Shown here piece after piece: positions 1 to 64,000 of a stretch of 64,000 nucleotides of DNA. The stretch comes from Escherichia coli O127:H6 str. E2348/69 (GTDB lineage Bacteria; Pseudomonadota; Gammaproteobacteria; Enterobacterales; Enterobacteriaceae), in assembly GCF_000026545.1 (NCBI RefSeq), contig NC_011601.1; one strand, written 5' to 3'. How positions within the stretch are numbered: the first letter of the stretch is position 1; each line of letters begins with the position of its first letter. The translations under genes and the position numbers were made by a program. The notes under the pieces were generated by a model. The model was not told the DNA's origin, ran no database searches, and saw nothing but the letters and a program-made list of their open reading frames with translations.

Positions 1-112
1 TTCCGGAAAGCTTTCAGCTTTGAGCCAGTTATTAAAACCCCTTTTGATTTGTTAAAACACCTTGCGGTCTGGCAACTGCAAGTGTCAAACAAGAAATCAA
101 AAGGGGGTCCCA

Positions 113-571
113 ATGGGGAACGAAAAGAGCTTAGCGCACACCCGATGGAACTGTAAATATCACATAGTATTTGCGCCAAAATACCGAAGACAGGTGTTCT
201 ACAGAGAGAAGCGTAGAGCAATAGGCTGTATTTTGAGAAAGCTGTGTGAGTGGAAAAGTGTACGGATTCTGGAAGCTGAATGCTGTGCAGATCATATCCA
301 TATGCTTGTGGAGATCCCGCCCAAAATGAGCGTATCCGGCTTTATGGGATATCTGAAAGGGAAAAGCAGTCTGATGCTTTACGAGCAGTTTGGTGATTTG
401 AAATTCAAGTACAGGAACAGGGAGTTCTGGTGCAGAGGGTATTACGTCGATACGGTGGGTAAGAACACGGCGAAGATACAGGATTACATAAAGCACCAGC
501 TTGAAGAGGATAAAATGGGAGAGCAGTTATCGATTCCCTATCCGGGCAGCCCGTTTACGGGCCGTAAGTAA
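113..571 (+). CDS. tnpA: IS200 transposase TnpA (Y1 HuH transposase), 152 aa
   Basis: Translation MGNEKSLAHTRWNCKYHIVFAPKYRR...HIHMLVEIPPK... closely matches Salmonella/E. coli IS200 TnpA as I recall it. The ATG at 113 gives the expected length. Confidence 0.9.
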   Translation: MGNEKSLAHTRWNCKYHIVFAPKYRRQVFYREKRRAIGCILRKLCEWKSVRILEAECCADHIHMLVEIPPKMSVSGFMGYLKGKSSLMLYEQFGDLKFKYRNREFWCRGYYVDTVGKNTAKIQDYIKHQLEEDKMGEQLSIPYPGSPFTGRK

Positions 572-652
572 CGAAGTTGGATGCAAATGTCAGATCGTGT
601 GCGCCTGTTAGGGCGCGGCTGGTAAGAGAGCCTTATAGGCGCATTTGAAAAA

Positions 653-671
653 CCTCCGGCTATGCCGGAGG
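653..671 (+). terminator. Perfect stem-loop (cctccggc-tat-gccggagg) downstream of tnpA, followed by an AT-rich tract; likely the IS200 3' structural hairpin
   Basis: 8-bp perfect inverted repeat with 3-nt loop read directly from the sequence. Confidence 0.45.
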
Positions 672-722
672 ATATTTATTGAATAATACTATTTCGACTG
701 AAATAACAGGTAAGGATACAAA

Positions 723-1151
723 ATGGGTTCATGGGGAATGGAGGCTCTCGAAAGCGACGAAGGGCTGGATTTGATTAATTGGGTAGAGGAACAACTGCAA
801 GATGATTCGACCTTTGATGCCGAGTCAATTGTTCAACGCTTAAGCCAGCATGAAGATTTGTTCGGATTTCAGGGAGATGAAGAATTTCTCTACGATAATA
901 ATGTTATCGGTCTCGTTGAACTTATCATTCAAAAAGCAGCCGGGAAAAAAATCACATCGAGTAAACAAATTGATCAACTCGACGGTTATCAGCTCACGTC
1001 GACTTTCAGCAAAAAACTCCAGGGCCGTTTACAAACAATCGACGACACACATGAGTGGATAATGCTTTTCGAGGGGCGAGCACGCGAAAAAGCAAAAGCA
1101 TATCTGATTGAGCTTACTGATAAATTAAGAGTAGTAAAGACAACAGCCTGA
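723..1151 (+). CDS. Small acidic hypothetical protein, 142 aa; N-terminus MGSWG resembles DUF4259-type proteins
   Basis: ORF with an AAGGA ribosome-binding site about 8 nt upstream and no homologue I can name with certainty. Family assignment is from memory of the MGxWG N-terminal signature. Confidence 0.55.
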   Translation: MGSWGMEALESDEGLDLINWVEEQLQDDSTFDAESIVQRLSQHEDLFGFQGDEEFLYDNNVIGLVELIIQKAAGKKITSSKQIDQLDGYQLTSTFSKKLQGRLQTIDDTHEWIMLFEGRAREKAKAYLIELTDKLRVVKTTA

Positions 1152-1242
1152 ATGACAAACAAGGGCGCGCAAAATTAAGAATCTGCGCCCTTTCAAAGCC
1201 CGACAGGCGTAGCGCATCAGGCGATTTAGCGTCTGCCATCAG

Positions 1243-1662
1243 TCAAAGAAACCATTCCGGCTTAACGCCAAATCGGGCTGAAAGTGCCTTAATGTGGGAT
1301 ATCGTCAGGGATCGTTGTCCAGATAAAATCTGACTGACCAGGGATTTAGAGCCGATTTCGTTCTTCAAATCCGCATAGGTCAGATTATGTTGATCAATCA
1401 GCGTACGAAGTAACGCCACGCCAACCGACATTGCTGCAACGGCTTTGTCGAACTCTGCAAACTTTTCGTTATTGTTTTCATATTCTGCAATGCGGCTCGC
1501 CAGAAAGTCGATAAGTGGATTGGTGTCATCTTCTTCAATCAAATATTCGACCAGTTCCAGTGCTTCACGATAATCATCTTCTGAGTCACTGCCTCCCAGA
1601 AAGGGGACTGCATTGACCAGTTCTCTTGTTGCTTTAACAGCGCGTGCAGCATTAGCAGTCAT
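1243..1662 (-). CDS. higA: HigA-family antitoxin (XRE-type HTH at C-terminus), 139 aa
   Basis: C-terminal GSKSLVSQILSGQRSLTISHIKALSARFGV matches the HigA/YgjM HTH. It overlaps the upstream toxin gene by 4 bp, the typical toxin-first higBA arrangement. Confidence 0.8.
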   Translation of the reverse strand: MTANAARAVKATRELVNAVPFLGGSDSEDDYREALELVEYLIEEDDTNPLIDFLASRIAEYENNNEKFAEFDKAVAAMSVGVALLRTLIDQHNLTYADLKNEIGSKSLVSQILSGQRSLTISHIKALSARFGVKPEWFL

Positions 1663-1970
1663 TCTTTGTTCTCTCTGTAGTAACGTGTCAGTTTGTCATA
1701 CTCTGCGTGATTCGTGATGTGCTTCACAAAGAACCGCTTATTAACAAAGTTTATGTAGGCAATAACCCTAAGATTGTTCCCGCCGACATCCAGAACGTAC
1801 CATTTGTTGCGATATTTAAAATTGTCGAGGTTGGGAAAAGCCGTTCGCATTTCTTCTGGCGTAGAAAAATCCGTTTCCTTAATAACCCGATACAATGAGT
1901 GTAGAGCCAGAGCGTCGTTAGGATATTTGCGCGCACACTCTTCAAATGGCGCTTTCGAAATGATGTGCAT
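1659..1970 (-). CDS. higB: HigB-family mRNA interferase toxin (RelE/ParE superfamily), 103 aa
   Basis: MHIISKAPFEECARKYP...FPNLDNFKYRNKWYVLDVGGNNLRVIAY... is similar to E. coli HigB (YgjN). The start was moved to the internal ATG, which has an AAGGAAG ribosome-binding site; the six-frame ORF is N-terminally extended. Confidence 0.8.
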   Translation of the reverse strand: MHIISKAPFEECARKYPNDALALHSLYRVIKETDFSTPEEMRTAFPNLDNFKYRNKWYVLDVGGNNLRVIAYINFVNKRFFVKHITNHAEYDKLTRYYRENKE

Positions 1971-2051
1971 TTTAACTTCCTTATTAGCGCCTGAATGACT
2001 AAACCTGGACAACCATTCCTTGGGATTTATTTTTCTATAGTAGTTGATCAC

Positions 2052-2080
2052 ACGGGTGTTCACAATATGTAAACACCCGT
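2052..2080. promoter_or_regulatory. Perfect 9-bp inverted repeat (acgggtgtt-N11-aacacccgt) upstream of higB; candidate HigA operator
   Basis: Palindrome read directly from the sequence, about 80 bp upstream of the higB start in the higBA promoter region. Confidence 0.35.
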
Positions 2081-2136
2081 CTACACGTCACAATAGCACG
2101 TCCAAATTCCAAAACGTGAACATGTTTGTCTACGAA

Positions 2137-2607
2137 CTACTCTTCTTCCGCCGCTAACTGCGCGAAGCCGCCATTTCCTTCCCAGCCTTCCAGCCGCTGA
2201 TACACCGTTTCCACCGCATCTTTAATCTGCTGAGTCATCGGGTAGTAAAAGCCGACGATATCCGGCTGGATGCCAAGGAAAATCACTTCGCCAATATCTT
2301 CTTTCAACTGGTCGATAAGATAGTTCAGCGGCATGTTATGGGTAGTCATCATAAACATCTCGGCGATGTCAGCCGGGTCGATGATGCGGATCTCGCTAGG
2401 GTTTAGCCCCATATCCGTGGCGTCGACAATAAGCAGCCGTGTCGGGCGCAGTTCGCGGATAGCGACAATGTCGTTTTCCGGTGCGCTACCGCCGTCAATC
2501 ACTACCCAGTTACCTTTCGGCGCGGCAGCGCACTTTTCCGCCAGTAGCGGGCCTGCGCCATCATCGCCCATCATGCTATTGCCAACACAGAGTAAAACGT
2601 CAGTCAC
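2137..2607 (-). CDS. hycI: Hydrogenase 3 maturation endopeptidase HycI
   Basis: 156-aa [28 protein letters not shown]... matches HycI; last gene of the hyc operon. Confidence 0.95.
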   Translation of the reverse strand: MTDVLLCVGNSMMGDDGAGPLLAEKCAAAPKGNWVVIDGGSAPENDIVAIRELRPTRLLIVDATDMGLNPSEIRIIDPADIAEMFMMTTHNMPLNYLIDQLKEDIGEVIFLGIQPDIVGFYYPMTQQIKDAVETVYQRLEGWEGNGGFAQLAAEEE

Positions 2608-3010
2608 GCAGTCTCCTCACCATCAAATAGATGGCGTTTTCCTGATGAATATCATGCAGCATACTTAACAGCATTGTACTCCATTCCTTCTGCTGCGAAG
2701 TTTGCGCTGCCCGGGCTTTATCGAATGCGTTGGCCAGCATCGGCACATGGTTAATGTCGATGACGATCTCACCATATTTCGGCACGCCTTCCATTTTGCG
2801 GCGGGCTTCGCTGCCCGCCTCCAGAGTGGCAATCCATGCCAGATATTCATCCCACGGGCAGGTAAGCGCCGCTTCCAGGCAATCGATAACCCCAAGGTGG
2901 TGACCAATCGCCAGACTGTAATAGACCACCTGCTGCGCCTCGGCGGGCGTGGCATCGTTCTCATCAATAAATTTACGGCTCAGTTGACTGAACACCACCT
3001 TTTCACTCAT
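2600..3010 (-). CDS. hycH: Formate hydrogenlyase maturation protein HycH
   Basis: 136-aa ORF in hyc operon order, overlapping hycI by 8 nt. Confidence 0.92.
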
Positions 3011-3774
3011 CGGATACGCGCCTCTTCAACAACATGATTCAGATGGCTGACAATCTCGTTCAGACGCGGATCGTTTTCCGCTTCCAGCCAGCGTGCAACC
3101 TGTTCTTCGCCCTGCCCTAATTGCGTCAGGAAATCATCGGCAATCTGGCGACCATAACGATAACCCGCCAGACGACGCGCTTCACGGTCCACTTTCACAC
3201 GCAACGGTTGCACCATATCAGGATGTAGAATGTCTGCCGGCTGCTCATCTTGCTCACCCGGCCCACGGGCGTGGATTTTCTGCTCCAGCAGGCCGAGCGC
3301 CATCGCAAAGCCGTACAGCGTGGCGGCAGGCGTTGGCGGGCAGCCAGGGATATAAACATCCACTGGGACGATTTTATCCGTACCGCCCCACACGCAGTAG
3401 AGATCGTGGAAGATCCCGCCGCTGTTACCGCAGGCACCGTAGGAGATACAGATTTTCGGGTCCGGCGCGGACTGCCACGCACGCAGCGCAGGGGATCGCA
3501 TTGCACGGGTGACCGCGCCGGTAAACAGTAAAATATCCGCATGACGCGGTGACGGAACGACTTTAATGCCGAAGCGTTCTGCATCGAACAGCGGCGAAAG
3601 CGTGGCGAAAATTTCGATTTCGCAACCGTTACAGCCGCCGAAGTCCACGCGATAAACGTAGGCAGAACGTTTGATTTTTTTCAGTAACGACGCCTTCATG
3701 CTGGCGATGGATTCATCCACCGTCATCGGGACCGGAATGCCGTTGGCGTCACGGGGGCCTAATAAATTGCTCAT
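3007..3774 (-). CDS. hycG: Formate hydrogenlyase / hydrogenase 3 small subunit HycG
   Basis: 255-aa ORF with NuoB-like Cys motifs ([13 protein letters not shown]). Confidence 0.95.
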
Positions 3775-4316
3775 CAGATGGCCTCTTTCATATGGCGAGT
3801 CAGTTCAATACGGTCGGACGGCACCAGGCATTTCTGGCGCTTACATTCCGGGCAAGTCTCAAAGCTTTCGCGGTGGTTTTCCGCGCGGCTGTCGCCATTG
3901 TGCTTAAGCAGCGCAATGGCGTAGTCGATCTCTTTCTGGACGGCGAAAGGACGATTGCAGACGCGGCAGTTGCACAGCGCGAAGCGGGACTGTTGCAGGA
4001 AGTCTTCTTTCTTCCACACCGCCAGTTCGTATTCTTGCGACAGCTTAATCGCCACCGTCGGACAGACTTCTTCACAGCGTCCACAGAAGATGCAGCGCCC
4101 GAGATTGAACTGCCACGCCAGCTCTCCTGTGGCGAGGTCAGTTTCAACCGTTAAGGCATTTGACGGGCAGGCATTGACGCAGGCCGCACAGCCTATGCAC
4201 TGCTGCGGGTTCTGCTCTGGCTTACCACGGAAGTTTTTATCAACCGCAATCGGCTCCAGCGGATAAGACGAAGTCGCCGTGCCGGTTTTGATGACTTTTT
4301 TGATAAAGGTAAACAT
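3774..4316 (-). CDS. hycF: Formate hydrogenlyase 4Fe-4S ferredoxin subunit HycF
   Basis: 180-aa ORF with two CxxCxxCxxxCP motifs. Confidence 0.95.
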
Positions 4317-4325
4317 GGCGATTCC

Positions 4326-6035
4326 TTATTTCAGCGGCGAGTTTTTACGCTCAATGCTGTAACGCTCGAGTTCTTTGTACGGCACCACTTTGCTCTTCTT
4401 CTTACGCACATCGACCACGGTCATGCGGTCGGTACAGGAGTAGCAAGGGTCCAGGCTACCGATAATCAACGGCGCATCGGAAACGGTGTTGCCGCGCAGC
4501 ATGTAGCGCAGGGTCGGCCAGTTCGCGTAGGTCGCCGCACGGCAGCGCCAGCGGTACAGCTTCTGGTTGTCGCCGGTCATGCTCCAGTGGATATCATCGC
4601 CGCGCGGCGCTTCGGCAAAGCCCAGCGCAAAGCGGTGCGGAATGTAGGTAAAGCCTTCCACCATCAGCGGGCCGCCCGGCAGGTTATCCAGACCGTAATC
4701 GATCATATTCAGCGCGGTATAGACTTCGTTGATACGCACTTTCAGACGGGAAATAACGTCGCAGCCCTGCTCGCTGTGGACTTCCATTGGCAGCAGGCCA
4801 TAACCAACAAACGGGTGATCGGCACGGGTATCACGGGCGTGACCGCTGGCACGAACCATCGGGCCAACGTTACTGAAGTCGCGAGCGATTTCCGGGTCCA
4901 GACGACCAATGCCGACGGTGCGTTGTTCCATGTTCGGTGTGCTCAGCAGCACATCCACCAGCTCCTGCACTTCACGACGCATCTGTTGTGCCAGCTGGCG
5001 GGTCTGGATCATGTCGTCTTTCAGCAGATCGCGACGAATCCCACCGATCAGGTTCAGGCCGTAGGTTTTACGCGCACCGGTAAGGATCTCTGCCATTTTC
5101 ATGGAGGTTTCACGCACGCGGAAGAACTGCATAAAGCCGGAGTCGAAGCCGGTAAAGTGACAGGCCAGGCCGAGGTTGAGCAGATGCGAGTGCAGGCGTT
5201 CTACCTCCAGCAGAATGGCGCGGATCATCTGCGCGCGTTCTGGCACCTGAATACCCATCGCGTTTTCCACCGAAGTGGTATAGGCGGTGCTGTGAGCAAA
5301 GCCGCAGATCCCGCACACACGGTCAGAGAGGAAGGTCACTTCGTTGTAACCCATACGGGTTTCCGCCAGTTTTTCCATGCCGCGATGGACGTAGAACAGG
5401 CGGTAGTCGGCGTCGATAATGTTTTCACCATCGACGAACAGACGGAAGTGACCCGGTTCGTCAGAAGTGACGTGCAGTGGACCAATCGGCACGACGTTGT
5501 TTTTCTTGTCGCCCAGTTCGTTGATGAACTCGTAGGTTTCAGCATCGGTAGTCGGTGCCGGACGCTGACGATAATCCATGCTGTCTTTACGCAGAGGATA
5601 AAGTTCATCCGGCCAGTCATCCGGCAGCACCAGACGACGTTCATCCGGCAGACCAACCGGAATCAAACCGTACATATCGCGCACTTCACGCTCGCCCCAC
5701 ACCGCCGCCGGAACGCGCGGCGTCACGGAAGGATACTCCGGTTTGTTGGCGTCAACTTCGACGCGAACCGTTACCCAACACTTGGTGCCCTTCTCCATCG
5801 ACAGCACGTAATAAACGGCGTAATGACCATTCAGTTTGCGTTCGTCGTTACCAAACAGCACCGACAGCCAACCCCCTTGTTTGTAGTAGAGAAACTCCAC
5901 CACTTCCGGCAGGTAGTTCACCTTCACGGTGACGGTTAGCTGATCTTTGGTCTGCCAGGCGTGGTCCAGCACGACGCCAGGAAATGCCTCATTCAGCGCG
6001 GCGAGATAATGTTGACCTAATTTTTCTTCAGACAT
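4326..6035 (-). CDS. hycE: Hydrogenase 3 large subunit HycE (569 aa)
   Basis: Translation MSEEKLGQHYLAAL... with NiFe-hydrogenase large-subunit motifs; start set at the conserved MSEEK. Confidence 0.95.
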   Translation of the reverse strand: MSEEKLGQHYLAALNEAFPGVVLDHAWQTKDQLTVTVKVNYLPEVVEFLYYKQGGWLSVLFGNDERKLNGHYAVYYVLSMEKGTKCWVTVRVEVDANKPEYPSVTPRVPAAVWGEREVRDMYGLIPVGLPDERRLVLPDDWPDELYPLRKDSMDYRQRPAPTTDAETYEFINELGDKKNNVVPIGPLHVTSDEPGHFRLFVDGENIIDADYRLFYVHRGMEKLAETRMGYNEVTFLSDRVCGICGFAHSTAYTTSVENAMGIQVPERAQMIRAILLEVERLHSHLLNLGLACHFTGFDSGFMQFFRVRETSMKMAEILTGARKTYGLNLIGGIRRDLLKDDMIQTRQLAQQMRREVQELVDVLLSTPNMEQRTVGIGRLDPEIARDFSNVGPMVRASGHARDTRADHPFVGYGLLPMEVHSEQGCDVISRLKVRINEVYTALNMIDYGLDNLPGGPLMVEGFTYIPHRFALGFAEAPRGDDIHWSMTGDNQKLYRWRCRAATYANWPTLRYMLRGNTVSDAPLIIGSLDPCYSCTDRMTVVDVRKKKSKVVPYKELERYSIERKNSPLK

Positions 6036-6052
6036 GCTCAAACTCTCTTTAA

Positions 6053-6976
6053 TCACGCCGCCAGCAAGGAGACGAACGCTAAAAATGCAAAGCCAAACCC
6101 GGCCCAGGTAATGCGCGGAGTAATATCAAGACGCAGACGGGCCATGCTGTTTTCGAACAGCGCGATAACCAGGACGCCAACCACCAGTTTGACGATGGCA
6201 ATCACCAGCGCCAGCAGCAGCCCACCGACGGTGAAGGTTTCCATTTGTCCCCACGGAATAAACACCCCGACGAACATCTGCAACACCACCAACTGTTTCA
6301 GGTTGATGCCCCATTTCATGACGCCAAAACCGCTGCCGCTGTACTCAGAGAGCGGACCTTCCTGCAACTCCTGCTCGGCTTCCGCCAGGTCGAACGGCAG
6401 TTTGCCCATTTCGATAAAAGTGGCGAACGCACAGGCACAAAGCGCCAGCACCAGCGGGATGCTCTGGCTCAGTGGCCAGTGATAAACGGTGTCGGTGATG
6501 TTGCTGATGTTGGTGGAACCGGCAACCTGTGCGGCGACCCACAGACCAAGCAGCAACATCGGTTCAACCAACACGCCAAGCATCGCTTCACGGCTCGCGC
6601 CGATAGCGGTAAACGGGCTACCAGTATCCAGACCAGAAATGGCAAAGAAGAAACGCGCGATGGCGAAGAGATACAGTAAGGTGATCAAATCGCCAAGTTG
6701 CGGCAGCGGAGAACCGACGGTCACCACCGGCAGCGCAGTGGCGATAGTCAGCATGACGCCCACCATCACATACGGCGTCAGGCGGAACACCCAGCCGGAG
6801 GCATCCGGGCCAACGCTCTGGCGGCCCAGCAGTTTGATAATGTCGCGATACTCCTGCAACACGCCCGGCCCGCGACGGTTATGCAGACGGGCACGCGCCA
6901 CACGGGTAATACCGGAGAGCAGCGGCGCAACGGCAAATAGCACCAGCGCCTGAATTAACGGATATAAAACACTCAT
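6053..6976 (-). CDS. hycD: Formate hydrogenlyase membrane subunit HycD
   Basis: 307-aa polytopic membrane protein (NuoH-like) in operon order. Confidence 0.95.
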   Translation of the reverse strand: MSVLYPLIQALVLFAVAPLLSGITRVARARLHNRRGPGVLQEYRDIIKLLGRQSVGPDASGWVFRLTPYVMVGVMLTIATALPVVTVGSPLPQLGDLITLLYLFAIARFFFAISGLDTGSPFTAIGASREAMLGVLVEPMLLLGLWVAAQVAGSTNISNITDTVYHWPLSQSIPLVLALCACAFATFIEMGKLPFDLAEAEQELQEGPLSEYSGSGFGVMKWGINLKQLVVLQMFVGVFIPWGQMETFTVGGLLLALVIAIVKLVVGVLVIALFENSMARLRLDITPRITWAGFGFAFLAFVSLLAA

Positions 6977-6978
6977 TC

Positions 6979-8805
6979 TCAGGCTCCTCGTGAAACAATA
7001 ATCACCACCAGCACCGCCAGTTCAACCAGCGCCATCCGGCAGAACAGCAACGCACTCCCCTCGCACTGCCAGCCCGGCACCAGCGACACCGGATTCAACC
7101 ATTTGCGTAGTTTCAGCACCGGCGCAAACGCCTGTTTCACCGGCATGGCAAAACCGTGAGCGGTAATCACCATTGATTTTTCATGATCGTAGCCGCACAC
7201 CCAGGCCGCGCCGCGGGAACGCGACGGCAAACGATCGCCTTTGCAAATCGCCATAATGATGAATGGCAGCAGCGGGCAGGCAATCAGCAGCAACGTGATC
7301 ATCGGTTGAGAAACGGTGGTGTTAGCAGGCTCCAGCGGCAGAGGTACAGCAGCAGAGAGCATCGGCAGTAGCCACGGCGCAGCAACACCGCCAATTACGC
7401 AGCAAATCGCCAGTGCCACTACGCTTACGCTCATCAGGAGCGGCGCACAGGTGGCGTTTTCGGTCTCTTTGGTACGCGGCGCGCCGAGGAAAGTAACGCC
7501 ATAAACTTTCGCCATACACATCACCGCCAGCGCACCGGTAATTGCCAGCCCCACGGCGAGCAGCGGCCCGAGAAGACGGGCAACAAACGCGCCACTATTG
7601 CTCAGTTTGAAGAAGGATTGATAGATAACCCATTCCCCGGCAAAACCGTTCAGCGGCGGCAGCGCAGCCATTGCCATCAGCCCGACTAACATGGCGATGG
7701 AGATAACCGGCATTTTCTTGCCAATACCACCGAGTTTTTCGATATCGCGATGACCGGTACGGAACCAGACGCTCCCCGCACCAAGGAACAGTACGCTCTT
7801 GAACAGGCTATGGTTAAGCAGATGGTACAGACCACCAACCAGACCAAGGGCAATCAGCGCCGGTTGTTCGAGCGCGATACCCGTTACGCCAGCGCCCAGC
7901 CCCAGCAGGATAATGCCGATATTCTCCAGGGTGTGGTAAGCCAGCAGACGTTGGATATTATGTTCCATCAACGCATACAGACCGCCGACGAATGCGGTGA
8001 TCATACCGAGCACCAGCAGCGCGATCCCCCACCACAGCGGTGCATTACCGCCCAGTAGTGACAGAGTTAAAATGCCCAGCAGGCCAATTTTCATGACTAC
8101 CGTGGAAAACAGCGCGGCAGCTGGCGCAGAGGCGTTGGCATGTGCCTGTGGCACCCAGCCGTGCAGCGGAATAATCCCGGCCAGCAGGCCAAAGCCAATC
8201 ACACCGAGCAGCCAGATATCGGAACCGAGCGGCAGCTGTTGCATACGCATATCCAGCAGGCGCAGATCCAGCGTGCCGTAACGCTGCCACAGCAGCCAGC
8301 AGGCAATCGCCAGCAGCAGAGTGCCAAGACGCCCCAGCGCAAACCACAGTTTGCCCTCTTTGCTGTTGCTGGTGAGGAACACCGCACACAGGGCCATGAT
8401 TTCGGCCATTACCACGAACATGCCGAGGTTGCTGGCGATGACGGCACAGACGGCGGCAGCCATCAACATATTGATCTGCAAGCCGTTGCATTTCACCTGC
8501 GCGTGGCGATGCCAGTCAATGTTGTAGAGGCTGACAAACAGACCGCATAGGCCGAGTGTAATCAGCCAAATCGCATTAAGCGGAGAGATTTGCACATCGT
8601 AGCTTACCAGCGACAGCGCACCGCTCACGCCAACCGCGCCAGTCAGCACAGTGAAGCCCGCGGCTGCCGTATACAGGCTACCCACCGCGCCGCCAATTCC
8701 GGCTATCCAGCCACTTAGCGCTTTTTGAAAAGAAAAGAGAAATGCCAGAACAGCGGCGGCGACAAACCACGCCACGCCGCTATTGATCAGGGAAATTGCG
8801 CTCAT
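6979..8805 (-). CDS. hycC: Formate hydrogenlyase membrane subunit HycC
   Basis: 608-aa NuoL/M-like antiporter-type membrane protein. Confidence 0.95.
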   Translation of the reverse strand: MSAISLINSGVAWFVAAAVLAFLFSFQKALSGWIAGIGGAVGSLYTAAAGFTVLTGAVGVSGALSLVSYDVQISPLNAIWLITLGLCGLFVSLYNIDWHRHAQVKCNGLQINMLMAAAVCAVIASNLGMFVVMAEIMALCAVFLTSNSKEGKLWFALGRLGTLLLAIACWLLWQRYGTLDLRLLDMRMQQLPLGSDIWLLGVIGFGLLAGIIPLHGWVPQAHANASAPAAALFSTVVMKIGLLGILTLSLLGGNAPLWWGIALLVLGMITAFVGGLYALMEHNIQRLLAYHTLENIGIILLGLGAGVTGIALEQPALIALGLVGGLYHLLNHSLFKSVLFLGAGSVWFRTGHRDIEKLGGIGKKMPVISIAMLVGLMAMAALPPLNGFAGEWVIYQSFFKLSNSGAFVARLLGPLLAVGLAITGALAVMCMAKVYGVTFLGAPRTKETENATCAPLLMSVSVVALAICCVIGGVAAPWLLPMLSAAVPLPLEPANTTVSQPMITLLLIACPLLPFIIMAICKGDRLPSRSRGAAWVCGYDHEKSMVITAHGFAMPVKQAFAPVLKLRKWLNPVSLVPGWQCEGSALLFCRMALVELAVLVVIIVSRGA

Positions 8806-9413
8806 TTAGCCTCTCCACTTTGAGCCTGCTGAAACAAGGTGAGATCGCCAAAGTCCGTGTTAAAAGTCAGCTCACGCTTACGTTTGCTGACGCGGGCGAT
8901 ATCGGTGTTATCCACCAGATGCAGGGCTTTAGTCGGGCACATCCGCACGCAGGCCGGACCTTGTTCATCAAAGCTACAAAGGTCACATTTGACGGCGATC
9001 GCGCGAATACCTGGCACCCAGTCAAGCAATGTGCTGACACGCGCCGGAGCAGGCGGTGCCGGTGGCGCTTTCGGGGTATTGGCGTTTGCCGGAATATCCA
9101 GCGGACGGCTGCCGGAAAATTCAATTGCGCCAAACGGGCAGGCGATACCACACAGTTTGCAGCTTACGCACAGACTTTCATTCAACTGCACAGCACCATC
9201 AACACGAGTGATGGCGTTAACCGGGCAGACCACCGCGCAGGGTGCATCTTCACAGTGATGACAGAGCTGCGGCGCAGATTCTTTTTCATTTAGCATCACT
9301 CGCAGGCGCGGCATTGATTGCAGGCCGTGCTGGCGATGCGTCTCTGAACAGGCAGCCTCACAAGTGTGGCAGCCGATACAGAGCGTGGAGTCAGCAATTA
9401 CAAAACGATTCAC
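8802..9413 (-). CDS. hycB: Formate hydrogenlyase Fe-S subunit HycB
   Basis: 203-aa ORF with four ferredoxin-type Cys clusters. Confidence 0.95.
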   Translation of the reverse strand: MNRFVIADSTLCIGCHTCEAACSETHRQHGLQSMPRLRVMLNEKESAPQLCHHCEDAPCAVVCPVNAITRVDGAVQLNESLCVSCKLCGIACPFGAIEFSGSRPLDIPANANTPKAPPAPPAPARVSTLLDWVPGIRAIAVKCDLCSFDEQGPACVRMCPTKALHLVDNTDIARVSKRKRELTFNTDFGDLTLFQQAQSGEAK

Positions 9414-9537
9414 CAGGCATTCCTCAGGTGATTGTCATTTTTGACGAAAACATGCCGATGAAATGTCATTTTCGACACTCATCGACACGCCCATCCCCAA
9501 ACAGGCGTAACGCCTGCAAAACGGGCAAAGCCTCAGC

Positions 9538-9999
9538 TCATGCTACCGGGCTTTGTCCCTTTACCAGTTGGCTTAAATTCACCGGCACATTGTTTTCAAT
9601 GGCGGTATATAAGCTGTCGTAAACGCCAGCGATTTTTTCGAGATAGTGTTCCAGAACTTGTTCGCGATCGCGGATGTTGACCTTGCCATCAATCATGCCG
9701 TCAATGCTCAACTGCGCCTGCGCAATCCGCTGTTTGTCTTCGCCATCTTTTGTTTCGACGTAATACTCGATGGTGTGGCTGTTAAAGCCATCCGCCAGGG
9801 TGACGTAAATGCGAAAATGTTCAAAAAGGACGAAACAGAGTTCTTTGTCCGGCGCGCAGCTCATGGCGTGATGCAGGCGCGCTTTCGATAACGTGATCCC
9901 CTGAACCAGCGAATTGCAGTAGATGTGCCACTGGTCCTGTAGGCGACGATGCCGCTGTGCGATGTAATCGGCTTTCTCGCTTATTTCCCAAATAGTCAT
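9538..9999 (-). CDS. hycA: Formate hydrogenlyase regulatory protein HycA
   Basis: 153-aa ORF; first gene of the hyc operon, divergent from hypA. Confidence 0.92.
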   Translation of the reverse strand: MTIWEISEKADYIAQRHRRLQDQWHIYCNSLVQGITLSKARLHHAMSCAPDKELCFVLFEHFRIYVTLADGFNSHTIEYYVETKDGEDKQRIAQAQLSIDGMIDGKVNIRDREQVLEHYLEKIAGVYDSLYTAIENNVPVNLSQLVKGQSPVA

Positions 10000-10036
10000 T
10001 GTCAGGTTACCCGTTTAACAGAGATGCCAGCTTTAA

Positions 10037-10051
10037 GCATTTTCTGTGCCA
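10037..10051 (-). promoter_or_regulatory. Candidate sigma54 (-24/-12) promoter for the hyc operon
   Basis: Reverse complement tggcacagaaaatgc fits TGGCAC-N5-TTGC spacing (GG and GC 10 nt apart). The hyc operon is known to be sigma54/FhlA dependent. Confidence 0.45.
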
Positions 10052-10094
10052 ACTTTTAATTCATTGTTATTAAAGCGATTTCTAAGCTAAAGAT

Positions 10095-10140
10095 GAATTT
10101 CGTCGCCGTGTCGACGTGTCATTTCGACATCATCGACATT
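10095..10140. promoter_or_regulatory. Candidate FhlA upstream activating sequence cluster between hycA and hypA
   Basis: Clustered repeats tgtcgacg / gtcatttcgaca / catcgaca containing CATTTCG-like half-sites, between two divergent sigma54 promoters. Confidence 0.35.
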
Positions 10141-10164
10141 ATTCACCGCAGGGATAATCAACAC

Positions 10165-10181
10165 TGGCACAATTATTGCTT
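10165..10181 (+). promoter_or_regulatory. Candidate sigma54 (-24/-12) promoter for the hyp operon
   Basis: TGGCACaattaTTGCT, about 30 nt upstream of the hypA start codon. Confidence 0.55.
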
Positions 10182-10210
10182 GTAGCTGGCAATAGTTAAT
10201 GGGAGGCGAT

Positions 10211-10561
10211 ATGCACGAAATAACCCTCTGCCAACGGGCACTGGAATTGATCGAACAGCAGGCCGCAAAACACGGCGCAAAACGCGTAACTGGGGTCTGG
10301 CTCAAAATTGGCGCATTTTCTTGTGTCGAAACCAGCTCTCTTGCCTTTTGTTTTGATCTGGTTTGCCGCGGCAGCGTGGCGGAAGGTTGTAAACTGCACC
10401 TCGAAGAACAAGAGGCCGAATGCTGGTGTGAAACATGCCAACAGTATGTGACGCTACTGACCCAGCGCGTCCGCCGCTGTCCACAGTGTCATGGTGACAT
10501 GCTACAGATTGTGGCAGACGACGGTTTACAGATTCGGCGGATAGAAATAGACCAGGAGTGA
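10211..10561 (+). CDS. hypA: Hydrogenase nickel-incorporation protein HypA (116 aa)
   Basis: MHEITLCQRALELIEQQA... with zinc-finger CxxC motifs. Confidence 0.95.
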   Translation: MHEITLCQRALELIEQQAAKHGAKRVTGVWLKIGAFSCVETSSLAFCFDLVCRGSVAEGCKLHLEEQEAECWCETCQQYVTLLTQRVRRCPQCHGDMLQIVADDGLQIRRIEIDQE

Positions 10562-10564
10562 GCG

Positions 10565-11437
10565 ATGTGTACAACATGCGGTTGCGGTGAAGGCAACCTG
10601 TATATCGAGGGTGATGAACATAACCCTCATTCCGCGTTTCGTAGCGCGCCATTTGCCCCGGCGGCACGCCCGAAGATGAAAATCACCGGCATTAAAGCGC
10701 CTGAATTTACCCCCAGCCAGACTGAAGAAGGCGACCTGCATTACGGTCATGGCGAAGCGGGCACTCACGCGCCGGGCATGAGCCAGCGTCGGATGCTGGA
10801 AGTCGAAATTGACGTGCTGGACAAAAATAACCGTCTGGCTGAACGCAACCGCGCGCGCTTTGCTGCCCGCAAGCAACTGGTGCTCAACCTGGTTTCCAGC
10901 CCTGGTTCCGGTAAAACCACCCTGCTGACGGAAACTTTAATGCGCCTGAAAGACAGCGTTCCGTGCGCGGTTATTGAAGGTGACCAGCAAACCGTGAACG
11001 ATGCCGCACGCATTCGCGCTACCGGCACCCCAGCGATTCAGGTGAACACCGGTAAAGGCTGCCATCTTGACGCACAGATGATTGCCGACGCCGCGCCGCG
11101 CCTGCCACTGGACGATAACGGTATTCTGTTTATCGAAAACGTCGGTAACCTCGTTTGCCCGGCCAGCTTCGATCTCGGTGAAAAACACAAAGTGGCGGTG
11201 CTTTCCGTTACCGAAGGTGAAGACAAACCGCTGAAATATCCGCACATGTTTGCCGCCGCCTCGCTGATGCTGCTCAACAAAGTTGACTTGCTGCCGTATC
11301 TCAACTTTGACGTTGAGAAGTGCATCGCCTGCGCCCGCGAAGTCAATCCAGAAATTGAAATCATCCTTATTTCCGCCACCAGCGGCGAAGGGATGGACCA
11401 GTGGCTGAACTGGCTGGAGACACAGCGATGTGCATAG
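10565..11437 (+). CDS. hypB: Hydrogenase maturation GTPase / nickel-binding protein HypB
   Basis: 290 aa, N-terminal [10 protein letters not shown] metal-binding motif and GSGKTT P-loop. Confidence 0.95.
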
Positions 11438-11700
11438 GCGTTCCCGGCCAGATCCGCACCATTGACGGCAACCAGGCGAAAGTCGACGTCTGCGGCATTC
11501 AGCGCGATGTCGATTTAACGTTAGTCGGCAGCTGCGATGAAAACGGTCAGCCACGCGTGGGCCAGTGGGTACTGGTTCACGTTGGCTTTGCCATGAGCGT
11601 AATTAATGAAGCCGAAGCACGCGACACTCTCGACGCCTTACAAAACATGTTTGACGTTGAGCCAGATGTCGGCGCGCTGTTGTATGGCGAGGAAAAATAA
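11428..11700 (+). CDS. hypC: Hydrogenase maturation chaperone HypC (90 aa)
   Basis: Conserved [10 protein letters not shown]-terminus; start set at that ATG, not the upstream extension. Confidence 0.93.
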
Positions 11701-12821
11701 TGCGTTTTGTTGATGAATATCGCGCGCCGGAACAGGTGATGCAGTTAATTGAACATCTGCGCGAACGTGCTTCACATCTCTCTTACACCGCCGAACGCCC
11801 TCTGCGGATTATGGAAGTGTGTGGCGGTCATACCCACGCCATTTTTAAATTCGGCCTCGACCAGTTGCTGCCGGAAAACGTTGAGTTTATCCACGGTCCG
11901 GGTTGCCCGGTGTGCGTACTGCCGATGGGTAGAATCGACACCTGCGTGGAGATTGCCAGCCATCAGGAAGTCATCTTCTGTACCTTTGGCGATGCCATGC
12001 GCGTACCAGGGAAACAGGGGTCGCTGTTGCAGGCAAAAGCACGCGGTGCCGATGTGCGCATCGTTTACTCGCCAATGGATGCGTTAAAACTGGCGCAGGA
12101 GAATCCAACCCGTAAAGTGGTATTCTTCGGCTTAGGTTTTGAAACCACCATGCCGACCACCGCCATCACTCTGCAACAGGCGAAAGCCCGCGATGTGCAG
12201 AATTTTTACTTCTTCTGCCAGCACATTACGCTTATCCCGACGCTGCGCAGTTTGCTGGAACAGCCAGATAACGGTATCGACGCGTTCCTCGCGCCGGGCC
12301 ACGTCAGTATGGTTATCGGCACTGATGCCTATAATTTTATCGCCAGCGATTTTCATCGTCCGCTGGTGGTCGCTGGTTTCGAACCCCTTGATCTACTGCA
12401 AGGCGTGGTGATGCTGGTGGAGCAGAAAATAGCGGCCCATAGCAAGGTAGAGAATCAGTATCGTCGGGTGGTGCCGGATGCCGGTAACCTGCTGGCGCAA
12501 CAGGCAATTGCTGATGTGTTCTGTGTCAACGGCGACAGCGAATGGCGCGGCTTAGGCGTGATTGAATCTTCTGGCGTGCACCTGACGCCGGATTATCAAC
12601 GATTCGATGCCGAAGCACATTTCCGCCCGGCACCGCAGCAGGTCTGCGATGACCCGCGTGCGCGTTGTGGCGAAGTCTTGACGGGCAAATGTAAGCCGCA
12701 TCAATGCCCGCTGTTTGGTAACACCTGTAATCCTCAAACCGCGTTTGGTGCGCTGATGGTTTCCTCCGAAGGAGCGTGCGCCGCGTGGTATCAGTATCGT
12801 CAGCAGGAGAGTGAAGCGTGA
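11700..12821 (+). CDS. hypD: Hydrogenase maturation protein HypD
   Basis: 373 aa, with CGxH and GPGCPVC motifs. Confidence 0.95.
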   Translation: MRFVDEYRAPEQVMQLIEHLRERASHLSYTAERPLRIMEVCGGHTHAIFKFGLDQLLPENVEFIHGPGCPVCVLPMGRIDTCVEIASHQEVIFCTFGDAMRVPGKQGSLLQAKARGADVRIVYSPMDALKLAQENPTRKVVFFGLGFETTMPTTAITLQQAKARDVQNFYFFCQHITLIPTLRSLLEQPDNGIDAFLAPGHVSMVIGTDAYNFIASDFHRPLVVAGFEPLDLLQGVVMLVEQKIAAHSKVENQYRRVVPDAGNLLAQQAIADVFCVNGDSEWRGLGVIESSGVHLTPDYQRFDAEAHFRPAPQQVCDDPRARCGEVLTGKCKPHQCPLFGNTCNPQTAFGALMVSSEGACAAWYQYRQQESEA

Positions 12822-13828
12822 ATAATATCCAACTCGCCCACGGTAGCGGCGGCCAGGCGATGCAGCAATTAATCAACAGCCTGTTTATGGAAGCCTTTGC
12901 CAACCCGTGGCTGGCAGAGCAGGAAGATCAGGCCCGTCTTGATTTGGCACAGCTGGTAGCGGAAGGCGACCGTCTGGCGTTCTCCACCGACAGTTACGTC
13001 ATTGACCCGCTGTTCTTTCCTGGCGGTAATATCGGCAAGCTGGCGATTTGCGGCACCGCCAATGACGTTGCGGTCAGTGGCGCAATTCCGCGCTATCTCT
13101 CCTGTGGCTTTATCCTCGAAGAAGGATTGCCGATGGAGACACTAAAAGCCGTAGTGACCAGCATGGCAGAAACCGCCCGCGCGGCAGGCATTGCCATCGT
13201 TACTGGCGATACCAAAGTGGTACAGCGCGGCGCGGCAGATAAACTGTTTATCAACACCGCTGGCATGGGCGCAATTCCGGCGAATATTCACTGGGGCGCA
13301 CAGACGCTAACCGCAGGCGATGTATTGCTGGTTAGCGGTACACTCGGCGACCATGGGGCGACTATCCTTAACCTGCGTGAGCAACTAGGGCTGGATGGCG
13401 AACTGGTCAGCGACTGCGCGGTGCTGACGCCGCTTATTCAGACGCTGCGTGACATTCCCGGCGTGAAAGCGCTGCGTGATGCCACCCGTGGTGGTGTAAA
13501 CGCGGTGGTTCATGAGTTCGCGGCAGCCTGCGGTTGTGGTATTGAACTTTCAGAAGCGGCACTGCCGGTTAAACCTGCTGTGCGCGGCGTTTGCGAACTG
13601 CTGGGACTGGACGCCCTTAACTTTGCCAACGAAGGCAAACTGGTGATCGCCGTTGAACGCAACGCAGCAGAGCAAGTGCTGGCGGCGTTACATTCCCATC
13701 CATTGGGAAAAGATGCGGCGCTGATTGGCGAAGTAGTAGAACGTAAAGGTGTTCGTCTTGCCGGTCTGTATGGCGTGAAACGAACCCTCGATCTACCGCA
13801 CGCCGAACCGCTTCCGCGTATATGCTAA
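12818..13828 (+). CDS. hypE: Hydrogenase maturation carbamoyl dehydratase HypE
   Basis: 336 aa, PurM-like; C-terminal PRIC cysteine. Confidence 0.95.
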   Translation: MNNIQLAHGSGGQAMQQLINSLFMEAFANPWLAEQEDQARLDLAQLVAEGDRLAFSTDSYVIDPLFFPGGNIGKLAICGTANDVAVSGAIPRYLSCGFILEEGLPMETLKAVVTSMAETARAAGIAIVTGDTKVVQRGAADKLFINTAGMGAIPANIHWGAQTLTAGDVLLVSGTLGDHGATILNLREQLGLDGELVSDCAVLTPLIQTLRDIPGVKALRDATRGGVNAVVHEFAAACGCGIELSEAALPVKPAVRGVCELLGLDALNFANEGKLVIAVERNAAEQVLAALHSHPLGKDAALIGEVVERKGVRLAGLYGVKRTLDLPHAEPLPRIC

Positions 13829-13901
13829 TAAAATTCTAAATCTCCTATAGTTAGTCAATGACCTTTTGCACCGCTTTGCGGTGCTTTCCTGGAAGAACAA
13901 A

Positions 13902-15980
13902 ATGTCATATACACCGATGAGTGATCTCGGACAGCAAGGGTTGTTCGACATCACTCGGACACTATTGCAGCAGCCCGATCTGGCCTCGCTGTGTGAGGCT
14001 CTTTCGCAACTGGTAAAGCGTTCTGCGCTCGCCGACAACGCGGCTATTGTGTTGTGGCAAGCGCAGACTCAACGTGCGTCTTATTACGCATCGCGTGAAA
14101 AAGACACCCCCATTAAATATGAAGACGAAACTGTTCTGGCACACGGTCCGGTACGCAGCATTTTGTCGCGCCCTGATACGCTGCATTGCAGTTACGAAGA
14201 ATTTTGTGAAACCTGGCCGCAGCTGGCCACAGGTGGGCTATACCCCAAATTTGGTCACTATTGCCTGATGCCACTGGCGGCGGAAGGGCATATTTTTGGT
14301 GGCTGTGAATTTATTCGTTATGACGATCGCCCCTGGAGCGAAAAAGAGTTCAATCGTCTGCAAACATTTACGCAGATCGTTTCTGTCGTCACCGAACAAA
14401 TCCAGAGCCGCGTCGTTAACAATGTCGACTATGAGTTGTTATGCCGGGAACGCGATAACTTCCGCATCCTGGTCGCCATCACTAACGCGGTGCTTTCCCG
14501 CCTGGATATGGACGAACTGGTCAGCGAAGTCGCCAAAGAAATCCATTACTATTTCGACATTGACGATATCAGCATCGTCTTACGCAGCCACCGTAAAAAC
14601 AAACTCAACATCTACTCCACTCACTATCTTGATAAACAGCATCCCGCTCACGAACAGAGCGAAGTCGATGAAGCCGGAACCCTCACCGAACGCGTCTTCA
14701 AAAGTAAAGAGATGCTGTTGATTAATCTCCACGAGCGGGACGATTTAGCCCCCTATGAACGCATGTTGTTCAACACCTGGGGCAACCAGATTCAAACCTT
14801 GTGCCTGTTACCGCTGATGTCTGGCGACACCATGCTGGGCGTGCTAAAACTGGCGCAATGCGAAGAGAAAGTCTTTACCACTACCAATCTGAATTTACTG
14901 CGCCAGATTGCCGAACGTGTGGCAATCGCTGTCGATAACGCCCTCGCCTATCAGGAAATTCATCGTCTGAAAGAACGGCTGGTTGATGAAAACCTCGCCC
15001 TGACCGAGCAGCTCAACAATGTTGATAGTGAATTTGGCGAGATTATTGGCCGCAGCGAAGCCATGTACAGCGTACTTAAACAAGTGGAAATGGTGGCGCA
15101 AAGTGACAGTACCGTTCTGATCCTCGGTGAAACTGGTACAGGTAAAGAGCTGATTGCCCGCGCGATCCATAATCTCAGTGGGCGTAATAATCGCCGCATG
15201 GTCAAAATGAACTGCGCGGCGATGCCTGCCGGATTGCTGGAGAGCGATCTATTTGGTCATGAGCGCGGGGCTTTTACCGGTGCCAGCGCTCAGCGCATTG
15301 GTCGTTTTGAACTGGCGAATAAAAGCTCACTATTCCTCGATGAAGTGGGCGATATGCCGCTGGAGTTACAGCCGAAGTTGCTGCGTGTATTACAGGAACA
15401 GGAGTTTGAACGTCTCGGCAGCAACAAAATCATTCAGACGGACGTACGTTTAATTGCCGCGACTAACCGCGATCTGAAAAAAATGGTCGCCGACCGAGAG
15501 TTCCGTAGCGATCTCTATTACCGTCTGAACGTATTCCCGATCCACCTGCCGCCACTACGCGAGCGTCCGGAAGATATTCCGCTGCTGGCGAAAGCCTTTA
15601 CCTTCAAAATTGCCCGTCGTCTGGGGCGCAATATCGACAGCATTCCTGCCGAGACGCTGCGCATCCTGAGCAACATGGAATGGCCGGGCAACGTGCGTGA
15701 GCTGGAAAACGTCATTGAGCGCGCGGTATTGCTAACACGCGGCAACGTGCTGCAGCTGTCATTGCCAGATATTGCTTTACCAAAACCTGAAACGCCGCCT
15801 GCCGCAACGGTTGTCGCCCAGGAGGGCGAAGATGAATATCAGTTGATTGTTCGCGTGCTGAAAGAAACAAACGGCGTGGTTGCCGGGCCTAAAGGCGCTG
15901 CGCAACGTCTGGGGCTGAAACGCACGACTCTGCTGTCACGGATGAAGCGACTGGGAATTGATAAATCGGCATTGATTTAA
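13902..15980 (+). CDS. fhlA: Formate hydrogenlyase transcriptional activator FhlA (sigma54-dependent, 692 aa)
   Basis: MSYTPMSDLGQQGLFDITRT..., GAF domains, AAA+ GETGTGKE and GAFTGA motifs, C-terminal HTH. Confidence 0.95.
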   Translation: MSYTPMSDLGQQGLFDITRTLLQQPDLASLCEALSQLVKRSALADNAAIVLWQAQTQRASYYASREKDTPIKYEDETVLAHGPVRSILSRPDTLHCSYEEFCETWPQLATGGLYPKFGHYCLMPLAAEGHIFGGCEFIRYDDRPWSEKEFNRLQTFTQIVSVVTEQIQSRVVNNVDYELLCRERDNFRILVAITNAVLSRLDMDELVSEVAKEIHYYFDIDDISIVLRSHRKNKLNIYSTHYLDKQHPAHEQSEVDEAGTLTERVFKSKEMLLINLHERDDLAPYERMLFNTWGNQIQTLCLLPLMSGDTMLGVLKLAQCEEKVFTTTNLNLLRQIAERVAIAVDNALAYQEIHRLKERLVDENLALTEQLNNVDSEFGEIIGRSEAMYSVLKQVEMVAQSDSTVLILGETGTGKELIARAIHNLSGRNNRRMVKMNCAAMPAGLLESDLFGHERGAFTGASAQRIGRFELANKSSLFLDEVGDMPLELQPKLLRVLQEQEFERLGSNKIIQTDVRLIAATNRDLKKMVADREFRSDLYYRLNVFPIHLPPLRERPEDIPLLAKAFTFKIARRLGRNIDSIPAETLRILSNMEWPGNVRELENVIERAVLLTRGNVLQLSLPDIALPKPETPPAATVVAQEGEDEYQLIVRVLKETNGVVAGPKGAAQRLGLKRTTLLSRMKRLGIDKSALI

Positions 15981-16024
15981 CAGATGTGGTTATACTCGAT
16001 CAACATTCAATGAAAGGAGGCAGT

Positions 16025-16453
16025 ATGGCAGTTTCAGCAAGAAATCAATTAACCGGAACAGTTAGCGCAGTAGCAATGGGCGCTGTGAATGATGAAGTAG
16101 AACTGACGCTGGCAGGTGGTGCAAAGCTGGTGGCAATTGTGACTCACAGCAGCCAGCAAGCGCTGGGTCTGGCGAAAGGGAAAGAAGCGATTGCCCTGAT
16201 TAAAGCCCCGTGGGTAACGCTGGCAACGGAAGACTGTGGACTGAAATTCTCTGCTCGCAACCAGTTTGCTGGCAGCGTGTCGACAATCACCGAAGGCGCA
16301 GTGAACGCCACTGTCCATATCAAAACGGATGCGGGTTTTGAAATTGTGGCAGTGGTAACAAATGAAAGTCAGGATGAAATGAAACTCACCACTGGCTCGC
16401 GCGTTATTGCATTGATCAAAGCATCAGCCATCCTGATTGCCACCAAAGCGTAA
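16025..16453 (+). CDS. Molybdate-binding di-TOBE (Mop-like) protein, 142 aa
   Basis: Two tandem TOBE repeats, each starting SARNQ(L/F)xGxV. AAAGGAGG ribosome-binding site 6 nt upstream; starts 44 bp after the fhlA stop. Confidence 0.8.
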   Translation: MAVSARNQLTGTVSAVAMGAVNDEVELTLAGGAKLVAIVTHSSQQALGLAKGKEAIALIKAPWVTLATEDCGLKFSARNQFAGSVSTITEGAVNATVHIKTDAGFEIVAVVTNESQDEMKLTTGSRVIALIKASAILIATKA

Positions 16454-16464
16454 GCGCCGTATTT

Positions 16465-16487
16465 GCCGGAGAGTATGGCTCTCCGGC
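16465..16487. terminator. Bidirectional intrinsic terminator between the mop-like gene and ygbA
   Basis: 9-bp stem gccggagag / ctctccggc with 5-nt loop, T-rich tract downstream on the plus strand. Confidence 0.55.
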
Positions 16488-16491
16488 AGAT

Positions 16492-16836
16492 TTATTTCTT
16501 TGGACGATATTTTTCTGGCAACTCCGGCACCGGACGCTTGTCATCGATGAGATGACGCACGGTTAAGATCGGATGACGCCACAGCATTCTCGGCCCGGCC
16601 CAACGCATAATCTGTTTCATCTCTTCACGCTTTGCAGGCTGGTAACAGTGCACCGGACACTGCTTACAGGCTGGTTTCTCTTCGCCGAACACACATTTAT
16701 CCAGCCGCTTTTGCGCGTAAGCAAACAACGCCTCGTAATGCTCCGGCTCTGCTGACGCCTGCGGGCATTTCGCTTGATAAAGATCGATCATTTTTTTAAT
16801 CGTCAGTTTTTCACGAGAGATACGCTTGCCGGACAT
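16492..16836 (-). CDS. ygbA: Nitrous-oxide-stimulated promoter family protein YgbA
   Basis: 114-aa ORF with CxxC motifs, divergent from mutS as in E. coli. Confidence 0.85.
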   Translation of the reverse strand: MSGKRISREKLTIKKMIDLYQAKCPQASAEPEHYEALFAYAQKRLDKCVFGEEKPACKQCPVHCYQPAKREEMKQIMRWAGPRMLWRHPILTVRHLIDDKRPVPELPEKYRPKK

Positions 16837-16852
16837 GCTGCCTCCATACTCT

Positions 16853-16875
16853 AAGGTGCATTTATATTACAACTT
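16853..16875. promoter_or_regulatory. Candidate NsrR operator upstream of ygbA
   Basis: aaggtgcatttatattacaactt resembles the NsrR consensus (AAnATGCATTT...AAATnCATnTT); ygbA is a known NsrR regulon member. Confidence 0.3.
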
Positions 16876-17120
16876 AACTTTAAAGGGGACTATGGCTCTG
16901 AAGGAGGAGGTTTCTTCAACCGACGAATTTTGCAATCTTGTTTCATCGTCATCACGCAAAAGCTGTAAAGCAGCATTTTTCGCGGAACCGACATCAAGAA
17001 CTCACCTTTCGCGTCTTCCCCTGAAATGATTAACTCCGGTATCATGTGCGCCTTATGTGATTACAACGAAAATAAAAACCATCACACTACATTTAACATC
17101 AGGGAGCCGGACTTAACCCC

Positions 17121-19682
17121 ATGAGTACAATAGAAAATTTCGACGCCCATACGCCCATGATGCAGCAGTATCTCAAGCTGAAAGCCCAGCATCCCGAGAT
17201 CCTGCTGTTTTACCGGATGGGCGACTTTTATGAACTGTTTTATGACGACGCAAAACGGGCGTCGCAACTGCTGGATATTTCACTGACCAAACGCGGTGCT
17301 TCAGCGGGAGAGCCAATCCCGATGGCGGGGATTCCCTACCATGCGGTGGAAAACTACCTCGCCAAACTGGTGAATCAGGGCGAATCCGTCGCTATTTGTG
17401 AACAGATTGGCGATCCGGCGACCAGCAAAGGGCCGGTTGAGCGCAAAGTTGTCCGTATCGTTACGCCGGGCACCATCAGCGATGAAGCGCTGTTGCAGGA
17501 ACGTCAGGACAACCTGCTGGCGGCTATCTGGCAGGACAGTAAAGGTTTCGGCTACGCAACGCTGGATATCAGTTCCGGTCGTTTTCGCCTGAGCGAACCG
17601 GCAGACCGCGAAACGATGGCGGCAGAACTGCAACGTACGAATCCAGCGGAATTACTGTATGCGGAAGATTTCGCCGAGATGTCGCTGATTGAAGGTCGCC
17701 GCGGCCTGCGTCGTCGCCCGCTGTGGGAGTTTGAAATCGACACCGCTCGCCAGCAATTGAACCTGCAATTTGGCACTCGCGATCTGGTCGGTTTTGGTGT
17801 GGAGAACGCACCACGCGGACTTTGTGCTGCCGGTTGTCTGTTGCAGTATGCGAAAGATACCCAACGCACGACCCTGCCGCATATTCGTTCTATCACTATG
17901 GAACGTCAGCAGGACAGCATCATTATGGATGCCGCGACGCGTCGTAACCTGGAAATTACTCAGAACCTGGCCGGCGGTGCGGAAAATACGCTGACCTCAG
18001 TGCTCGACTGCACTGTAACGCCGATGGGTAGTCGTATGCTGAAACGCTGGCTGCATATGCCAGTGCGCGATACCCGCGTGTTGCTTGAGCGCCAGCAAAC
18101 TATTGGCGCATTGCAGGATTTCACCGCCGAGCTACAGCCGGTACTGCGTCAGGTCGGCGACCTGGAACGTATTCTGGCGCGTCTGGCGTTGCGTACCGCT
18201 CGCCCACGCGATCTGGCCCGTATGCGTCACGCTTTCCAGCAACTGCCGGAGTTGCGTGCGCAGTTAGAAAATGTCGATAGTGCACCGGTACAAGCGCTGC
18301 GTGAGAAGATGGGCGAGTTTGCCGAACTGCGCGACCTGCTGGAGCGAGCAATCATCGACACGCCGCCGGTGCTGGTACGCGATGGTGGTGTTATTGCGAC
18401 TGGTTATAACGAAGAACTGGATGAATGGCGTGCGCTGGCCGACGGCGCGACCGATTATCTGGAACGTCTGGAAGTCCGCGAGCGTGAACGTACCGGCCTG
18501 GACACGCTGAAAGTTGGCTTTAATGCGGTGCACGGCTACTACATTCAAATCAGCCGTGGGCAAAGCCATCTGGCACCAATCAACTACATGCGTCGCCAGA
18601 CGCTGAAAAACGCCGAGCGCTACATCATTCCAGAGCTAAAAGAGTACGAAGATAAAGTTCTCACCTCAAAAGGCAAAGCACTGGCTCTGGAAAAACAACT
18701 TTATGAAGAGCTGTTCGACCTGCTGTTGCCGCATCTGGAAGCGTTGCAACAGAGCGCGAGCGCGCTGGCGGAACTCGACGTGCTGGTGAACCTGGCGGAG
18801 CGGGCCTATACCCTGAACTACACCTGCCCGACCTTTATTGATAAACCTGGCATTCGCATTACCGAAGGTCGCCATCCGGTAGTTGAACAAGTACTGAATG
18901 AGCCGTTTATCGCTAACCCGCTGAACCTGTCGCCGCAGCGTCGCATGTTGATCATTACCGGTCCGAACATGGGAGGTAAAAGTACCTATATGCGCCAGAC
19001 CGCGTTGATTGCGCTGATGGCGTATATCGGCAGCTACGTACCGGCGCAAAAAGTCGAGATTGGCCCGATTGACCGTATCTTTACCCGCGTAGGTGCCGCG
19101 GATGATCTGGCTTCCGGGCGTTCAACCTTTATGGTGGAGATGACCGAAACCGCCAATATTTTACATAACGCCACCGAATACAGTCTGGTGTTGATGGACG
19201 AGATCGGGCGTGGAACGTCCACTTACGATGGTCTGTCGCTGGCGTGGGCATGCGCGGAAAATCTGGCAAATAAGATCAAAGCGTTGACGCTGTTTGCTAC
19301 CCACTATTTCGAGCTGACCCAGTTACCGGAGAAAATGGAAGGCGTCGCCAACGTGCATCTCGATGCACTGGAGCACGGCGACACCATTGCCTTTATGCAT
19401 AGCGTGCAGGATGGCGCAGCGAGCAAAAGCTACGGCCTGGCGGTTGCAGCTCTGGCGGGTGTGCCAAAAGAGGTTATTAAGCGCGCACGGCAAAAACTGC
19501 GTGAGCTGGAAAGCATTTCGCCGAACGCCGCTGCTACGCAAGTGGATGGTACACAAATGTCTTTGCTGTCCGTACCGGAAGAAACTTCGCCTGCGGTCGA
19601 GGCACTGGAAAACCTCGACCCGGATTCATTGACTCCGCGTCAGGCGCTGGAGTGGATTTATCGCTTGAAGAGTCTGGTGTAA
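17121..19682 (+). CDS. mutS: DNA mismatch repair protein MutS (853 aa)
   Basis: Full-length [40 protein letters not shown]... including Walker [10 protein letters not shown]. Confidence 0.98.
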
Positions 19683-19787
19683 TAATAATTCCCAATAGCC
19701 TTTTGCTATCGGGAATATTAACGACAACTGACGAATCAAATAAAAATACCCTGTATAATAGGAAAGCTTATTTTACAGGGTAAAACC

Positions 19788-20444
19788 ATGCCATCTACAC
19801 GCTACCAAAAAATCAACGCCCATCACTATCGCCATATATGGACCGTTGGTGATATTCATGGTGACTATCAATTATTACAATCCCGCTTACATCAACTCTC
19901 TTTTTGTCCTGAAACCGACTTACTTATTTCGGTAGGCGATAACATCGATCGTGGGCCGGAGAGTCTTAACGTACTACGCCTGTTAAACCAGCCCTGGTTT
20001 ACATCGGTTAAAGGCAACCATGAAGCGATGGCGCTTGATGCATTCGAAACTGGCGATGGAAATATGTGGCTTGCCAGCGGTGGTGACTGGTTTTTCGATT
20101 TAAATGATTCAGAGCAACAAGAGGCAATAGATCTGTTGCTGAAATTCCATCACCTTCCACATATTATTGAAATCACTAACGACACCATAAAATATGTCAT
20201 CGCACATGCAGATTATCCGGGGAAGGAGTATCAGTTTGGCAAAGAAATAGCGGAGAGAGAATTACTCTGGCCTGTTGATCGTGTGCAGAAATCACTTAAT
20301 AGCGAATTACAAAAAATAAACGGCGCCGACTTCTTTATATTTGGTCATATGATGTTTGATAACATTCAGACGTTCGCTAACCAGATTTATATTGATACCG
20401 GATCGCCGAAAAGCGGGCGGCTGTCATTTTATAAAATAAAGTAG
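19788..20444 (+). CDS. pphB: Serine/threonine protein phosphatase 2 (PphB/PrpB)
   Basis: 218 aa, metallophosphatase motifs GDIHG, GDNIDRG, GNHE. Confidence 0.9.
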   Translation: MPSTRYQKINAHHYRHIWTVGDIHGDYQLLQSRLHQLSFCPETDLLISVGDNIDRGPESLNVLRLLNQPWFTSVKGNHEAMALDAFETGDGNMWLASGGDWFFDLNDSEQQEAIDLLLKFHHLPHIIEITNDTIKYVIAHADYPGKEYQFGKEIAERELLWPVDRVQKSLNSELQKINGADFFIFGHMMFDNIQTFANQIYIDTGSPKSGRLSFYKIK

Positions 20445-20445
20445 T

Positions 20446-20471
20446 CTCATGCTTCTTCTGTGAAGCATGAG
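20446..20471. terminator. Bidirectional intrinsic terminator between pphB and ygbI
   Basis: 10-bp perfect stem ctcatgcttc / gaagcatgag with 6-nt loop. Confidence 0.65.
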
Positions 20472-20494
20472 TAACCCGGCGTTATTGCAGGTCA

Positions 20495-30529: not shown

Positions 30530-31669
30530 TTATCGCTGCGGCAAATAACGCAGCGGGTTTACGGATTTCCCCTTGTAACGAATTTCAAAATGCAAGCGTG
30601 TTGAACTGGTTCCGGTGCTACCCATGGTTGCTATTTTTTGCCCCGCCTTCACTTCTTGTTGTTCCCGGACCAGCATTGTGTCGTTATGGGCGTAGGCACT
30701 CAGGTAATCATCATTATGTTTGATGATAATCAGATTACCGTAGCCGCGCAGCGCGTTACCGGCATAAACAACGCGGCCATCTGCGGTCGCGATAATTGCC
30801 TGTCCTTTGCTGCCTGCGATATCAATCCCCTTGTTGCCCCCCTCAGAAGCGCCAAAGGTTTCGATCACTTTGCCCTCAGTCGGCCAGCGCCAGGTGGAGA
30901 TAGGCGTACTGGTTGATGTACTGCTGACAGTCGGCTCGGTTGTGCTTGCTGTTGGTACCGTTACAGGCGCTGTGACCGTGGTCGCAGTTGGCTTGTTGTT
31001 CGGCAACATTTTGTTAGCACTCTGTTCACCCGAAGACTCAGAATACGTAATTGTCGGTTGCGACGCAACAGCAACGGTGGAATTTTGTGCAGGCTTGATC
31101 ACAACTCCTTGCTCTGCTGCGTCGGCCTGGGTAATGGCATTTCCGCCTGTGATTGGCGTACCGGAAGCATTACCCACCTGTAAGGTCTGACCGACGTTCA
31201 GCGCGTATGGTGCCTGAATATTGTTGCGCTGAGCAAGGTCACGGAAATCGTTGCCAGTAATCCAGGCGATATAGAAAAGCGTGTCGCCTTTTTTCACGGT
31301 GTATGTACTGCCGCTATAACTGCCTTTCGGAATGTTCCCATACTGACGGTTGTAGACGATTCGTCCGTTTTCCATCTGTACCGGCTGCTGAGCTACTGGC
31401 TGCACTGGCTGGATTTGCGGTTGTTGAGTAGCCTGAATTTGTGGCTGCTGTACCGGCTGAATTTGCGGTTGCTGTGCTGTAGACGTCGTCCCCATTTTCG
31501 GCGGCGGCGTAATCAACATACCAGAATGGGTATTTGCAGGCGCATTGCCATTAACGGAGCTGACCGGTGCCGGTGGATTTGAAGTGTCAGAACAGCCTGC
31601 CAGCCATAGCGAAACCAGTGACAAAGCCGCAATGCGGCGAACGGTGAATTTTGGGCTTCCCGCGCTCAT
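30530..31669 (-). CDS. nlpD: Murein hydrolase activator lipoprotein NlpD (379 aa)
   Basis: Lipoprotein signal LAGCS, LysM domain, C-terminal LytM/M23 domain; known to contain the rpoS promoter. Confidence 0.95.
31407..31478 (-). repeat. Three imperfect 24-bp tandem repeats inside nlpD encoding the QQPQIQ(P/A)(V/T) linker
   Basis: ctggatttgcggttgttgagtagc / ctgaatttgtggctgctgtaccgg / ctgaatttgcggttgctgtgctgt read from the sequence. Confidence 0.55.
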
Positions 31670-31808
31670 TTATCCCCCAGGAAAAATTGGTTAATAACCA
31701 GTGACATAATTACCGTGCAAGGCACCATACTGAACACTGGAAAAGATGTTCACGATACGCTGACTTGCGGCAAAATAACCAGGAAAAATCCAGGTATTTC
31801 CTCACGTT

Positions 31809-33170
<1,362 letters not shown>

Positions 33171-33190
<20 letters not shown>

Positions 33191-34220
33191 AATCACCTGT
33201 TGTGTTGATAAGTTCCCTGACAACGCTGGTTGCAAAACTTCCCGCCGGAAGCCAGAAACGGATTTCTACGGTGACATCATCCCACCAGTTCCAGCTTAAT
33301 TGTTGCGGATACAGCAGCATCGCTCTGCGCGCGGCTTCAACTTTTTCGCGCACCAGTAAGGTTTGTAATTCAGTTTCTTCGGCGACAGCTGCTTGTTCGA
33401 ATGCCAGCGCTTCACGCTGAGTTCCCCACTCGCCACTGCCCGGCAATGCGGCGGTTATCATCAGCTCTTTATCGTTGACGCGACGCTGTAATTCCGCCAG
33501 TTCTTCGGTGGTTGCGACAAACCAGCTACCACGTCCGGCTAATTGTAGCGCATCGCCGTCAACAACTTGATTAACGTCTGCTTTTTTGAGGCGCTCAGCA
33601 ACAATCTGATTAAAAAACGCACTGCGGGCTGCCGACAACCAAAAACTCCGTTTATTGCGATCGCGCACCGGAGTATTGGTTTGCGCCCAGCGCAGCGCAC
33701 CCTGCAAGTTGCTACCGCCAATCCCAAAACGTTGGGCACCGAAGTAGTTCGGTACACCTTTTACGCAAATATCGATCAGACGTTGTTCAACGTCATCGCG
33801 ATTGCTCACTTCGCGTAGTACCAGGGTAAAGGCGTTACCTTTCAGCGCCCCTAAACGCAGCTTGCGCTTGTGCCGCGCATACTGCAGCACCTGGCAGCCT
33901 TCCAGTTGAAAGGCGCTCAGATCGGGCATCTCTTTGCCCGGCACGCGAGCGCATAACCACTGTTCCGTAACAGCATGTTTATCTTTTTGCCCAGCGAAGC
34001 TGACTTCACGGGTATGAATTTTCAGGAATTTCGCCAGTGCATCCGCCACAAAACGGGTATTGCAGCCGTTTTTGAGGATTCTAACCAGAATATGCTCACC
34101 TTCACCATCAGGCTCAAAGCCCAAATCTTCCACCACCACAAAGTCTTCCGGATTGGCTTTCAGCAGCCCGGTGCCTTGCGGTTTACCGTGGAGGTAAGTG
34201 AGATTATCAAACTCAATCAT
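33171..34220 (-). CDS. truD: tRNA pseudouridine(13) synthase TruD
   Basis: 349 aa, TruD family. Confidence 0.95.
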
Positions 34221-34696
34221 TTTGTTGCCTTAATGAGTAGCGCCACCGCTTCACAGGCAATCCCTTCCCCACGTCCGGTAAATCCCAGTTTTTCCGTAGT
34301 AGTGGCTTTCACGTTAACATCATCCATATGGCAGCCGAGATCTTCGGCAATAAACACGCGCATTTGTGGAATGTGCGGCAACATCTTCGGTGCCTGAGCG
34401 ATGATAGTGACATCGACGTTGCCGAGGGCATAACCTTTCGCCTGAATACGACGCCAGGCTTCGCGCAACAGCTCGCGGCTGTCGGCACCTTTAAATGCCG
34501 GATCGGTATCCGGGAACAGCTTGCCGATATCTCCCTGCGCCGCCGCGCCAAGCAATGCATCGGTCAACGCATGGAGCGCCACGTCGCCATCAGAATGCGC
34601 CAGCAATCCTTTTTCGTAAGGAATGCGTACGCCACCAATGATAATTGGGCCTTCACCGCCAAAGGCGTGTACGTCAAAACCGTGTCCAATTCGCAT
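34217..34696 (-). CDS. ispF: 2-C-methyl-D-erythritol 2,4-cyclodiphosphate synthase
   Basis: 159 aa, [13 protein letters not shown]... signature. Confidence 0.95.
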
Positions 34697-35406
34697 TATG
34701 TATTCTCCTGATGGATGGTTCGGGTGAGGTAAAATTCGGCCAGCGCCAAATCCTCCGGGCGCGTTACCTTGATGTTATCCGCGCGGCCTTCAACAAGTTG
34801 CGGATGAAAACCGCAATATTCCAGCGCCGAGGCCTCATCGGTAATGGTAGCGCCTTCATTTAGAGCGCGCGTCAGGCAGTCATGTAACAGCTCACGAGGG
34901 AAAAATTGCGGCGTCAGTGCGTGCCATAAGCCATTGCGATCAACGGTGTGAGCAATGGCATTTTTACCCGTCTCGGCGCGTTTCATCGTATCGCGCACCG
35001 GCGCAGCGAGGATCCCTCCCGTGCGGCTGGTTTCGCTCAACGCCAACAGGCGCGCGAGGTCATCCTGATGCAGACAAGGACGAGCGGCGTCATGCACCAA
35101 TACCCACTGCGCGTCGCCAGCGGCTTTCAGACCTGCCAGCACGGAATCGGCACGCTCTTCACCACCATCAACAACCGTGATTTGTGGATGATTCGCCAGA
35201 GGAAGTTGTGCAAAGCGGCTATCGCCAGGACTTATGGCAATGACGACACGTTTCACCCTGGGATGCGCCAGCAGCGCATGCACCGAGTGTTCAAGAATGG
35301 TTTGATTACCGATTGAGAGATATTGCTTAGGACATTCCGTTTGCATTCGGCGGCCAAATCCGGCCGCCGGAACCACGGCGCAAACATCCAAATGAGTAGT
35401 TGCCAT
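34696..35406 (-). CDS. ispD: 2-C-methyl-D-erythritol 4-phosphate cytidylyltransferase
   Basis: 236 aa; 1-nt overlap with ispF. Confidence 0.95.
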
Positions 35407-35424
35407 GTTAATTCCCGGGCTGAT

Positions 35425-35736
35425 TTATCGATTGTTTTGCCCCGCAGACTGTGCGCGCTTTGACGCGTCAGGCACCAGACGATAAAACGTTTCGCCCGGC
35501 CTGGTCATGCTGAGTTCATTACGCGCACGCTCTTCGAGCGCCTCCTGGCCGCCATTGAGATCGTCAATTTCGGCAAAAAGCTGATCGTTTCGCGCTTTAA
35601 GTTTCGCGTTTGTAGCTTGCTGTGCCGCCACATCATTATTGACGCGAGTATAGTCATGTATACCGTTCTTACCGAACCACAGCGAATACTGTAGCCAGAC
35701 CAGAATAGCCAGCAACAGCAGCGTTAGTTTACCCAT
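35425..35736 (-). CDS. ftsB: Cell division protein FtsB
   Basis: 103 aa, N-terminal TM segment and coiled coil. Confidence 0.93.
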
Positions 35737-35928
35737 CCTGCCCCCTGAAAAACGGCATCTTCATCCCATGCATCCGAAGACGACTCTACATCCTCTGTTG
35801 GGGATACCGCGACAACGCGGGCAAATGTACCACATTTGTCCATTGTTACGTATACCCAGGGCGTGCAGAACATAATCTCATTATTAGTTACGGATTGAAT
35901 TATGAACAGAATAGAGAGGAAAGAACAA

Positions 35929-36252
35929 TTAACCCAGTAGCCACATAAACAGCGCACCAAACATAATGCCAACCGTCGCCAGAGTGAAAACAATACTGTA
36001 GCGTAGCTTTCCGTCCATCAATGAATGCAGTGCAATCCCCACCACCACTGCGACGGGCATCAGCGCCAGAAAGAAAGGCCAGGTGTAGATAAAAAAGAGC
36101 AGCGTGTTAGAGCCATAAATCAACATCGGAATTGCCAACGCGCACAGCCACGATAAAAAACCAACCACAGCGCCTGGCAGCGACCATGTGGTGTCTTCAA
36201 CCTCAGTAAGGCTGTCGTTATTTGTTAATGTAATGTTGTGGCTGTTACGCAT
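35929..36252 (-). CDS. ygbE: Inner membrane protein YgbE (DUF3561)
   Basis: 107-aa membrane protein in conserved position upstream of ftsB. Confidence 0.85.
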   Translation of the reverse strand: MRNSHNITLTNNDSLTEVEDTTWSLPGAVVGFLSWLCALAIPMLIYGSNTLLFFIYTWPFFLALMPVAVVVGIALHSLMDGKLRYSIVFTLATVGIMFGALFMWLLG

Positions 36253-36301
36253 ATCTGATCCTGTTACTTTGACGAACCGGGCATGAAAACCCGGTGGTGT
36301 C

Positions 36302-36907
36302 TCAGGATCTGATAATATCGTTCTGTCTCAACAGATCTAATAATTGCTGTACCAAATTTGTTACTAATTGTTCACCATTGAGATGAATTTCTGCCGATTC
36401 AGGCGCTTCGTAAACGGAATCTATTCCCGTAAAGTTGCGCAGTTCACCGGCACGCGCTTTCTTATATAAACCTTTTGGATCGCGGGCTTCGCAAATCGCC
36501 AGCGGCGTATCGACAAACACTTCGATAAAGCGCCCTTCTCCTACGCGTTCGCGAACCATCTGGCGTTCGGCGCGGTGTGGCGAGATAAATGCGGTCAGCA
36601 CCACCAGTCCGGCTTCAACCATCAAATTCGCCACTTCACCGACGCGACGGATATTCTCTTTACGGTCGGCATCGCTAAAACCGAGATCGCTGCATAATCC
36701 GTGGCGAACATTGTCGCCATCCAGCAGATACGTACTGACGCCAAGTTTATGTAACGCCTCCTCCAGCGCCCCCGCGACGGTTGATTTACCGGAACCAGAG
36801 AGGCCGGTAAACCACAGCACAACACCACGATGACCGTGGTGCTGTTCGCGTTGTTGCGGAGTTACTGGGTGGCTATGCCAGACGACGTTTTCGTCATGCA
36901 GCGCCAT
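36302..36907 (-). CDS. cysC: Adenylyl-sulfate kinase
   Basis: 201 aa, P-loop GLSGSGKST. Confidence 0.95.
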
Positions 36908-38334
36908 TATTTATCTCCTAGCAAATCGCGCGCGCCCCAGTGCGGAAAGTGGCGGCGAACCAGAGCATTCAATTCCAGTTCGAATACACTGAATTGAGAT
37001 GGCGCAGCAGTTGCCTGGCTAACTGGCTCGTGCACCATACCGGCACCTACGGTCACATTGCTCAGGCGATCGATTAAAATCAGCCCACCGGTCACCGGAT
37101 TTTGCTGATAACGATCTAACACCAGTGGCTCGTCAAAAGTGAGATCCACCAGGCCGATGCCGTTCAGCGGCAGGTTTTCAACTTCGCGTTGGGTAAGGTT
37201 ATTGATATCAACCTGATAACGAATGCCATCAACACGAGCACGCGTCTTCTTACCGGCAATTTTGATGTCATAACTCTGGCCCGGGGAAAGCGGCTGTTCC
37301 GCCATCCATACCACATCCACCGACGCGCTCTGCACAGCCGGTAACGTTTCGTCTGCCGCCAGCAGCAGATCGCCACGGCTAATGTCGATCTCATCCGTCA
37401 GCACCAGGGTGATCGCTTCTCCGGCAAAGGCTTCTTCGCGATCGCCATCAAAAGTCACGATCCGCGCGACGTTTGATTCCACACCAGAGGGCAGCACTTT
37501 GACACGTTGCCCGACTTCCACGCGACCGGATGCCAGCGTTCCGGCGTAGCCACGAAAATCGAGATTCGGACGGTTAACGTACTGCACCGGGAAGCGCATT
37601 GGCTGAGCATCCACCACTCGCTGGATCTCCACGGTTTCCAGCACTTCCAGCAGTGTCGGACCGCTGTACCACGGCATACTTTCACTTTGCGAAGCCACGT
37701 TGTCGCCTTCCAGTGCGGAGAGCGGCACAAAGCGGATATCCAGATTACCCGGCAGCAGCCCGGCAAAAGTCAGATAATCTTCACGAATACGGGTGAACGT
37801 CTCTTCACTGTAATCCACCAGATCCATTTTGTTGATCGCCACGACCAGATGTTTGATCCCCAACAGTGTGGAGATAAAACTGTGACGACGGGTTTGATCG
37901 AGCACGCCTTTACGGGCATCGATCAGTAAGATCGCCAGTTCACATGTCGATGCGCCAGTCGCCATATTGCGGGTGTACTGCTCGTGCCCTGGGGTGTCGG
38001 CGATAATAAATTTACGCTTCTCGGTAGAGAAATAGCGGTAGGCCACATCAATAGTGATGCCCTGTTCGCGCTCAGCTTGCAGGCCGTCCACCAGCAGTGC
38101 CAGATCCAGCTTTTCGCCCTGGGTGCCGTGACGCTTACTGTCGTTATGCAGCGATGAGAGCTGATCTTCGTAGATTTGGCGGGTATCGTGCAGCAGGCGA
38201 CCAATCAGGGTACTTTTGCCGTCATCGACGCTACCACAGGTCAGAAAACGCAGCAGGCTTTTATGTTGTTGCGCAATCATCCAGGCTTCGACGCCGCCTT
38301 CATTGGCGATTTGTTGTGCAAGTGCGGTGTTCAT
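36907..38334 (-). CDS. cysN: Sulfate adenylyltransferase subunit 1 (GTPase)
   Basis: 475 aa, EF-Tu-like GTPase motifs. Confidence 0.95.
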
Positions 38335-38335
38335 C

Positions 38336-39244
38336 TTAAAAATACCCCTGACGTTTTTTCAGCTCCATAGACCCCGCCTGGTCGCGGTCAATCACGCGGC
38401 CCTGACGTTCACTGGTGGTGGAAACCAGCATCTCTTCGATGATCTCCGGCAGTGTTTGTGCATTTGACTCCACCGCACCGGTCAGCGGCCAGCAGCCCAG
38501 CGTACGGAAACGCACCATCCGTTTTTTAATCACTTCGCCCGGTTGCAGGTCGATACGGTTGTCATCAATCATCATCAACATACCGTCGCGTTCCAGAACC
38601 GGACGTTCCGCAGCGAGATACAGCGGCACAATGTCGATATTTTCCAGCCAGATGTATTGCCAGATATCCTGCTCGGTCCAGTTAGAGAGCGGGAAGACGC
38701 GGATGCTTTCGCCTTTGTTAATTTGCCCGTTGTAGTTGTGCCACAGCTCCGGGCGCTGATTTTTCGGATCCCAGCGATGGAAGCGGTCACGGAAAGAGTA
38801 GATTCGCTCTTTAGCGCGGGATTTCTCTTCGTCACGGCGCGCGCCACCGAAGGCGGCATCAAAACCGTATTTGTTCAGCGCCTGTTTCAGGCCTTCGGTT
38901 TTCATAATATCGGTATGTTTCGCGCTGCCGTGTACGAATGGATTAATCCCCATCGCCACGCCTTCCGGGTTTTTATGCACCAGCAGCTCGCAGCCGTAGG
39001 CTTTCGCCGTACGATCGCGGAACTCATACATCTCGCGGAATTTCCAGCCGGTATCGACATGCAGCAACGGGAAAGGCAGCGTACCTGGATAAAACGCCTT
39101 GCGCGCCAGATGCAGCATGACGCTGGAATCTTTACCGATAGAGTAGAGCATCACCGGATTTGAGAATTCTGCAGCCACCTCGCGAATAATGTGGATGCTT
39201 TCCGCCTCCAGTTGCCGCAGGTGGGTAAGTCGTTTTTGATCCAT
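38336..39244 (-). CDS. cysD: Sulfate adenylyltransferase subunit 2
   Basis: 302 aa, PAPS-reductase-like fold. Confidence 0.95.
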
Positions 39245-39495
39245 AACCGTTCCTTTGCAATACCGCTATTTTCTTGCCATCAGATGTTTCGACTATAGGG
39301 AGCGTAAGAGAACGAATGAAATTACCAATTAGAATGAGTAGTTCCTTAACGGAATAACGATTTGGCAAAGCTAATATCAAAAAGTGCTTAAGGCACCGGA
39401 TTTCGGGCGTTTAGGAAGATTTGAAATTGTTTTAGCGCAGCGGCAGTTTCATACTATGGCGGTAAAAAAATTTGCATGGTATTTAAGGACTCACT

Positions 39496-40533
39496 ATGTT
39501 TTCCGCATTGCGCCACCGTACCGCTGCCCTGGCGCTCGGCGTATGCTTTATTCTCCCCGTACACGCCTCGTCACCTAAACCTGGCGATTTTGCTAATACC
39601 CAGGCACGACATATTGCTACTTTCTTTCCGGGACGCATGACCGGAACTCCTGCAGAAATGTTATCTGCCGATTATATTCGCCAACAGTTTCAGCAAATGG
39701 GTTATCGCAGTGATATTCGGACATTTAATAGTCGGTATATTTATACCGCCCGCGATAATCGCAAGAGCTGGCATAACGTGACGGGAAGTACGGTGATTGC
39801 CGCTCATGAAGGCAAAGCGCCGCAGCAGATCATCATTATGGCGCATCTGGATACTTACGCCCCGCTGAGCGATGCTGACGCCGATGCCAATCTCGGCGGG
39901 CTAACGTTACAAGGAATGGATGATAACGCCGCAGGTTTAGGTGTCATGCTGGAACTGGCTGAACGCCTGAAAAATACGCCTACCGAGTATGGTATTCGAT
40001 TTGTGGCGACCAGCGGCGAAGAGGAAGGAAAATTAGGCGCTGAGAATTTACTCAAGCGGATGAGTGACACCGAAAAGAAAAATACGCTGCTGGTGATTAA
40101 TCTCGATAACTTAATTGTTGGCGATAAGCTGTATTTCAACAGTGGCGTAAAAACACCTGAAGCAGTAAGGAAATTAACGCGCGACCGGGCGCTGGCAATT
40201 GCCCGCAGCCATGGAATTGCCGCCACCACAAATCCAGGTTTGAATAAAAACTATCCGAAAGGCACCGGGTGTTGTAATGACGCAGAAATATTCGACAAAG
40301 CCGGTATTGCTGTACTTTCGGTGGAAGCGACTAACTGGAATCTTGGCAATAAGGATGGTTATCAGCAACGCGCAAAAACAGCCGCATTCCCTGCAGGAAA
40401 TAGCTGGCATGACGTAAGACTGGATAATCAACAGCATATTGATAAGGCACTTCCTGGAAGAATAGAACGCCGCTGCCGTGATGTTATGCGGATAATGCTA
40501 CCGCTGGTGAAGGAGCTGGCGAAGGCATCTTAA
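39496..40533 (+). CDS. iap: Alkaline phosphatase isozyme conversion aminopeptidase Iap
   Basis: 345 aa, signal peptide and M28-family peptidase motifs. Confidence 0.9.
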   Translation: MFSALRHRTAALALGVCFILPVHASSPKPGDFANTQARHIATFFPGRMTGTPAEMLSADYIRQQFQQMGYRSDIRTFNSRYIYTARDNRKSWHNVTGSTVIAAHEGKAPQQIIIMAHLDTYAPLSDADADANLGGLTLQGMDDNAAGLGVMLELAERLKNTPTEYGIRFVATSGEEEGKLGAENLLKRMSDTEKKNTLLVINLDNLIVGDKLYFNSGVKTPEAVRKLTRDRALAIARSHGIAATTNPGLNKNYPKGTGCCNDAEIFDKAGIAVLSVEATNWNLGNKDGYQQRAKTAAFPAGNSWHDVRLDNQQHIDKALPGRIERRCRDVMRIMLPLVKELAKAS

Positions 40534-40632
40534 TGGGTTTGAAATGATTACTCCCTTGCCTGCAGGAAATCAATGCCACCAGAAACAGAGTATAAAAAAG
40601 GGTGCAGGAGACCAAACCATCACAATTCAGTA

Positions 40633-40651
40633 CGCGGGGTTTTACCCCGCG
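40633..40651 (-). terminator. Stem-loop (cgcgggg-tttta-ccccgcg) immediately 3' of the hok pseudogene
   Basis: 7-bp perfect stem read from the sequence, located just after the hok stop codon on the minus strand. Confidence 0.4.
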
Positions 40652-40657
40652 TGGTGG

Positions 40658-40809
40658 CTACTTCTTCGATTCGTAAGCGAGAACTGCCTTAAACTCCATA
40701 CCACGTTCTCTGATACTCAACTCACACAACGAGTCGCCTACCATCAACGTGAATCCCAGTACTGTACAACACAGTACGATGATTGCCACAAGGGCATATT
40801 TTGTCAGCA
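40658..40809 (-). pseudogene. hok: hok-family (HokE-like) type I toxin gene, inactivated by a 1-nt deletion
   Basis: Minus-strand translation [23 protein letters not shown] then a stop, followed out of frame by [26 protein letters not shown], which matches the Hok/Gef family (Hok[15 protein letters not shown]...LVGDSLCEF...[12 protein letters not shown], from memory). Restoring one G in 'atg(g)tagg' gives an intact 50-aa ORF. Confidence 0.7.
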
Positions 40810-40828
40810 TGTCTGTGTAAGTTCACAG

Positions 40829-41900
40829 AGATATTGCAATTGCCTCCGGATAAGTAAGGGGAGATTGCACTATGCAAATGCAGCATCTGATGGTTGGCTA
40901 TCCTAAGTACTACCAAACGGCCGATTATGCGTTGAGGCTTTCAGTGATGGCTGATATAGCAACAATGAGAATGAAGGCTCTGCACTTCTGGGATAAACAC
41001 GGTATTTCTGCAGCTTCTGAAGCCTTTGGCGTGTCCTGCCGCACGCTTTACTGGTGGCGTCAGTTACTGAACAAGGAAGGACCTGAGGGGCTAATCCCGC
41101 ACAGTAAGGCACCTCTGGTGCGACGAAAAAAACACTGGCATCCCGATGTGCTGAAAGAGATTCGACGCCTCAGGACAGAGCTGCCGAACCTCGGTAAAGA
41201 GCAGATTTTTGTTCGCCTGAAGCCCTGGTGCGAACAGCGCTATCTGGCCTGTCCGAGTGTTTCCACCATCGGCAGAATGATCGCTGCCGCACATGATAAA
41301 ATGCGGATGATACCTGTGCGTCTGGGATCGCGGGGGAAGGCACTGCTTGTCAAAAAGCGGTCTGCCAAACCCCGCAGGCCAAAGCACTACCGCCCGGTAA
41401 AGACAGGTGAGCTCATTGGGATGGACGCCATTGAGCTCAGAATGGGCGAACTGCGTCGCTATGTCATCACCATGATCGACGAATGCAGCAATTACGCGCT
41501 GGCGCTGGCTGTGCCGTCACTCAACAGTGATATCGTCAATCACTTCTTCAGCCGCGCAGCCCGGTTGTTCCCGGTCGGTATCAGCCAGATAATCACAGAT
41601 AACGGAAAAGAGTTCCTGGGAAACTTCGACAAAACGCTGCAGGAAGCCGCTATCAAACACCTCTGGACCTATCCCTACACGCCAAAAATGAACGCTATCT
41701 GTGAACGTTTTAACCGGACGTTAAGAGAGCAGTTTATTGAATTTAATGAGATTTTACTCTTTGAAGATCTGGCGCTATTTAACCAGAAGCTGGCGGAATA
41801 TCTGGTGCTGTATAACAGCAAAAGACCCCACAAGGCGCTCGCACTAATGACGCCCGTGGAATATATTTTAAAAGAGAATAAAAATTGCAATATGTGGTGG
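40829..41900 (+). mobile_element. Approximate extent of an IS481-family-like insertion sequence; boundaries tentative
   Basis: Single DDE (rve) transposase ORF. Candidate terminal inverted repeats 'atattgcaatt' at the left (about 40829) and its reverse complement within 'aaaaattgcaatatg' at about 41886-41900. No clean target-site duplication was found. Confidence 0.4.
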
Positions 41901-42146
41901 ACCCATACAATGTCTTGCCTCCTTGCAAAGAAGAGACTAACATCCGAATTGCTTAGGTTCGAACGTAGGCCTCAGGTTGATAGAAATATCGCCTGGGGCT
42001 TTTGTCCATCTGGAACCTCGCGAATGCTTAACGCCAGACAGCCTCAAGCACCCAACGCCATTCTATACCTGTTAATTTTCCCTGCGATGTTCACCTTTAA
42101 ATGCCGGAATGCTGCTCGCAAAATAAAAACGCCCCATCATTTCTGA
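40872..42146 (+). CDS. DDE-type (rve/integrase core) transposase with N-terminal HTH, IS481-family-like
   Basis: HTH (ISAASEAFGVSCRTLYWWRQ), DDE residues in GMDAIE / ITDNGKEF / ERFNRTLRE, and C-terminal KRPHKALALMTPVEY. The last ~80 codons of the 424-aa ORF may be read-through into flanking DNA. Confidence 0.7.
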   Translation: MQMQHLMVGYPKYYQTADYALRLSVMADIATMRMKALHFWDKHGISAASEAFGVSCRTLYWWRQLLNKEGPEGLIPHSKAPLVRRKKHWHPDVLKEIRRLRTELPNLGKEQIFVRLKPWCEQRYLACPSVSTIGRMIAAAHDKMRMIPVRLGSRGKALLVKKRSAKPRRPKHYRPVKTGELIGMDAIELRMGELRRYVITMIDECSNYALALAVPSLNSDIVNHFFSRAARLFPVGISQIITDNGKEFLGNFDKTLQEAAIKHLWTYPYTPKMNAICERFNRTLREQFIEFNEILLFEDLALFNQKLAEYLVLYNSKRPHKALALMTPVEYILKENKNCNMWWTHTMSCLLAKKRLTSELLRFERRPQVDRNIAWGFCPSGTSRMLNARQPQAPNAILYLLIFPAMFTFKCRNAARKIKTPHHF

Positions 42147-42174
42147 CAGAGGCGTTTAATTTATCCGGCAATAT

Positions 42175-42909
42175 TTACCCTTCGTGTAATCCACATTCCC
42201 TTTTTAAGCCAAAGAAACGCGTTTCTTCTTCCGCCATGCCGGGTTCCCATTTACGGGTTGTATGGGTATCGCCCACCGATAAATATCCTTCATCCCATAA
42301 TGGGTGATATTTCAGGCCATGTTTTTGCAGGTACTGATAAATAGTTCGGTTATCCCAGTCGATAATCGGCAGCACTTTAAATACGCCACGCTGAATTGCC
42401 AGCACCGGTAAATTGGCGCGACTGCCGGATTGTTCACGGCGCAGGCCAGCAAACCAGGTTTGCGCATTCAGTTCTTTCAGCGCCCGGTTCATCGGTTCGA
42501 CTTTGTTGATGTCATTGTACTTTTCAATGCCTTCAACGCCCTGCTCCCACAGTTTGCCGTAGCGTGCTTCCTGCCAGGCGGCGCTTTCGGTAGCACGATA
42601 CACTTTCAGGTTGAGCTTGAGTTTGTCCGTTAACTCGTCAATAAAGCGGTAGGTTTCCGGGAACAGATAGCCGGTATCGGTGAGGATCACTGGAATATCC
42701 GGGCGAATCTGATTCACCAGATGCAGACTCACCGCCGCCTGAATGCCAAAGCTGGAAGAAAGTACATATTCACCGGGCAGATTATCCAGCGCCCAGGCTA
42801 CGCGGCCTTCAGCGTCCAGTTTTTCCAGTTGGGCGTTAGTTTCCGCCAGCGCCAGAATCCGGTCTACCTTTGGCAGTTCGTTCAGGGCGTTTAGATCGAG
42901 TTTGGACAT
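42175..42909 (-). CDS. cysH: Phosphoadenosine phosphosulfate reductase (244 aa)
   Basis: Conserved [21 protein letters not shown] start; the longer six-frame ORF runs through a REP element and was rejected. Confidence 0.95.
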
Positions 42910-42930
42910 AAGTTCCTCACTGTTTGCCTT

Positions 42931-42966
42931 GCCTGATGCAACGCTTACACGTCTTATCAGGCCTAC
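42931..42966. repeat. REP (repetitive extragenic palindromic) element between cysI and cysH
   Basis: gcctgatgcaacgcttacacgtcttatcaggcctac matches the E. coli REP consensus. Confidence 0.7.
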
Positions 42967-42982
42967 AAGACCAGGCTGATGG

Positions 42983-44695
42983 TTAATCCCACAAATCGCG
43001 CGCCGGATCGAGCACCGGGCGAATGATGCCCGCACGCACCGTAAAGTCGCCGAAGCCTTCACCCACTTCGCGCTCTTTCGCCCAGCGCCCTATCAGTTCA
43101 TCAAGCGACGCCAGGATTTCCGACTCGGTGATGTTTTCTTTATACATCCGTGGGATACGTGTCCCAATGCGGTTGCCGCCAAGATGCAGGTTGTAGCGAC
43201 CCGGCGCTTTCCCCACCAGACCCACTTCCGCCAGCATCGCGCGACCACAACCGTTCGGGCAGCCTGTTACACGCATCACGATATGCTCATCGCTGACACC
43301 ATGTTTCGCCATTAAATTATCGATGTTGTCGATAAAAGACGGCAGGAAACGCTCCGCTTCCGCCATCGCCAGCGGGCAAGTCGGGAATGACACGCAGGCC
43401 ATTGAGTTTTCACGCTGCGGCGTGACGGCATTCATTAACCCGCTCTCTTTGGCGATCTTCTCGATCTTCGCTTTCTCGCTTTCCGGCACGCCGGCGATGA
43501 TCAGATTCTGGTTCGCCGTAATGCGGAAATCACCTTTGTGGATCTTCGCGATCTCCAGCAGGCCAGTTTTCAGCGGGCGCCCCGGATAATCAAGAATTCG
43601 ACCATTTTCGATAAACAGCGTCAGGTGCCAGTTATCATCAATGCCCTTAACCCAGCCAATACGATCGCCGCGTCCGGTAAACTCATACGGGCGAATCGGC
43701 TCGAATTTGATCCCCGCGCGACGCTCAACTTCCGCTTTAAACGTCTCAACCCCCACGCGCTCCAGCGTGTATTTGGTTTTGGCATTTTTACGATCGGTTC
43801 GGTTACCCCAGTCACGCTGAGTCGTCACGACGGCTTCTGCCACCGCCAGCGTATGCTCCAGCGGCAGATAACCAAACTCACTCGCCGTGCGGGCGTAGGT
43901 TTTCTTGTTGCCGTGCTCGATGGAAAGCCCACCGCCCACCAGCAGGTTAAAGCCCACCAGCTTGCCGTTTTCGGCGATCGCCACGAAGTTCATGTCGTTG
44001 GCGTGCAGATCGATATCGTTCTGCGGCGGGATCACTACCGTGGTTTTGAACTTACGCGGCAAATAAGTCTGACCGAGGATCGGTTCTTCATCGGTGGTGG
44101 CGACTTTTTCCTGATCGAGCCAGATCTCCGCATACGCGCGGGTACGCGGCAGCAGATGTTCAGAAATTTTCTTCGCCCATTCATATGCTTCCGCATGCAG
44201 CTGCGACTCGTAAGGGTTCGAGGTGCAGAGTACGTTACGGTTCATGTCGTTGGCGGTCGCCAGCGCATCAAGACCGACCGAGTGCAGCATCTGATGCACC
44301 GGTTTGACGTTCTTTTTCAGAATGCCGTGGAACTGGAATGTCTGGCGGTTGGTCAGGCGAATGCTGCCATAGATGGTGTTTTCACCGGCAAATTTGTCGA
44401 TCGCCTGCCACTGTTTAGTGGTAATCACCCCACCCGGCAGACGACAGCGAAGCAGCATCGCGTGACGTGGTTCCAGCTTCTGTTCAGCACGTTCGGCGCG
44501 GATGTCGCGGTCATCCTGCTGATACATGCCGTGGAAGCGGATCAACAGGAAGTTATCACCCTTAAAGCCGCCGGTCAGACCGTCATTTAAATCTTCCGCA
44601 ATGGTGCCGCGCAGGTAGTTGCTTTCAAGCTTCATGCGCTCGGCGTCTGTCAGTTTTCCTTCGACCACTAAAGGTCCTGGATGTTTTTCGCTCAT
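42983..44695 (-). CDS. cysI: Sulfite reductase hemoprotein beta subunit
   Basis: 570 aa, siroheme/4Fe-4S Cys motifs. Confidence 0.95.
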
Positions 44696-46494
44696 TAGTA
44701 GACATCTCGCTGATAACGGCGCTCTACGCGCAGCTCACTTAAAAATTCATCCGCCGCTTCGGTGTCCATGCCACCAAATTCGGCAATCACTTCCAGAAGT
44801 GCCTGCTCAACGTCTTTCGCCATGCGATTAGCGTCGCCGCAGACATAAATGTGGGCACCGTCATTGATCCAGCGCCACAGCTCTGCGCCCTGTTCGCGCA
44901 GTTTGTCTTGTACGTAAATTTTTTCTTTTTGATCGCGCGACCAGGCGAGATCGATGCGCGTCAGCACGCCTTCTTTGACGTAACGCTGCCATTCCACCTG
45001 GTAGAGGAAATCTTCCGTAAAGTGTGGGTTGCCAAAGAATAGCCAGTTTTTACCCGGCGCTTCGTCGGCAGCACGCTGCTGCATAAAGGCACGGAACGGC
45101 GCGATGCCGGTGCCAGGGCCAATCATGATCACCGGGGTTTCCGGATTGGTTGGCAGGCGGAAGTTGTCGTTATGTTCGATAAAGACGCGGACTTCACCCT
45201 CTTCTTCCACACGATCCGCGAGGAAGCTGGAGGCACCACCGGCACGGGCGCGGCCTTCCACGTCGCAACGCACCACACCAACGGTAACGTGCACTTCGTT
45301 CTCGACTTCCGCCTGCGAGGAGGCGATGGAATACAGGCGCGGGGTCAGCGGGCGCAGCAGATTAATCAGCGCTTCGGCATCCAGTTGCGCCGGAGAGAAA
45401 CGCACCATGTCGACAATCGGCGTCGTCGCGGCGTAATGCTGTAATTTCGCTTTATCGCCCACCAGCGGCAGCAGCGTTTCGCTGCGGGTAAGCGTGGCAT
45501 AGTTCTCAACAATGTTGGCGGTGTTAACGGTCAGTTCGAAGTGCCACTGTAGCGCTTCGTTCAGAGGCAACGTTTTGCCCTCGACGGTGACAGGTTCATC
45601 GCCTTTCAGCCACAGCAGTTCGACAAGTTCTTTCACCAGTGCCGGATCGTTCTGATACCAGACGCCCAGCGCGTCACCCGGCTGGTAACGCAGGCCAGAG
45701 TCACCTAAGTCAATTTCAATGTGACGAACGTCTTTTTCAGAGTTACGCCCGGTAATTTTCTGGTTAACAGAGAGGCTCGCCACCAGCGGCGCGTCTTTGC
45801 TATACGGGCTGGTGTGGATTTCATTTACCGTGCCAGTAGCGACGGATTGCGAAGGTGCCGCGACAGGCGCACGCGATTTAAGCGCATCAACCACGCGGGC
45901 GCGCCACTCGCTGGCAGCAGCCTGGTATTCAACATCGGCATCGACACGGTCGAGCAGGCGTTCACCGCCCAGTTCCGCCAGCTTACTGTCAAAATCTTTC
46001 CCGGACTGGCAGAAAAATTCATAAGAGCTATCGCCGAGGCTAAACACGGCAAACGCGGTGTTTTCCAGCTTTGACGCTTTTTTGGAGAACAGGAACTTAT
46101 GCAGCGCGACGGCTTCTTCCGGCGGTTCCCCTTCCCCTTGCGTTGACGTCACCACGATAAGCAGTTTTTCGCTGGCGATTTGTTTGAATTTATAGTCACC
46201 CGCGTTCACCAGCTTAACGTTCAGTTTTGCCGCTAATAAATCATCGCGTAATGCTTCAGCAACCCGGCGCGCATTGCCGGTTTGCGAGGCGGAGATAATA
46301 GTTATACCCGGCATTTCTGCGGCGGGCGCTGGCGTCGCTGCAAGCGCAGCAGGCTGCTGGTTGAGCACGCCCCAGAAATAGCCAGAAACCCAGGCAAGCA
46401 GGGTAGGAGTTAAATCGGTCGTGGCCGCCTGAAGGCGTGCCAGTTGCTCCGGGTTCAACGGAAGCAACGCGGAAGGTGGGACCTGTGTCGTCAT
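44695..46494 (-). CDS. cysJ: Sulfite reductase flavoprotein alpha subunit
   Basis: 599 aa, flavodoxin plus FNR-like domains. Confidence 0.95.
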
Positions 46495-46809
46495 GCGTTG
46501 TTATGTTCCAGTAAGCAAAGCTGTTTCTGCGCCCTGTCAGCGCCCATAAAACAGAAGAGAAGGTAAGGTTAACGGGGTGAACGGTGTGGATTAAAGACGG
46601 GATAGCGATAACTAATAACCAAATCGACTAACCTGTTTTAGCAATAGTCTTTAACAACAAAATAGATTAACCAACCCAATGAAAAACAAATGAATATTGC
46701 CCATCAATAAGATAAATCAGCGATTTTGCGCAACAAAGTCGTTTTAGATAATGCGAAAAAACAGCCTTTCCGGTACTCTACGGCGGTTTTATCGTCATGT
46801 AGAGAAATT

Positions 46810-47175
46810 ATGATGTCCACCACGTTATTTAAAGATTTCACCTTCGAAGCCGCTCACCGCTTGCCGCATGTCCCACAAGGGCATAAATGTGGTCGCCTGC
46901 ACGGGCATTCCTTTATGGTGCGACTGGAAATTACCGGGGAAGTCGATCCGCATACGGGCTGGATTATCGATTTCGCTGAACTGAAAGCGGCGTTTAAACC
47001 AACTTATGAGCGCCTCGATCACCATTATCTCAATGATATTCCAGGTCTGGAAAACCCAACCAGCGAAGTTTTAGCAAAATGGATTTGGGATCAGGTTAAA
47101 CCCGTTGTGCCGCTGTTAAGTGCGGTGATGGTAAAAGAAACCTGCACCGCAGGTTGTATCTATCGCGGCGAATGA
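46810..47175 (+). CDS. queD: 6-carboxy-5,6,7,8-tetrahydropterin synthase QueD (121 aa)
   Basis: [21 protein letters not shown]..., PTPS family; start set at the conserved ATG. Confidence 0.93.
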
Positions 47176-47252
47176 TAAGAGTGTGTCGGCGGTCAATTTC
47201 CCTTAAGTAACGCTATGTTAGGGTGTTGTGTTCTGGATATCTGGGGCATGAC

Positions 47253-48524
47253 ATGGAAGACGACTGCGACATTATTATTATCGGTGCCGGAATTGCTGGC
47301 ACCGCTTGCGCGTTACGCTGCGCGCGAGCGGGTTTATCCGTTTTGTTACTGGAACGAGCGGAGATTCCCGGCAGCAAAAATCTTTCCGGCGGGCGGCTAT
47401 ACACTCATGCGCTCGCGGAACTCCTCCCGCAATTTCACCTGACCGCGCCTCTTGAACGACGCATCACTCACGAAAGTCTTTCTCTGTTAACGCAAGATGG
47501 CGCAACGACGTTTTCCAGCTTACAGCCCGGCGGTGAATCCTGGAGTGTATTACGTGCACGATTCGATCCGTGGCTGGTTGCCGAAGCCGAAAAAGAAGGT
47601 GTCGAATGCATCCCCGGTGCGACGGTAGATGCACTGTATGAAGAAAACGGCAGGGTGTGTGGTGTCATTTGTGGTGACGATATTCTTCGCGCCCGTTATG
47701 TGGTGCTGGCAGAAGGTGCCAACAGCGTCCTGGCGGAACGCCACGGGTTAGTGACTCGTCCTGCTGGCGAAGCGATGGCATTGGGGATCAAAGAAGCGCT
47801 GGCGCTGGAACCATCCGCTATTGAAGAACGTTTTCATCTGGAGAATAACGAAGGCGCAGCGTTGCTGTTCAGCGGCGGAATCTGTGATGACTTACCCGGC
47901 GGCGCATTTCTTTATACTAATCAACAAACGCTCTCGTTAGGGATTGTTTGCCCGCTCTCCTCCCTTACGCAAAGTCGTGTTCCGGCAAGCGAGCTGCTGG
48001 CTCGCTTTAAAACGCATCCGGCAGTGCGCCCGCTTATCAAAAACACGGAATCACTGGAGTATGGTGCGCATCTGGTGCCAGAAGGTGGCCTGCGCAGTAT
48101 GCCGGTGCAATACGCCGGTAACGGCTGGCTGCTGGTGGGCGATGCGTTGCGCAGTTGCGTCAATACCGGAATTTCCGTGCGCGGTATGGATATGGCGCTA
48201 ACTGGCGCGCAGGCGGCGGCACAAACGCTGATAAGCGCCTGCCAGCACCGCGAGCCGCAAAATCTGTTTCCGCTTTATCATCACAACGTAGAGCGCAGCC
48301 TGCTGTGGGATGTTCTACAGCGTTATCAGCATGTTCCGGCGCTTTTGCAACGCCCTGGCTGGTATCGGGTGTGGCCTGGGTTAATGCAGGATATTTCCCG
48401 TGATTTATGGGATCAGGGGAATACACCTGTTCCACCGCTGCGCCAGTTGCTCTGGCGTCATTTACGTCGTCACGGCCTGTGGCATCTGACGGGCGATGTT
48501 ATCAGGAGTCTGCGATGTCTGTAG
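47253..48524 (+). CDS. ygcN: FixC-like FAD-dependent oxidoreductase (ETF-quinone oxidoreductase homologue) YgcN
   Basis: 423 aa, N-terminal FAD motif IIIGAGIAG. Confidence 0.9.
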   Translation: MEDDCDIIIIGAGIAGTACALRCARAGLSVLLLERAEIPGSKNLSGGRLYTHALAELLPQFHLTAPLERRITHESLSLLTQDGATTFSSLQPGGESWSVLRARFDPWLVAEAEKEGVECIPGATVDALYEENGRVCGVICGDDILRARYVVLAEGANSVLAERHGLVTRPAGEAMALGIKEALALEPSAIEERFHLENNEGAALLFSGGICDDLPGGAFLYTNQQTLSLGIVCPLSSLTQSRVPASELLARFKTHPAVRPLIKNTESLEYGAHLVPEGGLRSMPVQYAGNGWLLVGDALRSCVNTGISVRGMDMALTGAQAAAQTLISACQHREPQNLFPLYHHNVERSLLWDVLQRYQHVPALLQRPGWYRVWPGLMQDISRDLWDQGNTPVPPLRQLLWRHLRRHGLWHLTGDVIRSLRCL

Positions 48525-48775
48525 CCCGTAATCTCTGGCGCGCTGCCGATGCGCCGCACATTGTTCCGGCTGACTCCGTTGAGCGCCAGACGGCACAACG
48601 GTTGATTAACGCCTGTCCAGCAGGTCTTTTTTCGCTCACACCTGAAGGTGGCTTACGTGTTGATTATCACGGCTGCCTGGAGTGTGGCGCCTGCCGTTTG
48701 CTGTGCGACGAATCAACACTACAACAGTGGCGCTATCCGCCTTCCGGATTCGGCATCACCTACCGCTTTGGATAA
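48515..48775 (+). CDS. ygcO: FixX-like ferredoxin YgcO (86 aa)
   Basis: Small ferredoxin-like protein overlapping the ygcN 3' end, the typical fixCX arrangement. Confidence 0.88.
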   Translation: MSVARNLWRAADAPHIVPADSVERQTAQRLINACPAGLFSLTPEGGLRVDYHGCLECGACRLLCDESTLQQWRYPPSGFGITYRFG

Positions 48776-48791
48776 ATAATAAGGATAATTT

Positions 48792-49367
48792 ATGCCCCTC
48801 TTACACCTGCTCCGCCAGAATCCGGTGATTGCTGCCGTTAAAGATAATGCCAGCCTGCAACTGGCAATCGACTCTGAATGCCAGTTTATTTCCGTGTTGT
48901 ACGGCAATATCTGCACCATTAGTAATATCGTTAAAAAGATTAAGAACGCCGGGAAATATGCTTTTATTCATGTTGATTTGCTGGAAGGCGCGTCAAATAA
49001 AGAAGTGGTGATTCAGTTTTTGAAACTGGTGACCGAGGCGGACGGAATTATCAGTACCAAAGCCTCAATGCTGAAAGCAGCAAGAGCGGAAGGTTTTTTC
49101 TGTATTCATCGACTGTTTATTGTTGATTCGATTTCGTTTCACAACATTGATAAGCAAGTTGCGCAATCGAATCCGGATTGTATTGAGATCCTGCCAGGCT
49201 GCATGCCTAAAGTGCTGGGCTGGGTGACGGACAAAATCCGCCAACCGCTGATTGCTGGCGGGCTGGTGTGCGATGAAGAAGATGCGCGTAATGCGATTAA
49301 CGCGGGTGTTGTGGCGCTTTCCACCACGAATACTGGGGTCTGGACGTTAGCGAAAAAATTGCTTTGA
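48792..49367 (+). CDS. ygcP: GlpP-family (glycerol-3-phosphate-responsive-type) antiterminator-like protein YgcP
   Basis: 191 aa, GlpP/G3P_antiterm family by sequence resemblance. Confidence 0.88.
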   Translation: MPLLHLLRQNPVIAAVKDNASLQLAIDSECQFISVLYGNICTISNIVKKIKNAGKYAFIHVDLLEGASNKEVVIQFLKLVTEADGIISTKASMLKAARAEGFFCIHRLFIVDSISFHNIDKQVAQSNPDCIEILPGCMPKVLGWVTDKIRQPLIAGGLVCDEEDARNAINAGVVALSTTNTGVWTLAKKLL

Positions 49368-49402
49368 CGGGATAATCGTAACAAGTTGAATTTGGTGTGA
49401 TT

Positions 49403-49470
49403 TGTAGGCTGCACGCCACATCCGACATCCAGCGCCTGATGCGACGCTTGACGCGTCTTATCAGGCCTAC
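49403..49470. repeat. BIME-like pair of REP elements between ygcP and ygcQ
   Basis: gtaggctgcacgccacatccgacatcc... followed by a canonical REP gcctgatgcgacgcttgacgcgtcttatcaggcctac in the opposite orientation. Confidence 0.7.
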
Positions 49471-49514
49471 AAGTCCCCAGCCCAGAACCATCGGCAGGAT
49501 CATCCGGCAGCACG

Positions 49515-50375
49515 TTATTGGCAATCTGCGTGAATGTTTGTCACCAGTGCCTCCAGCACCACTTTCCAGTCATCAATCACGCCAACATCTGCCTGTGAAA
49601 ATACCGCTGCACTGGCGTCATGATTAATCGCCACCACAAACTTGCTATTGCGTACGCCCGCCATTAACGCTGCTGCGCCGGAAGCGCCAACAACAATACA
49701 CACCTCAGGTGCCAGCAGATGTCCGGAAATACCAATCACTTTTTCGGCATCAACGCCACCGTTCATCACTCGTGCCCGACTGTAGCCCACTTCGGCTCCC
49801 ATCTTTTCTGCCAGCATAGCGATTTCCTGGTTATCTGCCTCTCCGCCCTGCCCCACCACCAGCACCCGTCTGGCCTCAGCTAATGGGTCACGGGTAACAT
49901 TTTTCAGGTTTTCTATGCTGATAAGCCAGTCTGGAAGCGCGCCGGGGACAATGTTCAGTTGCTGCATCCCAGAGGGCAACGTGGCGTTTTTATCTGCTCC
50001 CGCCTGACGTGCCAGCGAAAGGCATAGCGGGCGTTTTTCTGTTTGCAGCGTCGCCGTTAGCGCATTTCCCCAGTGGGATTTGCGCACGCTTACGGTTGGA
50101 ATATCTAACGAAGTCACCTGGCAGATGCTTGCACCATGTAAACGCCAGGCCAGCCGGGTCGACAGTTCATCGCCAAACGTTCCCGGCGGAAAGAGAACAA
50201 CGTCCGCAGGCGTTCGTTGCCACTGTTCCACCAGCACATCCAGCACCTGTTCCGCAACCATCGGCTGTGGTTCTATTTGCCAATGTGCCAGGGTACAACC
50301 GCTGAAATCCTGCGCCGCCAGCCAGCTCGCTATTGCGGCATGTTCCTGATTTATTGTCACAATTGCGATATTCAT
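49515..50375 (-). CDS. ygcQ: Electron transfer flavoprotein alpha-subunit homologue (FixB-like) YgcQ
   Basis: 286 aa, ETF alpha family. Confidence 0.9.
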   Translation of the reverse strand: MNIAIVTINQEHAAIASWLAAQDFSGCTLAHWQIEPQPMVAEQVLDVLVEQWQRTPADVVLFPPGTFGDELSTRLAWRLHGASICQVTSLDIPTVSVRKSHWGNALTATLQTEKRPLCLSLARQAGADKNATLPSGMQQLNIVPGALPDWLISIENLKNVTRDPLAEARRVLVVGQGGEADNQEIAMLAEKMGAEVGYSRARVMNGGVDAEKVIGISGHLLAPEVCIVVGASGAAALMAGVRNSKFVVAINHDASAAVFSQADVGVIDDWKVVLEALVTNIHADCQ

Positions 50376-51151
50376 GGCTGCATCCTTTGGCGTAAATAGT
50401 CCTGCCATAGCTTTTGCGCTTTTTCTGCTACCGTTTGCCCATCAATCAGCGCCGCTCTGCGTCGTTGCTCTGGCCTTGCCAGTTGCAGGCACTGTATCGC
50501 TGGCGCTTCCGCGGCAACAGTTTCGCGGGTAATCTCCGCTTTCCCCGCCGCCATTCGCTGGCGCATTCCCGGTACTGGCAAGGCCACTTCACCACACTGA
50601 CGCACGGCAATCACCGCAGGCAAGCGAACCCGGCAACAGCGTACCCCATGTTCAGTACGCTGTTCGAGGGTGATAAACGGTGCGTCGAGAGTAAAGCGCT
50701 CCACCTGGGTGAAGCAGGGCCAGACCAGCATTTCCGCCAGCAAAAATGGCGTTTGCCCATTCTGCCCTTCGCTGCTTTGGCAGCCAGTAATTATCAGATC
50801 CAGCGGATTCTGGTACTGCCATTCGGCAATATGGCGAGCGACAAATTCCGGCGCAAAGCACAGATCTGCCGCCGTCTCCAGCAATACAGCGTCCTCAAAC
50901 CCAAGAGCCATGAGATAGCGCAGCCAGTGCAACGCCCGTTCATCCCCCATGCTCAACGCGGTTAAAGACATCGGCGTACCGTTTTTTCTCTGCGCCAACA
51001 GCAGCGCGGCGGCAGCCTGTTCATCGGCACCGAGTAAACTTCGCAGAAGCGAAACATCCGGTCCGATATTACCCTGAGCCGCCGCCTGCCACTCTTTTTC
51101 CGCCAGCATTCCGGCATCCGGTTCGGCTTTAAACGCTAACAGAATGTTCAT
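50372..51151 (-). CDS. ygcR: Electron transfer flavoprotein beta-subunit homologue (FixA-like) YgcR
   Basis: 259 aa, ETF beta family; 4-nt overlap with ygcQ. Confidence 0.9.
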   Translation of the reverse strand: MNILLAFKAEPDAGMLAEKEWQAAAQGNIGPDVSLLRSLLGADEQAAAALLLAQRKNGTPMSLTALSMGDERALHWLRYLMALGFEDAVLLETAADLCFAPEFVARHIAEWQYQNPLDLIITGCQSSEGQNGQTPFLLAEMLVWPCFTQVERFTLDAPFITLEQRTEHGVRCCRVRLPAVIAVRQCGEVALPVPGMRQRMAAGKAEITRETVAAEAPAIQCLQLARPEQRRRAALIDGQTVAEKAQKLWQDYLRQRMQP

Positions 51152-52466
51152 TCGCACCTCCTACATTTCCCGCCGCCACCAGCGGGAGTGCTTTGGTTTC
51201 TGGTGCCCATAGCCAGGTCACAACAAAACCAACCAACAACACTGCCGCCAGGAGCAATAAGGTGACTTGCATTCCCCACTGCGCCAGCACCCACGGCAGC
51301 AGGCCCGTACTTACTGCCGCGCCCAACCGACTCATGGCGGTGGCAAAACCGACGCCCAGCGAGCGAATGTCAGTAGGAAAACTTTCCGCAGGCAAAATGC
51401 CCACCAGATTACTGACTGCCGAAATGGTGGTGCTGAAGAGAACAAAAAGCAGCAGCGTTAATGAACTGCCGGAAGGCAAACAGGCCATCACTACCAGCGT
51501 TGCCGCCAGCAGCAAAAAACTTCCCAGTAAAAATCTGCGATGTGCCAGCAGGTGCGTCAGAACTAATCCCAGCAGCGCGCCCACAATTAACAACGCATTA
51601 AGCATCAGGCTGGCAGTCAGCGCATCTTCCAGACCAATAGTTTGGGCGATGGTCGGCAGCCAGGTATAAATCACAAACCATGGGATTACGAGGCAGACAA
51701 AGAAGACGCTGTTAAACGCCGTGCGCCGCCAGTAGCGCGAAGAGAACAAGGTTTTGATGTGTTTATGGGTCGCCGTTGCCACTTCATCGCCCAGTAAAAC
51801 ATGCGGGCCAAAATAGCGATGAACGATAGCGTGAGCTTCTGCAAAACGCCCCTGGCGCAGTAGCCAGCGTGGCGATTCCGGCGTGCCCCAACGTAGCAGC
51901 GTAATCAGCAAAGCTGGTAACGCCGCTGATGCCAGCAGCCAGCGCCAGGCCTCCGGGCTTTCGGAAATAAAGTGATGTCCGGCAATACTTGCCAGCACAT
52001 AGCCTACGGTCCACACCACACTGAATGCGCCCAGCAAAATACCGCGATGGCGGCGCGGGGAAAATTCAGCCAGCAAGGTGTGACCGACTGAGTAATCGCC
52101 TCCCAGACCAATGCCGATCAAAATGCGCAATCCAATAAGATGCTCTGGCGTGGTGGCAAAAAATTGCAAGAACGAAGCGAGCGTAATCAGCATAAAACTG
52201 AAGGTGAAGATTTTTTGCCGCCCGATATGGTCGGAGATCCACCCCAAAACCAGGCTGCCAAGAAACAAACCAAGTAACGCCGAGCCGCCGATCATTCCCG
52301 CCATAAACGGCGTCAGTTGCATGGCGGGCGTAAGCTGAATAATGGCGTAACCAATGACGCCGAGAACATAACCGTCGGTCAGGTGTGCGCCGAAAGTGAG
52401 CGCAGCAATGCGGCAGTGAAAACGGTTAAGTGGTAAATCATCCATTCGCACCGGTGAAGTGTTCAT
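51129..52466 (-). CDS. ygcS: MFS sugar-porter-family transporter YgcS (445 aa)
   Basis: Polytopic MFS protein; start set at MNTSPVRMDD. Confidence 0.9.
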   Translation of the reverse strand: MNTSPVRMDDLPLNRFHCRIAALTFGAHLTDGYVLGVIGYAIIQLTPAMQLTPFMAGMIGGSALLGLFLGSLVLGWISDHIGRQKIFTFSFMLITLASFLQFFATTPEHLIGLRILIGIGLGGDYSVGHTLLAEFSPRRHRGILLGAFSVVWTVGYVLASIAGHHFISESPEAWRWLLASAALPALLITLLRWGTPESPRWLLRQGRFAEAHAIVHRYFGPHVLLGDEVATATHKHIKTLFSSRYWRRTAFNSVFFVCLVIPWFVIYTWLPTIAQTIGLEDALTASLMLNALLIVGALLGLVLTHLLAHRRFLLGSFLLLAATLVVMACLPSGSSLTLLLFVLFSTTISAVSNLVGILPAESFPTDIRSLGVGFATAMSRLGAAVSTGLLPWVLAQWGMQVTLLLLAAVLLVGFVVTWLWAPETKALPLVAAGNVGGANEHSVSV

Positions 52467-52559
52467 CTTTACCCCTTCATTGTCCGGTAATAAGAACGGC
52501 TTCTCGCCTGAGAAGCCGAAAAGGCAACGCCCTGTCATCGAGGAACGCTGCCTCACACA

Positions 52560-54014
52560 TTATTTTTCAATCGGATAGATAGTACCCGTATTCATAATGC
52601 CGTTAGGATCGAACTGTTTTTTCAGACCTTCCAGCAACGTCCACGCGCTGCCGTGTTCCAGTTTGCTCCAGTGAACGCGATGTTTACCGATACCGTGGTG
52701 GTGCACCATCGAACCGCCGAGACGAATGGTTTCTTCGCAGATGATTTTGTTGAGCGGATTGTGGTACTTGTCGATTTCCTCTTCCGGCTTACAGTCAACG
52801 ACGTTGTAGTCGTAGACGAAGTACATGTTGGTGCCGTTCTGATAGCTATGAGAGGAGTGACCGCCCAGCATGGTGATGTCGTCGGCGTGCGGGAACTCGG
52901 TACGAATACGGTTAATAACGCTTTCGTAGATTTCGTGAATGCAGCTCCAGCAGCCGGACACTTCAGTGGTAAAGCCCATGTTGCCGGTTTTGAGGATCTG
53001 CACACGTTCGGCAGCCACTTTATCCGGTCCCCAGTTCAGGTTGTTAAACCAGGTTTCGATCAGCTTGCTGTCCACGCGCTGGCACTGCGGGTAGCACGCC
53101 ACGATTTCAGCAATCCCTTCACCCGTCGCCTTCGCAATGCGAGGGTTACCTTCAGCCATAAAGATCAGCACGCATTTGCCGTCGGCAAAATGGGTGAAGT
53201 GTTGGGTGCCATCTTCAGCATCATACAAACGAGCAATCGACGGACGATACCCTTCCACCATGATTTCACGCAGGATGTTGAAGCCGGTTTTCATGTCTTC
53301 CAGCACATAGCCATAGAAGAGATTGTTTTCCGGCGTAAATTTGAAGATTTTCACTGTGACTTCAGTGATATAGCACAGTGCACCTTCGTTGCCGATGATG
53401 ATATGACGAATGTCCGGGCCAGCCGCGCGACGTGGCACGTTTTTAATGCGTGTGACGGTGCCATCTGCCAGCACCGCTTCCAGACCAACGACCATATCCT
53501 CGATTGCGCCGTAGAGTGTGGAAAACTGCCCGATACTGCGGGTCGCCACCAGGCCGCCCATCTGCGCCAGCGGCTTTGACTGCGGAGAATGCCCCGTGGT
53601 GTAACCTTTTTCACGCAGCGCGTTTTCCAGCACCTCCAGCGGAACGCCACATTGCGCCGTGGCCTGCATATTCTCAATATCAATATTAATGATTTGATTC
53701 ATGGCGGAGCCGTCGAGCACCACCGAGTTTTCCACAACGGTTTCCAGCCCACCTTCGGTGGCGGAAGCACCGGTACGTGGCACACCGTTAATTTTGTGCG
53801 CATTCATAAAATTCAGCACACGGGATACTTGTTCTGTGGAACCGAGTTTTACGACCGCTGCCGGAATTGGCAAAGTATAAATGCCATGAATATCCGGAAA
53901 TTTACGAAAACGGTCAATACTGTTCTTCTTTAATACTGTTTCATCGGTAATTACGCGATCTGCACCAACAATTTCCTTTAGCTGGTCGACAATCGCTACG
54001 CGAGATAAAGACAT
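52560..54014 (-). CDS. ygcU: FAD-linked oxidase (alkyl-DHAP-synthase / D-lactate dehydrogenase-like) YgcU
   Basis: 484 aa, FAD-binding PCMH domain. Confidence 0.9.
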   Translation of the reverse strand: MSLSRVAIVDQLKEIVGADRVITDETVLKKNSIDRFRKFPDIHGIYTLPIPAAVVKLGSTEQVSRVLNFMNAHKINGVPRTGASATEGGLETVVENSVVLDGSAMNQIINIDIENMQATAQCGVPLEVLENALREKGYTTGHSPQSKPLAQMGGLVATRSIGQFSTLYGAIEDMVVGLEAVLADGTVTRIKNVPRRAAGPDIRHIIIGNEGALCYITEVTVKIFKFTPENNLFYGYVLEDMKTGFNILREIMVEGYRPSIARLYDAEDGTQHFTHFADGKCVLIFMAEGNPRIAKATGEGIAEIVACYPQCQRVDSKLIETWFNNLNWGPDKVAAERVQILKTGNMGFTTEVSGCWSCIHEIYESVINRIRTEFPHADDITMLGGHSSHSYQNGTNMYFVYDYNVVDCKPEEEIDKYHNPLNKIICEETIRLGGSMVHHHGIGKHRVHWSKLEHGSAWTLLEGLKKQFDPNGIMNTGTIYPIEK

Positions 54015-54083
54015 AGTAATTCCTTCCTGATAATAAAAATGGAATAGTTATTAATAAGAGAAAACAGAAACCACCGTTATGAA

Positions 54084-54869
54084 TTAGCGCACTAAATAAC
54101 CGCCATCAACCACTAATAAATGTCCGTTGACATAATTCGATGCCGGACTTGCGAGGAATACGGCTGCACCCATTAAATCCTGAGTATCACCCCAACGGTT
54201 TGCCGGAATATGATCAAGAACACGCTGGTTAGTTTCTGGATTACTACGGGTCGCCAGCGTAATATCGGTTGCATAATAACCAGGAGCAATACCATTCACC
54301 TGAATATTATATTGGCCTAATTCATCGCAATAGGCTTTGGTGAATCCGGCAAGAGCATGTTTAGTGGCAGAATAAGCAGGTGACCATTGACCACCTAAGT
54401 AAGAGAACAATGAACAGATATTAATGATTTTACCGCTTTTCTGCGGGATCATAATTTTTGCCGCTTCGTAGCTTAACTCGAATGCGGCGGTCAGGTTCAC
54501 GTCAATCATCGGGTCCCAGTCGGCACGACCAAAGTCCAGCACCTTATTCAGCTTACAAATACCGGCATTGTTAACCAGAATATCTACGGTACCGAAGCGC
54601 TCACAGCAGGCAGCGATAATCTTCTGCGGCGCGCCTTCTGCGGTGATATCCACCTGCATAAAATCAACTTCGACACCCTGTTTTTCAATCATTTCCTTTG
54701 TTTCGCCGTTATCTTTGACGAAACTAGGAATAAAGACATTTGCGCCAGCTTTGGCCAACGCCATGGCAAATGCCTGGCCTAAACCGCTATTCCCGCCAGT
54801 AACAATTGCTGTTTTACCTTTCAGGGAGAAAAAATCCATTGAGAACGCATTGAGAGATTCGATTGACAT
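54084..54869 (-). CDS. ygcW: Short-chain dehydrogenase/reductase YgcW (261 aa)
   Basis: TGGNSGLG Rossmann motif; start at MSIES with a GGAG ribosome-binding site. The longer six-frame ORF runs through a terminator hairpin and was rejected. Confidence 0.9.
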   Translation of the reverse strand: MSIESLNAFSMDFFSLKGKTAIVTGGNSGLGQAFAMALAKAGANVFIPSFVKDNGETKEMIEKQGVEVDFMQVDITAEGAPQKIIAACCERFGTVDILVNNAGICKLNKVLDFGRADWDPMIDVNLTAAFELSYEAAKIMIPQKSGKIINICSLFSYLGGQWSPAYSATKHALAGFTKAYCDELGQYNIQVNGIAPGYYATDITLATRSNPETNQRVLDHIPANRWGDTQDLMGAAVFLASPASNYVNGHLLVVDGGYLVR

Positions 54870-54893
54870 AGTTAGCTCCAATTTCCGTAAGGC

Positions 54894-54940
54894 AAAAAAA
54901 AAGAAAGGTAACTTCCCCCGCGAGAGGGAAGTTACCTTTC
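54894..54940 (-). terminator. Strong intrinsic-terminator-like hairpin plus U9 tract in the ygcW leader (minus strand)
   Basis: 15-bp perfect stem gaaaggtaacttccc / gggaagttacctttc with 8-nt loop. The plus strand has A9 just 5' of the stem, so a minus-strand transcript has U9 immediately 3'. It lies about 25 nt upstream of the ygcW start codon. Confidence 0.6.
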
Positions 54941-54993
54941 TCATTATCTCTGGTAACTGGAGATAATTTTTAGCATAAGGACATAACTGCTAA

Positions 54994-55009
54994 TGTGATC
55001 GTAATCACA
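54994..55009. promoter_or_regulatory. Consensus CRP-binding site in the ygcW / yqcE divergent intergenic region
   Basis: TGTGAtcgtaaTCACA is a perfect match to the TGTGA-N6-TCACA CRP core. Confidence 0.6.
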
Positions 55010-55186
55010 GTGTGATGTTCGTATTGTCAAATAATTTAAAAAAGCAGAAGCGTGATTACTCTCACACAACACCTCTGCTTTCCATGTTATTTCTTATTGC
55101 AATTACTAGAGACCTGAGAAAAGTAATCCACCTGAAAGGGCGGCTTACTTTTCTCTTTTTTTGTCTATTACAAATGGGAATACGAT

Positions 55187-56464
55187 ATGCAACACAACTC
55201 ATATCGCCGTTGGATAACCCTCGCGATAATTAGTTTTAGCGGCGGCGTTAGTTTCGACCTGGCTTATTTACGTTATATTTATCAAATTCCCATGGCAAAA
55301 TTTATGGGATTCAGCAATACCGAGATAGGTTTAATAATGAGTACCTTTGGTATTGCGGCCATTATTTTCTATGCCCCTAGCGGCGTTATTGCCGATAAAT
55401 TTTCACATCGCAAAATGATTACTTCCGCGATGATCATTACCGGATTACTGGGTCTGTTAATGGCAACATATCCACCGCTGTGGGTAATGCTCTGTATTCA
55501 GGTCGCCTTTGCGATAACGACGATTTTAATGCTGTGGTCGGTGTCGATTAAAGCCGCATCGTTGCTGGGCGATCATAGCGAGCAAGGGAAAATTATGGGC
55601 TGGATGGAAGGGCTGCGCGGCGTCGGTGTAATGTCGCTGGCGGTGTTTACCATGTGGGTCTTTTCTCGCTTTGCACCGGATGACAGCGCCAGCCTGAAAA
55701 CGGTCATTATTATCTATAGTGTGGTTTACATTCTGCTGGGCATTTTGTGTTGGTTTTTTGTTAGCGATAACAACAATCTGCGCAGTGCCAATAACGAAGA
55801 AAAACAGTCATTCCAGCTTAGCGACATCCTGGCCGTTTTGCGCATCAGCACCACCTGGTATTGCAGCATGGTGATTTTTGGTGTCTTCACCATCTACGCC
55901 ATTCTGAGTTACTCCACCAACTATCTGACCGAAATGTACGGCATGTCGTTGGTGGCGGCGAGCTACATGGGGATTGTGATCAACAAAATCTTCCGCGCGC
56001 TGTGCGGCCCACTTGGCGGCATTATCACCACCTACAGTAAAGTGAAATCCCCTACCCGCGTGGTCCAAATCCTTTCCATCATCGGTTTGCTGGCGTTGAC
56101 AGCCCTGCTCGTCACGAACTCTAACCCGCAATCGGTCGCGATGGGGATTGGCCTGATTTTATTACTGGGATTCACCTGTTACGCCTCACGCGGGCTGTAC
56201 TGGGCCTGCCCTGGCGAAGCGAGAACACCGTCTTACATTATGGGCACCACGGTAGGTATTTGTTCGGTGATTGGATTTCTGCCGGATGTCTTCGTTTACC
56301 CGATTATCGGCTACTGGCAAGACACCCTGCCCGCTGCAGAAGCCTACCGCAACATGTGGCTAATGGGCATGGCGGCGCTTGGCATGGTGATCATCTTTAC
56401 CTTTTTGCTGTTCCAAAAAATTCGTACTGCTGATAGCGCCCCCGCAATGGCTAGCAGCAAGTAA
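55187..56464 (+). CDS. yqcE: MFS transporter YqcE
   Basis: 425-aa 12-TM MFS protein. Confidence 0.9.
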   Translation: MQHNSYRRWITLAIISFSGGVSFDLAYLRYIYQIPMAKFMGFSNTEIGLIMSTFGIAAIIFYAPSGVIADKFSHRKMITSAMIITGLLGLLMATYPPLWVMLCIQVAFAITTILMLWSVSIKAASLLGDHSEQGKIMGWMEGLRGVGVMSLAVFTMWVFSRFAPDDSASLKTVIIIYSVVYILLGILCWFFVSDNNNLRSANNEEKQSFQLSDILAVLRISTTWYCSMVIFGVFTIYAILSYSTNYLTEMYGMSLVAASYMGIVINKIFRALCGPLGGIITTYSKVKSPTRVVQILSIIGLLALTALLVTNSNPQSVAMGIGLILLLGFTCYASRGLYWACPGEARTPSYIMGTTVGICSVIGFLPDVFVYPIIGYWQDTLPAAEAYRNMWLMGMAALGMVIIFTFLLFQKIRTADSAPAMASSK

Positions 56465-56490
56465 GCCAGGAAAATTACAGGAGAAAAATC

Positions 56491-57969
56491 ATGTCGAAAA
56501 AATACATCATAGGGATTGATGGCGGAAGTCAGAGCACAAAAGTGGTGATGTACGATCTGGAAGGTAATGTGGTTTGCGAAGGCAAAGGCTTATTGCAGCC
56601 GATGCACACGCCAGATGCCGATACCGCAGAACATCCTGACGACGATTTATGGGCATCACTATGTTTTGCCAGTCACGATTTGATGAGCCAGTTTGCCGGA
56701 AATAAAGAAGATATTGTCGGCATTGGCCTGGGCTCAATCCGTTGCTGCCGTGCGTTATTGAAAGCCGATGGTACGCCAGCCGCGCCGTTGATTAGCTGGC
56801 AGGATGCACGCGTTACACGCCCTTACGAACACACTAATCCTGACGTGGCCTATGTCACCTCTTTTTCGGGTTATCTGACACATCGCTTAACCGGCGAGTT
56901 TAAAGACAATATCGCCAACTATTTTGGTCAGTGGCCGGTGGATTATAAGAGCTGGGCATGGAGCGAAAATGCCGCGGTAATGGAAAAGTTTAATATCCCC
57001 CGCCAGATGCTTTTTGACGTGCAAATGCCAGGCACTGTTCTTGGGCATATCACACCACAAGCTGCGCTGGCGACACATTTCCCGGCTGGGCTGCCGGTTG
57101 TTTGTACCACCAGTGATAAACCGGTAGAAGCTCTGGGAGCCGGGTTACTGGATGATGAAACGGCGGTAATTTCTCTTGGCACCTACATCGCGTTGATGAT
57201 GAACGGCAAAGCACTGCCGAAAGATCCGGTCGCGTACTGGCCGATTATGTCTTCTATTCCGCAAACATTGCTGTATGAAGGTTACGGTATTCGCAAAGGC
57301 ATGTGGACGGTGAGCTGGCTGCGCGACATGTTAGGCGAGTCGTTAATTCAGGATGCCAAAGCACAGGATCTTTCACCGGAAGATTTGCTCAACAAAAAAG
57401 CGTCTTGCGTGCCACCTGGTTGTAATGGGCTGATGACGGTGCTGGACTGGCTGACCAATCCGTGGGAACCGTACAAACGCGGAATTATGATCGGCTTTGA
57501 TTCCAGCATGGATTACGCATGGATATATCGTTCGATACTGGAAAGCGTGGCGCTGACGCTGAAGAACAATTACGACAATATGTGTAATGAAATGAATCAC
57601 TTTGCAAAGCATGTGATCATTACTGGCGGCGGTTCGAACAGCGATCTGTTTATGCAGATTTTTGCCGACGTGTTCAACCTTCCGGCACGCCGTAACGCCA
57701 TTAATGGTTGTGCAAGTCTGGGGGCAGCGATCAATACGGCGGTAGGTCTGGGGCTATACCCGGATTACGCAACGGCTGTCGACAAAATGGTTCGCGTGAA
57801 AGATATCTTTATGCCTGTTGAGAGCAACGCCAAACGCTACGACGCGATGAATAAAGGCATTTTCAAAGACCTAACCAAACACACTGATGTGATCCTGAAA
57901 AAATCGTATGAAGTGATGCATGGGGAATTGGGGAATGCGGATTCGATCCAGAGCTGGTCGAATGCGTAA
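56491..57969 (+). CDS. ygcE: FGGY-family carbohydrate kinase YgcE
   Basis: 492 aa, FGGY N- and C-domains. Confidence 0.9.
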   Translation: MSKKYIIGIDGGSQSTKVVMYDLEGNVVCEGKGLLQPMHTPDADTAEHPDDDLWASLCFASHDLMSQFAGNKEDIVGIGLGSIRCCRALLKADGTPAAPLISWQDARVTRPYEHTNPDVAYVTSFSGYLTHRLTGEFKDNIANYFGQWPVDYKSWAWSENAAVMEKFNIPRQMLFDVQMPGTVLGHITPQAALATHFPAGLPVVCTTSDKPVEALGAGLLDDETAVISLGTYIALMMNGKALPKDPVAYWPIMSSIPQTLLYEGYGIRKGMWTVSWLRDMLGESLIQDAKAQDLSPEDLLNKKASCVPPGCNGLMTVLDWLTNPWEPYKRGIMIGFDSSMDYAWIYRSILESVALTLKNNYDNMCNEMNHFAKHVIITGGGSNSDLFMQIFADVFNLPARRNAINGCASLGAAINTAVGLGLYPDYATAVDKMVRVKDIFMPVESNAKRYDAMNKGIFKDLTKHTDVILKKSYEVMHGELGNADSIQSWSNA

Positions 57970-58088
57970 GTGAGATAAACAGTGCCGGGTAGATGATTAA
58001 TCCCGGCATATTCACGTTTCCACCACAAAATACCGGGTAACCACTGCTGAATATTGTTCTCTCCTGAGTAGCGTTTATGCTTTAATTG

Positions 58089-58102
58089 CTAAACCGATTT
58101 AA
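58089..58102. promoter_or_regulatory. Candidate ScrR (LacI-family) operator upstream of scrK
   Basis: ctaaaccgatttaa matches the perfect palindromes upstream of scrY (ctaaaccggtttag) at 12 of 14 positions. Confidence 0.35.
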
Positions 58103-58133
58103 TTAGTTTAGCAATTAGTATATTGGAGCCTTT

Positions 58134-59054
58134 ATGAGCGCAAGAGTATGGGTACTCGGTGATGCGGTTGTTGATTTATTACCCGAAAGCCAGGGGAGAC
58201 TACTACAGTGTCCTGGCGGGGCGCCTGCTAATGTTGCAGTCGGTATCGCAAGGCTGGGGGGGAAAAGTGCCTTTATTGGCAAAGTTGGCGATGATCCTTT
58301 CGGTCGCTTTATGTATCAGACACTGAGTACAGAAAATGTTGATACACGTTATATGTCTCTTGATCCTCAACAACGCACCTCAATTGTGGCTGTAGGACTT
58401 GATGAGCAAGGAGAAAGAAACTTTACCTTTATGGTACGCCCAAGTGCCGATCTTTTTTTACAACCTGATGACCTTCCTACATTTGGGCCGGGTGAATGGC
58501 TCCATCTTTGTTCCATTGCGCTCAGTGCAGAACCTTCCCGAAGTACCGCATTTCTGGCTATGGAGAAAATACGTCAGGCTGGCGGAAACATCAGTTTTGA
58601 TCCCAATATCCGCAGCGATCTCTGGCAGAGTGAAGCGCTATTAAGAAAATACCTTGATCGCGCGCTTTCGCTGGCGAATATCGCTAAATTGTCCGAAGAA
58701 GAGTTGCTATTCATCAGTGGCGAAAGCCAGGTTCAGCAAGGCGCATATTCATTAGTACAACGTTATTCGTTGACTTTATTGCTTATCACACAAGGAAAAA
58801 ATGGCGTACTTGTGTATTTTCAGGGGCAGTTTATCCACTATCCCGCCAAACCTGTTTCTGTCGTCGATACGACCGGGGCAGGAGATGCTTTTGTCGCTGG
58901 ATTACTTGCAGGTCTGGCTGATTCTGGAATACCAACAAATACCAGACAGCTTGAACGAATCATTGCACAAGCTCAGATTTGTGGTGCTCTGGCGACCACG
59001 GCTAAAGGCGCGATGACCGCCTTACCCCGACAACACGATCTCCCTTCACAATAG
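58134..59054 (+). CDS. scrK: Fructokinase (PfkB family) ScrK
   Basis: 306 aa; VLGDAVVDLLPE...LLQCPGGAPANVAVG...DTTGAGDAFVAGLLAGL is highly similar to enterobacterial ScrK. Confidence 0.85.
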   Translation: MSARVWVLGDAVVDLLPESQGRLLQCPGGAPANVAVGIARLGGKSAFIGKVGDDPFGRFMYQTLSTENVDTRYMSLDPQQRTSIVAVGLDEQGERNFTFMVRPSADLFLQPDDLPTFGPGEWLHLCSIALSAEPSRSTAFLAMEKIRQAGGNISFDPNIRSDLWQSEALLRKYLDRALSLANIAKLSEEELLFISGESQVQQGAYSLVQRYSLTLLLITQGKNGVLVYFQGQFIHYPAKPVSVVDTTGAGDAFVAGLLAGLADSGIPTNTRQLERIIAQAQICGALATTAKGAMTALPRQHDLPSQ

Positions 59055-59085
59055 TGATCCTGCTGTTGTATCTGTAACCCGATTT

Positions 59086-59101
59086 GTCGTGCCTGTCACA
59101 T
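59086..59101. promoter_or_regulatory. Candidate CRP site upstream of scrY
   Basis: TGTCGtgcctgTCACA has one perfect half-site and one imperfect half-site with correct spacing. Confidence 0.3.
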
Positions 59102-59104
59102 TTA

Positions 59105-59118
59105 CTAAATCGGTTTAG
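59105..59118. promoter_or_regulatory. Candidate ScrR operator (near-perfect palindrome) upstream of scrY
   Basis: ctaaatcggtttag, a 14-bp palindrome with one mismatch. Confidence 0.4.
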
Positions 59119-59163
59119 CGAAAATAATTGCTCTGGCTAAAAAGTCAGCTTTATTATCAACAC

Positions 59164-59177
59164 CTAAACCGGTTTAG
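59164..59177. promoter_or_regulatory. Candidate ScrR operator (perfect 14-bp palindrome) upstream of scrY
   Basis: ctaaaccggtttag is perfectly self-complementary and lies about 45 bp upstream of the scrY start. Confidence 0.45.
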
Positions 59178-59197
59178 CATTTTAGCAATTTTTATAA

Positions 59198-60739
<1,542 letters not shown>

Positions 60740-60747
60740 TACCAGAC

Positions 60748-60770
60748 AGCCTCACGGATGTGAGGCTTTT
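60748..60770 (+). terminator. Intercistronic hairpin plus T-tract between scrY and scrA (possible partial terminator / attenuator)
   Basis: agcctcac-ggat-gtgaggct followed by ttt. Confidence 0.4.
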
Positions 60771-60799
60771 ACTGAAATAACAATGAATTAGAGGGTTAT

Positions 60800-62170
60800 A
60801 TGGATTTCGATAAAATCGCCCAATCGTTGCTTCCTTTATTAGGTGGTAAGGAGAACATCGCCAGTGCAGCACATTGCGCCACTCGCCTACGGCTGGTACT
60901 GGTTGACGACACACTTGCCGATCAACATGCCATTGGCCAGATTGATGGAGTGAAAGGTTGTTTTCGTAATTCAGGGCAAATGCAAATCATCTTTGGCACC
61001 GGCGTGGTTAATAAAGTCTATGCTGCCTTTATTCAGGTTGCAGGTATTAGCGAATCCAGTAAAGCAGATACCGCTCGACTCGCCGCTCAAAAACTCAATC
61101 CTTTTCAGCGAATAGCACGGCTACTTTCTAATATTTTTGTCCCCATCATTCCAGCCATTGTTGCTTCTGGTTTATTAATGGGGCTCCTGGGAATGGTGAA
61201 AACATATGGCTGGGTGAATGCCGATAATGCGATTTATATCCTGCTGGATATGTGCAGTTCAGCCGCATTTATTATTCTCCCCATCCTTATTGGCTTTACT
61301 GCTGCTCGTGAATTTGGTGGAAATCCTTATCTTGGCGCGACATTAGGAGGGATTCTGACTCACCCGGCACTCACAAATGCCTGGGGCGTTGCTGCGGGAT
61401 TTCAGACAATGAACTTCTTCGGTTTTGAAATCGCCATGATTGGCTATCAGGGAACGGTTTTCCCCGTGCTTCTGGCAGTATGGTTTATGAGCATAGTGGA
61501 AAAACAGTTACGCAGGTTTATCCCTGATGCTCTGGATCTCATTCTGACGCCATTTCTGACTGTCGTCATTTCTGGCTTTATCGCTCTTTTGATTATTGGT
61601 CCGGCAGGACGAGCGTTAGGTGACGGTATCTCTTTCGTTCTCAGCACGCTGATTGCACACGCAGGCTGGTTAGCAGGGTTGTTATTCGGCGGGCTATATT
61701 CAGCGATTGTTATTACGGGTATTCATCATAGCTTCCACGCAATTGAAGCAGGACTTTTAGGTAACCCTGCAATCGGTGTTAATTTCCTGCTGCCTATTTG
61801 GGCAATGGCAAACGTTGCGCAAGGAGGTGCATGTCTGGCGGTATGGTTTAAAACCAAAGATACAAAAATTAAAGCAATCACCCTACCCTCGGCCTTTTCC
61901 GCAATGTTAGGGATTACTGAAGCCGCTATTTTTGGTATCAACCTTCGTTTTGTTAAACCTTTTATTGCGGCCTTAATTGGTGGCGCTGCCGGCGGTGCCT
62001 GGGTTGTCTCTGTTCACGTTTATATGACTGCCGTTGGTCTGACCGCAATACCCGGCATGGCAATCGTTCAGCCAACATCGTTGGTTAATTATATTATTGG
62101 AATGGTGATTGCTTTCGCTGTCGCTTTTAGCCTCTCTTTATTACTCAAATACAAAACGGACGAGGAGTAA
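60800..62170 (+). CDS. scrA: PTS sucrose-specific EIIBC component ScrA (456 aa)
   Basis: N-terminal EIIB cysteine motif (AAHCATRLR) followed by a glucose-family EIIC membrane domain. Confidence 0.9.
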   Translation: MDFDKIAQSLLPLLGGKENIASAAHCATRLRLVLVDDTLADQHAIGQIDGVKGCFRNSGQMQIIFGTGVVNKVYAAFIQVAGISESSKADTARLAAQKLNPFQRIARLLSNIFVPIIPAIVASGLLMGLLGMVKTYGWVNADNAIYILLDMCSSAAFIILPILIGFTAAREFGGNPYLGATLGGILTHPALTNAWGVAAGFQTMNFFGFEIAMIGYQGTVFPVLLAVWFMSIVEKQLRRFIPDALDLILTPFLTVVISGFIALLIIGPAGRALGDGISFVLSTLIAHAGWLAGLLFGGLYSAIVITGIHHSFHAIEAGLLGNPAIGVNFLLPIWAMANVAQGGACLAVWFKTKDTKIKAITLPSAFSAMLGITEAAIFGINLRFVKPFIAALIGGAAGGAWVVSVHVYMTAVGLTAIPGMAIVQPTSLVNYIIGMVIAFAVAFSLSLLLKYKTDEE

Positions 62171-63579
62171 TGTCGATGCCTTCACAAATGCCCGCGATTT
62201 TACAGGCAGTGATGAAAGGTCAGTCCAAAGCACTGGCAGATGCCCACTATCCTTGTTGGCATCTCGCTCCAGTCACCGGACTAATGAACGATCCAAATGG
62301 CTTTTGTTGGTCTGGAGGCCGCTATCATCTGTTTTATCAATGGAATCCACTGGCTTGTGATCATAAGTACAAATGTTGGGGGCACTGGAGTTCGACGGAT
62401 TTATTGCACTGGCAGCATGAACCATTAGCGCTAATGCCCGATAAAGAGTACGACCGTAATGGTTGTTACTCAGGAAGCGCGGTTAATAATCAGGGCGTTC
62501 TCACACTTTGCTATACCGGTAATGTTAAGTTTGATGATGGCAGCAGAACGGCATGGCAATGCCTGGCCACCGAAAATAACCAGGGCGGGTTTGATAAACT
62601 AGGCCCTGTCATACCGTTACCTGATGGTTACACCGGACATGTTCGTGATCCAAAAGTCTGGAAGCACAACAGCCAATGGTACATGGTGCTTGGCGCGCAA
62701 GATAAAGAGAAACGGGGGAAAGTGCTGCTGTATTCCTCTGTCGATCTCTATACCTGGTCTTTTCATGGAGAAATTGCTGGTAACGGTCTGAATGAAATAG
62801 ATAACGCAGGATACATGTGGGAATGTCCTGATCTTTTCGCCCTTGATGGTGAATACATTCTCCTCTGTTGCCCCCAGGGAATGGTGCGCGAACATGAGCG
62901 CTATCTGAATACTTATCCCTGCGCCTGGCTACATGGACAGTTTGATTACGAGACAGGCAAATTTACGCATGGCGCTTTCTCAGAGCTGGATGCGGGATTT
63001 GAATTCTATGCACCACAGACGATGGAAGCCCCGGACGGGCGACGATTGCTGGTCGGCTGGATGGGGGTTCCTGATGGCGAAGAGATGTTGCAGCCAACCA
63101 GAAAGCATCATTGGCAGCATCAAATGACCTGTTTTCGCGAACTCTCATTCCAGAAGGGAAAATTGTTTCAGATGCCAATCAGGGAACTCGCGCAACTGCG
63201 TGAAGCTGAACACTTCTGGCAAGGAAAAGCGGATCATGCGCCGCATGTCGAAATTGAACGCCTGGAAATGGACATCATTCCGTCGGGTGAGCTGTATCTG
63301 AATTTTGGCAATGCGCTGGCACTGCATCTTAATGACGATGGTATTCAACTACAGAGGAGAAGCCTTGCAGGGCAAGAGAAACTAACTCGTTACTGGCGAG
63401 GAAGCGTAACGTCACTGAAGATTCTCTGTGACAGTTCCAGCGTAGAGATATTCATCAATAATGGTGAAGGTGTAATGAGTAATCGTTATTTTCCCCATCA
63501 TCCAGCTTCGCTGATATTACAGGGTGAGTCTGACGTCACGTTACGCTACTGGTCGCTACGCGCCTGCATGGTAGAATGA
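62170..63579 (+). CDS. scrB: Sucrose-6-phosphate hydrolase (GH32) ScrB
   Basis: 469-aa ORF with GH32 motifs (NDPNG, RDPKV, EC); start overlaps the scrA stop. Confidence 0.9.
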
Positions 63580-63604
63580 GGGTTTTGAATTACGGATCCT
63601 CGTC

Positions 63605-64000
63605 GTGAGAAAAACCAAACGCGTTACTATTAAAGACATTGCTGAACTGGCGGGAGTGTCGAAAGCAACCGCCAGTCTGGTTCTCAATGGTCGTGGCAAA
63701 GAGTTACGTGTTGCGCAGGAAACGCGTGAGCGTGTGCTGAGTATTGCCCAACAGCAGCATTATCAGCCCAGCATTCATGCCCGCTCATTACGGGACAACC
63801 GCAGTCATACCATTGGTCTCGTCGTTCCTGAAATCACTAACTACGGATTTGCAGTATTTTCCCATGAACTGGAAACATTGTGTCGGGAAGCGGGCGTCCA
63901 GCTCCTCATATCCTGTACTGATGAAAATCCTTCACAGGAAACAATGGTGGTGAACAATATGATTGCCCGCCAGGTTGATGGGTTAATCGTCGCATCCAGT
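63605..64000 (+). CDS. scrR: LacI-family sucrose operon repressor ScrR, 5' part (continues beyond the window)
   Basis: GTG start; [29 protein letters not shown]... is a classic LacI-type HTH. Truncated by the window end. Confidence 0.8.

Follow-up and report, generated by a model that had tools for sequence, protein, structure and literature searches.

In Escherichia coli K-12 the interval between iap and cysH houses a type I-E CRISPR-Cas locus. What occupies this interval in E. coli O127:H6 str. E2348/69, and does it replace the CRISPR-Cas genes or normally stand beside them? The initial annotation of the 64-kb stretch of DNA analysed here (the window) described an interval devoid of the I-E system that held a frameshifted hok-family gene and an IS481-like transposase in its stead. 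Our analysis supports, with a probability of about 0.9, a reading in which the interval is the published CRISPR-less form of CRISPR-I plus a 1096-bp IS481-family insertion that splits the hok/sok locus.

Results

The interval is bounded on the left by iap (39496-40533, plus strand), an open reading frame (ORF) of 345 aa, and on the right by cysH (42175-42909, minus strand), both so named in the E2348/69 annotation. It spans 1641 bp (40534-42174), in agreement with the distance of ~1.6 kb originally given, and is wholly explained by the iap-hok junction, hok, the insertion sequence (IS) and the sok region. In related strains free of the IS the interval measures 543 bp with the order iap-hok-cysH. 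Towards cysH, a terminator scan places the cysH (cysJIH) terminator hairpin at 42132-42151 on the minus strand, and the cysH-F primer of Almendros et al. has an exact match at 42111-42131.

The genes cas3, cse1, cse2, cas7, cas5, cas6e, cas1 and cas2 are all missing between iap and cysH, and no array of 29-nt type 2 repeats with ~32-nt spacers lies beside iap. With up to three mismatches allowed, a search of all 64 kb of the window gave no match to the I-E repeat, whose best ungapped match within the interval carries 11/27 mismatches. Tandem Repeats Finder returned no array in the window, and the interval holds neither a cas remnant nor a degenerate repeat. The reported lack of I-E repeats is thereby borne out, as is the comparison with K-12 on which it drew. 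K-12 MG1655 has the same flanking genes and a homologous sokX region (94.9% identity over 395 nt, aligned with the ncRNA sokX b4701), while its iap-cysH interval contains an array and eight cas-E2 genes that are gone in E2348/69, and its hok ORF is lost. The window takes in the two I-E sites of the chromosome, both of them empty, and the literature searched yielded nothing on other CRISPR arrays in E2348/69.

The CRISPR-less layout is already known and has been published since at least 2014. Almendros et al. (2014; mBio 5:e00767-13, PMC3903273) described an arrangement B, in which the whole cassette is missing and hok sok is kept, and an arrangement C, which adds to B a later insertion, the uncharacterised ISu, in the intergenic region adjoining cysH, at its cysH-distal end. 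The E2348/69 interval is arrangement C, assigned by match to that description. It shares with arrangements B and C the iap and cysH flanks, the lack of array, leader and cas-E genes and the presence of hok sok, with no structural difference. Its iap-hok junction recurs in about a fifth of complete E. coli genomes (1123 of 5426); this frequency and the published record uphold the proposal that this is an alternative, CRISPR-less form of a known variable locus.

Alignment against O103:H2 delimits the iap-hok junction of the CRISPR-less allele to 40534-40592. The first 11 bp (to 40544) are common to CRISPR-positive strains and are followed by 48 bp specific to the CRISPR-less allele (40545-40592); homology to O103:H2 ends at 40544 and restarts at 40593. 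A vestigial repeat within the 48 bp was considered and rejected, since its alignment scores are no better than those of shuffled sequences. This holds against the canonical repeat on both strands and the iap-proximal degenerate repeat and spacer, and equally against the whole arrays, leaders and cas3-hok spacers of O103:H2 and K-12. The 48 bp are not derivable from the two CRISPR-positive alleles compared (O103:H2 and K-12). A simple deletion would not make such a sequence, and its lack of a detectable counterpart in either the E1-type (O103:H2) or the E2-type (K-12) allele speaks for the CRISPR-less allele being an ancestral empty site that gained the I-E cassette by insertion in other lineages, with no deletion involved. 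We consider this origin unlikely, if still worth weighing, given that the most parsimonious route inferred by Almendros et al. (2014; PMC3903273) starts with arrangement A and deletes the IG6-IG3 region, and that the 48 bp could be the remnant of an older, unsampled allele. A search with an exact 20-mer from the 48 bp across 100,044 species genomes gave three chance matches in unrelated taxa and none in Escherichia; with the 20-mer absent from the Escherichia species representatives, outgroups lend support neither way.

Whichever way the allele arose, hok/sok belongs beside the CRISPR-Cas cassette and is no substitute for it, because the module is present beyond cas3 in O103:H2 and persists as a sokX remnant in K-12. 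In O103:H2 PV16-126 the order runs iap, a full array, cas2 to cas3 (eight cas genes), hok, IS, sok region and cysH, with the same hok ORF and with the IS at the same nucleotide as in E2348/69. This cas-E1 strain and E2348/69 thus have in common the Hok protein, the nucleotide of IS insertion, the target-site duplication and the cysH neighbour, and differ by the 9.6-kb array and cas cassette between iap and hok of O103:H2. In K-12 the order is cas3, sokX, cysH. The initial statement that hok and the IS are found instead of CRISPR-Cas is therefore incorrect. A 2025 survey also places hok/sokX beside cysH, whether or not the strain has cas genes (PMC12736100). Homology of K-12 to the window begins at 41905, and this position, no more than 5 nt from the right end of the IS, suggests that the deletion of hok in K-12 ended at an ISu copy.

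The IS itself occupies 40814-41909 on the plus strand and is 1096 bp long with TGT...ACA ends, as delimited by its inverted repeats and by breakpoints relative to IS-free strains. The terminal inverted repeats are ~28 bp and imperfect, with a perfect 11-nt core (40831-40841 and 41883-41893). Its transposase ORF (40872-42146, plus strand) runs for 346 codons within the element, which provides no stop, and reads a further 78 codons into the flank, giving a protein of 424 aa here against 362 aa for the identical copy at hokD. The transposase matches NCBIfam NF033577 (IS481) over 2-283/284 with 220.8 bits (E 2.5e-65), just under the cut-off of 224, and has the Pfam domains rve, rve_3, HTH_32 and HTH_28; RefSeq calls the identical copies 'IS481 family transposase', with no ISfinder-derived name. 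The assignment as IS481-like is well founded on the NCBIfam score and the rve and HTH domains. The element is flanked by the target-site duplication ATGTC, with the left copy (40809-40813) overlapping, on the opposite strand, the AT of the hok start codon and the right copy at 41910-41914, and the insertion point lies 3 nt upstream of the hok start codon. The empty site in S8 and A13 has a single ATGTC. Duplications of 5 bp were also found at 10 metagenomic sites, where they were read by eye from the junctions, and at six of six complete-genome copies; target duplications across the IS481 family span 2-15 bp (PMC10045372).

Copies with 100% identity occur at hokX, hokD and hokA, upstream of AgrB, at fabR-sthA and on plasmids, with up to 38 places in one genome and four in E2348/69. 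At the hok site between iap and cysH the IS is present in only 33 of the 5426 complete genomes. Between E2348/69 and O103:H2 the IS has no differences over 1096 nt, compared with 17 in 266 nt of the sok-side flank and 25 in 735 nt of cysH. The spread of a single IS-bearing allele by recombination was rejected on two grounds: an identical IS sits between flanks that differ by 3-7%, and most genomes of both backgrounds are without the IS. Judged from these sequences, the IS arrived separately and later and is rare at this site; its insertion would be a recent and independent event by an active element. The possibility that hok is cargo of the IS was likewise rejected, as the Hok ORFs differ, each has its own matching leader across the IS, and every insertion has its own 5-bp duplication.

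The right copy of the duplicated 5 bp directly adjoins the -35 box of the putative sokX promoter (41915-41943, plus strand), which by sequence reading and scoring consists of TTGCCT (41915-41920), a 17-bp spacer and a -10 box TAACAT (41938-41943). This placement agrees with the sokX start annotated in K-12, whose counterpart in the window is position 41951. Of 47 distinct sites, 25 have TTG after the 5-bp duplication, where a fraction of 1/64 would be expected, as do all six sampled complete-genome copies, and the TTG located 5 bp from the IS is usually a sigma-70 -35 box. Orientation of the IS is the same in nine of nine Rfam-confirmed hok cases, two diverged backgrounds share both the base of insertion and the orientation, and the same geometry is seen at non-toxin sites such as fabR-sthA. 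The promoters of antitoxin RNAs in type I toxin loci (sok, agrB) are often hit. The IS may owe its position to favouring the 5 bp that precede a TTG -35 box, in this case the -35 box of the sok promoter.

In its general form, this IS and its 75%-identical ISKpn28-like relatives may be promoter-seeking elements that insert in a fixed orientation, leaving exactly 5 bp between the right end and a downstream sigma-70 -35 box (TTGNNN, 17-bp spacer, -10). Their favourite targets would be the constitutive antitoxin-RNA promoters of type I toxin-antitoxin loci, with the toxin cut from its leader and the antitoxin spared. The targets that point to such behaviour are the sok promoters of at least 10 different hok loci and agrB of the dinQ-like locus in E2348/69. 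We put this forward tentatively, at somewhat less than even odds. It may be new, as searches of the literature for IS481 or ISKpn28 together with hok, and for IS481 target rules, found nothing relevant and no description of it. A competing explanation is that the IS is found at hok only through selection for, or tolerance of, toxin-disarming insertions, with no choice of site. Pedersen and Gerdes reportedly observed in 1999 that hokA, hokC and hokE of K-12 are flanked by the unrelated IS150 and IS186, which counts for selection. Durrant et al. (bioRxiv 527788) report that hok/sok homologues of E. coli and K. pneumoniae lie near hotspots of mobile-element insertion, and suggested that the disruption is adaptive. 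Selection, however, leaves unexplained the nucleotide precision with which the same base and orientation recur in two diverged backgrounds, the excess of TTG in both sets of sites, the uniform orientation at hok loci and the equivalent geometry at the non-toxin fabR-sthA site, and as a sole cause it seems improbable.

The hok gene disconnected by this insertion is not degraded. The hokX toxin ORF (40658-40810, minus strand) has 50 uninterrupted codons and matches Pfam HOK_GEF over its full length (1-42/42, E 6.3e-10); its NCBIfam HokA score is 53 bits, under the cut-off of 89, though Pfam, Rfam and RefSeq concur on the Hok and IS481 identities. The RefSeq entry, WP_000956458.1, is an ordinary CDS with no pseudogene flag, and the accession is shared with IS-free strains, in which the protein is identical. 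That hok is a frameshifted pseudogene, as first annotated, is refuted by the sequence. The impression of decay may stem from the short upstream ORFs and from an ACG at the mok-start position. What is broken is the hok locus as a whole, with the reading frame spared.

Downstream of the ORF, the 3' untranslated end of the hokX mRNA (40593-40657, minus strand), whose first position is exactly where homology with CRISPR-positive strains begins, comprises a hairpin and an fbi-like segment in the minimum free energy (MFE) fold of the reconstructed RNA. In that predicted fold of the IS-free transcript, nt 2-15 (tac) pair with nt 341-354 (fbi). Across the IS lies the hokX mRNA leader with its Sok target region and Shine-Dalgarno AGGAGG (41904-42053, minus strand), recognised by alignment with other hok leaders and by Rfam RF01794 sok (104.6 bits, gathering score 59, full model). 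The 1096-bp IS and the 5-bp duplication separate the Shine-Dalgarno from the ATG; leader and ORF are no longer contiguous and stand 1.1 kb apart. The sokX antitoxin RNA gene (41951-42009, plus strand) and its promoter are unbroken by the IS.

The insertion therefore leaves the intact hok ORF and the 3' fold-back segment on one side, and the hok promoter, leader, Shine-Dalgarno and Sok target together with the full sokX promoter and gene on the other. hok is predicted to be without transcription from its own promoter, and also without translation, because the Shine-Dalgarno site is gone from the ORF. A consensus scan, which is weak evidence on this point, found no outward promoter at the left end of the IS directed toward hok. 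The toxin would thus be disarmed while Sok RNA is probably still made, and from this architecture we infer that hok is silent and sokX active in E2348/69. In the reconstructed locus the ORFs upstream of or overlapping the hok start are only 12 and 18 codons long, and where R1-like loci have their mok start the alignment shows ACG. Since there is no mok-like ORF of more than 18 codons, translation of hokX may be poor even in the absence of the IS.

That the short interval is an assembly artefact in which a CRISPR-Cas region has collapsed can be dismissed, as three independent E2348/69 assemblies are 100% identical to the window over 1901 nt, nine other genomes have the same iap-hok/IS layout and the IS-less junction occurs in 1123 genomes, so that the contig is sound.

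Discussion

Our results extend the published description of this locus. The ISu of arrangement C is an IS481-family element of 1096 bp that generates a 5-bp duplication and splits hok from its Shine-Dalgarno and leader, and it is identical in CRISPR-less and CRISPR-positive backgrounds while the flanks have diverged. Among IS481-family elements, ISKpn28 is ~75% identical to it in DNA sequence from end to end, matches it without a difference in the 27-nt right end, has the same 5-bp duplication and takes up the same position in hok loci, although at 75% identity it is a distinct element. The chromosomal hok loci of K-12 are said by Pedersen and Gerdes, writing in 1999, to be inactivated by IS elements near, not inside, the reading frame. 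At E2348/69 hokX an IS likewise disconnects hok from its regulatory region, but the K-12 elements are IS150 and IS186, whereas here it is an IS481-family element whose position with respect to the sok promoter is fixed.

As first written, the finding carries little weight, given that the absence of the I-E system from a large share of E. coli at this locus, with hok/sok beside cysH and sometimes with an IS, has been known since at least 2014. Its value lies in the correction that hok is intact, that the locus is split by an IS and that hok/sok neighbours the cassette. If the IS does seek promoters, it would follow an unusual rule of target choice, 5 bp upstream of a -35 box and in fixed orientation, and would provide a mechanistic cause for the repeated disarming of hok-type toxins. 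Such a preference would also explain why hok loci are mobile-element hotspots, and would account for where deletions at this locus end, as in K-12, which lost hok.

The iap-cysH interval of E2348/69

The 1641 bp between the end of iap (40533, plus strand) and the end of cysH (42175, minus strand) lack a type I-E CRISPR-Cas system, as the initial annotation had proposed, and every base pair can be assigned to a part. A 59-bp iap-hok junction (40534-40592) is followed by the 3' end of the hok transcript (40593-40657), an intact hok ORF of 50 codons on the minus strand (40658-40810), a 1096-bp insertion sequence (IS; 40814-41909) flanked by the 5-bp duplication ATGTC (40809-40813 and 41910-41914), and the hok leader with its antisense sok gene (41904-42053, minus strand; Rfam RF01794, 104.6 bits against a gathering score of 59). 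The remaining part comprises the hok promoter region and the cysH terminator. Neither a mismatch search, ungapped matching, comparison with shuffled sequence nor Tandem Repeats Finder detected I-E repeats within 40534-42174. Allowing up to three mismatches, the repeat matches nowhere in the whole 64-kb window, its best ungapped match within the interval carries mismatches at 11 of 27 positions, and Tandem Repeats Finder found no array in the window. In CRISPR-positive strains the sequence past iap enters a degenerate terminal repeat. Homology of the window to these strains ends at 40544, 11 nt past the iap stop codon, and restarts at 40593; the intervening 48 bp (40545-40592) resemble the repeat, the degenerate repeat, arrays, leaders and cas3-hok spacers no better than shuffles do. 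Misassembly is excluded because three EPEC E2348/69 (O127:H6) assemblies are 100% identical across 40400-42300 and nine further genomes share the layout. The second I-E array site, beyond ygcE (CRISPR2.2-3 in K-12; window 58134-64000), also has no repeats, so both I-E sites are empty in E2348/69. From ygcE to the window end lie genes of the sucrose-utilisation type, for a kinase, a porin, a PTS IIBC component, a sucrose-6-phosphate hydrolase and a LacI-type regulator. An array-less second site is described as common in a 2025 survey (PMC12736100).

Two details of the initial annotation do not survive. The hok gene, described there as frameshifted, has an uninterrupted ORF matching Pfam HOK_GEF across the whole model, and RefSeq treats it as an ordinary CDS (WP_000956458.1), with the same accession in IS-free and in CRISPR-positive strains. 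Nor do hok and the IS stand in place of CRISPR-Cas, since the O103:H2 strain PV16-126 carries them together with an array and cas genes, in the order iap, CRISPR array, cas2 to cas3, hok, IS, cysH, and the K-12 order is iap, array, cas2 to cas3, sokX, cysH. These gene orders identify hok/sok as the resident neighbour of cysH; strains that have the CRISPR-Cas cassette carry it with iap on one side and the hok 3' end on the other. In their survey of the locus, Almendros et al. (2014; PMC3903273) distinguished nine iap-cysH arrangements and found hok sok in all strains but carriers of the cas-E2 (K-12) variant, and the 2025 survey places hok and sokX beside cysH in 90% of urinary isolates, with or without cas genes (PMC12736100). 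Judged by the description of Almendros et al., whose primer for the cysH-side region matches 42111-42131, the window fits their arrangement C, in which the cassette is absent, hok sok is kept and the IS is present. The proposal of an alternative, CRISPR-less form of a known variable locus is thus borne out: the CRISPR-less iap-hok junction occurs in 1123 of 5426 complete genomes, the feature is real and correctly located, and its layout is already described in these two surveys. Normally this junction belongs to an IS-free iap-hok-cysH interval of 543 bp. The IS at the hokX site is rare (33 genomes); among the matches listed, 12 of 30 such genomes have the CRISPR-less junction, and in the remaining 18 the match begins about 60-100 bp beyond iap, the one examined having hok adjoining cas3.

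Probable consequences of the insertion for hokX/sokX

When the IS and one copy of the duplication are removed in silico, the minus strand reads ...TTTGCAAGGAGGCAAGACATGCTGACA... and the reconstructed locus has a Shine-Dalgarno sequence, AGGAGG, 6 nt before the hok ATG. In the predicted fold of the reconstructed 362-nt RNA, nt 2-15 at the 5' end pair with nt 341-354 at the 3' end. Such long-range tac-fbi pairing, known from hok/sok of plasmid R1, is typical of hok mRNAs. The IS lies between the Shine-Dalgarno site and the ATG, leaving the hok ORF and the 3' pairing segment 1.1 kb from the promoter, leader, Shine-Dalgarno site and Sok target region. The sokX gene (41951-42009, strand opposite hok), placed by alignment with the annotated K-12 sRNA, has a predicted promoter (-35 TTGCCT, 41915-41920; -10 TAACAT, 41938-41943) that starts directly after the duplicated 5 bp and is therefore untouched by the IS. 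From this arrangement we infer that Hok would no longer be made while Sok RNA would still be. No long mok frame runs over hokX in the reconstructed locus; the only ORFs that precede or overlap the hok start have 12 and 18 codons, and where R1-like loci have their mok start, the alignment shows ACG (window 41915-42010 and 40811-40813, minus strand). Lacking a long mok frame, hokX may already have been poorly translatable without the IS.

The insertion sequence and the history of the locus

Set against the IS-free strains S8 and A13, the IS has its breakpoints at 40813/40814 and 41909/41910, and ATGTC is the duplicated sequence. The element has TGT...ACA termini within imperfect inverted repeats of about 28 bp that share a perfect 11-nt core. 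Its lone ORF encodes an IS481-family transposase, in agreement with the initial annotation, matching NCBIfam NF033577 over its full length (220.8 bits, just missing the cut-off of 224) and the Pfam domains rve, rve_3 and HTH. The ORF (40872-42146) meets no stop inside the IS and, after 346 internal codons, reads through into the flank, so that the C-terminal tail is set by the insertion site (424 aa in the window versus 362 aa in an identical copy at hokD). This read-through explains the RefSeq label 'incomplete, missing C-terminus' on the window copy; RefSeq is inconsistent here, naming identical copies elsewhere 'IS481 family transposase'. The IS is mobile: 146 records contain copies at 99% identity or above, one genome has it in as many as 38 places, and E2348/69 has it in four. 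Many chromosomes carry older variants (about 93-94% identity) fixed at galF-yegH, and frameshifted copies adjoin iss and iroB on large plasmids; of the 1118 records with 90-95% identity, most are explained by these two groups. An IS200/IS605-type TnpA ORF (62-571, plus strand) lies at the window start, preceded by an Rfam STnc490 match (1-103, 108.5 bits) that the window edge truncates; STnc490 is also matched in two plasmid-type loci (L120, L093).

The IS copies at hokX in E2348/69 and O103:H2 show 0 differences in 1096 nt, whereas the adjoining sok flank differs at 17 of 266 nt and cysH at 25 of 735. The nearest relatives of the E2348/69 flanks are other CRISPR-less strains, and the IS is absent from most genomes of either the CRISPR-less or the CRISPR-positive background. 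The simplest reading of these alignments is that the IS recently inserted twice, independently, at one and the same nucleotide. For the CRISPR-less state itself, the 48 allele-specific bp (40545-40592) have no detectable counterpart in the alleles compared (E1- and E2-type) and do not follow from a simple deletion of these, which would suit an old empty site; a 20-mer from them gave no useful match in a scan of species representative genomes. Deletion is the origin argued by Almendros et al. (PMC3903273), and we consider an old empty site less likely. A further role for the IS is suggested by K-12, in which homology on the sok side begins at window 41905 (13307 in the K-12 locus, L005), at most 5 nt from the IS right end, and reads ATACACATGTCTTGCC. 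The hok loss thus seems to end at a former IS copy, which fits the model of Almendros et al. (PMC3903273), in which the K-12 lineage is proposed to have lost hok through an IS.

A possible target preference of the insertion sequence

The identical copy adjoining hokD in another strain has the same orientation and its own 5-bp duplication. Scanning metagenomes with the 27-nt IS right end returned at least 120 loci (L010-L129), and the target-choice sample combines the matches listed, which fall into 47 distinct right-flank classes, with a handful of genomes. Among the matches listed, a hok locus adjoins the IS in 17 of the 47 classes, as judged by an Rfam sok abutting the IS end (seven representatives), a leader profile (11 classes) and Hok ORFs directly past the IS left end (ten). 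Certain classes derive from one locus by rearrangement, and at least 10 different hok loci are involved. Two elements occur at such sites, the window-type IS and an ISKpn28-like IS that is 75% identical to it and shares its right end, and orientation is identical in all nine Rfam-confirmed hok cases.

At the right end, TTG follows the 5 bp in 25 of the 47 classes among the matches listed, versus 1/64 expected (p = 7e-33), and in all six identical copies drawn from complete genomes, every one of which has a perfect 5-bp duplication. A -10-like hexamer lies 16-18 bp (nearly always 17) past TTGNNN at 16 of the 31 TTG sites in this sample compared with 2.9% of all window TTG (p = 2.5e-16), a count in which the mutually homologous hok sites are not independent; of the 16 distinct non-hok sites in the sample, eight still qualify by our count. 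The sok promoters of hokX, hokD, hokA, R1-like and other hok loci are hit repeatedly, as is agrB. A second identical copy in E2348/69 (L133, E2348/69 variety 2, NZ_LT827011.1 486108-488603) lies between annotated dinQ, a type I toxin gene, and the AgrB RNA (Rfam RF02891, 53.6 bits versus a gathering score of 40), where the IS end is followed by 5 bp, TTGAAT, 17 bp, TATAAT and, 7 nt later, the AgrB start. A non-toxin target is found just upstream of sthA. Two distinct ISKpn28-like insertions in metagenome contigs (L017, L019) are separated by 12 nt from the beginning of an Rfam STnc100 match; here too the duplication is followed by TTG, as TTGAAA.

The frequency of hok sites, the constant orientation, the TTG and -10 context and the AgrB and sthA sites together suggest that the IS enters in one orientation, 5 bp upstream of the -35 box of sigma-70 promoters, frequently those of antitoxin RNAs. 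Selection may add to the enrichment at these sites. Durrant et al. (bioRxiv 527788) reported that hok/sok genes lie close to insertion hotspots and put forward adaptive disruption as the explanation; our literature search found no paper linking these hotspots either to the IS481 family or to a rule on promoters, and the targeting lead may be new to the literature. The CRISPR-less interval as first noted is of little interest, and this possible targeting rule is the sole part that might repay more work.

Follow-up and report, generated by a model that had tools for sequence, protein, structure and literature searches.

The hokX/sokX locus of Escherichia coli O127:H6 strain E2348/69 is split by an insertion sequence (IS) at the start region of the toxin gene, the toxin open reading frame (ORF) itself is unmutated, and we consider it very likely that the toxin is silent in this arrangement. 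The analysis covered a 64,000-nucleotide stretch of DNA of this strain (contig NC_011601.1), referred to here as the window, in which the intact ORF, the bounds of the IS with its flanking duplication, and the displaced hok leader and sokX gene can be read directly. It had been proposed in the original prediction that this hok gene is disabled by a single-base deletion, and the main value of the present work lies in correcting this view, as the hokX ORF needs no 'repair'.

The IS was delimited by alignment to an uninterrupted allele (L002), whose junction reads GGAGGCAAGACATGCTG within the longer stretch ...TTTGCAGGGAGGCAAGACATGCTGACA... The window aligns to this allele on both sides of a 1095 bp insert, located at positions 40815..41909 on the plus strand, which starts with GTGTAAGTTCACAGAGATATTGCAATT..., ends with ...AATTGCAATATGTGGTGGACCCATACA and is bounded by AGACAT repeats. 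On the minus strand these two copies of the target-site duplication occupy 40809..40814 on the toxin side and 41910..41915 on the leader side. As the duplicated hexamer ends with the A and the T of the hok ATG, the start codon is complete again next to the toxin ORF. With the last IS base at 40815 and the A of the ATG at 40810, the IS stops 4 nt before the start codon; the original prediction had rightly located an IS-like element just upstream of hok, but had placed it at a distance of about 20 bp. Bounds of 40831-41893, derived from an 11 bp inverted repeat, were also considered and rejected, as they are 16 bp off at each end when compared with the empty-site alignment. The terminal inverted repeats have the form TGTA...ATATTGCAATT on both sides, with an IR core of ATATTGCAATT/AATTGCAATAT, and the element is a compact IS, for which 6 bp duplications were verified at nine sites.

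The element is in effect a member of the IS481 family, within the ISKpn28 group. Its product aligns with positions 2-283 of the 284 in the NCBIfam IS481 transposase model NF033577 at 221.6 bits, marginally short of the curated cut-off (224), and contains the Pfam domains HTH_32, rve and rve_3 (HTH plus DDE); RefSeq names sister copies 'IS481 family transposase'. The transposase ORF (40872..42146, plus strand), annotated by RefSeq as a pseudogene, is divergent from hok and has 346 codons within the IS, without an internal stop, followed by 79 codons that run across the hok leader and sokX. The C-terminus is set by the insertion site, with 79 extra codons here and 12 at a hokD site (L012); it is because the ORF ends in flanking DNA that most copies are RefSeq pseudogenes with a 'missing C-terminus'. 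Any read-through transcription of the transposase gene would, at the present site, cross the hok leader in the Sok direction. Some E. coli genomes (hits H128-H130) contain isolated fragments of 36-60 bp, without a transposase, that match one end of the IS at 100% identity, and these are probably remnants of IS-mediated deletions. In ISfinder, elements below about 95% DNA identity are regarded as different. ISKpn28 from Klebsiella pneumoniae, likewise an IS481-family element of about 1.1 kb with a single DDE transposase, shares about 75% nucleotide identity with the IS described here (75.3-75.4% for RefSeq 'ISKpn28 family' copies), and by this sequence comparison the two are distinct elements of the same subgroup. 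The published inverted repeats of ISKpn28 are identical to the IR core given above (PMC6101004).

The locus is the known hokX/sokX, the lesion is of a known kind, and the arrangement has essentially been catalogued already. It has been reported that hokX sits between cysH and iap and is IS-inactivated in E. coli B (PMC7232551), and that hok and sokX lie beside cysH in 90% of uropathogenic E. coli (UPEC), the others having sokX alone, as K-12 does (PMC12736100). In many strains the iap-cysH region holds the type I-E CRISPR-Cas locus. In the window, iap and cysH are 1.6 kb apart (39496-42909) with neither cas genes nor a CRISPR array in between, and the RefSeq order is iap, Hok/Gef protein, transposase pseudogene, cysH. 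Almendros et al. (2014) described hok/sok arrangements with an 'uncharacterized ISu' at iap-cysH, proposed that the CRISPR-Cas I-E region is remodelled by IS elements, and noted that the cas-less iap-cysH arrangement is typical of phylogroup B2 strains (PMC3903273). Their arrangement C, a cas-less iap-hok-IS-cysH layout with the IS at the cysH-distal end of IG1, matches E2348/69, and the IS studied here is most likely their ISu. However, the published description of ISu is silent on two features that E2348/69 shows, namely that the IS is located at the hok start codon and that the ORF is cut from its leader, and the exact IS position at the start codon is not stated in the literature searched. 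A joined-flank search found the uninterrupted locus in 4,146 of 5,426 complete E. coli genomes, and 35 of the 5,426 carry the IS at hokX; elsewhere hokX/sokX has the same position beside cysH, the same leader and sokX and, in thousands of genomes, the same Hok protein.

These 35 genomes might descend from a single ancestral insertion at hokX that was spread by recombination, a process that is frequent in E. coli; sampling bias or selection after insertion would then account for any link between the element and the hok and ldr genes. The genomes fall into three backgrounds, in which the IS-bearing locus is cas-less (E2348/69 and RM14723), lies beside cas3-E1 (O103:H2) or lies beside IS421 (strain E2). 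When E2348/69 is compared with O103:H2 or E2, the IS is identical at 1095 of 1095 positions, whereas the adjoining leader differs at 17 of 265 positions and cysH at 21-25 of 735. The IS is thus 100% identical among backgrounds whose flanks differ by 4-7%; had the IS diverged at the rate of the flanks, it would show about 46 differences, against the 0/1095 observed. In strain E2 the flanks match the uninterrupted BL21 allele, and differences begin only about 38 nt from the junction on the leader side and about 66 nt from that on the hok side. E. albertii has the same junction, with 116 of 117 positions identical in the IS but only 144 of 153 in the hok coding sequence (CDS); this was the only match of an IS-end 24-mer across species-representative genomes. 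As the IS is identical while its flanks have diverged, repeated insertion is favoured, and these comparisons argue for several insertions at the same nucleotide rather than for a single inherited event. In RM14723 (L007, 3865-3875) the IS is likewise at hokX, and the genome is without 8 bp, CAAGACAT, at the right end of the IS, including the leader-side duplication; this loss may have come about by a microdeletion beside the IS or by a separate event.

The element is also found at other toxin genes. Our sample of insertion sites was drawn from eight best places in complete genomes, taking the best place per genome, and from 87 metagenome contigs, which over-represent common strains; it yields about 29 distinct sites, and two loci, L021 with a possible hokB-like flank and L024, are left without a class. 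At least 9 of the approximately 29 sampled sites precede a type I toxin gene, lying 0-16 nt before its start codon, and at these sites the transposase gene is always divergent from the toxin gene. They comprise hokX, hokD, a ykgM-linked hok, a hok at the end of a P2-like prophage, the hok of R1/F-type plasmids, a HokE-type hok, two more Hok genes and ldr (the loci with the pattern being L006-L012, L017, L051, L062, L064, L073, L088, L094 and L105-L107). The Hok peptides at these sites match Hok models with E-values of 3e-6 to 8e-30, and the Ldr call is taken from the RefSeq annotation, NCBIfam having no Ldr model. Among complete E. coli genomes, the IS is found at the hokD junction in 54, at the ldr junction in 18 and at the ykgM-linked hok junction in two, in addition to those with the hokX junction. 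The plasmid-hok junction is present on at least five E. coli or E. albertii plasmids at 98-99% identity. The HokE-type site was seen in one metagenome contig only, and a query with the hokE junction yielded nothing beyond cross-matches to the hokX site (about 90% identity). Full-length ISKpn28-like relatives, which are 74-75% identical to the element studied here, sit at the corresponding place in hok genes on a Klebsiella IncU plasmid and an Enterobacter IncF plasmid (L106/L107).

About two thirds of the sampled sites are not toxin genes, and what is seen for toxin initiation regions is a preference and not a rule. ISKpn28 itself has been found at position +91 of mgrB under colistin selection (PMC6101004). 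In a preprint, the ISKpn28 transposase was reported to co-localise with FlmC/DUF5431, which is the mok-equivalent of the F-plasmid hok, and this was left uninterpreted. No description of a preference of IS481 elements for hok or other type I toxin genes was found in the literature searched, although the element may have a name and a recorded target note in ISfinder.

The target sites share a motif. The 6 bp duplication starts with A in 27 of 28 clustered sites and with AG in 16 of 28, and the two bases before the duplication are CA in six of eight reconstructed targets, and the target is thus asymmetric, roughly (G)CA|AG(G/A). In hok loci this motif coincides with the conserved block that contains the hok Shine-Dalgarno (SD) sequence and, as judged by eye, the sok -35 element; taken alone, it is too low in information to explain the concentration of insertions at toxin genes. 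As the oriented motif is also present at non-toxin sites, it is a property of target recognition and not a result of selection.

Based on these observations, we tentatively suggest, judging the chance to be a little short of even, that a subgroup of IS481 elements comprising this IS and its ISKpn28-like relatives preferentially inserts, in a fixed orientation, at the SD/start regions of type I toxin genes, namely hok genes on chromosomes, prophages and conjugative plasmids and the unrelated ldr, so that the toxin ORF is cut from its leader while the antitoxin small RNA gene and its promoter are left intact. Explaining the pattern by descent and recombination is unlikely. This explanation draws some strength from the sample, which is not exhaustive, takes one best place per genome and is biased by the metagenome contigs, and from the consideration that insertions which disarm a toxin should be well tolerated and could be enriched by selection. 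However, it has to contend with an IS that shows no differences between diverged flanks, with the flanks of strain E2 and the junction in E. albertii, with 74-75% identical elements at the equivalent position of plasmid hok genes in two other genera, and with a duplication that begins with A, in a fixed orientation, at non-toxin sites as well. Selection after insertion could still contribute to the pattern, but it leaves the oriented motif at non-toxin sites unexplained.

Returning to the locus in E2348/69, the parts of the hok mRNA that precede the ORF have been displaced by the IS. The leader of the hok mRNA, as far as the start codon, is described by the Rfam sok model RF01794. This model matches over its full length (model 1-157) at 41904-42053 on the minus strand and scores 104.6 bits, the gathering score being 59; the match lies on the same strand as hok and 1.1 kb upstream of its ATG, and the original prediction was correct in suggesting that the IS separates hok from the mok/sok region. 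The final six bases of the match (41904-41909) are IS sequence, TGTATG, standing in the place of the start codon. We therefore delimit the orphaned leader, with the mRNA 5' end, Sok target and SD, as 41910..42053 (minus strand), from the 5' end GGGTGC at 42053 to beyond the SD sequence AAGGAGG at 41918-41924, which now runs into IS sequence. A G-to-A change private to E2348/69 is found at about position 41923 on the minus strand, where the orphaned SD region has GCAAGGAGG in place of the GCAGGGAGG seen in six of six other alleles aligned. The remaining Rfam matches in the region 38000-44000 (naRNA4, ctRNA_p42d and sR19) are far below their gathering scores; the naRNA4 match, at 24 bits against a gathering score of 59.5, corresponds to a weak REP-like palindrome at 42930-42962 on the plus strand in the cysH-cysI intergenic region.

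The antitoxin gene appears to be intact. The K-12 non-coding RNA sokX (b4701) aligns over 57 nt to 41953-42009 on the plus strand with 54 matches and three mismatches (score 51), and the sokX gene is placed at 41951..42009. Its putative promoter, read by eye on the plus strand, consists of a -35 element TTGCCT at 41915-41920 and a -10 element TAACAT at 41938-41943, with a spacer of 17 nt and a distance of 7 nt to the mapped sokX start. The putative -35 element starts with the final base of the target duplication and abuts the right end of the IS, and the sokX promoter thus appears to have been spared by the insertion with zero bases of margin. At the hokD insertion the same promoter-sparing geometry can be seen by eye (GGCA|AGGAGA). 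A probable hok promoter region at 42060..42101 (minus strand), likewise read from the sequence and weakly supported, as our consensus scan missed it, contains TATAGAAT at 42060-42067, which is 6 nt ahead of the 5' end given by the Rfam match.

On the other side of the IS, the former 3' end of the hok mRNA can be read at 40590..40651 on the minus strand. It comprises the stem-loop CGCGGGGTAAAACCCCGCG (40633-40651), which is intact in the window, an fbi-like element GGTCTCCTGCACCC (40600-40613) and a T-run (40590-40599). The fbi-like element pairs with GGGTGCTTGAGG at the mRNA 5' end (42042-42053) with a computed duplex energy of -24.3 kcal/mol; we assign the two as probable fbi and tac elements by their likeness to those of the R1 hok mRNA. 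What would have been a single contiguous mRNA of leader, mok/hok and fbi is disrupted by the 1095 bp of IS between leader and ORF. The mok-like upstream ORF (uORF) is also affected, and as a result of its fusion to the IS it now has 54 codons (41779..41943, minus strand). In uninterrupted alleles this uORF has 12 codons (ATGTTAGTCTCTTCTTTGCAGGGAGGCAAGACATGCTGA / MLVSSLQGGKTC and stop, L002 1735-1779) and its stop codon overlaps the hok ATG (ATGCTGA). It is much shorter than classical mok frames and, judged from its position relative to Sok, it is mok-like and may couple hok translation. No ORF of at least 20 amino acids overlapping the hok start was found in the intact allele. A TTG-initiated ORF of 36 codons (41937-42047) ends 25 nt before the hok ATG of the uninterrupted allele.

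According to the mechanism that we propose, the IS481-family element transposed into the translation-initiation region of hok and duplicated AGACAT, which would have recreated the start codon and so kept a complete ORF at one end of the IS, and left the promoter, the 5' tac element, the start of the mok-like uORF, the Sok target, the SD sequence and sokX with its promoter 1.1 kb away. SokX and a truncated leader transcript could still be made. As the hok promoter, leader and SD are detached from the ORF, the toxin ORF, being left with no recognisable promoter or ribosome-binding site, would most likely be silent at the level of both transcription and translation. The bases ahead of the ATG now read ACTTACACAGAC, with no purine-rich SD within 15 nt. 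The only sigma-70-like site that a crude consensus scan found in the region 40550-42200 is inside the hok CDS, and none was found that reads from the IS toward hok, which is weak evidence as the same scan missed the native hok and sok promoters. In plasmid R1, hok is translated only from the processed full-length mRNA, in a manner coupled to mok, and Sok blocks the mok start.

Alternatively, hok might have been rewired and be expressed from an outward promoter in the left end of the IS or by antisense read-through. In other species, IS481-family elements are a source of outward or hybrid promoters; hok may be served by a weak promoter at the end of the IS or by transcription that runs antisense through the transposase gene, and the Hok protein sequence is undegraded. 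Its identity to the protein of uninterrupted alleles would fit a recent insertion and, equally, continued selection on the ORF. Nevertheless, we consider such expression quite improbable, as the IS end has no minus-strand sigma-70-like site in the scan described above, the ATG has no SD close by and the transposase gene points away from hok. In addition, Hok made without regulation should be toxic, as the leader through which Sok exerts its control is no longer attached to the ORF. A silent but intact toxin gene therefore remains our preferred reading.

With regard to the coding sequence itself, hokX occupies 40658..40810 on the minus strand and encodes 50 amino acids followed by a stop, as supported by the ORF list, the translation, Pfam and RefSeq. 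In the original prediction, the ORF was placed at 40658-40809; a Hok-family ORF is indeed present there, with a true end at 40810, one base further on. It had also been stated that translation stops after the first 23 residues (...GFTLM), that the remainder lies in the -1 frame, and that a re-inserted G restores a 50-amino-acid protein. The N- and C-terminal peptides quoted in support are both present in the translation. However, translation of 40655-40810 (minus strand) gives a single open frame of 50 codons and then a stop. The window reads GATGGTAGG at the hok site, and a string search of the whole window found GTTGATGGTAGGCGAC once, at 40733-40748 on the minus strand, and the one-G-shorter string GTTGATGTAGGCGAC nowhere. 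The G that was to be re-inserted, evidence for which the prediction itself had named as counting against it, is already in the window sequence, and the 'frameshift' is a misread GG dinucleotide. A true 1 bp deletion (atgtagg for atggtagg) that breaks the frame after residue 23 is practically excluded, as nothing in the sequence supports it beyond the fact that both quoted peptide halves are real, the deleted string is absent, the 50 codons form one frame, the hokX region is 100% identical in three independent E2348/69 assemblies, and RefSeq annotates an intact Hok/Gef protein of identical sequence (WP_000956458.1), the same protein that uninterrupted hokX alleles encode. As there is no single-base deletion, the notion of two independent lesions is also wrong, and the IS is the only lesion. 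The locus had moreover been discussed in the context of hok decay in K-12, but the strain is E2348/69, to the three assemblies of which the region is identical.

The designation of the protein as a HokE-like Hok/Gef toxin was well founded. The Pfam HOK_GEF model (PF01848) matches over its full length (1-42 of 42) to residues 5-46 with an E-value of 6.3e-10 and 38.9 bits, and 40 of the 50 residues (80%) are identical to those of a HokE-type peptide. In NCBIfam, HokX falls below the curated cut-offs of both the HokA model NF007290 (53.0 bits against 89) and the Hok-subfamily model NF007279 (39.5 bits against 73). By these profile scores, HokX is a Hok-family member that belongs to a separate hokX lineage and is neither HokA nor a member of the plasmid-type subfamily.

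Other hok loci show both similarities and differences. In K-12 the hok ORF is absent and only the leader and sokX (b4701) are kept, whereas E2348/69 keeps the ORF. In the K-12 strain MG1655 (L005, 2886800-2888400), homology to the hokX locus extends as far as GGAGGCAAGACATG|, one base off the point at which the IS is inserted in other strains. The K-12 sequence past this breakpoint, TGTATATCAC..., was considered as a relic of an IS end and rejected, scoring 14 against a shuffle mean of 13 and maximum of 19. The breakpoint is compatible with the proposal of Almendros et al. that hokX was lost, and cas-E2 gained, through a deletion or replacement mediated by an IS. In E. coli B and BL21 a different IS (IS421/IS186) is inserted at the 3' stem-loop, which is intact in E2348/69. 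This stem-loop is a second recurrent hot spot, with IS4-family IS421/IS186 elements inserted at CGCGGGGGTAAAACCC|ATAAGCGC... in BL21, strain E2 and E. albertii (L004 1923-2116, L008 and L017 14680-14700). The elements at the K-12 loci hokA, hokC and hokE reportedly lie just downstream of the hok ORFs, whereas the IS in E2348/69 is at the start codon. They belong to a family other than the IS481 group found here; these three loci, with IS150/IS186, likewise have an intact toxin ORF and are made non-functional by an IS rather than by a coding mutation (Pedersen & Gerdes 1999, as cited in PMC7232551). The hok/sok system of plasmid R1 shares with hokX the Hok/Gef peptide, the RF01794 leader, the antisense Sok and the complementary mRNA ends. 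In contrast to R1, the present locus is chromosomal and its mRNA is physically split by the IS, and the mok frame, which in R1 runs deep into hok, has in the intact hokX allele only its 12 codons, with the stop over the hok ATG.

An IS at the start codon is in line with the standard route by which chromosomal hok loci decay, which is already documented, IS-mediated inactivation of such loci being attributed to Pedersen & Gerdes (1999) as cited in PMC7232551. The apparent preference of an IS481 subgroup for toxin initiation regions is the one part of this analysis that seems worth following up. If it is true and has not been described before, these elements would be IS naturally specific for disarming addiction or toxin modules, or for using them as safe landing sites. 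Such targeting would bear on the loss of plasmid addiction modules, on the frequent presence of IS in chromosomal hok loci, and on the proposal of Almendros et al. that IS elements remodel the neighbouring CRISPR-Cas I-E region.

Follow-up and report, generated by a model that had tools for sequence, protein, structure and literature searches.

Insertion sequences of the IS481 family, as defined by ISfinder, are about 1–1.3 kb in length and carry imperfect terminal inverted repeats of the form 5'-TGT...ACA-3'. A stop-less element is, as such, ordinary in this family and has already been published for ISRme5, whose copies give proteins of 321–463 aa depending on the insertion site (PMC4803752), and for ISLxc2, which, like ISLxx4, finds its stop within the duplicated target NCTAGN (PMC2516522). 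In these elements, and in IS481 itself, the ORF remains open through the right end, as it does in the Escherichia coli element that we describe here. They use the palindromic NCTAGN target or other hot spots, whereas the E. coli element duplicates 5 bp of any sequence and is followed, outside the duplication, by a conserved TTG at +6 to +8 and a -10 hexamer at about +29. The source of the stop also differs, namely the TGA of TTGA in the E. coli element and the TAG of CTAG in those with an NCTAGN target.

ISKpn28, an IS481-family element of Klebsiella pneumoniae, has the same length of 1,096 bp in the locus compared (L014), a right end in which the last 30 nt are identical, a near-identical left end, a 5-bp duplication, and, again, no in-element stop. 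It sits in a hok/sok locus at the position that the E. coli element takes at hokD, its TCTCC duplication being followed by TTGCCT. ISfinder treats two sequences as the same element above 95% protein or 90% DNA identity; here the DNA identity is 75.4% and the protein identity 78–80%, so that, judged by these figures, the E. coli element is different from ISKpn28 and belongs to the same subgroup. No name of its own was found in the sources searched, a scope outside of which ISfinder lay.

The window, that is, the whole 64,000-nt stretch of DNA that was analyzed, comes from E. coli O127:H6 str. E2348/69 (NC_011601.1), and its features are collected in Table 1. A first-pass annotation had described an IS481-like transposase whose ORF stays open for about 80 codons past the likely end of its element and closes in a hairpin by cysH. 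This proved accurate: the ORF (40872–42146, plus strand) is single and uninterrupted, encodes 424 aa, has 346 codons inside the element and 78 outside, and ends with a TGA (42144–42146) in the cysH terminator hairpin. In our opinion, the best explanation, with a probability of about 0.9, is that a transposase frame without a stop reads through into flanking DNA, and this includes the promoter-register pattern of insertion sites discussed below.

Table 1. Positions of the insertion sequence, its transposase frame, and the surrounding hok/sok features in the window
Feature	Position	Strand	Basis or remark
Complete IS481-family insertion sequence, 1,096 bp	40814..41909	+	Empty site and identical ends at other loci
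Transposase ORF, element-encoded part, 346 codons without stop	40872..41909	+	HTH and DDE (rve) core
ORF read-through extension, 78 codons and TGA	41910..42146	+	Flank-encoded
Left target-site duplication ATGTC, 5 bp	40809..40813	.	Overlaps hok start codon
Right target-site duplication ATGTC, 5 bp	41910..41914	.	Empty site and copies elsewhere
Left inverted repeat (IRL), TGTGTAAGTTCACAGAGATATTGCAATT	40814..40841	+	Alignment of both ends
Right inverted repeat (IRR), ...AATTGCAATATGTGGTGGACCCATACA	41883..41909	+	Alignment of both ends
hok toxin gene, 50 aa	40658..40810	-	PGAP 'Hok/Gef family protein'; start codon CAT (+) 40808-40810
Predicted sok promoter	41915..41943	+	-35 TTGCCT 41915-41920, 17-nt spacer, -10 TAACAT 41938-41943; read from sequence
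Predicted Sok antisense RNA, within ORF extension	41950..42004	+	Terminator hairpin and U-run; inside RF01794 match
hok mRNA leader / sok region, Rfam RF01794	41904..42053	-	104.6 bits, gathering score 59
cysH intrinsic terminator hairpin	42132..42151	-	Just downstream of cysH; holds the TGA of the ORF

Pfam places HTH_32/HTH_28 at residues 40–136, rve at 179–271, and rve_3 at 261–328. The NCBIfam IS481 model (NF033577) aligns residues 33–331 with model positions 2–283 of 284 (E = 1.4e-65), and homology stops about 93 codons short of the stop codon; the 346-aa core alone scores 221.6 bits, 2.4 under the curated cut-off of 224, with IS3 the next best family at 98 bits. The DDE triad, consisting of D185, D243 (DNG motif), and E278 (ERFNRT), is invariant in an alignment of 24 sequences down to 43% identity. 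The last 15 nt of IRR encode the conserved C-terminal WWTHT, the C..WWTHT motif being retained by relatives down to 41% identity, and the ACA at the tip of the repeat doubles as the last codon inside the element. With its length, its TGT...ACA tips, a short duplication, and a single rve ORF without programmed frameshift, the element is by these marks a member of the IS481 family, and where identical copies have short tails, PGAP annotates them as 'IS481 family transposase'.

The limits of the element are best seen by comparison with a related genome in which the site is empty, as the first-pass annotation had advised. In ESBLEC_HM24, the sequence matches window positions 40534–40814 and 41910–42175 with a 6-nt overlap; position 40813/4 is joined straight to 41910, GGAGGcaagacATG is unbroken, and the hok locus is intact, which fixes both boundaries and the ATGTC duplication. 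Ten other copies all start TGTGTAAG and all finish CCCATACA, and more than 100 further copies, together with the empty site and the 5-bp duplication, place the right end at 41909. Duplications of 5 bp occur at independent loci (CAAAG, TCTCC, CTGTG, ATCAA, and AACGC) and were found in 17 independent site clusters as well as at the hok site. The earlier limits therefore need correction, as the true start lies 15 nt before the one noted and the right end 9 nt beyond the proposed repeat. That repeat does exist as a perfect 11-mer pair (40831–40841, ATATTGCAATT, and 41883–41893), but it is the inner part of the inverted repeats rather than their tips: IRL (TGTGTAAGTTCAC...) and the reverse complement of IRR (TGTATGGGTCCAC...) match at 9/13 positions at the tips, followed by a 1-nt indel and then the 11-mer.

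The first-pass annotation had left a choice between read-through and an element longer than it had inferred. An element of more than 1,096 bp would have a native 424-aa protein in which the 78 C-terminal residues are functional. This longer element, which would agree with the 424 open codons and with a homologue (P0004) covering 100% of the query, is scarcely credible given an empty site that ends the element at 41909 and other copies that all finish alike in differing flanks. P0004, moreover, the sole 100%-coverage homologue among those listed, comes from this very locus in a second lineage whose insertion site is identical, and its ORF is 478 aa long; 13/78 residues differ in the tail against 1/346 in the core, and the tail thus diverges like non-coding DNA. 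It has no protein-family match and overlaps the sok/hok leader RNA. Nor was a conserved length of 424 aa seen, as nearly all full-length homologues listed span about 82–84% of the query.

The other copies, on the other hand, agree with read-through. There is no in-element stop in any copy examined, and the length of the ORF varies with the site (348, 357, 362, 363, 378, 424, 486, and 896 aa), the longest being an in-frame fusion to yegH. Proteins of the ISKpn28 group, 353–662 aa in length, likewise carry Pfam domains of neighboring genes at their C-termini. Since the transposase frame has no stop of its own, translation always ends in the DNA to its right, and the 78-codon tail owes its existence to this particular site and does not belong to the protein. 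Long tails, such as that of the predicted 424-aa product, may alter the stability or activity of the transposase.

PGAP records the E2348/69 copy as a partial CDS to 41906, 'incomplete; missing C-terminus', and marks others as partial pseudogenes too, from which one might conclude that this is a 3'-truncated pseudogene with a relic of an open frame. We consider this very improbable, because residue 331 already reaches position 283/284 of the IS481 model, neither the inverted repeats nor the duplication show any damage, copies with 100% identical DNA number 11–37 in other strains, and PGAP itself rates identical copies as complete where a stop soon follows the end. The partial flag is an artifact of annotating a stop-less design. 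One should keep in mind that annotation systematically makes 'partial, missing C-terminus' pseudogenes of such copies, and that 'full-length' transposases in the databases, for example, the 357-aa ISKpn28 protein, include residues encoded by hok/sok.

The element was found at 1,927 places in 1,419 of 5,426 complete E. coli genomes, with up to 37 copies of 100% identity per chromosome record (37 in strain IAL7255) and up to 38 places per genome; the full identity of the E2348/69 copy to those present 11–37 times in other strains implies recent transposition. A scan and hand inspection of the 58 nt before the ATG gave no convincing internal transposase promoter; for a promoter at the circle junction (IRR, 5 bp, and IRL) the scan was negative and hand inspection unconvincing. 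Short matches to the left end (43–61 nt) and the right end (36 nt) in other genomes were considered as a MITE or a conserved target and rejected; they are remnants that IS100, IS3, or IS1 has cut short.

By comparison with the empty site, the element entered a chromosomal hok locus in the iap–cysH interval, between the Shine–Dalgarno sequence and the start codon ATG, parting hok from its Shine–Dalgarno sequence, mok, and leader. The NCBIfam HokA/Hok models match this gene at E = 2.6e-14, below their curated cut-offs. The first-pass suggestion that the flank is hok leader was well founded, the Rfam match lying clearly above its gathering score (Table 1). The strand of the tail is antisense to the hok leader, and the tail spans sok with its promoter as well as the promoter region of hok, where we take the assignment of sok from the known layout of hok/sok loci. 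The predicted sok -35 begins directly after the 5-bp duplication and overlaps the hok Shine–Dalgarno GGAGG (minus strand, 41918–41922), and the same layout is seen in about nine other hok locus types. Positions 41949–42008 fold at -23.3 kcal/mol (z = -3.3) and are followed by UUUUGU. As this -35 is TTGCCT, it supplies no stop, and read-through results. In E2348/69, hok would be silenced by the insertion and sok left intact.

Insertion sequences beside hok are not new. In E. coli K-12, IS150 and IS186 next to hok reading frames reportedly inactivate hok (Pedersen and Gerdes are said to have described this in 1999); these insertions are said to lie downstream of hok, to belong to unrelated families, and to share no register. 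The E. coli element also adjoins the hok frame, but keeps a fixed position with respect to the sok promoter. A survey of Hok, available as a preprint, mentions insertion sequences in the vicinity of hok solely as indicators of horizontal transfer.

When the insertion sites are compared, the right end is found 5 bp upstream of a sigma-70-type -35 hexamer with a -10 box 16–18 nt further on, in a fixed orientation, with the promoter pattern on the strand of the transposase gene. Our set consists of 55 site clusters, including nine relatives at 34–46% protein identity. For the site statistics, metagenome and viral scans replaced a scan of species-representative genomes with the 30-nt right end that gave one match only, in a contaminated MAG. 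TTG is present at +6 to +8 in 33/55 clusters (0–2 in other registers), and a -10-like hexamer at 16–18 nt in 27/55, compared with 2–5/55 in registers at least 3 nt off and with 7–13% in non-ORF background. A mirror test on the left flank gave TTG in 0/17 and a -10-like hexamer in 2/17.

P-values for the register hypothesis are post hoc, as it was derived from the first data set, and the independent tests are the viral and distant-relative sets only. Six of eight new sites on viral contigs, the validation set, have the -10; the distant relatives have a -35-like hexamer in 9/9 cases and a -10 in 7/9, four of these being a perfect TATAAT. The promoters are sequence predictions, with an RNA 5' end for comparison at rdl alone, and there the prediction agrees exactly, as the RdlD 5' end (L007 position 2137) lies 7 nt past the predicted -10 and 41 nt past the IS end. 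About 40% of the clusters are without TTG at +6 to +8; part of these are rearranged copies without duplication, and others, such as L051 (TTTTCT), resemble true non-promoter insertions.

The register has a direct consequence for the protein. With 5 bp between the tip and the hexamer, the codons past the tip read NNN NNT TGN; a -35 that begins TTGA (the consensus being TTGACA) thus provides a TGA and gives the commonest protein, 348 aa, while one with TTGC or TTGT gives Cys and then read-through. Two residues and a stop, or Cys in third position, are found in 38/78 distinct protein tails, where about 8% would be expected.

Might the element simply home to type I toxin–antitoxin loci (hok/sok and ldr/rdl), with all other sites as noise? 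Four of the first eight annotation-blind sites precede the start codon of hok or ldr by 3–13 nt (a fifth site at hok had been selected for its Hok annotation), about 9/55 clusters are hok-type, ISKpn28 occupies the same hok position, and its transposase co-localizes with FlmC in plasmids (PMC12248084). We nevertheless think homing quite unlikely. Of the 46 clusters outside hok, TTG at +6 is present in 24 and an in-register -10 in 23, and distant relatives in Acidithiobacillus and other bacteria precede TTGACA-N16/17-TATAAT with no hok adjoining at the sites examined; the genes downstream of these predicted promoters are ordinary ones (thioredoxin, xseB, and radical SAM). The hexamer in the hok and ldr loci is itself that of an antisense-RNA promoter.

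A second reading, which we regard as unlikely while giving it some weight, is a mere preference for N5-TTG(A), the promoter context arising afterwards, since an insertion would survive only where genes and promoters are left unharmed. No other signal in the site matrix is nearly as strong as TTG, the copies seen in nature are those that passed selection, and ISKpn28 has reportedly been found in isolates with an insertion-disrupted mgrB. However, non-ORF TTG, TTGA, and TTGAC carry a -10-like hexamer at 16–18 nt in only 7.3%, 8.3%, and 13.4% of cases, whereas the observed frequency is about 49% of clusters, and 7/9 in distant relatives. Insertions at neutral intergenic TTG sites that lack a -10 ought to persist just as often, but few are seen.

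On balance, this site pattern inclines us to the view that a widespread clade of the IS481 family inserts specifically 5 bp upstream of a sigma-70 -35, in the orientation of the promoter. The hallmark of the clade would be a C-terminal ...C(N/Q)xWWTHT, for which the right inverted repeat supplies the codons, and its members would be ISKpn28, the E. coli element, and relatives from Acidithiobacillus and other bacteria. Since the consensus -35 (T-TGA-CA) brings an in-frame TGA two codons past the tip, the clade could have given up a stop codon of its own. Recognition would take the whole promoter, -35 and -10 both, and the transpososome may thus recognize promoters as such, the likeliest routes being promoter-bound RNA polymerase or sigma, or the DNA shape and other features of strong promoters. 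In enterobacteria, the strong constitutive promoters of the sok and rdl antisense RNAs, which belong to type I toxin–antitoxin systems, would then become hot spots, with silencing of the toxins.

A target that mimics the element's own end, as in the IR-targeting of IS911 or IS30, was considered and rejected as a general rule. The hok target, TTGCCTCCTTGCAA, does resemble the interior of IRL, TTGCAATTGCCTCC, but sites outside hok and distant ones have only the -35 and -10 hexamers in common, and the -10 box would be left unexplained.

Among eukaryotes, the yeast retrotransposons Ty3, Ty1, and Tf1 use DDE integrases and integrate at or upstream of regions of transcription start; they are RNA-mediated and tethered by known transcription factors (TFIIIB and Sap1). 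The likeness to the E. coli element is one of behavior only: a DDE enzyme of the rve type sets its element down a short and constant distance before a promoter or transcription start, a 'safe haven' in which coding DNA is spared, with no homology beyond the catalytic fold. We know of no bacterial insertion sequence that picks promoters at single-base register, and our searches gave none; a description of the target rule was likewise absent from the searchable literature, to which the ISfinder notes do not belong.

If the rule holds, this would be the first known bacterial insertion sequence to choose promoters at single-base register, by an insertion rule akin to the safe-haven strategy of Ty3 and Tf1. 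It would account for a reading frame that does without a stop, explain why hok and ldr toxins are silenced again and again, and turn natural insertions into markers of sigma-70 promoters. The element would also offer a compact test system for how a transpososome reads a promoter.

The segment between iap and cysH (window 40534-42175) matches the chromosome of E2348/69, an enteropathogenic E. coli, at 100% identity, and only its two ends were matched in most E. coli genomes. The empty-site comparison proposed in the first-pass annotation is provided by strain ESBLEC_HM24 (L002; L-numbers denote loci fetched from other genomes or contigs), in which iap, hok and cysH are adjacent without an insertion. 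Its sequence covers window 40534-40814 and 41910-42175, the two alignments overlapping by 6 nt, and it fixes both the boundaries and an ATGTC target duplication. Copies of the inserted segment elsewhere have 5-bp direct repeats, and all start with TGTGTAAG and end with CCCATACA. Because of the L002 alignment and these common ends, the element is assigned the 1,096 bp listed in the table. The perfect 11-nt inverted repeat noticed earlier is real, but the element starts 15 nt further left and ends 9 nt further right than was proposed with it. As a whole, the inverted repeats are imperfect, with tips matching at 9/13 positions, then a 1-nt indel and then the perfect 11-mer; the termini read TGT...ACA.

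Features of the iap-cysH interval (window coordinates)
Feature	Coordinates	Strand	Source or remark
iap	39496-40533	+	RefSeq
Hok/Gef family gene	40658-40810	-	RefSeq
Target duplication ATGTC	40809-40813 and 41910-41914		flanks element
IS481-family element	40814-41909	+	1,096 bp
Perfect 11-nt inverted repeat	40831-40841 and 41883-41893
Transposase ORF	40872-42146	+	424 aa
Pseudogene 'integrase core domain-containing protein, incomplete, missing C-terminus'	40872-41906	+	RefSeq
hok leader/sok region (RF01794)	41904-42053	-	Rfam
Terminator hairpin just downstream of cysH	42132-42151	-	contains transposase-ORF stop 42144-42146
cysH	42175-42909	-	RefSeq

Pfam places HTH domains at residues 40-136 of the ORF, rve at 179-271 and rve_3 at 261-328. 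Residues 33-331 match positions 2-283 of the 284 in the NCBIfam IS481 model, and recognisable homology ends ~93 codons upstream of the stop, in keeping with the earlier remark that the domain ends well before it. The DDE triad (D185, D243, E278) is invariant in an alignment of 24 transposases. The IS481-family features tested, namely the family model, the DDE triad, size, TGT...ACA tips and a short duplication, were all present. The closest named relative is ISKpn28 of Klebsiella pneumoniae (75% DNA identity, 78-80% protein identity), and at this distance the E2348/69 element counts as a separate one. It is an ordinary, intact member of the IS481 family with a site-dependent C-terminal tail.

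The element is present in 1,419 of 5,426 complete E. coli genomes, with 100%-identical copies numbering up to 37 per chromosome record and 38 places per genome, and by these counts it appears to be common and active in E. coli. Fragments of its ends, 36-61 nt long, lie beside IS100, IS3 and IS1 in other E. coli (L015 1201-1243, L016 1201-1261, L017 1201-1236) and are remnants of copies cut by later insertions. Some copies have hok at the left and unrelated DNA at the right, or no matching 5-bp repeat (L006; metagenome L109, L114, L125, L128), and in strain IAL7254 (L006, yijO/ppc) neither ppc nor yijO is complete, each being cut short at the element. Such copies indicate IS-mediated deletions, inversions or inter-copy recombination. 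A frameshifted 1,085-bp variant, ~93% identical (L011 1501-2585), occupies one fixed position between iss and iroB on many IncF virulence plasmids (ColV-type) and is probably an old, decayed insertion.

The iap-cysH gap is just 1.6 kb in the window (39496-42909) and holds hok/sok and the insertion sequence. In E. coli K-12 this interval is occupied by the CRISPR-1 array together with the cas operon of type I-E, and E2348/69 would therefore be without them at that position.

The transposase ORF exists as the first-pass annotation described it, and exactly 346 of its codons lie within the element, the final ACA being the tip of the right repeat. The empty site and the copy ends place 78 codons beyond the element, close to the ~80 first estimated, and the stop does fall inside the hairpin by cysH. 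No in-element stop codon was found in any copy examined, and ORF length varies by site (348, 357, 362, 363, 378, 424 and 486 aa). In strain 744 (galF-yegH; L003 3005-4100 and downstream), the frame of a 93%-identical variant, which many genomes carry at that locus, is fused to yegH in an 896-aa ORF; galF adjoins yegH there, which suggests that the colanic-acid cluster is absent or rearranged in this strain.

Read-through into flanking DNA, one of the two possibilities first raised, is borne out by a search of 5.8 billion proteins. Among the matches listed, nearly all full-length relatives cover only ~82-84% of the 424-aa query, and the only one with 100% coverage (P0004, a database protein from a 478-aa ORF) comes from the same iap-cysH site in another lineage, differing at 1/346 core residues vs 13/78 in the tail. 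No protein-family match to the 78-residue tail was found. Judged by the refuting condition set in the first-pass annotation, homologues that conserve all 424 aa, the outcome favours read-through. Within the ISKpn28 group, protein length varies between 353 and 662 aa, and the C-termini bear Pfam domains of neighbouring genes. PGAP annotates identical copies with a nearby stop as complete 'IS481 family transposase', and its 'missing C-terminus' flag on the E2348/69 copy is an artefact. The PGAP 'ISKpn28 family transposase' WP_013609528.1 (357 aa; L014 1559-2632; P0014) has its last 11 residues, SPCLAASKRLS, encoded by the hok/sok flank, and copies with a different flank are then annotated as partial pseudogenes. 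A missing stop codon is known for the IS481 family, as had been pointed out, and the E2348/69 case is both correct and precedented. In the published ISLxc2 and ISLxx4 the stop is supplied by the duplicated NCTAGN target (PMC2516522), whereas in the group studied here a TGA comes from a TTGA hexamer beyond the 5-bp duplication.

That the flank might be the hok leader region proved right, with Rfam RF01794 (gathering score 59) matching at 104.6 bits. On the hok strand the reconstructed empty site reads ...TTGCAAGGAGGCAAGACATGCTGACA..., and the insertion therefore separates the hok Shine-Dalgarno from the ATG, which lies 3 nt further on. Read on the transposase strand, the flank opens with ATGTC TTGCCT-N17-TAACAT, a good predicted sigma-70 promoter from which Sok RNA would begin near 41950; the stretch 41949-42008 forms a strong hairpin (-23.3 kcal/mol, z = -3.3) with UUUUGU after it. 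Given this layout, the 78 extra codons thus cross the promoter and gene of sok and the promoter region of hok. hok would be severed from its translation signals and silenced, with the sok promoter kept. Because the hexamer is TTGCCT and not TTGA, the third tail codon in E2348/69 is Cys and the frame runs on; most hok loci present TAG after 11 codons (357 aa), a codon altered in the E2348/69 allele, hence the tail of 78 codons there.

At the first sites fetched (E2348/69 hok, hokD, hokA, a prophage hok and ldr), the left end lies 3-13 nt upstream of the annotated toxin start, in one orientation throughout, and ISKpn28 holds the identical position at a plasmid hok. The TTG after the duplication at hok loci is the predicted -35 of the sok promoter. 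For ldr, a promoter is predicted at TTGTAA-N17-TATTCT, with its start 41 nt past the IS end, exactly the 5' end of the Rfam RdlD RNA (L007 position 2137). The element or ISKpn28 recurs at the -35 of sok and rdl antisense-RNA promoters (L005, L007, L009, L010, L014, window 40658-41943), where insertions part toxin from leader and leave the antitoxin promoter intact. The association with type I toxins may arise because these strong constitutive promoters would be natural hot spots.

Non-toxin sites are alike: TTGACT-N17-TATCGT before cvi, TTGGCT-N17-TACCAT before sthA, TTGCTG-N17-TATACT and TTGCCA-N17-GATAAT. Right flanks came from a scan for the 25-nt right end in metagenome and viral contigs, and the triplet directly after the duplication is TTG in most distinct sites. 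A -10-like hexamer was defined by A at position 2, T at 6 and at least 4/6 matches to TATAAT, 16-18 nt past the -35 hexamer. In the first data set, from which the register hypothesis arose, it occurred in 9/17 non-hok TTG sites vs 3-7% background. New data served as the test, and 6/8 sites seen solely in viral contigs had a -10 in register; outside long ORFs in 1.46 Mb of fetched DNA the background is 7.3% after TTG, 8.3% after TTGA and 13.4% after TTGAC. The pooled set comprised 55 site clusters, copies demonstrably without a duplication being left out. Counting rightward from the element end, TTG stands at +6..+8 in 33/55 clusters (0-2 in any other register), the -10 criterion holds in 27/55 vs 2-5 in registers at least 3 nt off, and information content peaks at +6, +7, +8, +29, +30 and +34. 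The left-flank mirror test gave TTG in 0/17 and -10-like hexamers in 2/17; the orientation is therefore fixed. Several prophage-like contigs share the non-hok target GAG(C/T)A|TTGAAAC...-N17-TAAATT followed by GGTGTGGTGAATCCCCC (right flanks L073, L060, L044, L189, L197-L199), which looks like the promoter of a small gene or RNA.

In all relatives at 41-56% identity, Acidithiobacillus caldus included, the protein closes with C(N/Q)xWWTHT plus a variable tail, most commonly of exactly two residues. Among 78 distinct tails, 21 consist of two residues before a stop, and another 17 carry Cys as their third residue (49% together vs ~8% expected), an excess matching the prediction from bases NNN NNT TG(A/Y) after the tip. 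At the DNA level, nine distant relatives (34-46% identity) were inspected. A -35-like hexamer starts at +6 in all nine (TTGACA in three, TTGACG in two, and TTGAAC, TTGAGT, TTGCCA and TGGACT in one each), and 7/9 have a -10 at 16-18 nt, a perfect TATAAT in four, as in CACTC|TTGACA-N17-TATAAT and CCCTA|TTGACA-N16-TATAAT. Wherever the left end could be read, 5-bp duplications were confirmed, and genes of the same orientation follow 100-280 nt downstream. The insertion register appears common to the whole clade.

Right ends thus precede promoter-like -35/-10 pairs by 5 bp, in a single orientation, and a hexamer starting TTGA places an in-frame TGA two codons past the tip, giving the modal protein of 348 aa. 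A simple preference for TTG(A), with selection later retaining only harmless sites, could be proposed, yet we consider it unlikely, as a -10 frequency of 49-78% would not seem reachable from a background of 7-13%. We infer instead that the target would be the promoter as a unit, perhaps read via bound RNA polymerase or sigma, or via DNA shape. No paper on IS481-family insertion upstream of -35 boxes was found in a search of the freely accessible literature, and an earlier description may exist; a recent Hok survey reads neighbouring IS elements solely as evidence of gene transfer, and a large study of IS-gene neighbourhoods does not report the rule. As a pattern in sequence the target rule is well supported, and the interest of this element lies in that rule, which accounts for the site-dependent tail.

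Follow-up and report, generated by a model that had tools for sequence, protein, structure and literature searches.

The cysI–cysH and ygcP–ygcQ spacers of Escherichia coli E2348/69 both carry members of the REP (palindromic unit) family. We have analyzed them within a stretch of 64,000 nucleotides, termed the window. The explanation that best accounts for the data, and that we hold with considerable confidence, is that the cysI–cysH spacer contains a single intact z2 REP and the ygcP–ygcQ spacer a decayed BIME-2, and that the z2 hairpins, when transcribed, would act as local 3′-UTR or intercistronic elements, probably immobile in a strain whose rayT locus is occupied by hicAB. These REPs are ordinary members of the family, and are already catalogued. 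The original prediction, that these two intergenic regions hold REP/BIME elements of E. coli, was correct, and its gene names were right, since cysI/cysH and ygcP/ygcQ are annotated beneath matches of 100% identity. It had also attributed the backbone to E. coli or a close relative, and the window is indeed E. coli E2348/69, with 100% BLAST identity. It is that match which fixes the species; REPs alone indicate only enterobacteria, because y and z1 REPs are also found in Salmonella, Citrobacter, Kosakonia and others.

Membership of the family is established by sequence, the GTAG foot, the bulged hairpin and high copy number. REPs are defined by GTAG, an AA-GC bulge and lengths of 35, 29 or 37 nt (PMC8266576), and consensus sequences for y and z2 are available (PMC2817692, Table 1). 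We took our z2 reference copies from K-12 REP325; these agree with the published consensus. The two z2 elements, which we call REP-A (cysI–cysH) and REP-B (ygcP–ygcQ), share with the z2 REPs of K-12 REP325 and of the BIMEs beside rayT an imperfect palindrome of 37-38 nt, the GTAG foot and the AA/GC bulge, together with an extragenic position after stop codons and a high copy number. Each has the GTAG foot, the minus-strand sequence being GTAGGCCTGATAAG... at 42966 and again at 49470, and both fold with a 2×2 internal loop in which AA lies opposite GC. Exact copies of the 14-mer CTTATCMGGCCTAC are found at 42953-42966 and 49457-49470; allowing up to two mismatches it has three matches in the window, compared with 0.48 expected. 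In 5107 records a z2 query of 42 nt matched at least 40 places in each genome, and the matches listed had no annotated features beneath them; both copies in the window are intergenic according to its annotation. Neither REP-A nor REP-B departs from the z2 family.

REP-A occupies 42930-42966 on the minus strand, with the sequence TGCCTGATGCAACGCTTACACGTCTTATCAGGCCTAC, inside the 73-nt cysI–cysH spacer (42910-42982, minus strand). Read in the sense of the cysJIH mRNA, along the minus strand, it has the GTAG-first form, beginning 16 nt past the cysI stop codon (42983-42985) and ending 20 nt ahead of the cysH ATG (42907-42909). It is identical to the canonical z2 copy of K-12 REP325 at 34 of 37 positions, forms a bulged hairpin (−19.6 kcal/mol, z = −3.9), and has an orthologous copy in K-12. 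The three differences from canonical z2 are all C-to-T changes, two of which replace G-C by G-U pairing in the upper part of the stem, and so weaken it. The Shine-Dalgarno sequence of cysH (GAGGAA) follows the hairpin, and the centroid fold does not sequester it. A scan of 42700-43200 revealed no sigma-70-like promoter and no terminator of the hairpin-plus-T kind. The single REP that had been placed between cysI and cysH (at 42931-42966) is therefore confirmed by both its z2 sequence match and its hairpin. In K-12 the site is probably REP200, judging from the numbering, in which REP199 and REP201 flank the position.

The ygcP–ygcQ spacer is more complex. The two genes are convergent, and REP-B (49434-49470, minus strand, GTAG-first) is the only foldable palindrome between them. 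Its arms of 14 nt are 86% complementary, and its folds have free energies of −22.4 and −23.3 kcal/mol (z = −4.9 and −4.6). Local alignment to z2 gives 67/74, the top z2 score in the window. REP-B differs from canonical z2 by one extra loop base and by C for T just before GCCTGATG, and it is intact.

To its left, at 49404-49427 on the plus strand, lies the y-class relic GTAGGCTGCACGCCACATCCGACA. Compared with the intact y REPs that E. albertii and Escherichia sp. MOD1-EC7003 have in this place, it has suffered an internal deletion of 11 nt that takes away the 5′ arm, and because of this it is unable to form a REP hairpin; folding gave none (z = −0.9 and −1.2). Taken alone against the y consensus it scores 20, a score reached at some 20 further places across the 64-kb window, so on sequence it is recognizable as a REP solely through its homology to the y elements of those two relatives. 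The same truncated form is present in K-12 and in five diverse E. coli strains. A short head-to-head linker (49428-49433) joins the relic to REP-B; it is TCCAGC here, as against TTCAGC in K-12 and E. albertii.

On the other side of REP-B a tail-to-tail linker, AAGTCCCCAGCCCAGAACC (49471-49489), is conserved with E. albertii. It leads to a second y-class relic, ATCGGCAGGATCATCCGGCA, at 49490-49509 on the plus strand. Alignment with E. albertii reveals an internal deletion of 15 nt in this element, which ends 5 nt short of the ygcQ stop codon (49515-49517). Its GTAG has become ATCG in E2348/69, whereas K-12 has kept GTAG. Neither flanking segment is a foldable 35-nt palindrome that matches the y consensus, as members of class y are. 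Comparison with the relatives indicates that both are derived from y by homology, and are relics rather than working members of the class.

By these alignments the spacer reads as a decayed y–z2–y BIME-2, i.e., y with 11 nt deleted, S linker, z2, linker, and y with 15 nt deleted. In a BIME-2, y and z2 units alternate in inverse orientation, spaced by a short S linker, and often form tandem arrays (PMC3333891). The spacer shares with BIME-2, in the Bachellier/Gilson nomenclature used there, the order y–S–z2–linker–y and the orientations of the units, and it aligns unit for unit with a five-REP array, (y-z2)×2-y, in E. albertii. In contrast to a working BIME-2, both E. coli y units carry internal deletions and cannot fold, and while E. 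albertii has a tandem array, in E. coli there is one y–z2–y unit, without tandem amplification. The ancestry therefore fits BIME-2 and the present structure does not; on sequence comparison this is a relic. About 40% of the "BIME" is non-functional relic sequence. A canonical head-to-head pair had been predicted at 49403-49470. Its right member is indeed the intact z2, but its left member is the truncated y, unfoldable and at chance level against the consensus; there is one foldable palindrome rather than two, and the second y relic was overlooked. A search with the REP consensus, which had been suggested as a check, behaves in the same way, matching z2 at REP-A and REP-B and falling to chance at the left relic.

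The BIME-2 arose within the genus Escherichia, and each of its y units had lost a stem arm by the time E. coli diversified. In 12 species outside Escherichia the ends of ygcP and ygcQ, as aligned, are separated by −5 to 37 nt and no REP is present. In a further species, C. braakii, there is a gap of 77 nt between the genes, containing an independent y REP.

The second suggested check, comparison with the annotated REPs of K-12, shows that the ygcP–ygcQ site coincides with REP201. This element (K-12 2894809-2894875, likewise between the convergent ygcP and ygcQ) maps to 49405-49471 of the window, with a few substitutions and no indels between the strains. With one of the two elements already in the K-12 annotation, the sites carry little weight as a discovery. 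REPs, BIMEs, the y, z1 and z2 classes, and the targeting of REPs by IS1397 have been in the literature since the 1980s and 1990s.

What might the z2 hairpins do? From the literature on other REPs, their role is likely to be protection of mRNA 3′ ends together with partial Rho-dependent attenuation. Once transcribed, z2 hairpins would hinder 3′-to-5′ exonucleases and, assisted by Rho, bring about partial attenuation. At REP-A this would favour cysJI over cysH message, while REP-B would serve both convergent transcripts, ygcP and ygcQ, between which there is no intrinsic terminator. A related element, REP325 (yjdM–yjdN), has been dissected experimentally, and is reported to be a partially Rho-dependent terminator and a stabilizer of the upstream mRNA (preprint 10.64898/2026.03.23.713779). 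The same study found that across 146 tandem gene pairs containing a REP expression was biased toward the upstream gene, and that it was higher across 207 convergent pairs, with effects that vary widely. REP325 is built from the same y and z2 units, and like REP-A it lies between tandem genes of one operon. However, it comprises 12 hairpins, compared with one in REP-A, so that REP-A probably has the weaker effect, if it has any.

The cysI–cysH junction can be compared across the Enterobacteriaceae. In 70 of 80 species the spacer is 43-203 nt long and bears a strong palindrome, and only eight have a bare 15-nt spacer with no hairpin. The palindromes come from at least three unrelated families: y/z1/z2 elements of the E. 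coli type, REPs of the Klebsiella/Enterobacter type, and CCCTCTCC..GGGAGAGGG palindromes. Within Escherichia the content differs by lineage (single z2, z2-y-z2, z1-y-z2 or z1+y; strain N96 has y+z1), and yet the REP adjacent to cysH and the 3′ flank of that REP, AAGGCAAACAGTGAGGAACTT, have kept one orientation in Escherichia, Salmonella, Citrobacter and Lelliottia. We raise tentatively, as an idea that we consider rather doubtful, that this junction is a conserved slot for a hairpin and not a place where REPs have landed by chance. If so, unrelated repeat families would have been recruited interchangeably for one regulatory job, and a selected element might, for example, adjust how much message for sulfite reductase (cysJI) is present relative to that for PAPS reductase (cysH). 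The pattern is a modest clue to whether selection acts on intercistronic hairpins.

The alternative that survives best is that the REPs are neutral or selfish leftovers, deposited by RAYT-type activity, which persist only because small insertions between genes do no harm, and which are without effect on the expression of cysJIH or ygcP/ygcQ. This is possible, though we judge it clearly the less probable reading. Two of the three units at ygcP–ygcQ are damaged, and throughout E. coli the damage is fixed; the decay of both y units beside REP-B speaks against the BIME having been selected as a whole. Close relatives differ in their REP content at both sites, the effects of REPs genome-wide are weak and variable, and the eight species with a bare spacer show that a hairpin at cysI–cysH is not essential. 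Set against this are the single orientation of the cysH-adjacent REP and its flank across four genera, and the palindromes of unrelated origin in the great majority of the species. Moreover, the z2 at ygcP–ygcQ is still foldable in all E. coli sampled although its neighbours have decayed.

An action at the level of DNA, in which BIME-2 sites are bound or cleaved by DNA gyrase or other nucleoid proteins rather than acting as RNA hairpins, appears improbable. The literature assigns binding of gyrase, Pol I and IHF to BIMEs, and the ygcP–ygcQ spacer is of BIME-2 descent. But each site has one intact palindrome, the y partners that define a BIME-2 are truncated, and there is no long L linker, the carrier of the IHF site in BIME-1; REP325 itself was found to have no role in chromosome compaction (preprint 10.64898/2026.03.23.713779). 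That the hairpins are ordinary Rho-independent terminators merely resembling REPs is very improbable indeed: they are G+C-rich stem-loops after stop codons, but the bases that follow them are AAGGCAAAC and AAGTCCCC / GCTGGATG, with no T-tract behind either, a scan of both spacers found neither intrinsic terminator nor promoter, the sequences belong to a family of at least 40 places per genome, and cysH, downstream in the same operon, must be transcribed through REP-A.

Returning to the reading of the sites as family members with transcribed z2 hairpins, we considered how they might have arisen and whether they can move. REPs would be products of past activity of RAYT (TnpA-REP), and both had been proposed as potential RAYT targets. 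The substrate of RAYT is a single-stranded REP with GTAG and the bulge, flanked by nearby CT cleavage sites, in a cell that contains the enzyme. The sequence prerequisites exist on the minus strand, as TGCC|TGAT and GGCC|TACA in REP-A and as GGCC|TACA and CGCC|TGAT in REP-B, the latter having C for T at −4 of the type I site. The proposal is nevertheless doubtful for this strain. At the fixed rayT locus, flanked by yafL and the lfhA pseudogene, E2348/69 harbours hicAB instead, so that action of RAYT is unlikely there and the REPs are probably immobile. We found rayT in 3575 of 5426 genomes, and a replacement of the same class has been described (PMC3333891).

The further suggestion that the REPs are potential IS targets is borne out at ygcP–ygcQ. 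IS1397, an IS3-family element that inserts in the palindromic units of BIMEs and is specific for REPs (PMC1525189), has an exact junction in the loop of the REP-B orthologue in 290 of 5426 complete genomes, i.e., about 5% of complete E. coli genomes. At the occupied sites the insertion is 1432 bp long, the 4-bp TTGA is duplicated on both sides, and the gene at the junction is annotated as an IS1397-family transposase. The IS table of strain 28Eco12 lists IS1397 at 1214273..1215704, flanked by TCAA/TCAA (PMC6963479). Comparison with these junctions marks the TTGA at 49448-49451, in the loop of REP-B, as the corresponding target, which is empty in the window. A search made for REP-A revealed no IS insertion there.

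Finally, the REPs affect the calling of open reading frames. It had been claimed that they explain two extended ORFs. This holds for cysH, whose ORF at 42175-43062 runs to 295 aa compared with the annotated 244 aa. The second, at 49139-49513 on the minus strand, is no extension, and is instead a free-standing, spurious antisense ORF. For annotation, the REPs thus account for a spurious 5′ extension of 51 codons to the cysH ORF and for a spurious antisense ORF of 124 codons.

The spacers between cysI and cysH and between ygcP and ygcQ in the window hold known, ordinary REP/BIME elements, which were rightly recognised as such in the original prediction; as REP sites neither is novel. That prediction is refined here in that one of the REPs it claimed is a relic, a further relic was missed, one of the intact copies is a hot spot for IS1397 and RAYT is missing from its usual locus in the strain.

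The E. coli or close-relative origin proposed for this DNA is borne out by the 701-bp stretches around the two sites (n = 2), which are 100% identical to E2348/69 (O127:H6), and the same four genes that had been named are annotated under these matches. The window corresponds to NZ_CP059840.2 1045057-1109056 in reverse complement, where the annotated genes agree with the ORFs of the window. The genes cysJ, cysI and cysH lie on the minus strand, and ygcP (plus) and ygcQ (minus) are convergent. The GC skew of the window (-0.011) is too weak to provide an argument on leading versus lagging strand.

A single REP had been placed between cysI and cysH, and consensus matching and folding both confirm it. 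The 73-nt spacer (42910-42982) holds TGCCTGATGCAACGCTTACACGTCTTATCAGGCCTAC at 42930-42966, an intact z2-class REP on the minus strand (REP-A) that reads GTAGGCCTGATAAGACGTGTAAGCGTTGCATCAGGCA on the sense strand of cysJIH. E. coli REPs are defined by a GTAG foot, an imperfect palindrome and an AA/GC bulge (PMC8266576), and REP-A has each of these. It shares 34 of 37 positions with the z2 copies of REP325, the experimentally dissected K-12 array; these reference copies are consistent with the y and z2 consensus sequences in the literature (PMC2817692). A repeat search with a 6-nt seed missed REP-A, and folding was used in its place. The RNA folds with -19.6 kcal/mol (z = -3.9); all 200 shuffled sequences were less stable. 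The GTAG start is located 16 nt past the cysI stop codon, and the element ends 20 nt ahead of the cysH ATG. An orthologous copy of REP-A is present in K-12. Our literature search found no link between cysJIH and REPs.

Two spuriously extended ORFs had been attributed to the REPs, which is correct for the first site. The mechanical ORF at 42175-43062 (295 aa, GTG start) comprises the annotated 244-aa cysH, REP-A and the 3′ end of cysI. Between ygcP and ygcQ the REPs lengthen no real gene; the ORF there (49139-49513, minus strand, 124 aa) is spurious, stands alone in antisense and runs through the BIME.

A head-to-head REP pair was predicted between ygcP and ygcQ. The right member is an intact z2 REP at 49434-49470 on the minus strand (REP-B), the top z2 match in the window by consensus alignment. 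Its 14-nt arms are 86% complementary, and folding gave z-scores of -4.6 and -4.9. A 42-nt REP-B query matched at 40 or more sites per genome in 5107 records; REP-B belongs to a high-copy family and is not a local palindrome. The left member, at 49404-49427, proved to be a relic. Some 20 other positions in the window reach its score of 20 against the y consensus, and it formed no hairpin on folding; it fails the consensus check set in the original prediction. With a score at the level of chance, we rejected the sequence-based reading as a bona fide REP and turned instead to homology with outgroups, using CysH-anchored loci from 80 Enterobacteriaceae species. Escherichia sp. MOD1-EC7003 has one intact y REP exactly where the left element of E. 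coli sits, and E. albertii carries a five-unit (y-z2)x2-y array between ygcP and ygcQ. Alignment to the outgroups resolves the E2348/69 spacer into a y REP with an 11-nt deletion (49404-49427), an S linker (49428-49433), the intact REP-B (49434-49470), a linker (49471-49489) and a y REP with a 15-nt deletion (49490-49509). This last relic, absent from the original prediction, ends 5 nt short of the ygcQ stop codon, and in E2348/69 a mutation has turned its GTAG into ATCG.

When did this arrangement arise? The left 11-nt truncation is common to K-12 and five diverse E. coli strains, and the right relic has the same length in 7/7 E. coli sequences compared. The decay of the y units is therefore older than the diversification of E. 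coli. In 12 non-Escherichia species with both genes, the aligned ends of ygcP and ygcQ are separated by -5 to 37 nt and have no REP between them; a thirteenth, C. braakii, has a 77-nt gap containing an independent y REP. As the non-Escherichia gaps lack this BIME, it arose within Escherichia.

The element is known in K-12 as REP201 (convergent, ygcP/ygcQ; 2894809-2894875), listed in a preprint supplement, and a gap-free alignment places REP201 at 49405-49471 of the window. The RefSeq annotation of the corresponding K-12 stretch has no repeat features, the REP names being those of the supplement. A preprint supplement also lists a region of in vitro NusG-dependent Rho termination at K-12 2894960-2895053, 85 nt from REP201. 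It corresponds approximately to 49556-49649 of the window on the minus strand, within the 3′ portion of ygcQ, and may be relevant to the end of ygcQ transcription.

The REPs had also been proposed as potential targets for insertion sequences and for RAYT. IS1397 is reported to insert specifically into E. coli REPs (PMC1525189), and the ygcP–ygcQ region gave an incomplete match in about 600 genomes. The match of strain 28Eco12 is interrupted in the REP-B loop, where a 1432-bp IS3-family element is inserted with a TTGA duplication on both sides. Its coordinates are those of the IS1397 published there (1214273..1215704, TCAA/TCAA; PMC6963479). The exact REP–IS junction is found in 290 of 5426 complete genomes, where the gene is labelled an IS1397-family transposase. 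IS1397 does use REP-B as a hot spot, and the window holds the empty site at 49448-49451.

For RAYT (TnpA-REP) the proposal is doubtful in this strain. Both z2 REPs carry on the minus strand the GTAG and bulge required for TnpA-REP binding. REP-A has candidate sites for both published cleavage motifs, TGCC^TGAT and GGCC^TACA (caret, cleavage), and REP-B has putative GGCC^TACA and CGCC^TGAT sites, the latter a one-base variant of TGCC^TGAT. The enzyme itself is missing from its usual locus in E2348/69. We detected rayT in only 3575 of 5426 complete E. coli genomes, and the E2348/69 yafL–lfhA pseudogene interval, where K-12 has rayT, contains hicB/hicA (NZ_LT827011.1 254790-255417), one of two routes of loss at this locus (PMC3333891). 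Because rayT is absent from its fixed locus, present-day RAYT action on REP-A and REP-B in E2348/69 is unlikely. The first 572 nt of the window (1-572) are a copy of IS200C, with tnpA at ~114-572 and an Rfam STnc490 match at 1-103. IS200/IS605 transposases are relatives of RAYT.

What might the intact hairpins do? REP325 reportedly causes partial Rho-dependent attenuation and protects the upstream message, and genome-wide the same work reports upstream-biased expression in REP-containing tandem pairs and raised expression in convergent pairs (10.64898/2026.03.23.713779). By analogy, REP-A would favour cysJI over cysH in the output of the operon, and the convergent ygcP and ygcQ transcripts would both be capped by REP-B. 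The genome-wide effects show large scatter, with no general effect on mRNA half-life (10.64898/2026.03.23.713779); that REP-A and REP-B are neutral relics is plausible, if less likely. Intrinsic-terminator and promoter readings of both spacers were rejected, as scans revealed neither a hairpin-plus-T terminator nor a sigma-70-like promoter in either, leaving the intact z2 hairpins as the only strong structures there. Sequestration of the cysH Shine-Dalgarno sequence by REP-A found no support in a 131-nt fold, which kept the hairpin and left the ribosome-binding site open in the centroid structure.

The cysI–cysH spacer is 15 nt to 203 nt long in the 80 species. It contains E. coli-type y/z1/z2 REPs in 29 species, Klebsiella/Enterobacter-type REPs in 20, CCCTCTCC..GGGAGAGGG palindromes in 12 and other sequences in 11 (9/11 folding at ≤ -17 kcal/mol), and is a bare 15 nt with a Shine-Dalgarno sequence only and no palindrome in eight. 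At least three unrelated families of palindromic repeats occur in these spacers. Escherichia lineages differ, having a single z2, z2-y-z2, z1-y-z2 or z1+y, and E. coli strain N96 has y+z1 in place of the usual single z2. The cysH-adjacent REP with its 3′ flank AAGGCAAACAGTGAGGAACTT is common to Escherichia, Salmonella, Citrobacter and Lelliottia. An insertion hot spot would account for this pattern, and so would selection for a hairpin between the two cistrons; it is the one mildly novel lead here.

The stretch beside cysH (40872-42053) differs in content from K-12, which has cas3 and type I-E CRISPR-Cas genes there. A truncated IS integrase-core pseudogene (~40872-41906) takes the place of the cas3 region, and the same stretch contains a hok/sok module (Rfam sok 41904-42053; Hok/Gef CDS). 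An Rfam scan of the whole window returned STnc490 and sok only, with no REP family at either site, and is uninformative either way.

Scanning the window for y, z1 and z2 revealed two further weak relatives. That at 29365-29400 is a degenerate y-type REP, GCCGGATGCGACGC...CTTATCCAGCCCAC, with the tail CCAC versus CTAC and a weak hairpin (z ~ -1.3). Its neighbours are a MarR-family regulator gene (28948-29355, plus) and rpoS (29475-30467, minus), and the rpoS terminator hairpin (29429-29458) comes directly after it; for K-12 a convergent REP, REP199, is listed near rpoS/ygbN. The other, at ~1196-1224, is half of a z1-type REP, AGGCGTAGCGCATCAGGCG, a relic without the 5′ arm. It follows a hairpin-plus-T terminator (~1163-1195), and the site (1163-1224) is located between a HigA-like HTH gene and a DUF4259 gene.

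Follow-up and report, generated by a model that had tools for sequence, protein, structure and literature searches.

A conserved CRP-activated locus of Escherichia coli with a GlpP-like protein, an AGPS-like flavoenzyme, and probable RNA switches in front of both main operons

In Bacillus subtilis, the glp genes group a PF04309 regulator gene with those for an FGGY kinase, a flavin dehydrogenase, and transporters, and each regulated operon (glpFK, glpD, and glpTQ) begins with a purine-rich GGAGA-repeat site followed by an intrinsic terminator. No terminator precedes the regulator gene, and catabolite control by CcpA lies on top. The leader targets of GlpP are experimentally established (PMC9604022). 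Dedicated electron transfer flavoproteins (ETFs) are also familiar: in E. coli, fixABCX, found with the cai carnitine operon, and ydiQRST are paralogous modules combining a FixAB-type ETF with FixC/FixX. Each is devoted to a single flavoenzyme in a secondary catabolic pathway, and the fix/cai pair is tied to a quaternary-ammonium compound and the BCCT carrier CaiT. In LctBCD of Acetobacterium woodii (PDB 7qh2), a GlcD-family flavoenzyme is encoded beside a dedicated EtfB/EtfA pair, to which it presumably docks. The ygc/yqcE locus of Escherichia coli shares features with each of these systems, with CRP standing where Bacillus has CcpA. It lies in the window, the whole 64-kb stretch of DNA analyzed, which matches E. 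coli O127:H6 E2348/69 at 100% identity, and contains the following genes.

queD, 46813-47175: outside the cluster
ygcN, 47253-48524, plus strand: FixC-like FAD oxidoreductase of the ETF:quinone oxidoreductase type (RefSeq; NCBIfam PRK10015 380 bits and FixC 363 bits, both under cut-off)
ygcO, 48515-48775, plus strand: FixX-like ferredoxin (NCBIfam FixX 81 bits, cut-off 166)
ygcP, 48792-49367, plus strand: GlpP-family protein (PF04309), proposed RNA-binding antiterminator (Pfam, PDB)
ygcQ, 49515-50375, minus strand: ETF alpha-like subunit (NCBIfam ETF-alpha models 62-73 bits; Pfam ETF_alpha matched in orthologues)
ygcR, 50372-51151, minus strand: ETF beta-like subunit (NCBIfam ETF-beta models 37-43 bits)
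ygcS, 51129-52538, minus strand: MFS transporter like sugar-porter, aromatic-acid, and organic-cation carriers, NiaP homologue (NCBIfam TIGR00895 181 bits, TIGR00879 141 bits, TIGR00898 135 bits)
ygcU, 52560-54014, minus strand: FAD flavoenzyme with FAD_binding_4 and FAD-oxidase_C domains and the active-site signature of alkyl-dihydroxyacetone-phosphate (alkyl-DHAP) synthase, AGPS
ygcW, 54084-54869, minus strand: SDR close to KduD and gluconate-5-dehydrogenase (NCBIfam KduD model 349.9 bits versus a cut-off of 369; PDB 4z9y, E=2.5e-58)
yqcE, 55187-56464, plus strand: MFS_1 transporter (NCBIfam TIGR00893 family, 69 bits)
ygcE, 56491-57969, plus strand: FGGY-family kinase (top NCBIfam matches XylB 143 bits and LsrK 141 bits, far under cut-offs; PDB LsrK 5ya0, E=1.5e-29; glycerol kinases ~1e-19)

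This locus is real, conserved, and CRP-activated, and looks like a breakdown pathway. All ten open reading frames (ygcNOP, ygcWUSRQ, and yqcE-ygcE) were confirmed as intact, in agreement with RefSeq, and the gene set named in an initial annotation is where that annotation placed it. Its span of 46810-57969 does hold the cluster, but also takes in queD; the cluster proper starts at 47253. The families it assigned (an ETF/ETF-quinone oxidoreductase module, an FGGY kinase, an SDR, an FAD-linked oxidoreductase, two MFS transporters, and a GlpP-like antiterminator) hold against NCBIfam and Pfam. Its statement that the substrate is not established also agrees with our searches: all ten proteins score under the NCBIfam equivalog cut-offs, and full-text literature searches turned up no substrate or biochemical assignment for the cluster. 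Over-expression of ygcS increased NMN output from nicotinamide (PMC8601175). At least 80% of a 13-kb query (window 46000-59000) was found in 5,052 of 5,426 complete E. coli genomes. Orthologues of YqcE are 68-100% identical in Enterobacterales and about 26% identical in Vibrio and Spirochaete clusters, and ygcN adjoins the cluster in Enterobacterales only.

The divergent ygcW and yqcE genes are separated by a 317-bp intergenic region containing two CRP sites and two homologous 65-nt leader RNAs.

ygcW leader RNA, 54894-54960, minus strand: P1 hairpin overlapping an intrinsic terminator
CRP site 1, 54994-55009: TGTGATCGTAATCACA, exact consensus half-sites, centered ~41.5 bp upstream of the predicted ygcW start (~54960)
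CRP site 2, 55051-55066: CGTGATTACTCTCACA, one mismatch to consensus, centered ~41 bp upstream of the predicted yqcE start (~55099)
yqcE leader RNA, 55099-55162, plus strand: P1 hairpin overlapping an intrinsic terminator

CRP site 1 is kept across the Enterobacteriaceae, and other genera have CRP site 2 in the form GTGAnnnnnnTCACA; genera of the Enterobacterales share the CRP sites, the -10 elements, and both leaders. A conserved TGnTA... -10 element places the predicted ygcW start and suggests class II geometry at CRP site 1. The proposed link to CRP proved real beyond the two sites themselves, as CRP binds site 1 in vitro with a Kd of 1.7 nM (PMC12871828), a CRP ChIP peak supports it in enterotoxigenic E. 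coli in vivo (PMC4287617), and yqcE-ygcE expression is Crp activated and responds to carbon source (PMC8085971). Co-regulation is supported for ygcWUSRQ and yqcE-ygcE, but not for ygcNOP, where no CRP site and no leader was detected. Genomic SELEX flagged an H-NS association for the promoter region (PMC3946193), a sign that laboratory strains may keep the system mostly switched off.

Both leaders have a weak 6- to 7-bp P1 with a GAGA-rich loop, overlapping the 5' arm of a strong terminator. In the ygcW leader, AGUUACC (54958-54952) pairs with GGUAACU (54936-54930) around the loop AGAGAUAAUGAGAAA, and the terminator stem (54942-54901) is followed by a U-run (54900-54892), seen in a terminator scan as a 19-bp stem plus T-run. 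In the yqcE leader, AUUACU (55102-55107) pairs with AGUAAU (55122-55127) around AGAGACCUGAGAAA, with a G-C to A-U compensatory change in P1; its terminator spans 55116-55155 and its U-run 55156-55162. The predicted minimum free energies are -34.3 kcal/mol (z=-6.3) for the ygcW leader and -21.8 kcal/mol (z=-3.8) for the yqcE leader, compared to -6.7 and -1.4 for P1 alone. The terminator would form by default, and P1, if stabilized, would block it. A covariance model of the leader (R1) has exactly two full-length matches in the window, scoring 65.8 bits (E=8e-12) at ygcW and 59.1 bits (E=2e-10) at yqcE. The leader has no match in Rfam and is unannotated in RefSeq. The ygcW copy is present in 5,063 of the 5,426 E. 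coli genomes, at least 99% identical in 4,870, and no feature is annotated there.

Beside orthologues of YgcP, the same leader precedes ygcW, yqcE/ygcE, ygcU, and BCCT/OpuC genes in Enterobacterales, Clostridia, Bacilli, Vibrio, and Anaerolineae, with 124 distinct instances in 80 genome loci. It accompanies YgcP-type genes across phyla and stands ahead of each structural operon of the cluster. These loci were gathered via YgcP, making co-occurrence of RNA and protein there partly a product of construction. At E<=1e-5, R1 had 130 matches in 77 sources. In an independent metagenome scan, contigs were too short for linkage and one (L193) had the RNA with no YgcP gene within 12 kb; an operon encoding an MttB-family methyltransferase and OpuC carried the leader upstream. 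Cells of the alignment in P1 are 95.3% paired, versus at most 55% when the partner is slid, and the terminator is 92% paired. Compensatory swaps in P1 (G-C/A-U 92/33 with one unpaired cell, U-A/C-G 101/17, and A-U/G-C 125/2) cover just three pair positions of a highly conserved leader, and related sequences inflate the cell counts.

YgcP matches Pfam G3P_antiterm (PF04309) over its full length (E=2.7e-62) and PDB 3kts (E=2e-27); 3kts and 1vkf are both annotated by homology only. The Firmicute orthologues are 53-62% identical and always adjoin ygcW, ygcE, or ygcU, compared to ~30% identity between YgcP and Listeria GlpP, making YgcP a separate clade. The Priestia glpF and glpD leaders targeted by GlpP begin at AAGUUAAU and have tandem GGAGA repeats and an overlapping terminator, the layout of the ygc leaders, but the RNA motif differs and R1 does not match them. 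The ygc system also departs from glp in that YgcE is not GlpK, the AGPS-like YgcU and the SDR YgcW stand in place of GlpD, transporters are of the MFS, BCCT, or OpuC type rather than GlpF/GlpT, and the system occurs in Gram-negative bacteria. As with glp, no leader element stands in front of ygcP. A previously unannotated RNA switch probably heads both main operons and answers to the GlpP-like protein of the cluster. The initial annotation had overlooked both of these conserved terminator/antiterminator leaders, the feature that gives the GlpP-like gene its meaning.

Judged from its sequence, the key flavoenzyme YgcU resembles an ether-lipid synthase and not a sugar or lactate dehydrogenase. 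Its best PDB match is AGPS (4bby, E=3.7e-40), ahead of glycolate oxidase (1e-25) and LctD (8e-22), and it shares the FAD_binding_4 plus FAD-oxidase_C architecture of AGPS (4bby and 2uuu). The YgcU motif GGSMVHHHGIG aligns with GGSLSHHHGVG of AGPS, and equivalents of Arg419 and Tyr578 are conserved; the signature residues are retained in 79/79, 79/79, and 74/79 orthologues. A role as a 2-hydroxyacid dehydrogenase is not supported, as YgcU has HHH instead of the EHG motif of those enzymes and AGPS is closest. The likeness implies C1-substituted DHAP as a candidate substrate class. Unlike AGPS, however, YgcU is bacterial and cytoplasmic, lacks most of the N-terminal region (~150 residues; YgcU residue 60 aligns to AGPS 215), and has its gene in a catabolic CRP-dependent operon, accompanied by those of a kinase, an SDR, and a dedicated ETF. 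AGPS is redox neutral and biosynthetic. The dedicated ETF of the cluster points to net oxidation instead, and YgcU chemistry therefore cannot be simply AGPS-like.

The gene order ygcU-ygcR-ygcQ (ygcU-etfB-etfA) is retained in Clostridia and Vibrio. In Clostridia, the cluster also encodes a second enzyme that is truly LctD-like, together with an EtfA bearing a ferredoxin domain. YgcU differs from LctD in having HHH where LctD has EHG, a ferredoxin domain is absent from E. coli YgcQ, and the FixCX-like pair of E. coli points to quinone rather than NAD/ferredoxin confurcation. The ygc module also differs from fix and ydi, where the partner is of the acyl-CoA dehydrogenase type (CaiA and YdiO) and not AGPS-like; the ygc cluster has no genes for handling CoA, and YgcNOQR score far under the Fix equivalog cut-offs.

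Across taxa, the core consists only of YgcP, YgcW, YgcE, and YgcU, with 45-80% identity across phyla (YgcW 66-80% to Firmicute orthologues, YgcE 45-58% to those in other phyla), plus a transporter; no further enzyme is conserved. Outside Enterobacterales, the transporter is nearly always of the BCCT or OpuC type, associated with betaine, choline, or carnitine, in contrast to the MFS transporters of E. coli. We infer that the substrate is a substituted-glycerol or betaine-type compound rather than a plain sugar or polyol, and somewhat favor a glp-like circuit, combining CRP with YgcP antitermination, as the control of its catabolism.

The polyol or sugar-like substrate of the initial annotation fits poorly. 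Under a polyol or sugar (acid) pathway, the compound would be taken up, phosphorylated by YgcE, and oxidized by the SDR and by YgcU, the latter working on a polyol phosphate or D-2-hydroxyacid as ordinary GlcD/GlpD-like dehydrogenases do and passing electrons via ETF to quinone. Sugar and sugar-acid pathways typically include FGGY kinases and SDRs like KduD or gluconate-5-dehydrogenase, sugar-porter models match YgcS and the D-galactonate transporter family matches YqcE, EtfAB-coupled GlcD-family enzymes such as LctD (PDB 7qh2) are known, and CRP activation is typical of secondary carbon sources. However, in ~85 loci the core never comes with a conserved isomerase, epimerase, aldolase, or dehydratase, BCCT and OpuC are not sugar carriers, YgcU has HHH rather than EHG and is closer to AGPS than to glycolate oxidase by 15 orders of magnitude, and a true LctD-like enzyme, where present, is a separate second gene with its own ETF. 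On this evidence a sugar pathway seems rather unlikely.

Two further readings would leave the leaders without a protein partner or the pathway without a use. The PF04309 fold is TIM-barrel-like and its relatives are enzymes, so YgcP could be a ribulose-phosphate-binding-barrel enzyme acting on a phosphorylated intermediate, with the leaders serving as metabolite riboswitches or as plain terminators or insulators; RNA binding by YgcP is our proposal, and three fragments (L193, L094, and L122) have the RNA and no YgcP gene. This is very improbable, as a 6- to 7-bp hairpin with a 14- to 19-nt purine-rich loop is too small for a typical ligand pocket, P1 alone (-1.4 to -6.7 kcal/mol) is the sole conserved structure besides the terminator, plain terminators would not retain the invariant 5' flank GUUAC...GAG...GAGAAA across phyla, the element never precedes ygcP, alone among the cluster genes, and the layout mirrors leaders of established GlpP targets (PMC9604022). 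It is likewise improbable that the locus is, in E. coli, a cryptic leftover of a Firmicute-like operon gained by horizontal transfer, silenced by H-NS and without a present-day physiological substrate in the gut. The H-NS SELEX listing (PMC3946193), a literature search that found no phenotype or substrate, the very high identity to Firmicute orthologues, which suggests horizontal transfer, and a degenerate intergenic region in Limnobaculum eriocheiris agree with decay, but intact genes in E2348/69, prevalence of the 13-kb region and near-identity of the leader in E. coli, regulatory elements conserved across Enterobacterales genera, and the response of yqcE-ygcE to Crp and carbon source (PMC8085971) argue against it.

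In the proposed glp-like circuit, cAMP-CRP would open both divergent promoters with class II geometry. Uptake would occur via YqcE or YgcS, or via BCCT/OpuC carriers elsewhere. In a terminal 1,2-diol (glyceryl) group, YgcW would oxidize the penultimate hydroxyl and YgcE would phosphorylate the primary one, in either order, to give a 1-substituted dihydroxyacetone-phosphate-like intermediate. Flavin chemistry by YgcU could then remove or oxidize the C1 substituent, probably a betaine/quaternary-ammonium-type group and not a sugar, to yield a C3 phosphate for glycolysis. Electrons would pass from YgcU to the ETF YgcQR, to the FixCX-like YgcNO, and to quinone; aerobes without ETF genes would use another acceptor. 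The phosphorylated intermediate made by YgcE would load YgcP, which would bind P1 and allow readthrough, creating a positive-feedback induction loop with ygcP itself outside it. Such a system of three transcription units (ygcNOP, ygcWUSRQ, and yqcE-ygcE) would be self-contained, giving E. coli the wiring of Bacillus glp for another compound.

The ygc/yqcE cluster, which lies in a window with 100% identity to E. coli O127:H6 E2348/69, is organized as three transcription units: ygcNOP, ygcWUSRQ (with overlapping or narrowly spaced genes), and yqcE-ygcE. At least 80% of a 13-kb query region (window 46000-59000) was found in 5052 of 5426 complete E. coli genomes (~93%). The initial annotation named these genes correctly, as RefSeq and the ORF table confirm, while its start at 46810 is too early and takes in the unrelated queD (46813-47175).

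Genes of the cluster by window position (RefSeq and ORF table)
47253-48524, plus strand, ygcN, FixC-like flavoprotein
48515-48775, plus strand, ygcO, FixX-like ferredoxin
48792-49367, plus strand, ygcP, PF04309 regulator
49515-50375, minus strand, ygcQ, ETF subunit
50372-51151, minus strand, ygcR, ETF subunit
51129-52538, minus strand, ygcS, MFS transporter
52560-54014, minus strand, ygcU, GlcD-superfamily FAD enzyme
54084-54869, minus strand, ygcW, KduD-like SDR
55187-56464, plus strand, yqcE, MFS transporter
56491-57969, plus strand, ygcE, FGGY kinase

Family scans agreed with the labels first given to these proteins (FixC-like, FixX-like, electron-transfer flavoprotein [ETF] alpha and beta, GlcD-superfamily FAD, KduD-like SDR, two MFS, FGGY, and PF04309). 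None of the 10 proteins reached an NCBIfam equivalog cutoff, so no function can be transferred. All four parts of an ETF/quinone module (EtfB, EtfA, FixC-like flavoprotein, and FixX-like ferredoxin) are encoded in the cluster, and all score below equivalog or subfamily cutoffs (YgcN, 380 bits versus a cutoff of 466; YgcO, 81 versus 166; YgcQ, ~70 bits; YgcR, ~43 bits). By these scores, YgcNOQR are divergent paralogues and not FixABCX itself. YgcE is clearly an FGGY family member, but it did not reach the curated cutoff of any subfamily whose substrate is known; the best NCBIfam scores were XylB (143 bits; cutoff, 380) and LsrK (141 bits; cutoff, 528).

The convergent gap between ygcP and ygcQ contains a sub-threshold match to Rfam naRNA4 (CssrE) at 49384-49467 (39.9 bits; gathering threshold, 59.5), which we take to be a REP-type palindromic element and which is probably a 3' end or insulator for both convergent operons. 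Directly past ygcE, between ygcE and queE, E2348/69 carries a sucrose regulon (window 58134-64000).

Sucrose regulon genes by window position (RefSeq)
58134-59054, scrK
59222-60739, scrY, porin
60800-62170, scrA, PTS IIBC
62170-63579, scrB, hydrolase
from 63605, truncated at the window edge, scrR

In K-12, a CRISPR array occupies the ygcE-queE gap. No type I-E CRISPR repeats were present anywhere in the 64-kb window. The iap-cysH interval (40658-41906), which in K-12 carries the type I-E cas genes and a CRISPR array, contains a Hok/Gef toxin gene and an integrase-core pseudogene, and the B2-type strain E2348/69 appears to be without type I-E cas genes and array at this place.

Two homologous leader RNAs lie ahead of ygcW and yqcE. 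A terminator scan placed a 19-bp stem followed by a T-run at 54942-54901 on the minus strand, between the predicted ygcW transcription start and its ATG, and a homologous hairpin with T7 was found on the plus strand ahead of yqcE. A covariance model built for the leader (R1) had exactly two full-length matches in the 64-kb window.

Leader RNAs by window position (R1, full-length matches)
54960-54894, minus strand, ygcW leader RNA, 65.8 bits
55099-55162, plus strand, yqcE leader RNA, 59.1 bits

The longest ygcW ORF (286 aa, from 54944) starts inside the leader terminator; other genera instead conserve the start that RefSeq places at 54869 (261 aa, MSIESLN).

Both leaders share the form 5'-(A)RUUACY-AGAGA-N3-4-UGAGAAARGUAAY...terminator 3' arm...U7-9. 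The upstream RUUACY is able to pair with RGUAAY in the middle of the terminator 5' arm, forming a weak hairpin (P1) whose loop contains two GAGA-like repeats, and the site GUUACY-(N)-GAG-N-GAGAAARGUAAC is conserved not only between the two E. coli leaders but also from phylum to phylum. The ygcW terminator, with its 19-bp stem and U9, has a predicted energy of −34.3 kcal/mol (z = −6.3), and the yqcE terminator, a stem and U7, −21.8 kcal/mol (z = −3.8), compared to only −6.7 and −1.4 kcal/mol, respectively, for P1 alone. The terminators are far stronger than P1; therefore, termination is the expected default and P1 requires a stabilizing factor. No Rfam family matched the leader at E ≤ 1 in a search of 46400-58300, which returned only the sub-threshold naRNA4 match and a spurious snoRNA. 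In 5063 E. coli genomes no feature is annotated at the leader, which is at least 99% identical in 4870 of them. The leader RNA is an element that earlier annotation lacked, and the initial annotation also missed both copies.

To follow the leader beyond E. coli, 80 genome loci were fetched through an alignment of YgcP orthologues, cluster genes were mapped on them, and leaders were sought by regular expression and then with R1. A leader was found in almost every one of these YgcP-selected loci, upstream of ygcW, yqcE/ygcE, ygcU, or BCCT/OpuC transporter genes, in Enterobacterales, Vibrio, Photobacterium, Clostridia, Sporomusa, halophilic Bacilli, and Anaerolineae; R1 matches were weaker in Spirochaetes, Saccharopolyspora, and Fodinisporobacter. 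The intrinsic terminator was also present in 130 leaders from other loci, and its helix was 92% paired across leaders. P1 was evaluated in 127 distinct leaders that had been aligned to the terminator model and hence were not fitted to P1. In this set, 95.3% of P1 cells were paired, versus at most 55% with the partner slid. Three pairs showed compensatory switches between Watson-Crick forms (G-C/A-U, 92/33 with one unpaired cell; U-A/C-G, 101/17; and A-U/G-C, 125/2), and two more varied to G-U alone. Because the A-U variant occurs in both E. coli-clade yqcE leaders and clostridial BCCT leaders, it arose more than once.

A metagenome scan by RNA pattern, independent of the YgcP-based collection, returned mostly E. 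coli-type loci. Three contigs (L193, 6231-11581; L122, 388-2017; and L094) carried the leader at 55.6 to 59.9 bits ahead of genes for an MttB-family methyltransferase, a PanB-like hydroxymethyltransferase, and an OpuC transporter; another MttB homologue and an Fe-ADH fragment resembling choline dehydrogenase lie close by. Quaternary-amine demethylation is a known activity of MttB relatives that do not contain pyrrolysine. A 192-aa ORF of L193 was considered as YgcP and rejected, being an Fe-ADH fragment, and pattern matches with neither ygc genes nor an R1 match (e.g., contigs L089, L091, L099, and L110) are probably due to chance.

The candidate for the stabilizing factor is YgcP, in which residues 12-184 cover the entire PF04309 (G3P_antiterm) model (1-173 of 173; E = 2.7e-62) and which also matched PDB 3kts (E = 2e-27). 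In B. subtilis, glpD, glpFK, and glpTQ each have a GlpP site and a leader terminator at which GlpP, together with glycerol-3-phosphate, brings about antitermination (PMC9604022). In the canonical glpP-glpF-glpK-glpD locus of Priestia megaterium, the glpF and glpD leaders begin with AAGUUAAU just past the −10 element and bear GGAGAAUNGGAGA followed by an overlapping terminator. These leaders share the architecture of those of ygc but differ in sequence; R1 did not match the Priestia glpF or glpD leaders, and no Rfam model matched the canonical glp leaders either. A PF04309 regulator, a terminator in each regulated leader, and an overlapping shared RNA site are present in both systems. Like Bacillus glpP, ygcP itself is without the element, and it was the only cluster gene never seen with one in the window or in the other loci searched with R1. 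The leaders are assigned to YgcP because of its full-length PF04309 domain, their GlpP-like architecture, and the element-free ygcP gene, and YgcP would act on them as an antiterminator. By analogy with GlpP, YgcE would supply the ligand as a phosphorylated intermediate, which is expected to differ from glycerol-3-phosphate. The genes under control here are ygcWUSRQ and yqcE-ygcE, not glpFK, glpD, and glpTQ, which argues that the ygc circuit is a paralogous system and not the glycerol regulon. Overall, the data favor a specific and hitherto unannotated switch in which antitermination would depend on YgcP.

The 317-bp ygcW/yqcE intergenic region that contains both leaders also contains a perfect CRP consensus, TGTGATCGTAATCACA, at 54994-55009 and a second site with one mismatch at 55051-55066. 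Because TGnTA... −10-like elements are kept in many genera 7 to 9 nt upstream of the leader elements, transcription starts are predicted at ~54960 (ygcW) and ~55099 (yqcE). Each CRP site would then lie ~41 bp (−41.5) upstream of its own predicted start, consistent with class II geometry. The proposed link of this cluster to CRP is well supported by the literature: CRP bound the region with a Kd of 1.7 nM in Footprint-seq (PMC12871828), a CRP ChIP peak was located there in ETEC (PMC4287617), the region was a top PhyloScan CRP prediction (PMC1794230), and yqcE-ygcE expression is activated by Crp (PMC8085971). Genomic SELEX placed RpoD promoters and an H-NS flag in the same region (PMC3946193). 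Elsewhere in the window, a CRP-like site (TGTGACCGTGGTCGCA, 30971-30986) is identical to an ETEC CRP ChIP target inside nlpD (PMC4287617), and one-mismatch sites occur at 1713 and 21371. In Limnobaculum eriocheiris (locus L040, 13860-13986), the intergenic region has shrunk to ~127 bp and consists of one bidirectional terminator without CRP sites, promoters, or the P1 5' strand; the ygc locus of this genome is apparently in decay.

The best solved relatives of YgcU were mammalian and Dictyostelium alkyl-DHAP synthase (AGPS), an enzyme of ether-lipid synthesis (E = 3.7e-40 and 3.4e-38), with glycolate oxidase (E = 1e-25) and LctD (8e-22) ranking behind. YgcU GGSMVHHHGIG aligned with AGPS GGSLSHHHGVG (the HHH loop, His615-617), and TNMYFVY and PSIARLYD aligned with the motifs of AGPS Tyr578 and Arg419, whose positions are evident from the differences between 4bby (wild type) and the mutant chains 4bca and 4bc7. 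The roles of these AGPS residues follow in part from the PDB mutant chains and from one published study, which identifies His616 and His617 as active-site residues (PMC13019191). Among orthologues, HHHG was kept in 79 of 79, the Tyr in 79 of 79, and RLYD in 74 of 79. In contrast, D-2-hydroxyacid dehydrogenases (GlcD, LctD, D-LDH, and D2HGDH) have a C-terminal (S/G)EHG(I/V)G with a catalytic His/Glu where YgcU has HHHG; glycolate oxidase 9qgz has GEHGVG at this position.

YgcU also differs from AGPS. Residue 60 of the 484-aa YgcU corresponds to AGPS residue 215, leaving ~150 AGPS N-terminal residues without a counterpart, and YgcU is thus without most of the ~200-residue N-terminal domain that helps form the AGPS lipid-binding tunnel. 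The AGPS reaction, acyl-DHAP plus fatty alcohol to alkyl-DHAP, is redox-neutral, yet a dedicated ETF is encoded beside ygcU; this suggests that the YgcU reaction is modified and net-oxidative. In anaerobic members of the Firmicutes and Chloroflexi, the operon encodes, as a separate gene, a second, LctD-like FAD enzyme (FADox2), which in clostridial clusters is a true LctD-type protein that has SEHGVG and matches LctD. It is accompanied by its own EtfB and a ferredoxin-domain EtfA (locus L002, 422-3909; also L064-L066, L068, L071, L072, and L080). The presence of FADox2 suggests that a D-2-hydroxyacid arises somewhere in the pathway.

Comparison of the loci defined an invariant core of YgcP, YgcW, YgcE, YgcU, and a transporter. 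Identity to the E. coli proteins was 66 to 80% for YgcW even in Firmicutes, 45 to 58% for YgcE, and 64 to 72% for YgcU. ygcR/ygcQ follow ygcU in anaerobes, Vibrio, and E. coli-like Enterobacteriaceae, FixCX accompanies the cluster in Enterobacterales only, and ETF genes are absent beside the cluster in Serratia, Pantoea, Erwinia, Ewingella, halophilic Bacilli, Fodinisporobacter, and Saccharopolyspora. No further conserved enzyme was detected in ETF-less loci of Serratia, Pantoea, Erwinia, Ewingella, Halobacillus, Thalassobacillus, and Saccharopolyspora, so three enzymes must suffice to reach central metabolism. Outside Enterobacterales, the transporter was, with few exceptions, either BCCT or an ABC system of the OpuC/ProV type; the cluster-linked ATPase passed the betaine/proline/choline subfamily cutoff, and the BCCT proteins scored highest with betaine, choline, and carnitine models. 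YgcS scores with the organic-cation transporter family and is a homologue of the niacin/nicotinamide carrier NiaP; with YgcS overexpressed, up to 68% more NMN was produced from nicotinamide (PMC8601175), the only experimental phenotype found for any cluster gene in the literature searched. The nearest characterized relatives of YgcW, KduD and gluconate 5-dehydrogenase, oxidize a hydroxyl adjoining a terminal CH2OH.

The cluster had been proposed to oxidize a polyol or sugar-like substrate that was not established. The catabolic, CRP-linked, and ETF-coupled parts of that proposal stand, and a literature search lying mostly outside subscription journals found neither a substrate assignment nor a description of the leaders. 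A plain sugar or polyol fits poorly with the BCCT/OpuC transporters and the AGPS-like YgcU, which together point towards a substituted-glycerol or betaine-type compound as the probable substrate. Among specific candidates, erythritol, other tetritols, and pentitols were rejected because isomerases are lacking and the transporter type is wrong. Glycerol was dismissed because glpK/glpD exist in E. coli and YgcE is insufficiently GlpK-like; glycerophosphocholine is hydrolyzed by GlpQ/UgpQ and needs no such pathway. Carnitine has a single hydroxyl and would call for CoA enzymes that the loci do not encode, and DHPS is anionic and not a BCCT substrate.

The simplest scheme, which we use as a working hypothesis, has three steps. 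YgcW would oxidize C2 of a glyceryl group and YgcE would phosphorylate its primary hydroxyl, in either order, to yield a 1-substituted DHAP, from which YgcU would remove or oxidize the C1 substituent to leave a C3 phosphate. Electrons would pass to YgcQR and, in E. coli, via YgcNO to quinone. The regulatory model is better supported than this chemistry.

A bolder joint reading, which we consider unlikely as a whole, is that YgcW-YgcE-YgcU cleaves betaine-headed glyceryl ethers or other C1-substituted glycerols, a route for non-hydrolysable glyceryl ethers that would be undescribed, and that the GlpP family is a wider antiterminator class. An example substrate would be glyceryl-N,N,N-trimethylhomoserine, released from algal, fungal, and lower-plant betaine lipids (DGTS). 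After C2 oxidation and C3 phosphorylation to the 1-substituted DHAP, an AGPS-like flavin N5 adduct would expel the substituent, and hydrolysis would give DHAP, or phosphohydroxypyruvaldehyde and then 3-phosphoglycerate. ETF would reoxidize the reduced flavin, and the freed betaine would be exported or demethylated by MttB-type enzymes. GlpP-family proteins would be ligand-gated antiterminators that recognize tandem GAGA loops, with two or more RNA specificities.

At the level that sequence comparison allows, the system is best described as combining a probable variant form of GlpP-type control with an AGPS-like catabolic enzyme that is still an orphan. The cluster is among the larger gene blocks still awaiting a functional assignment in E. 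coli, the best-studied bacterium, and this long-standing annotation gap is directly testable, as a reporter fusion to the portable ~65-nt leader could act as a biosensor for the inducer. The leader is a candidate family for Rfam, and with it GlpP-type control, previously examined only in glycerol regulons of Firmicutes, would extend to Gram-negative bacteria and gain a second RNA specificity. The AGPS-like YgcU and betaine-type transporters suggest catabolic use of a flavoenzyme chemistry whose only known setting is the synthesis of ether lipids in eukaryotes; this use may be relevant to betaine lipid or osmolyte turnover in gut, marine, and hypersaline habitats.
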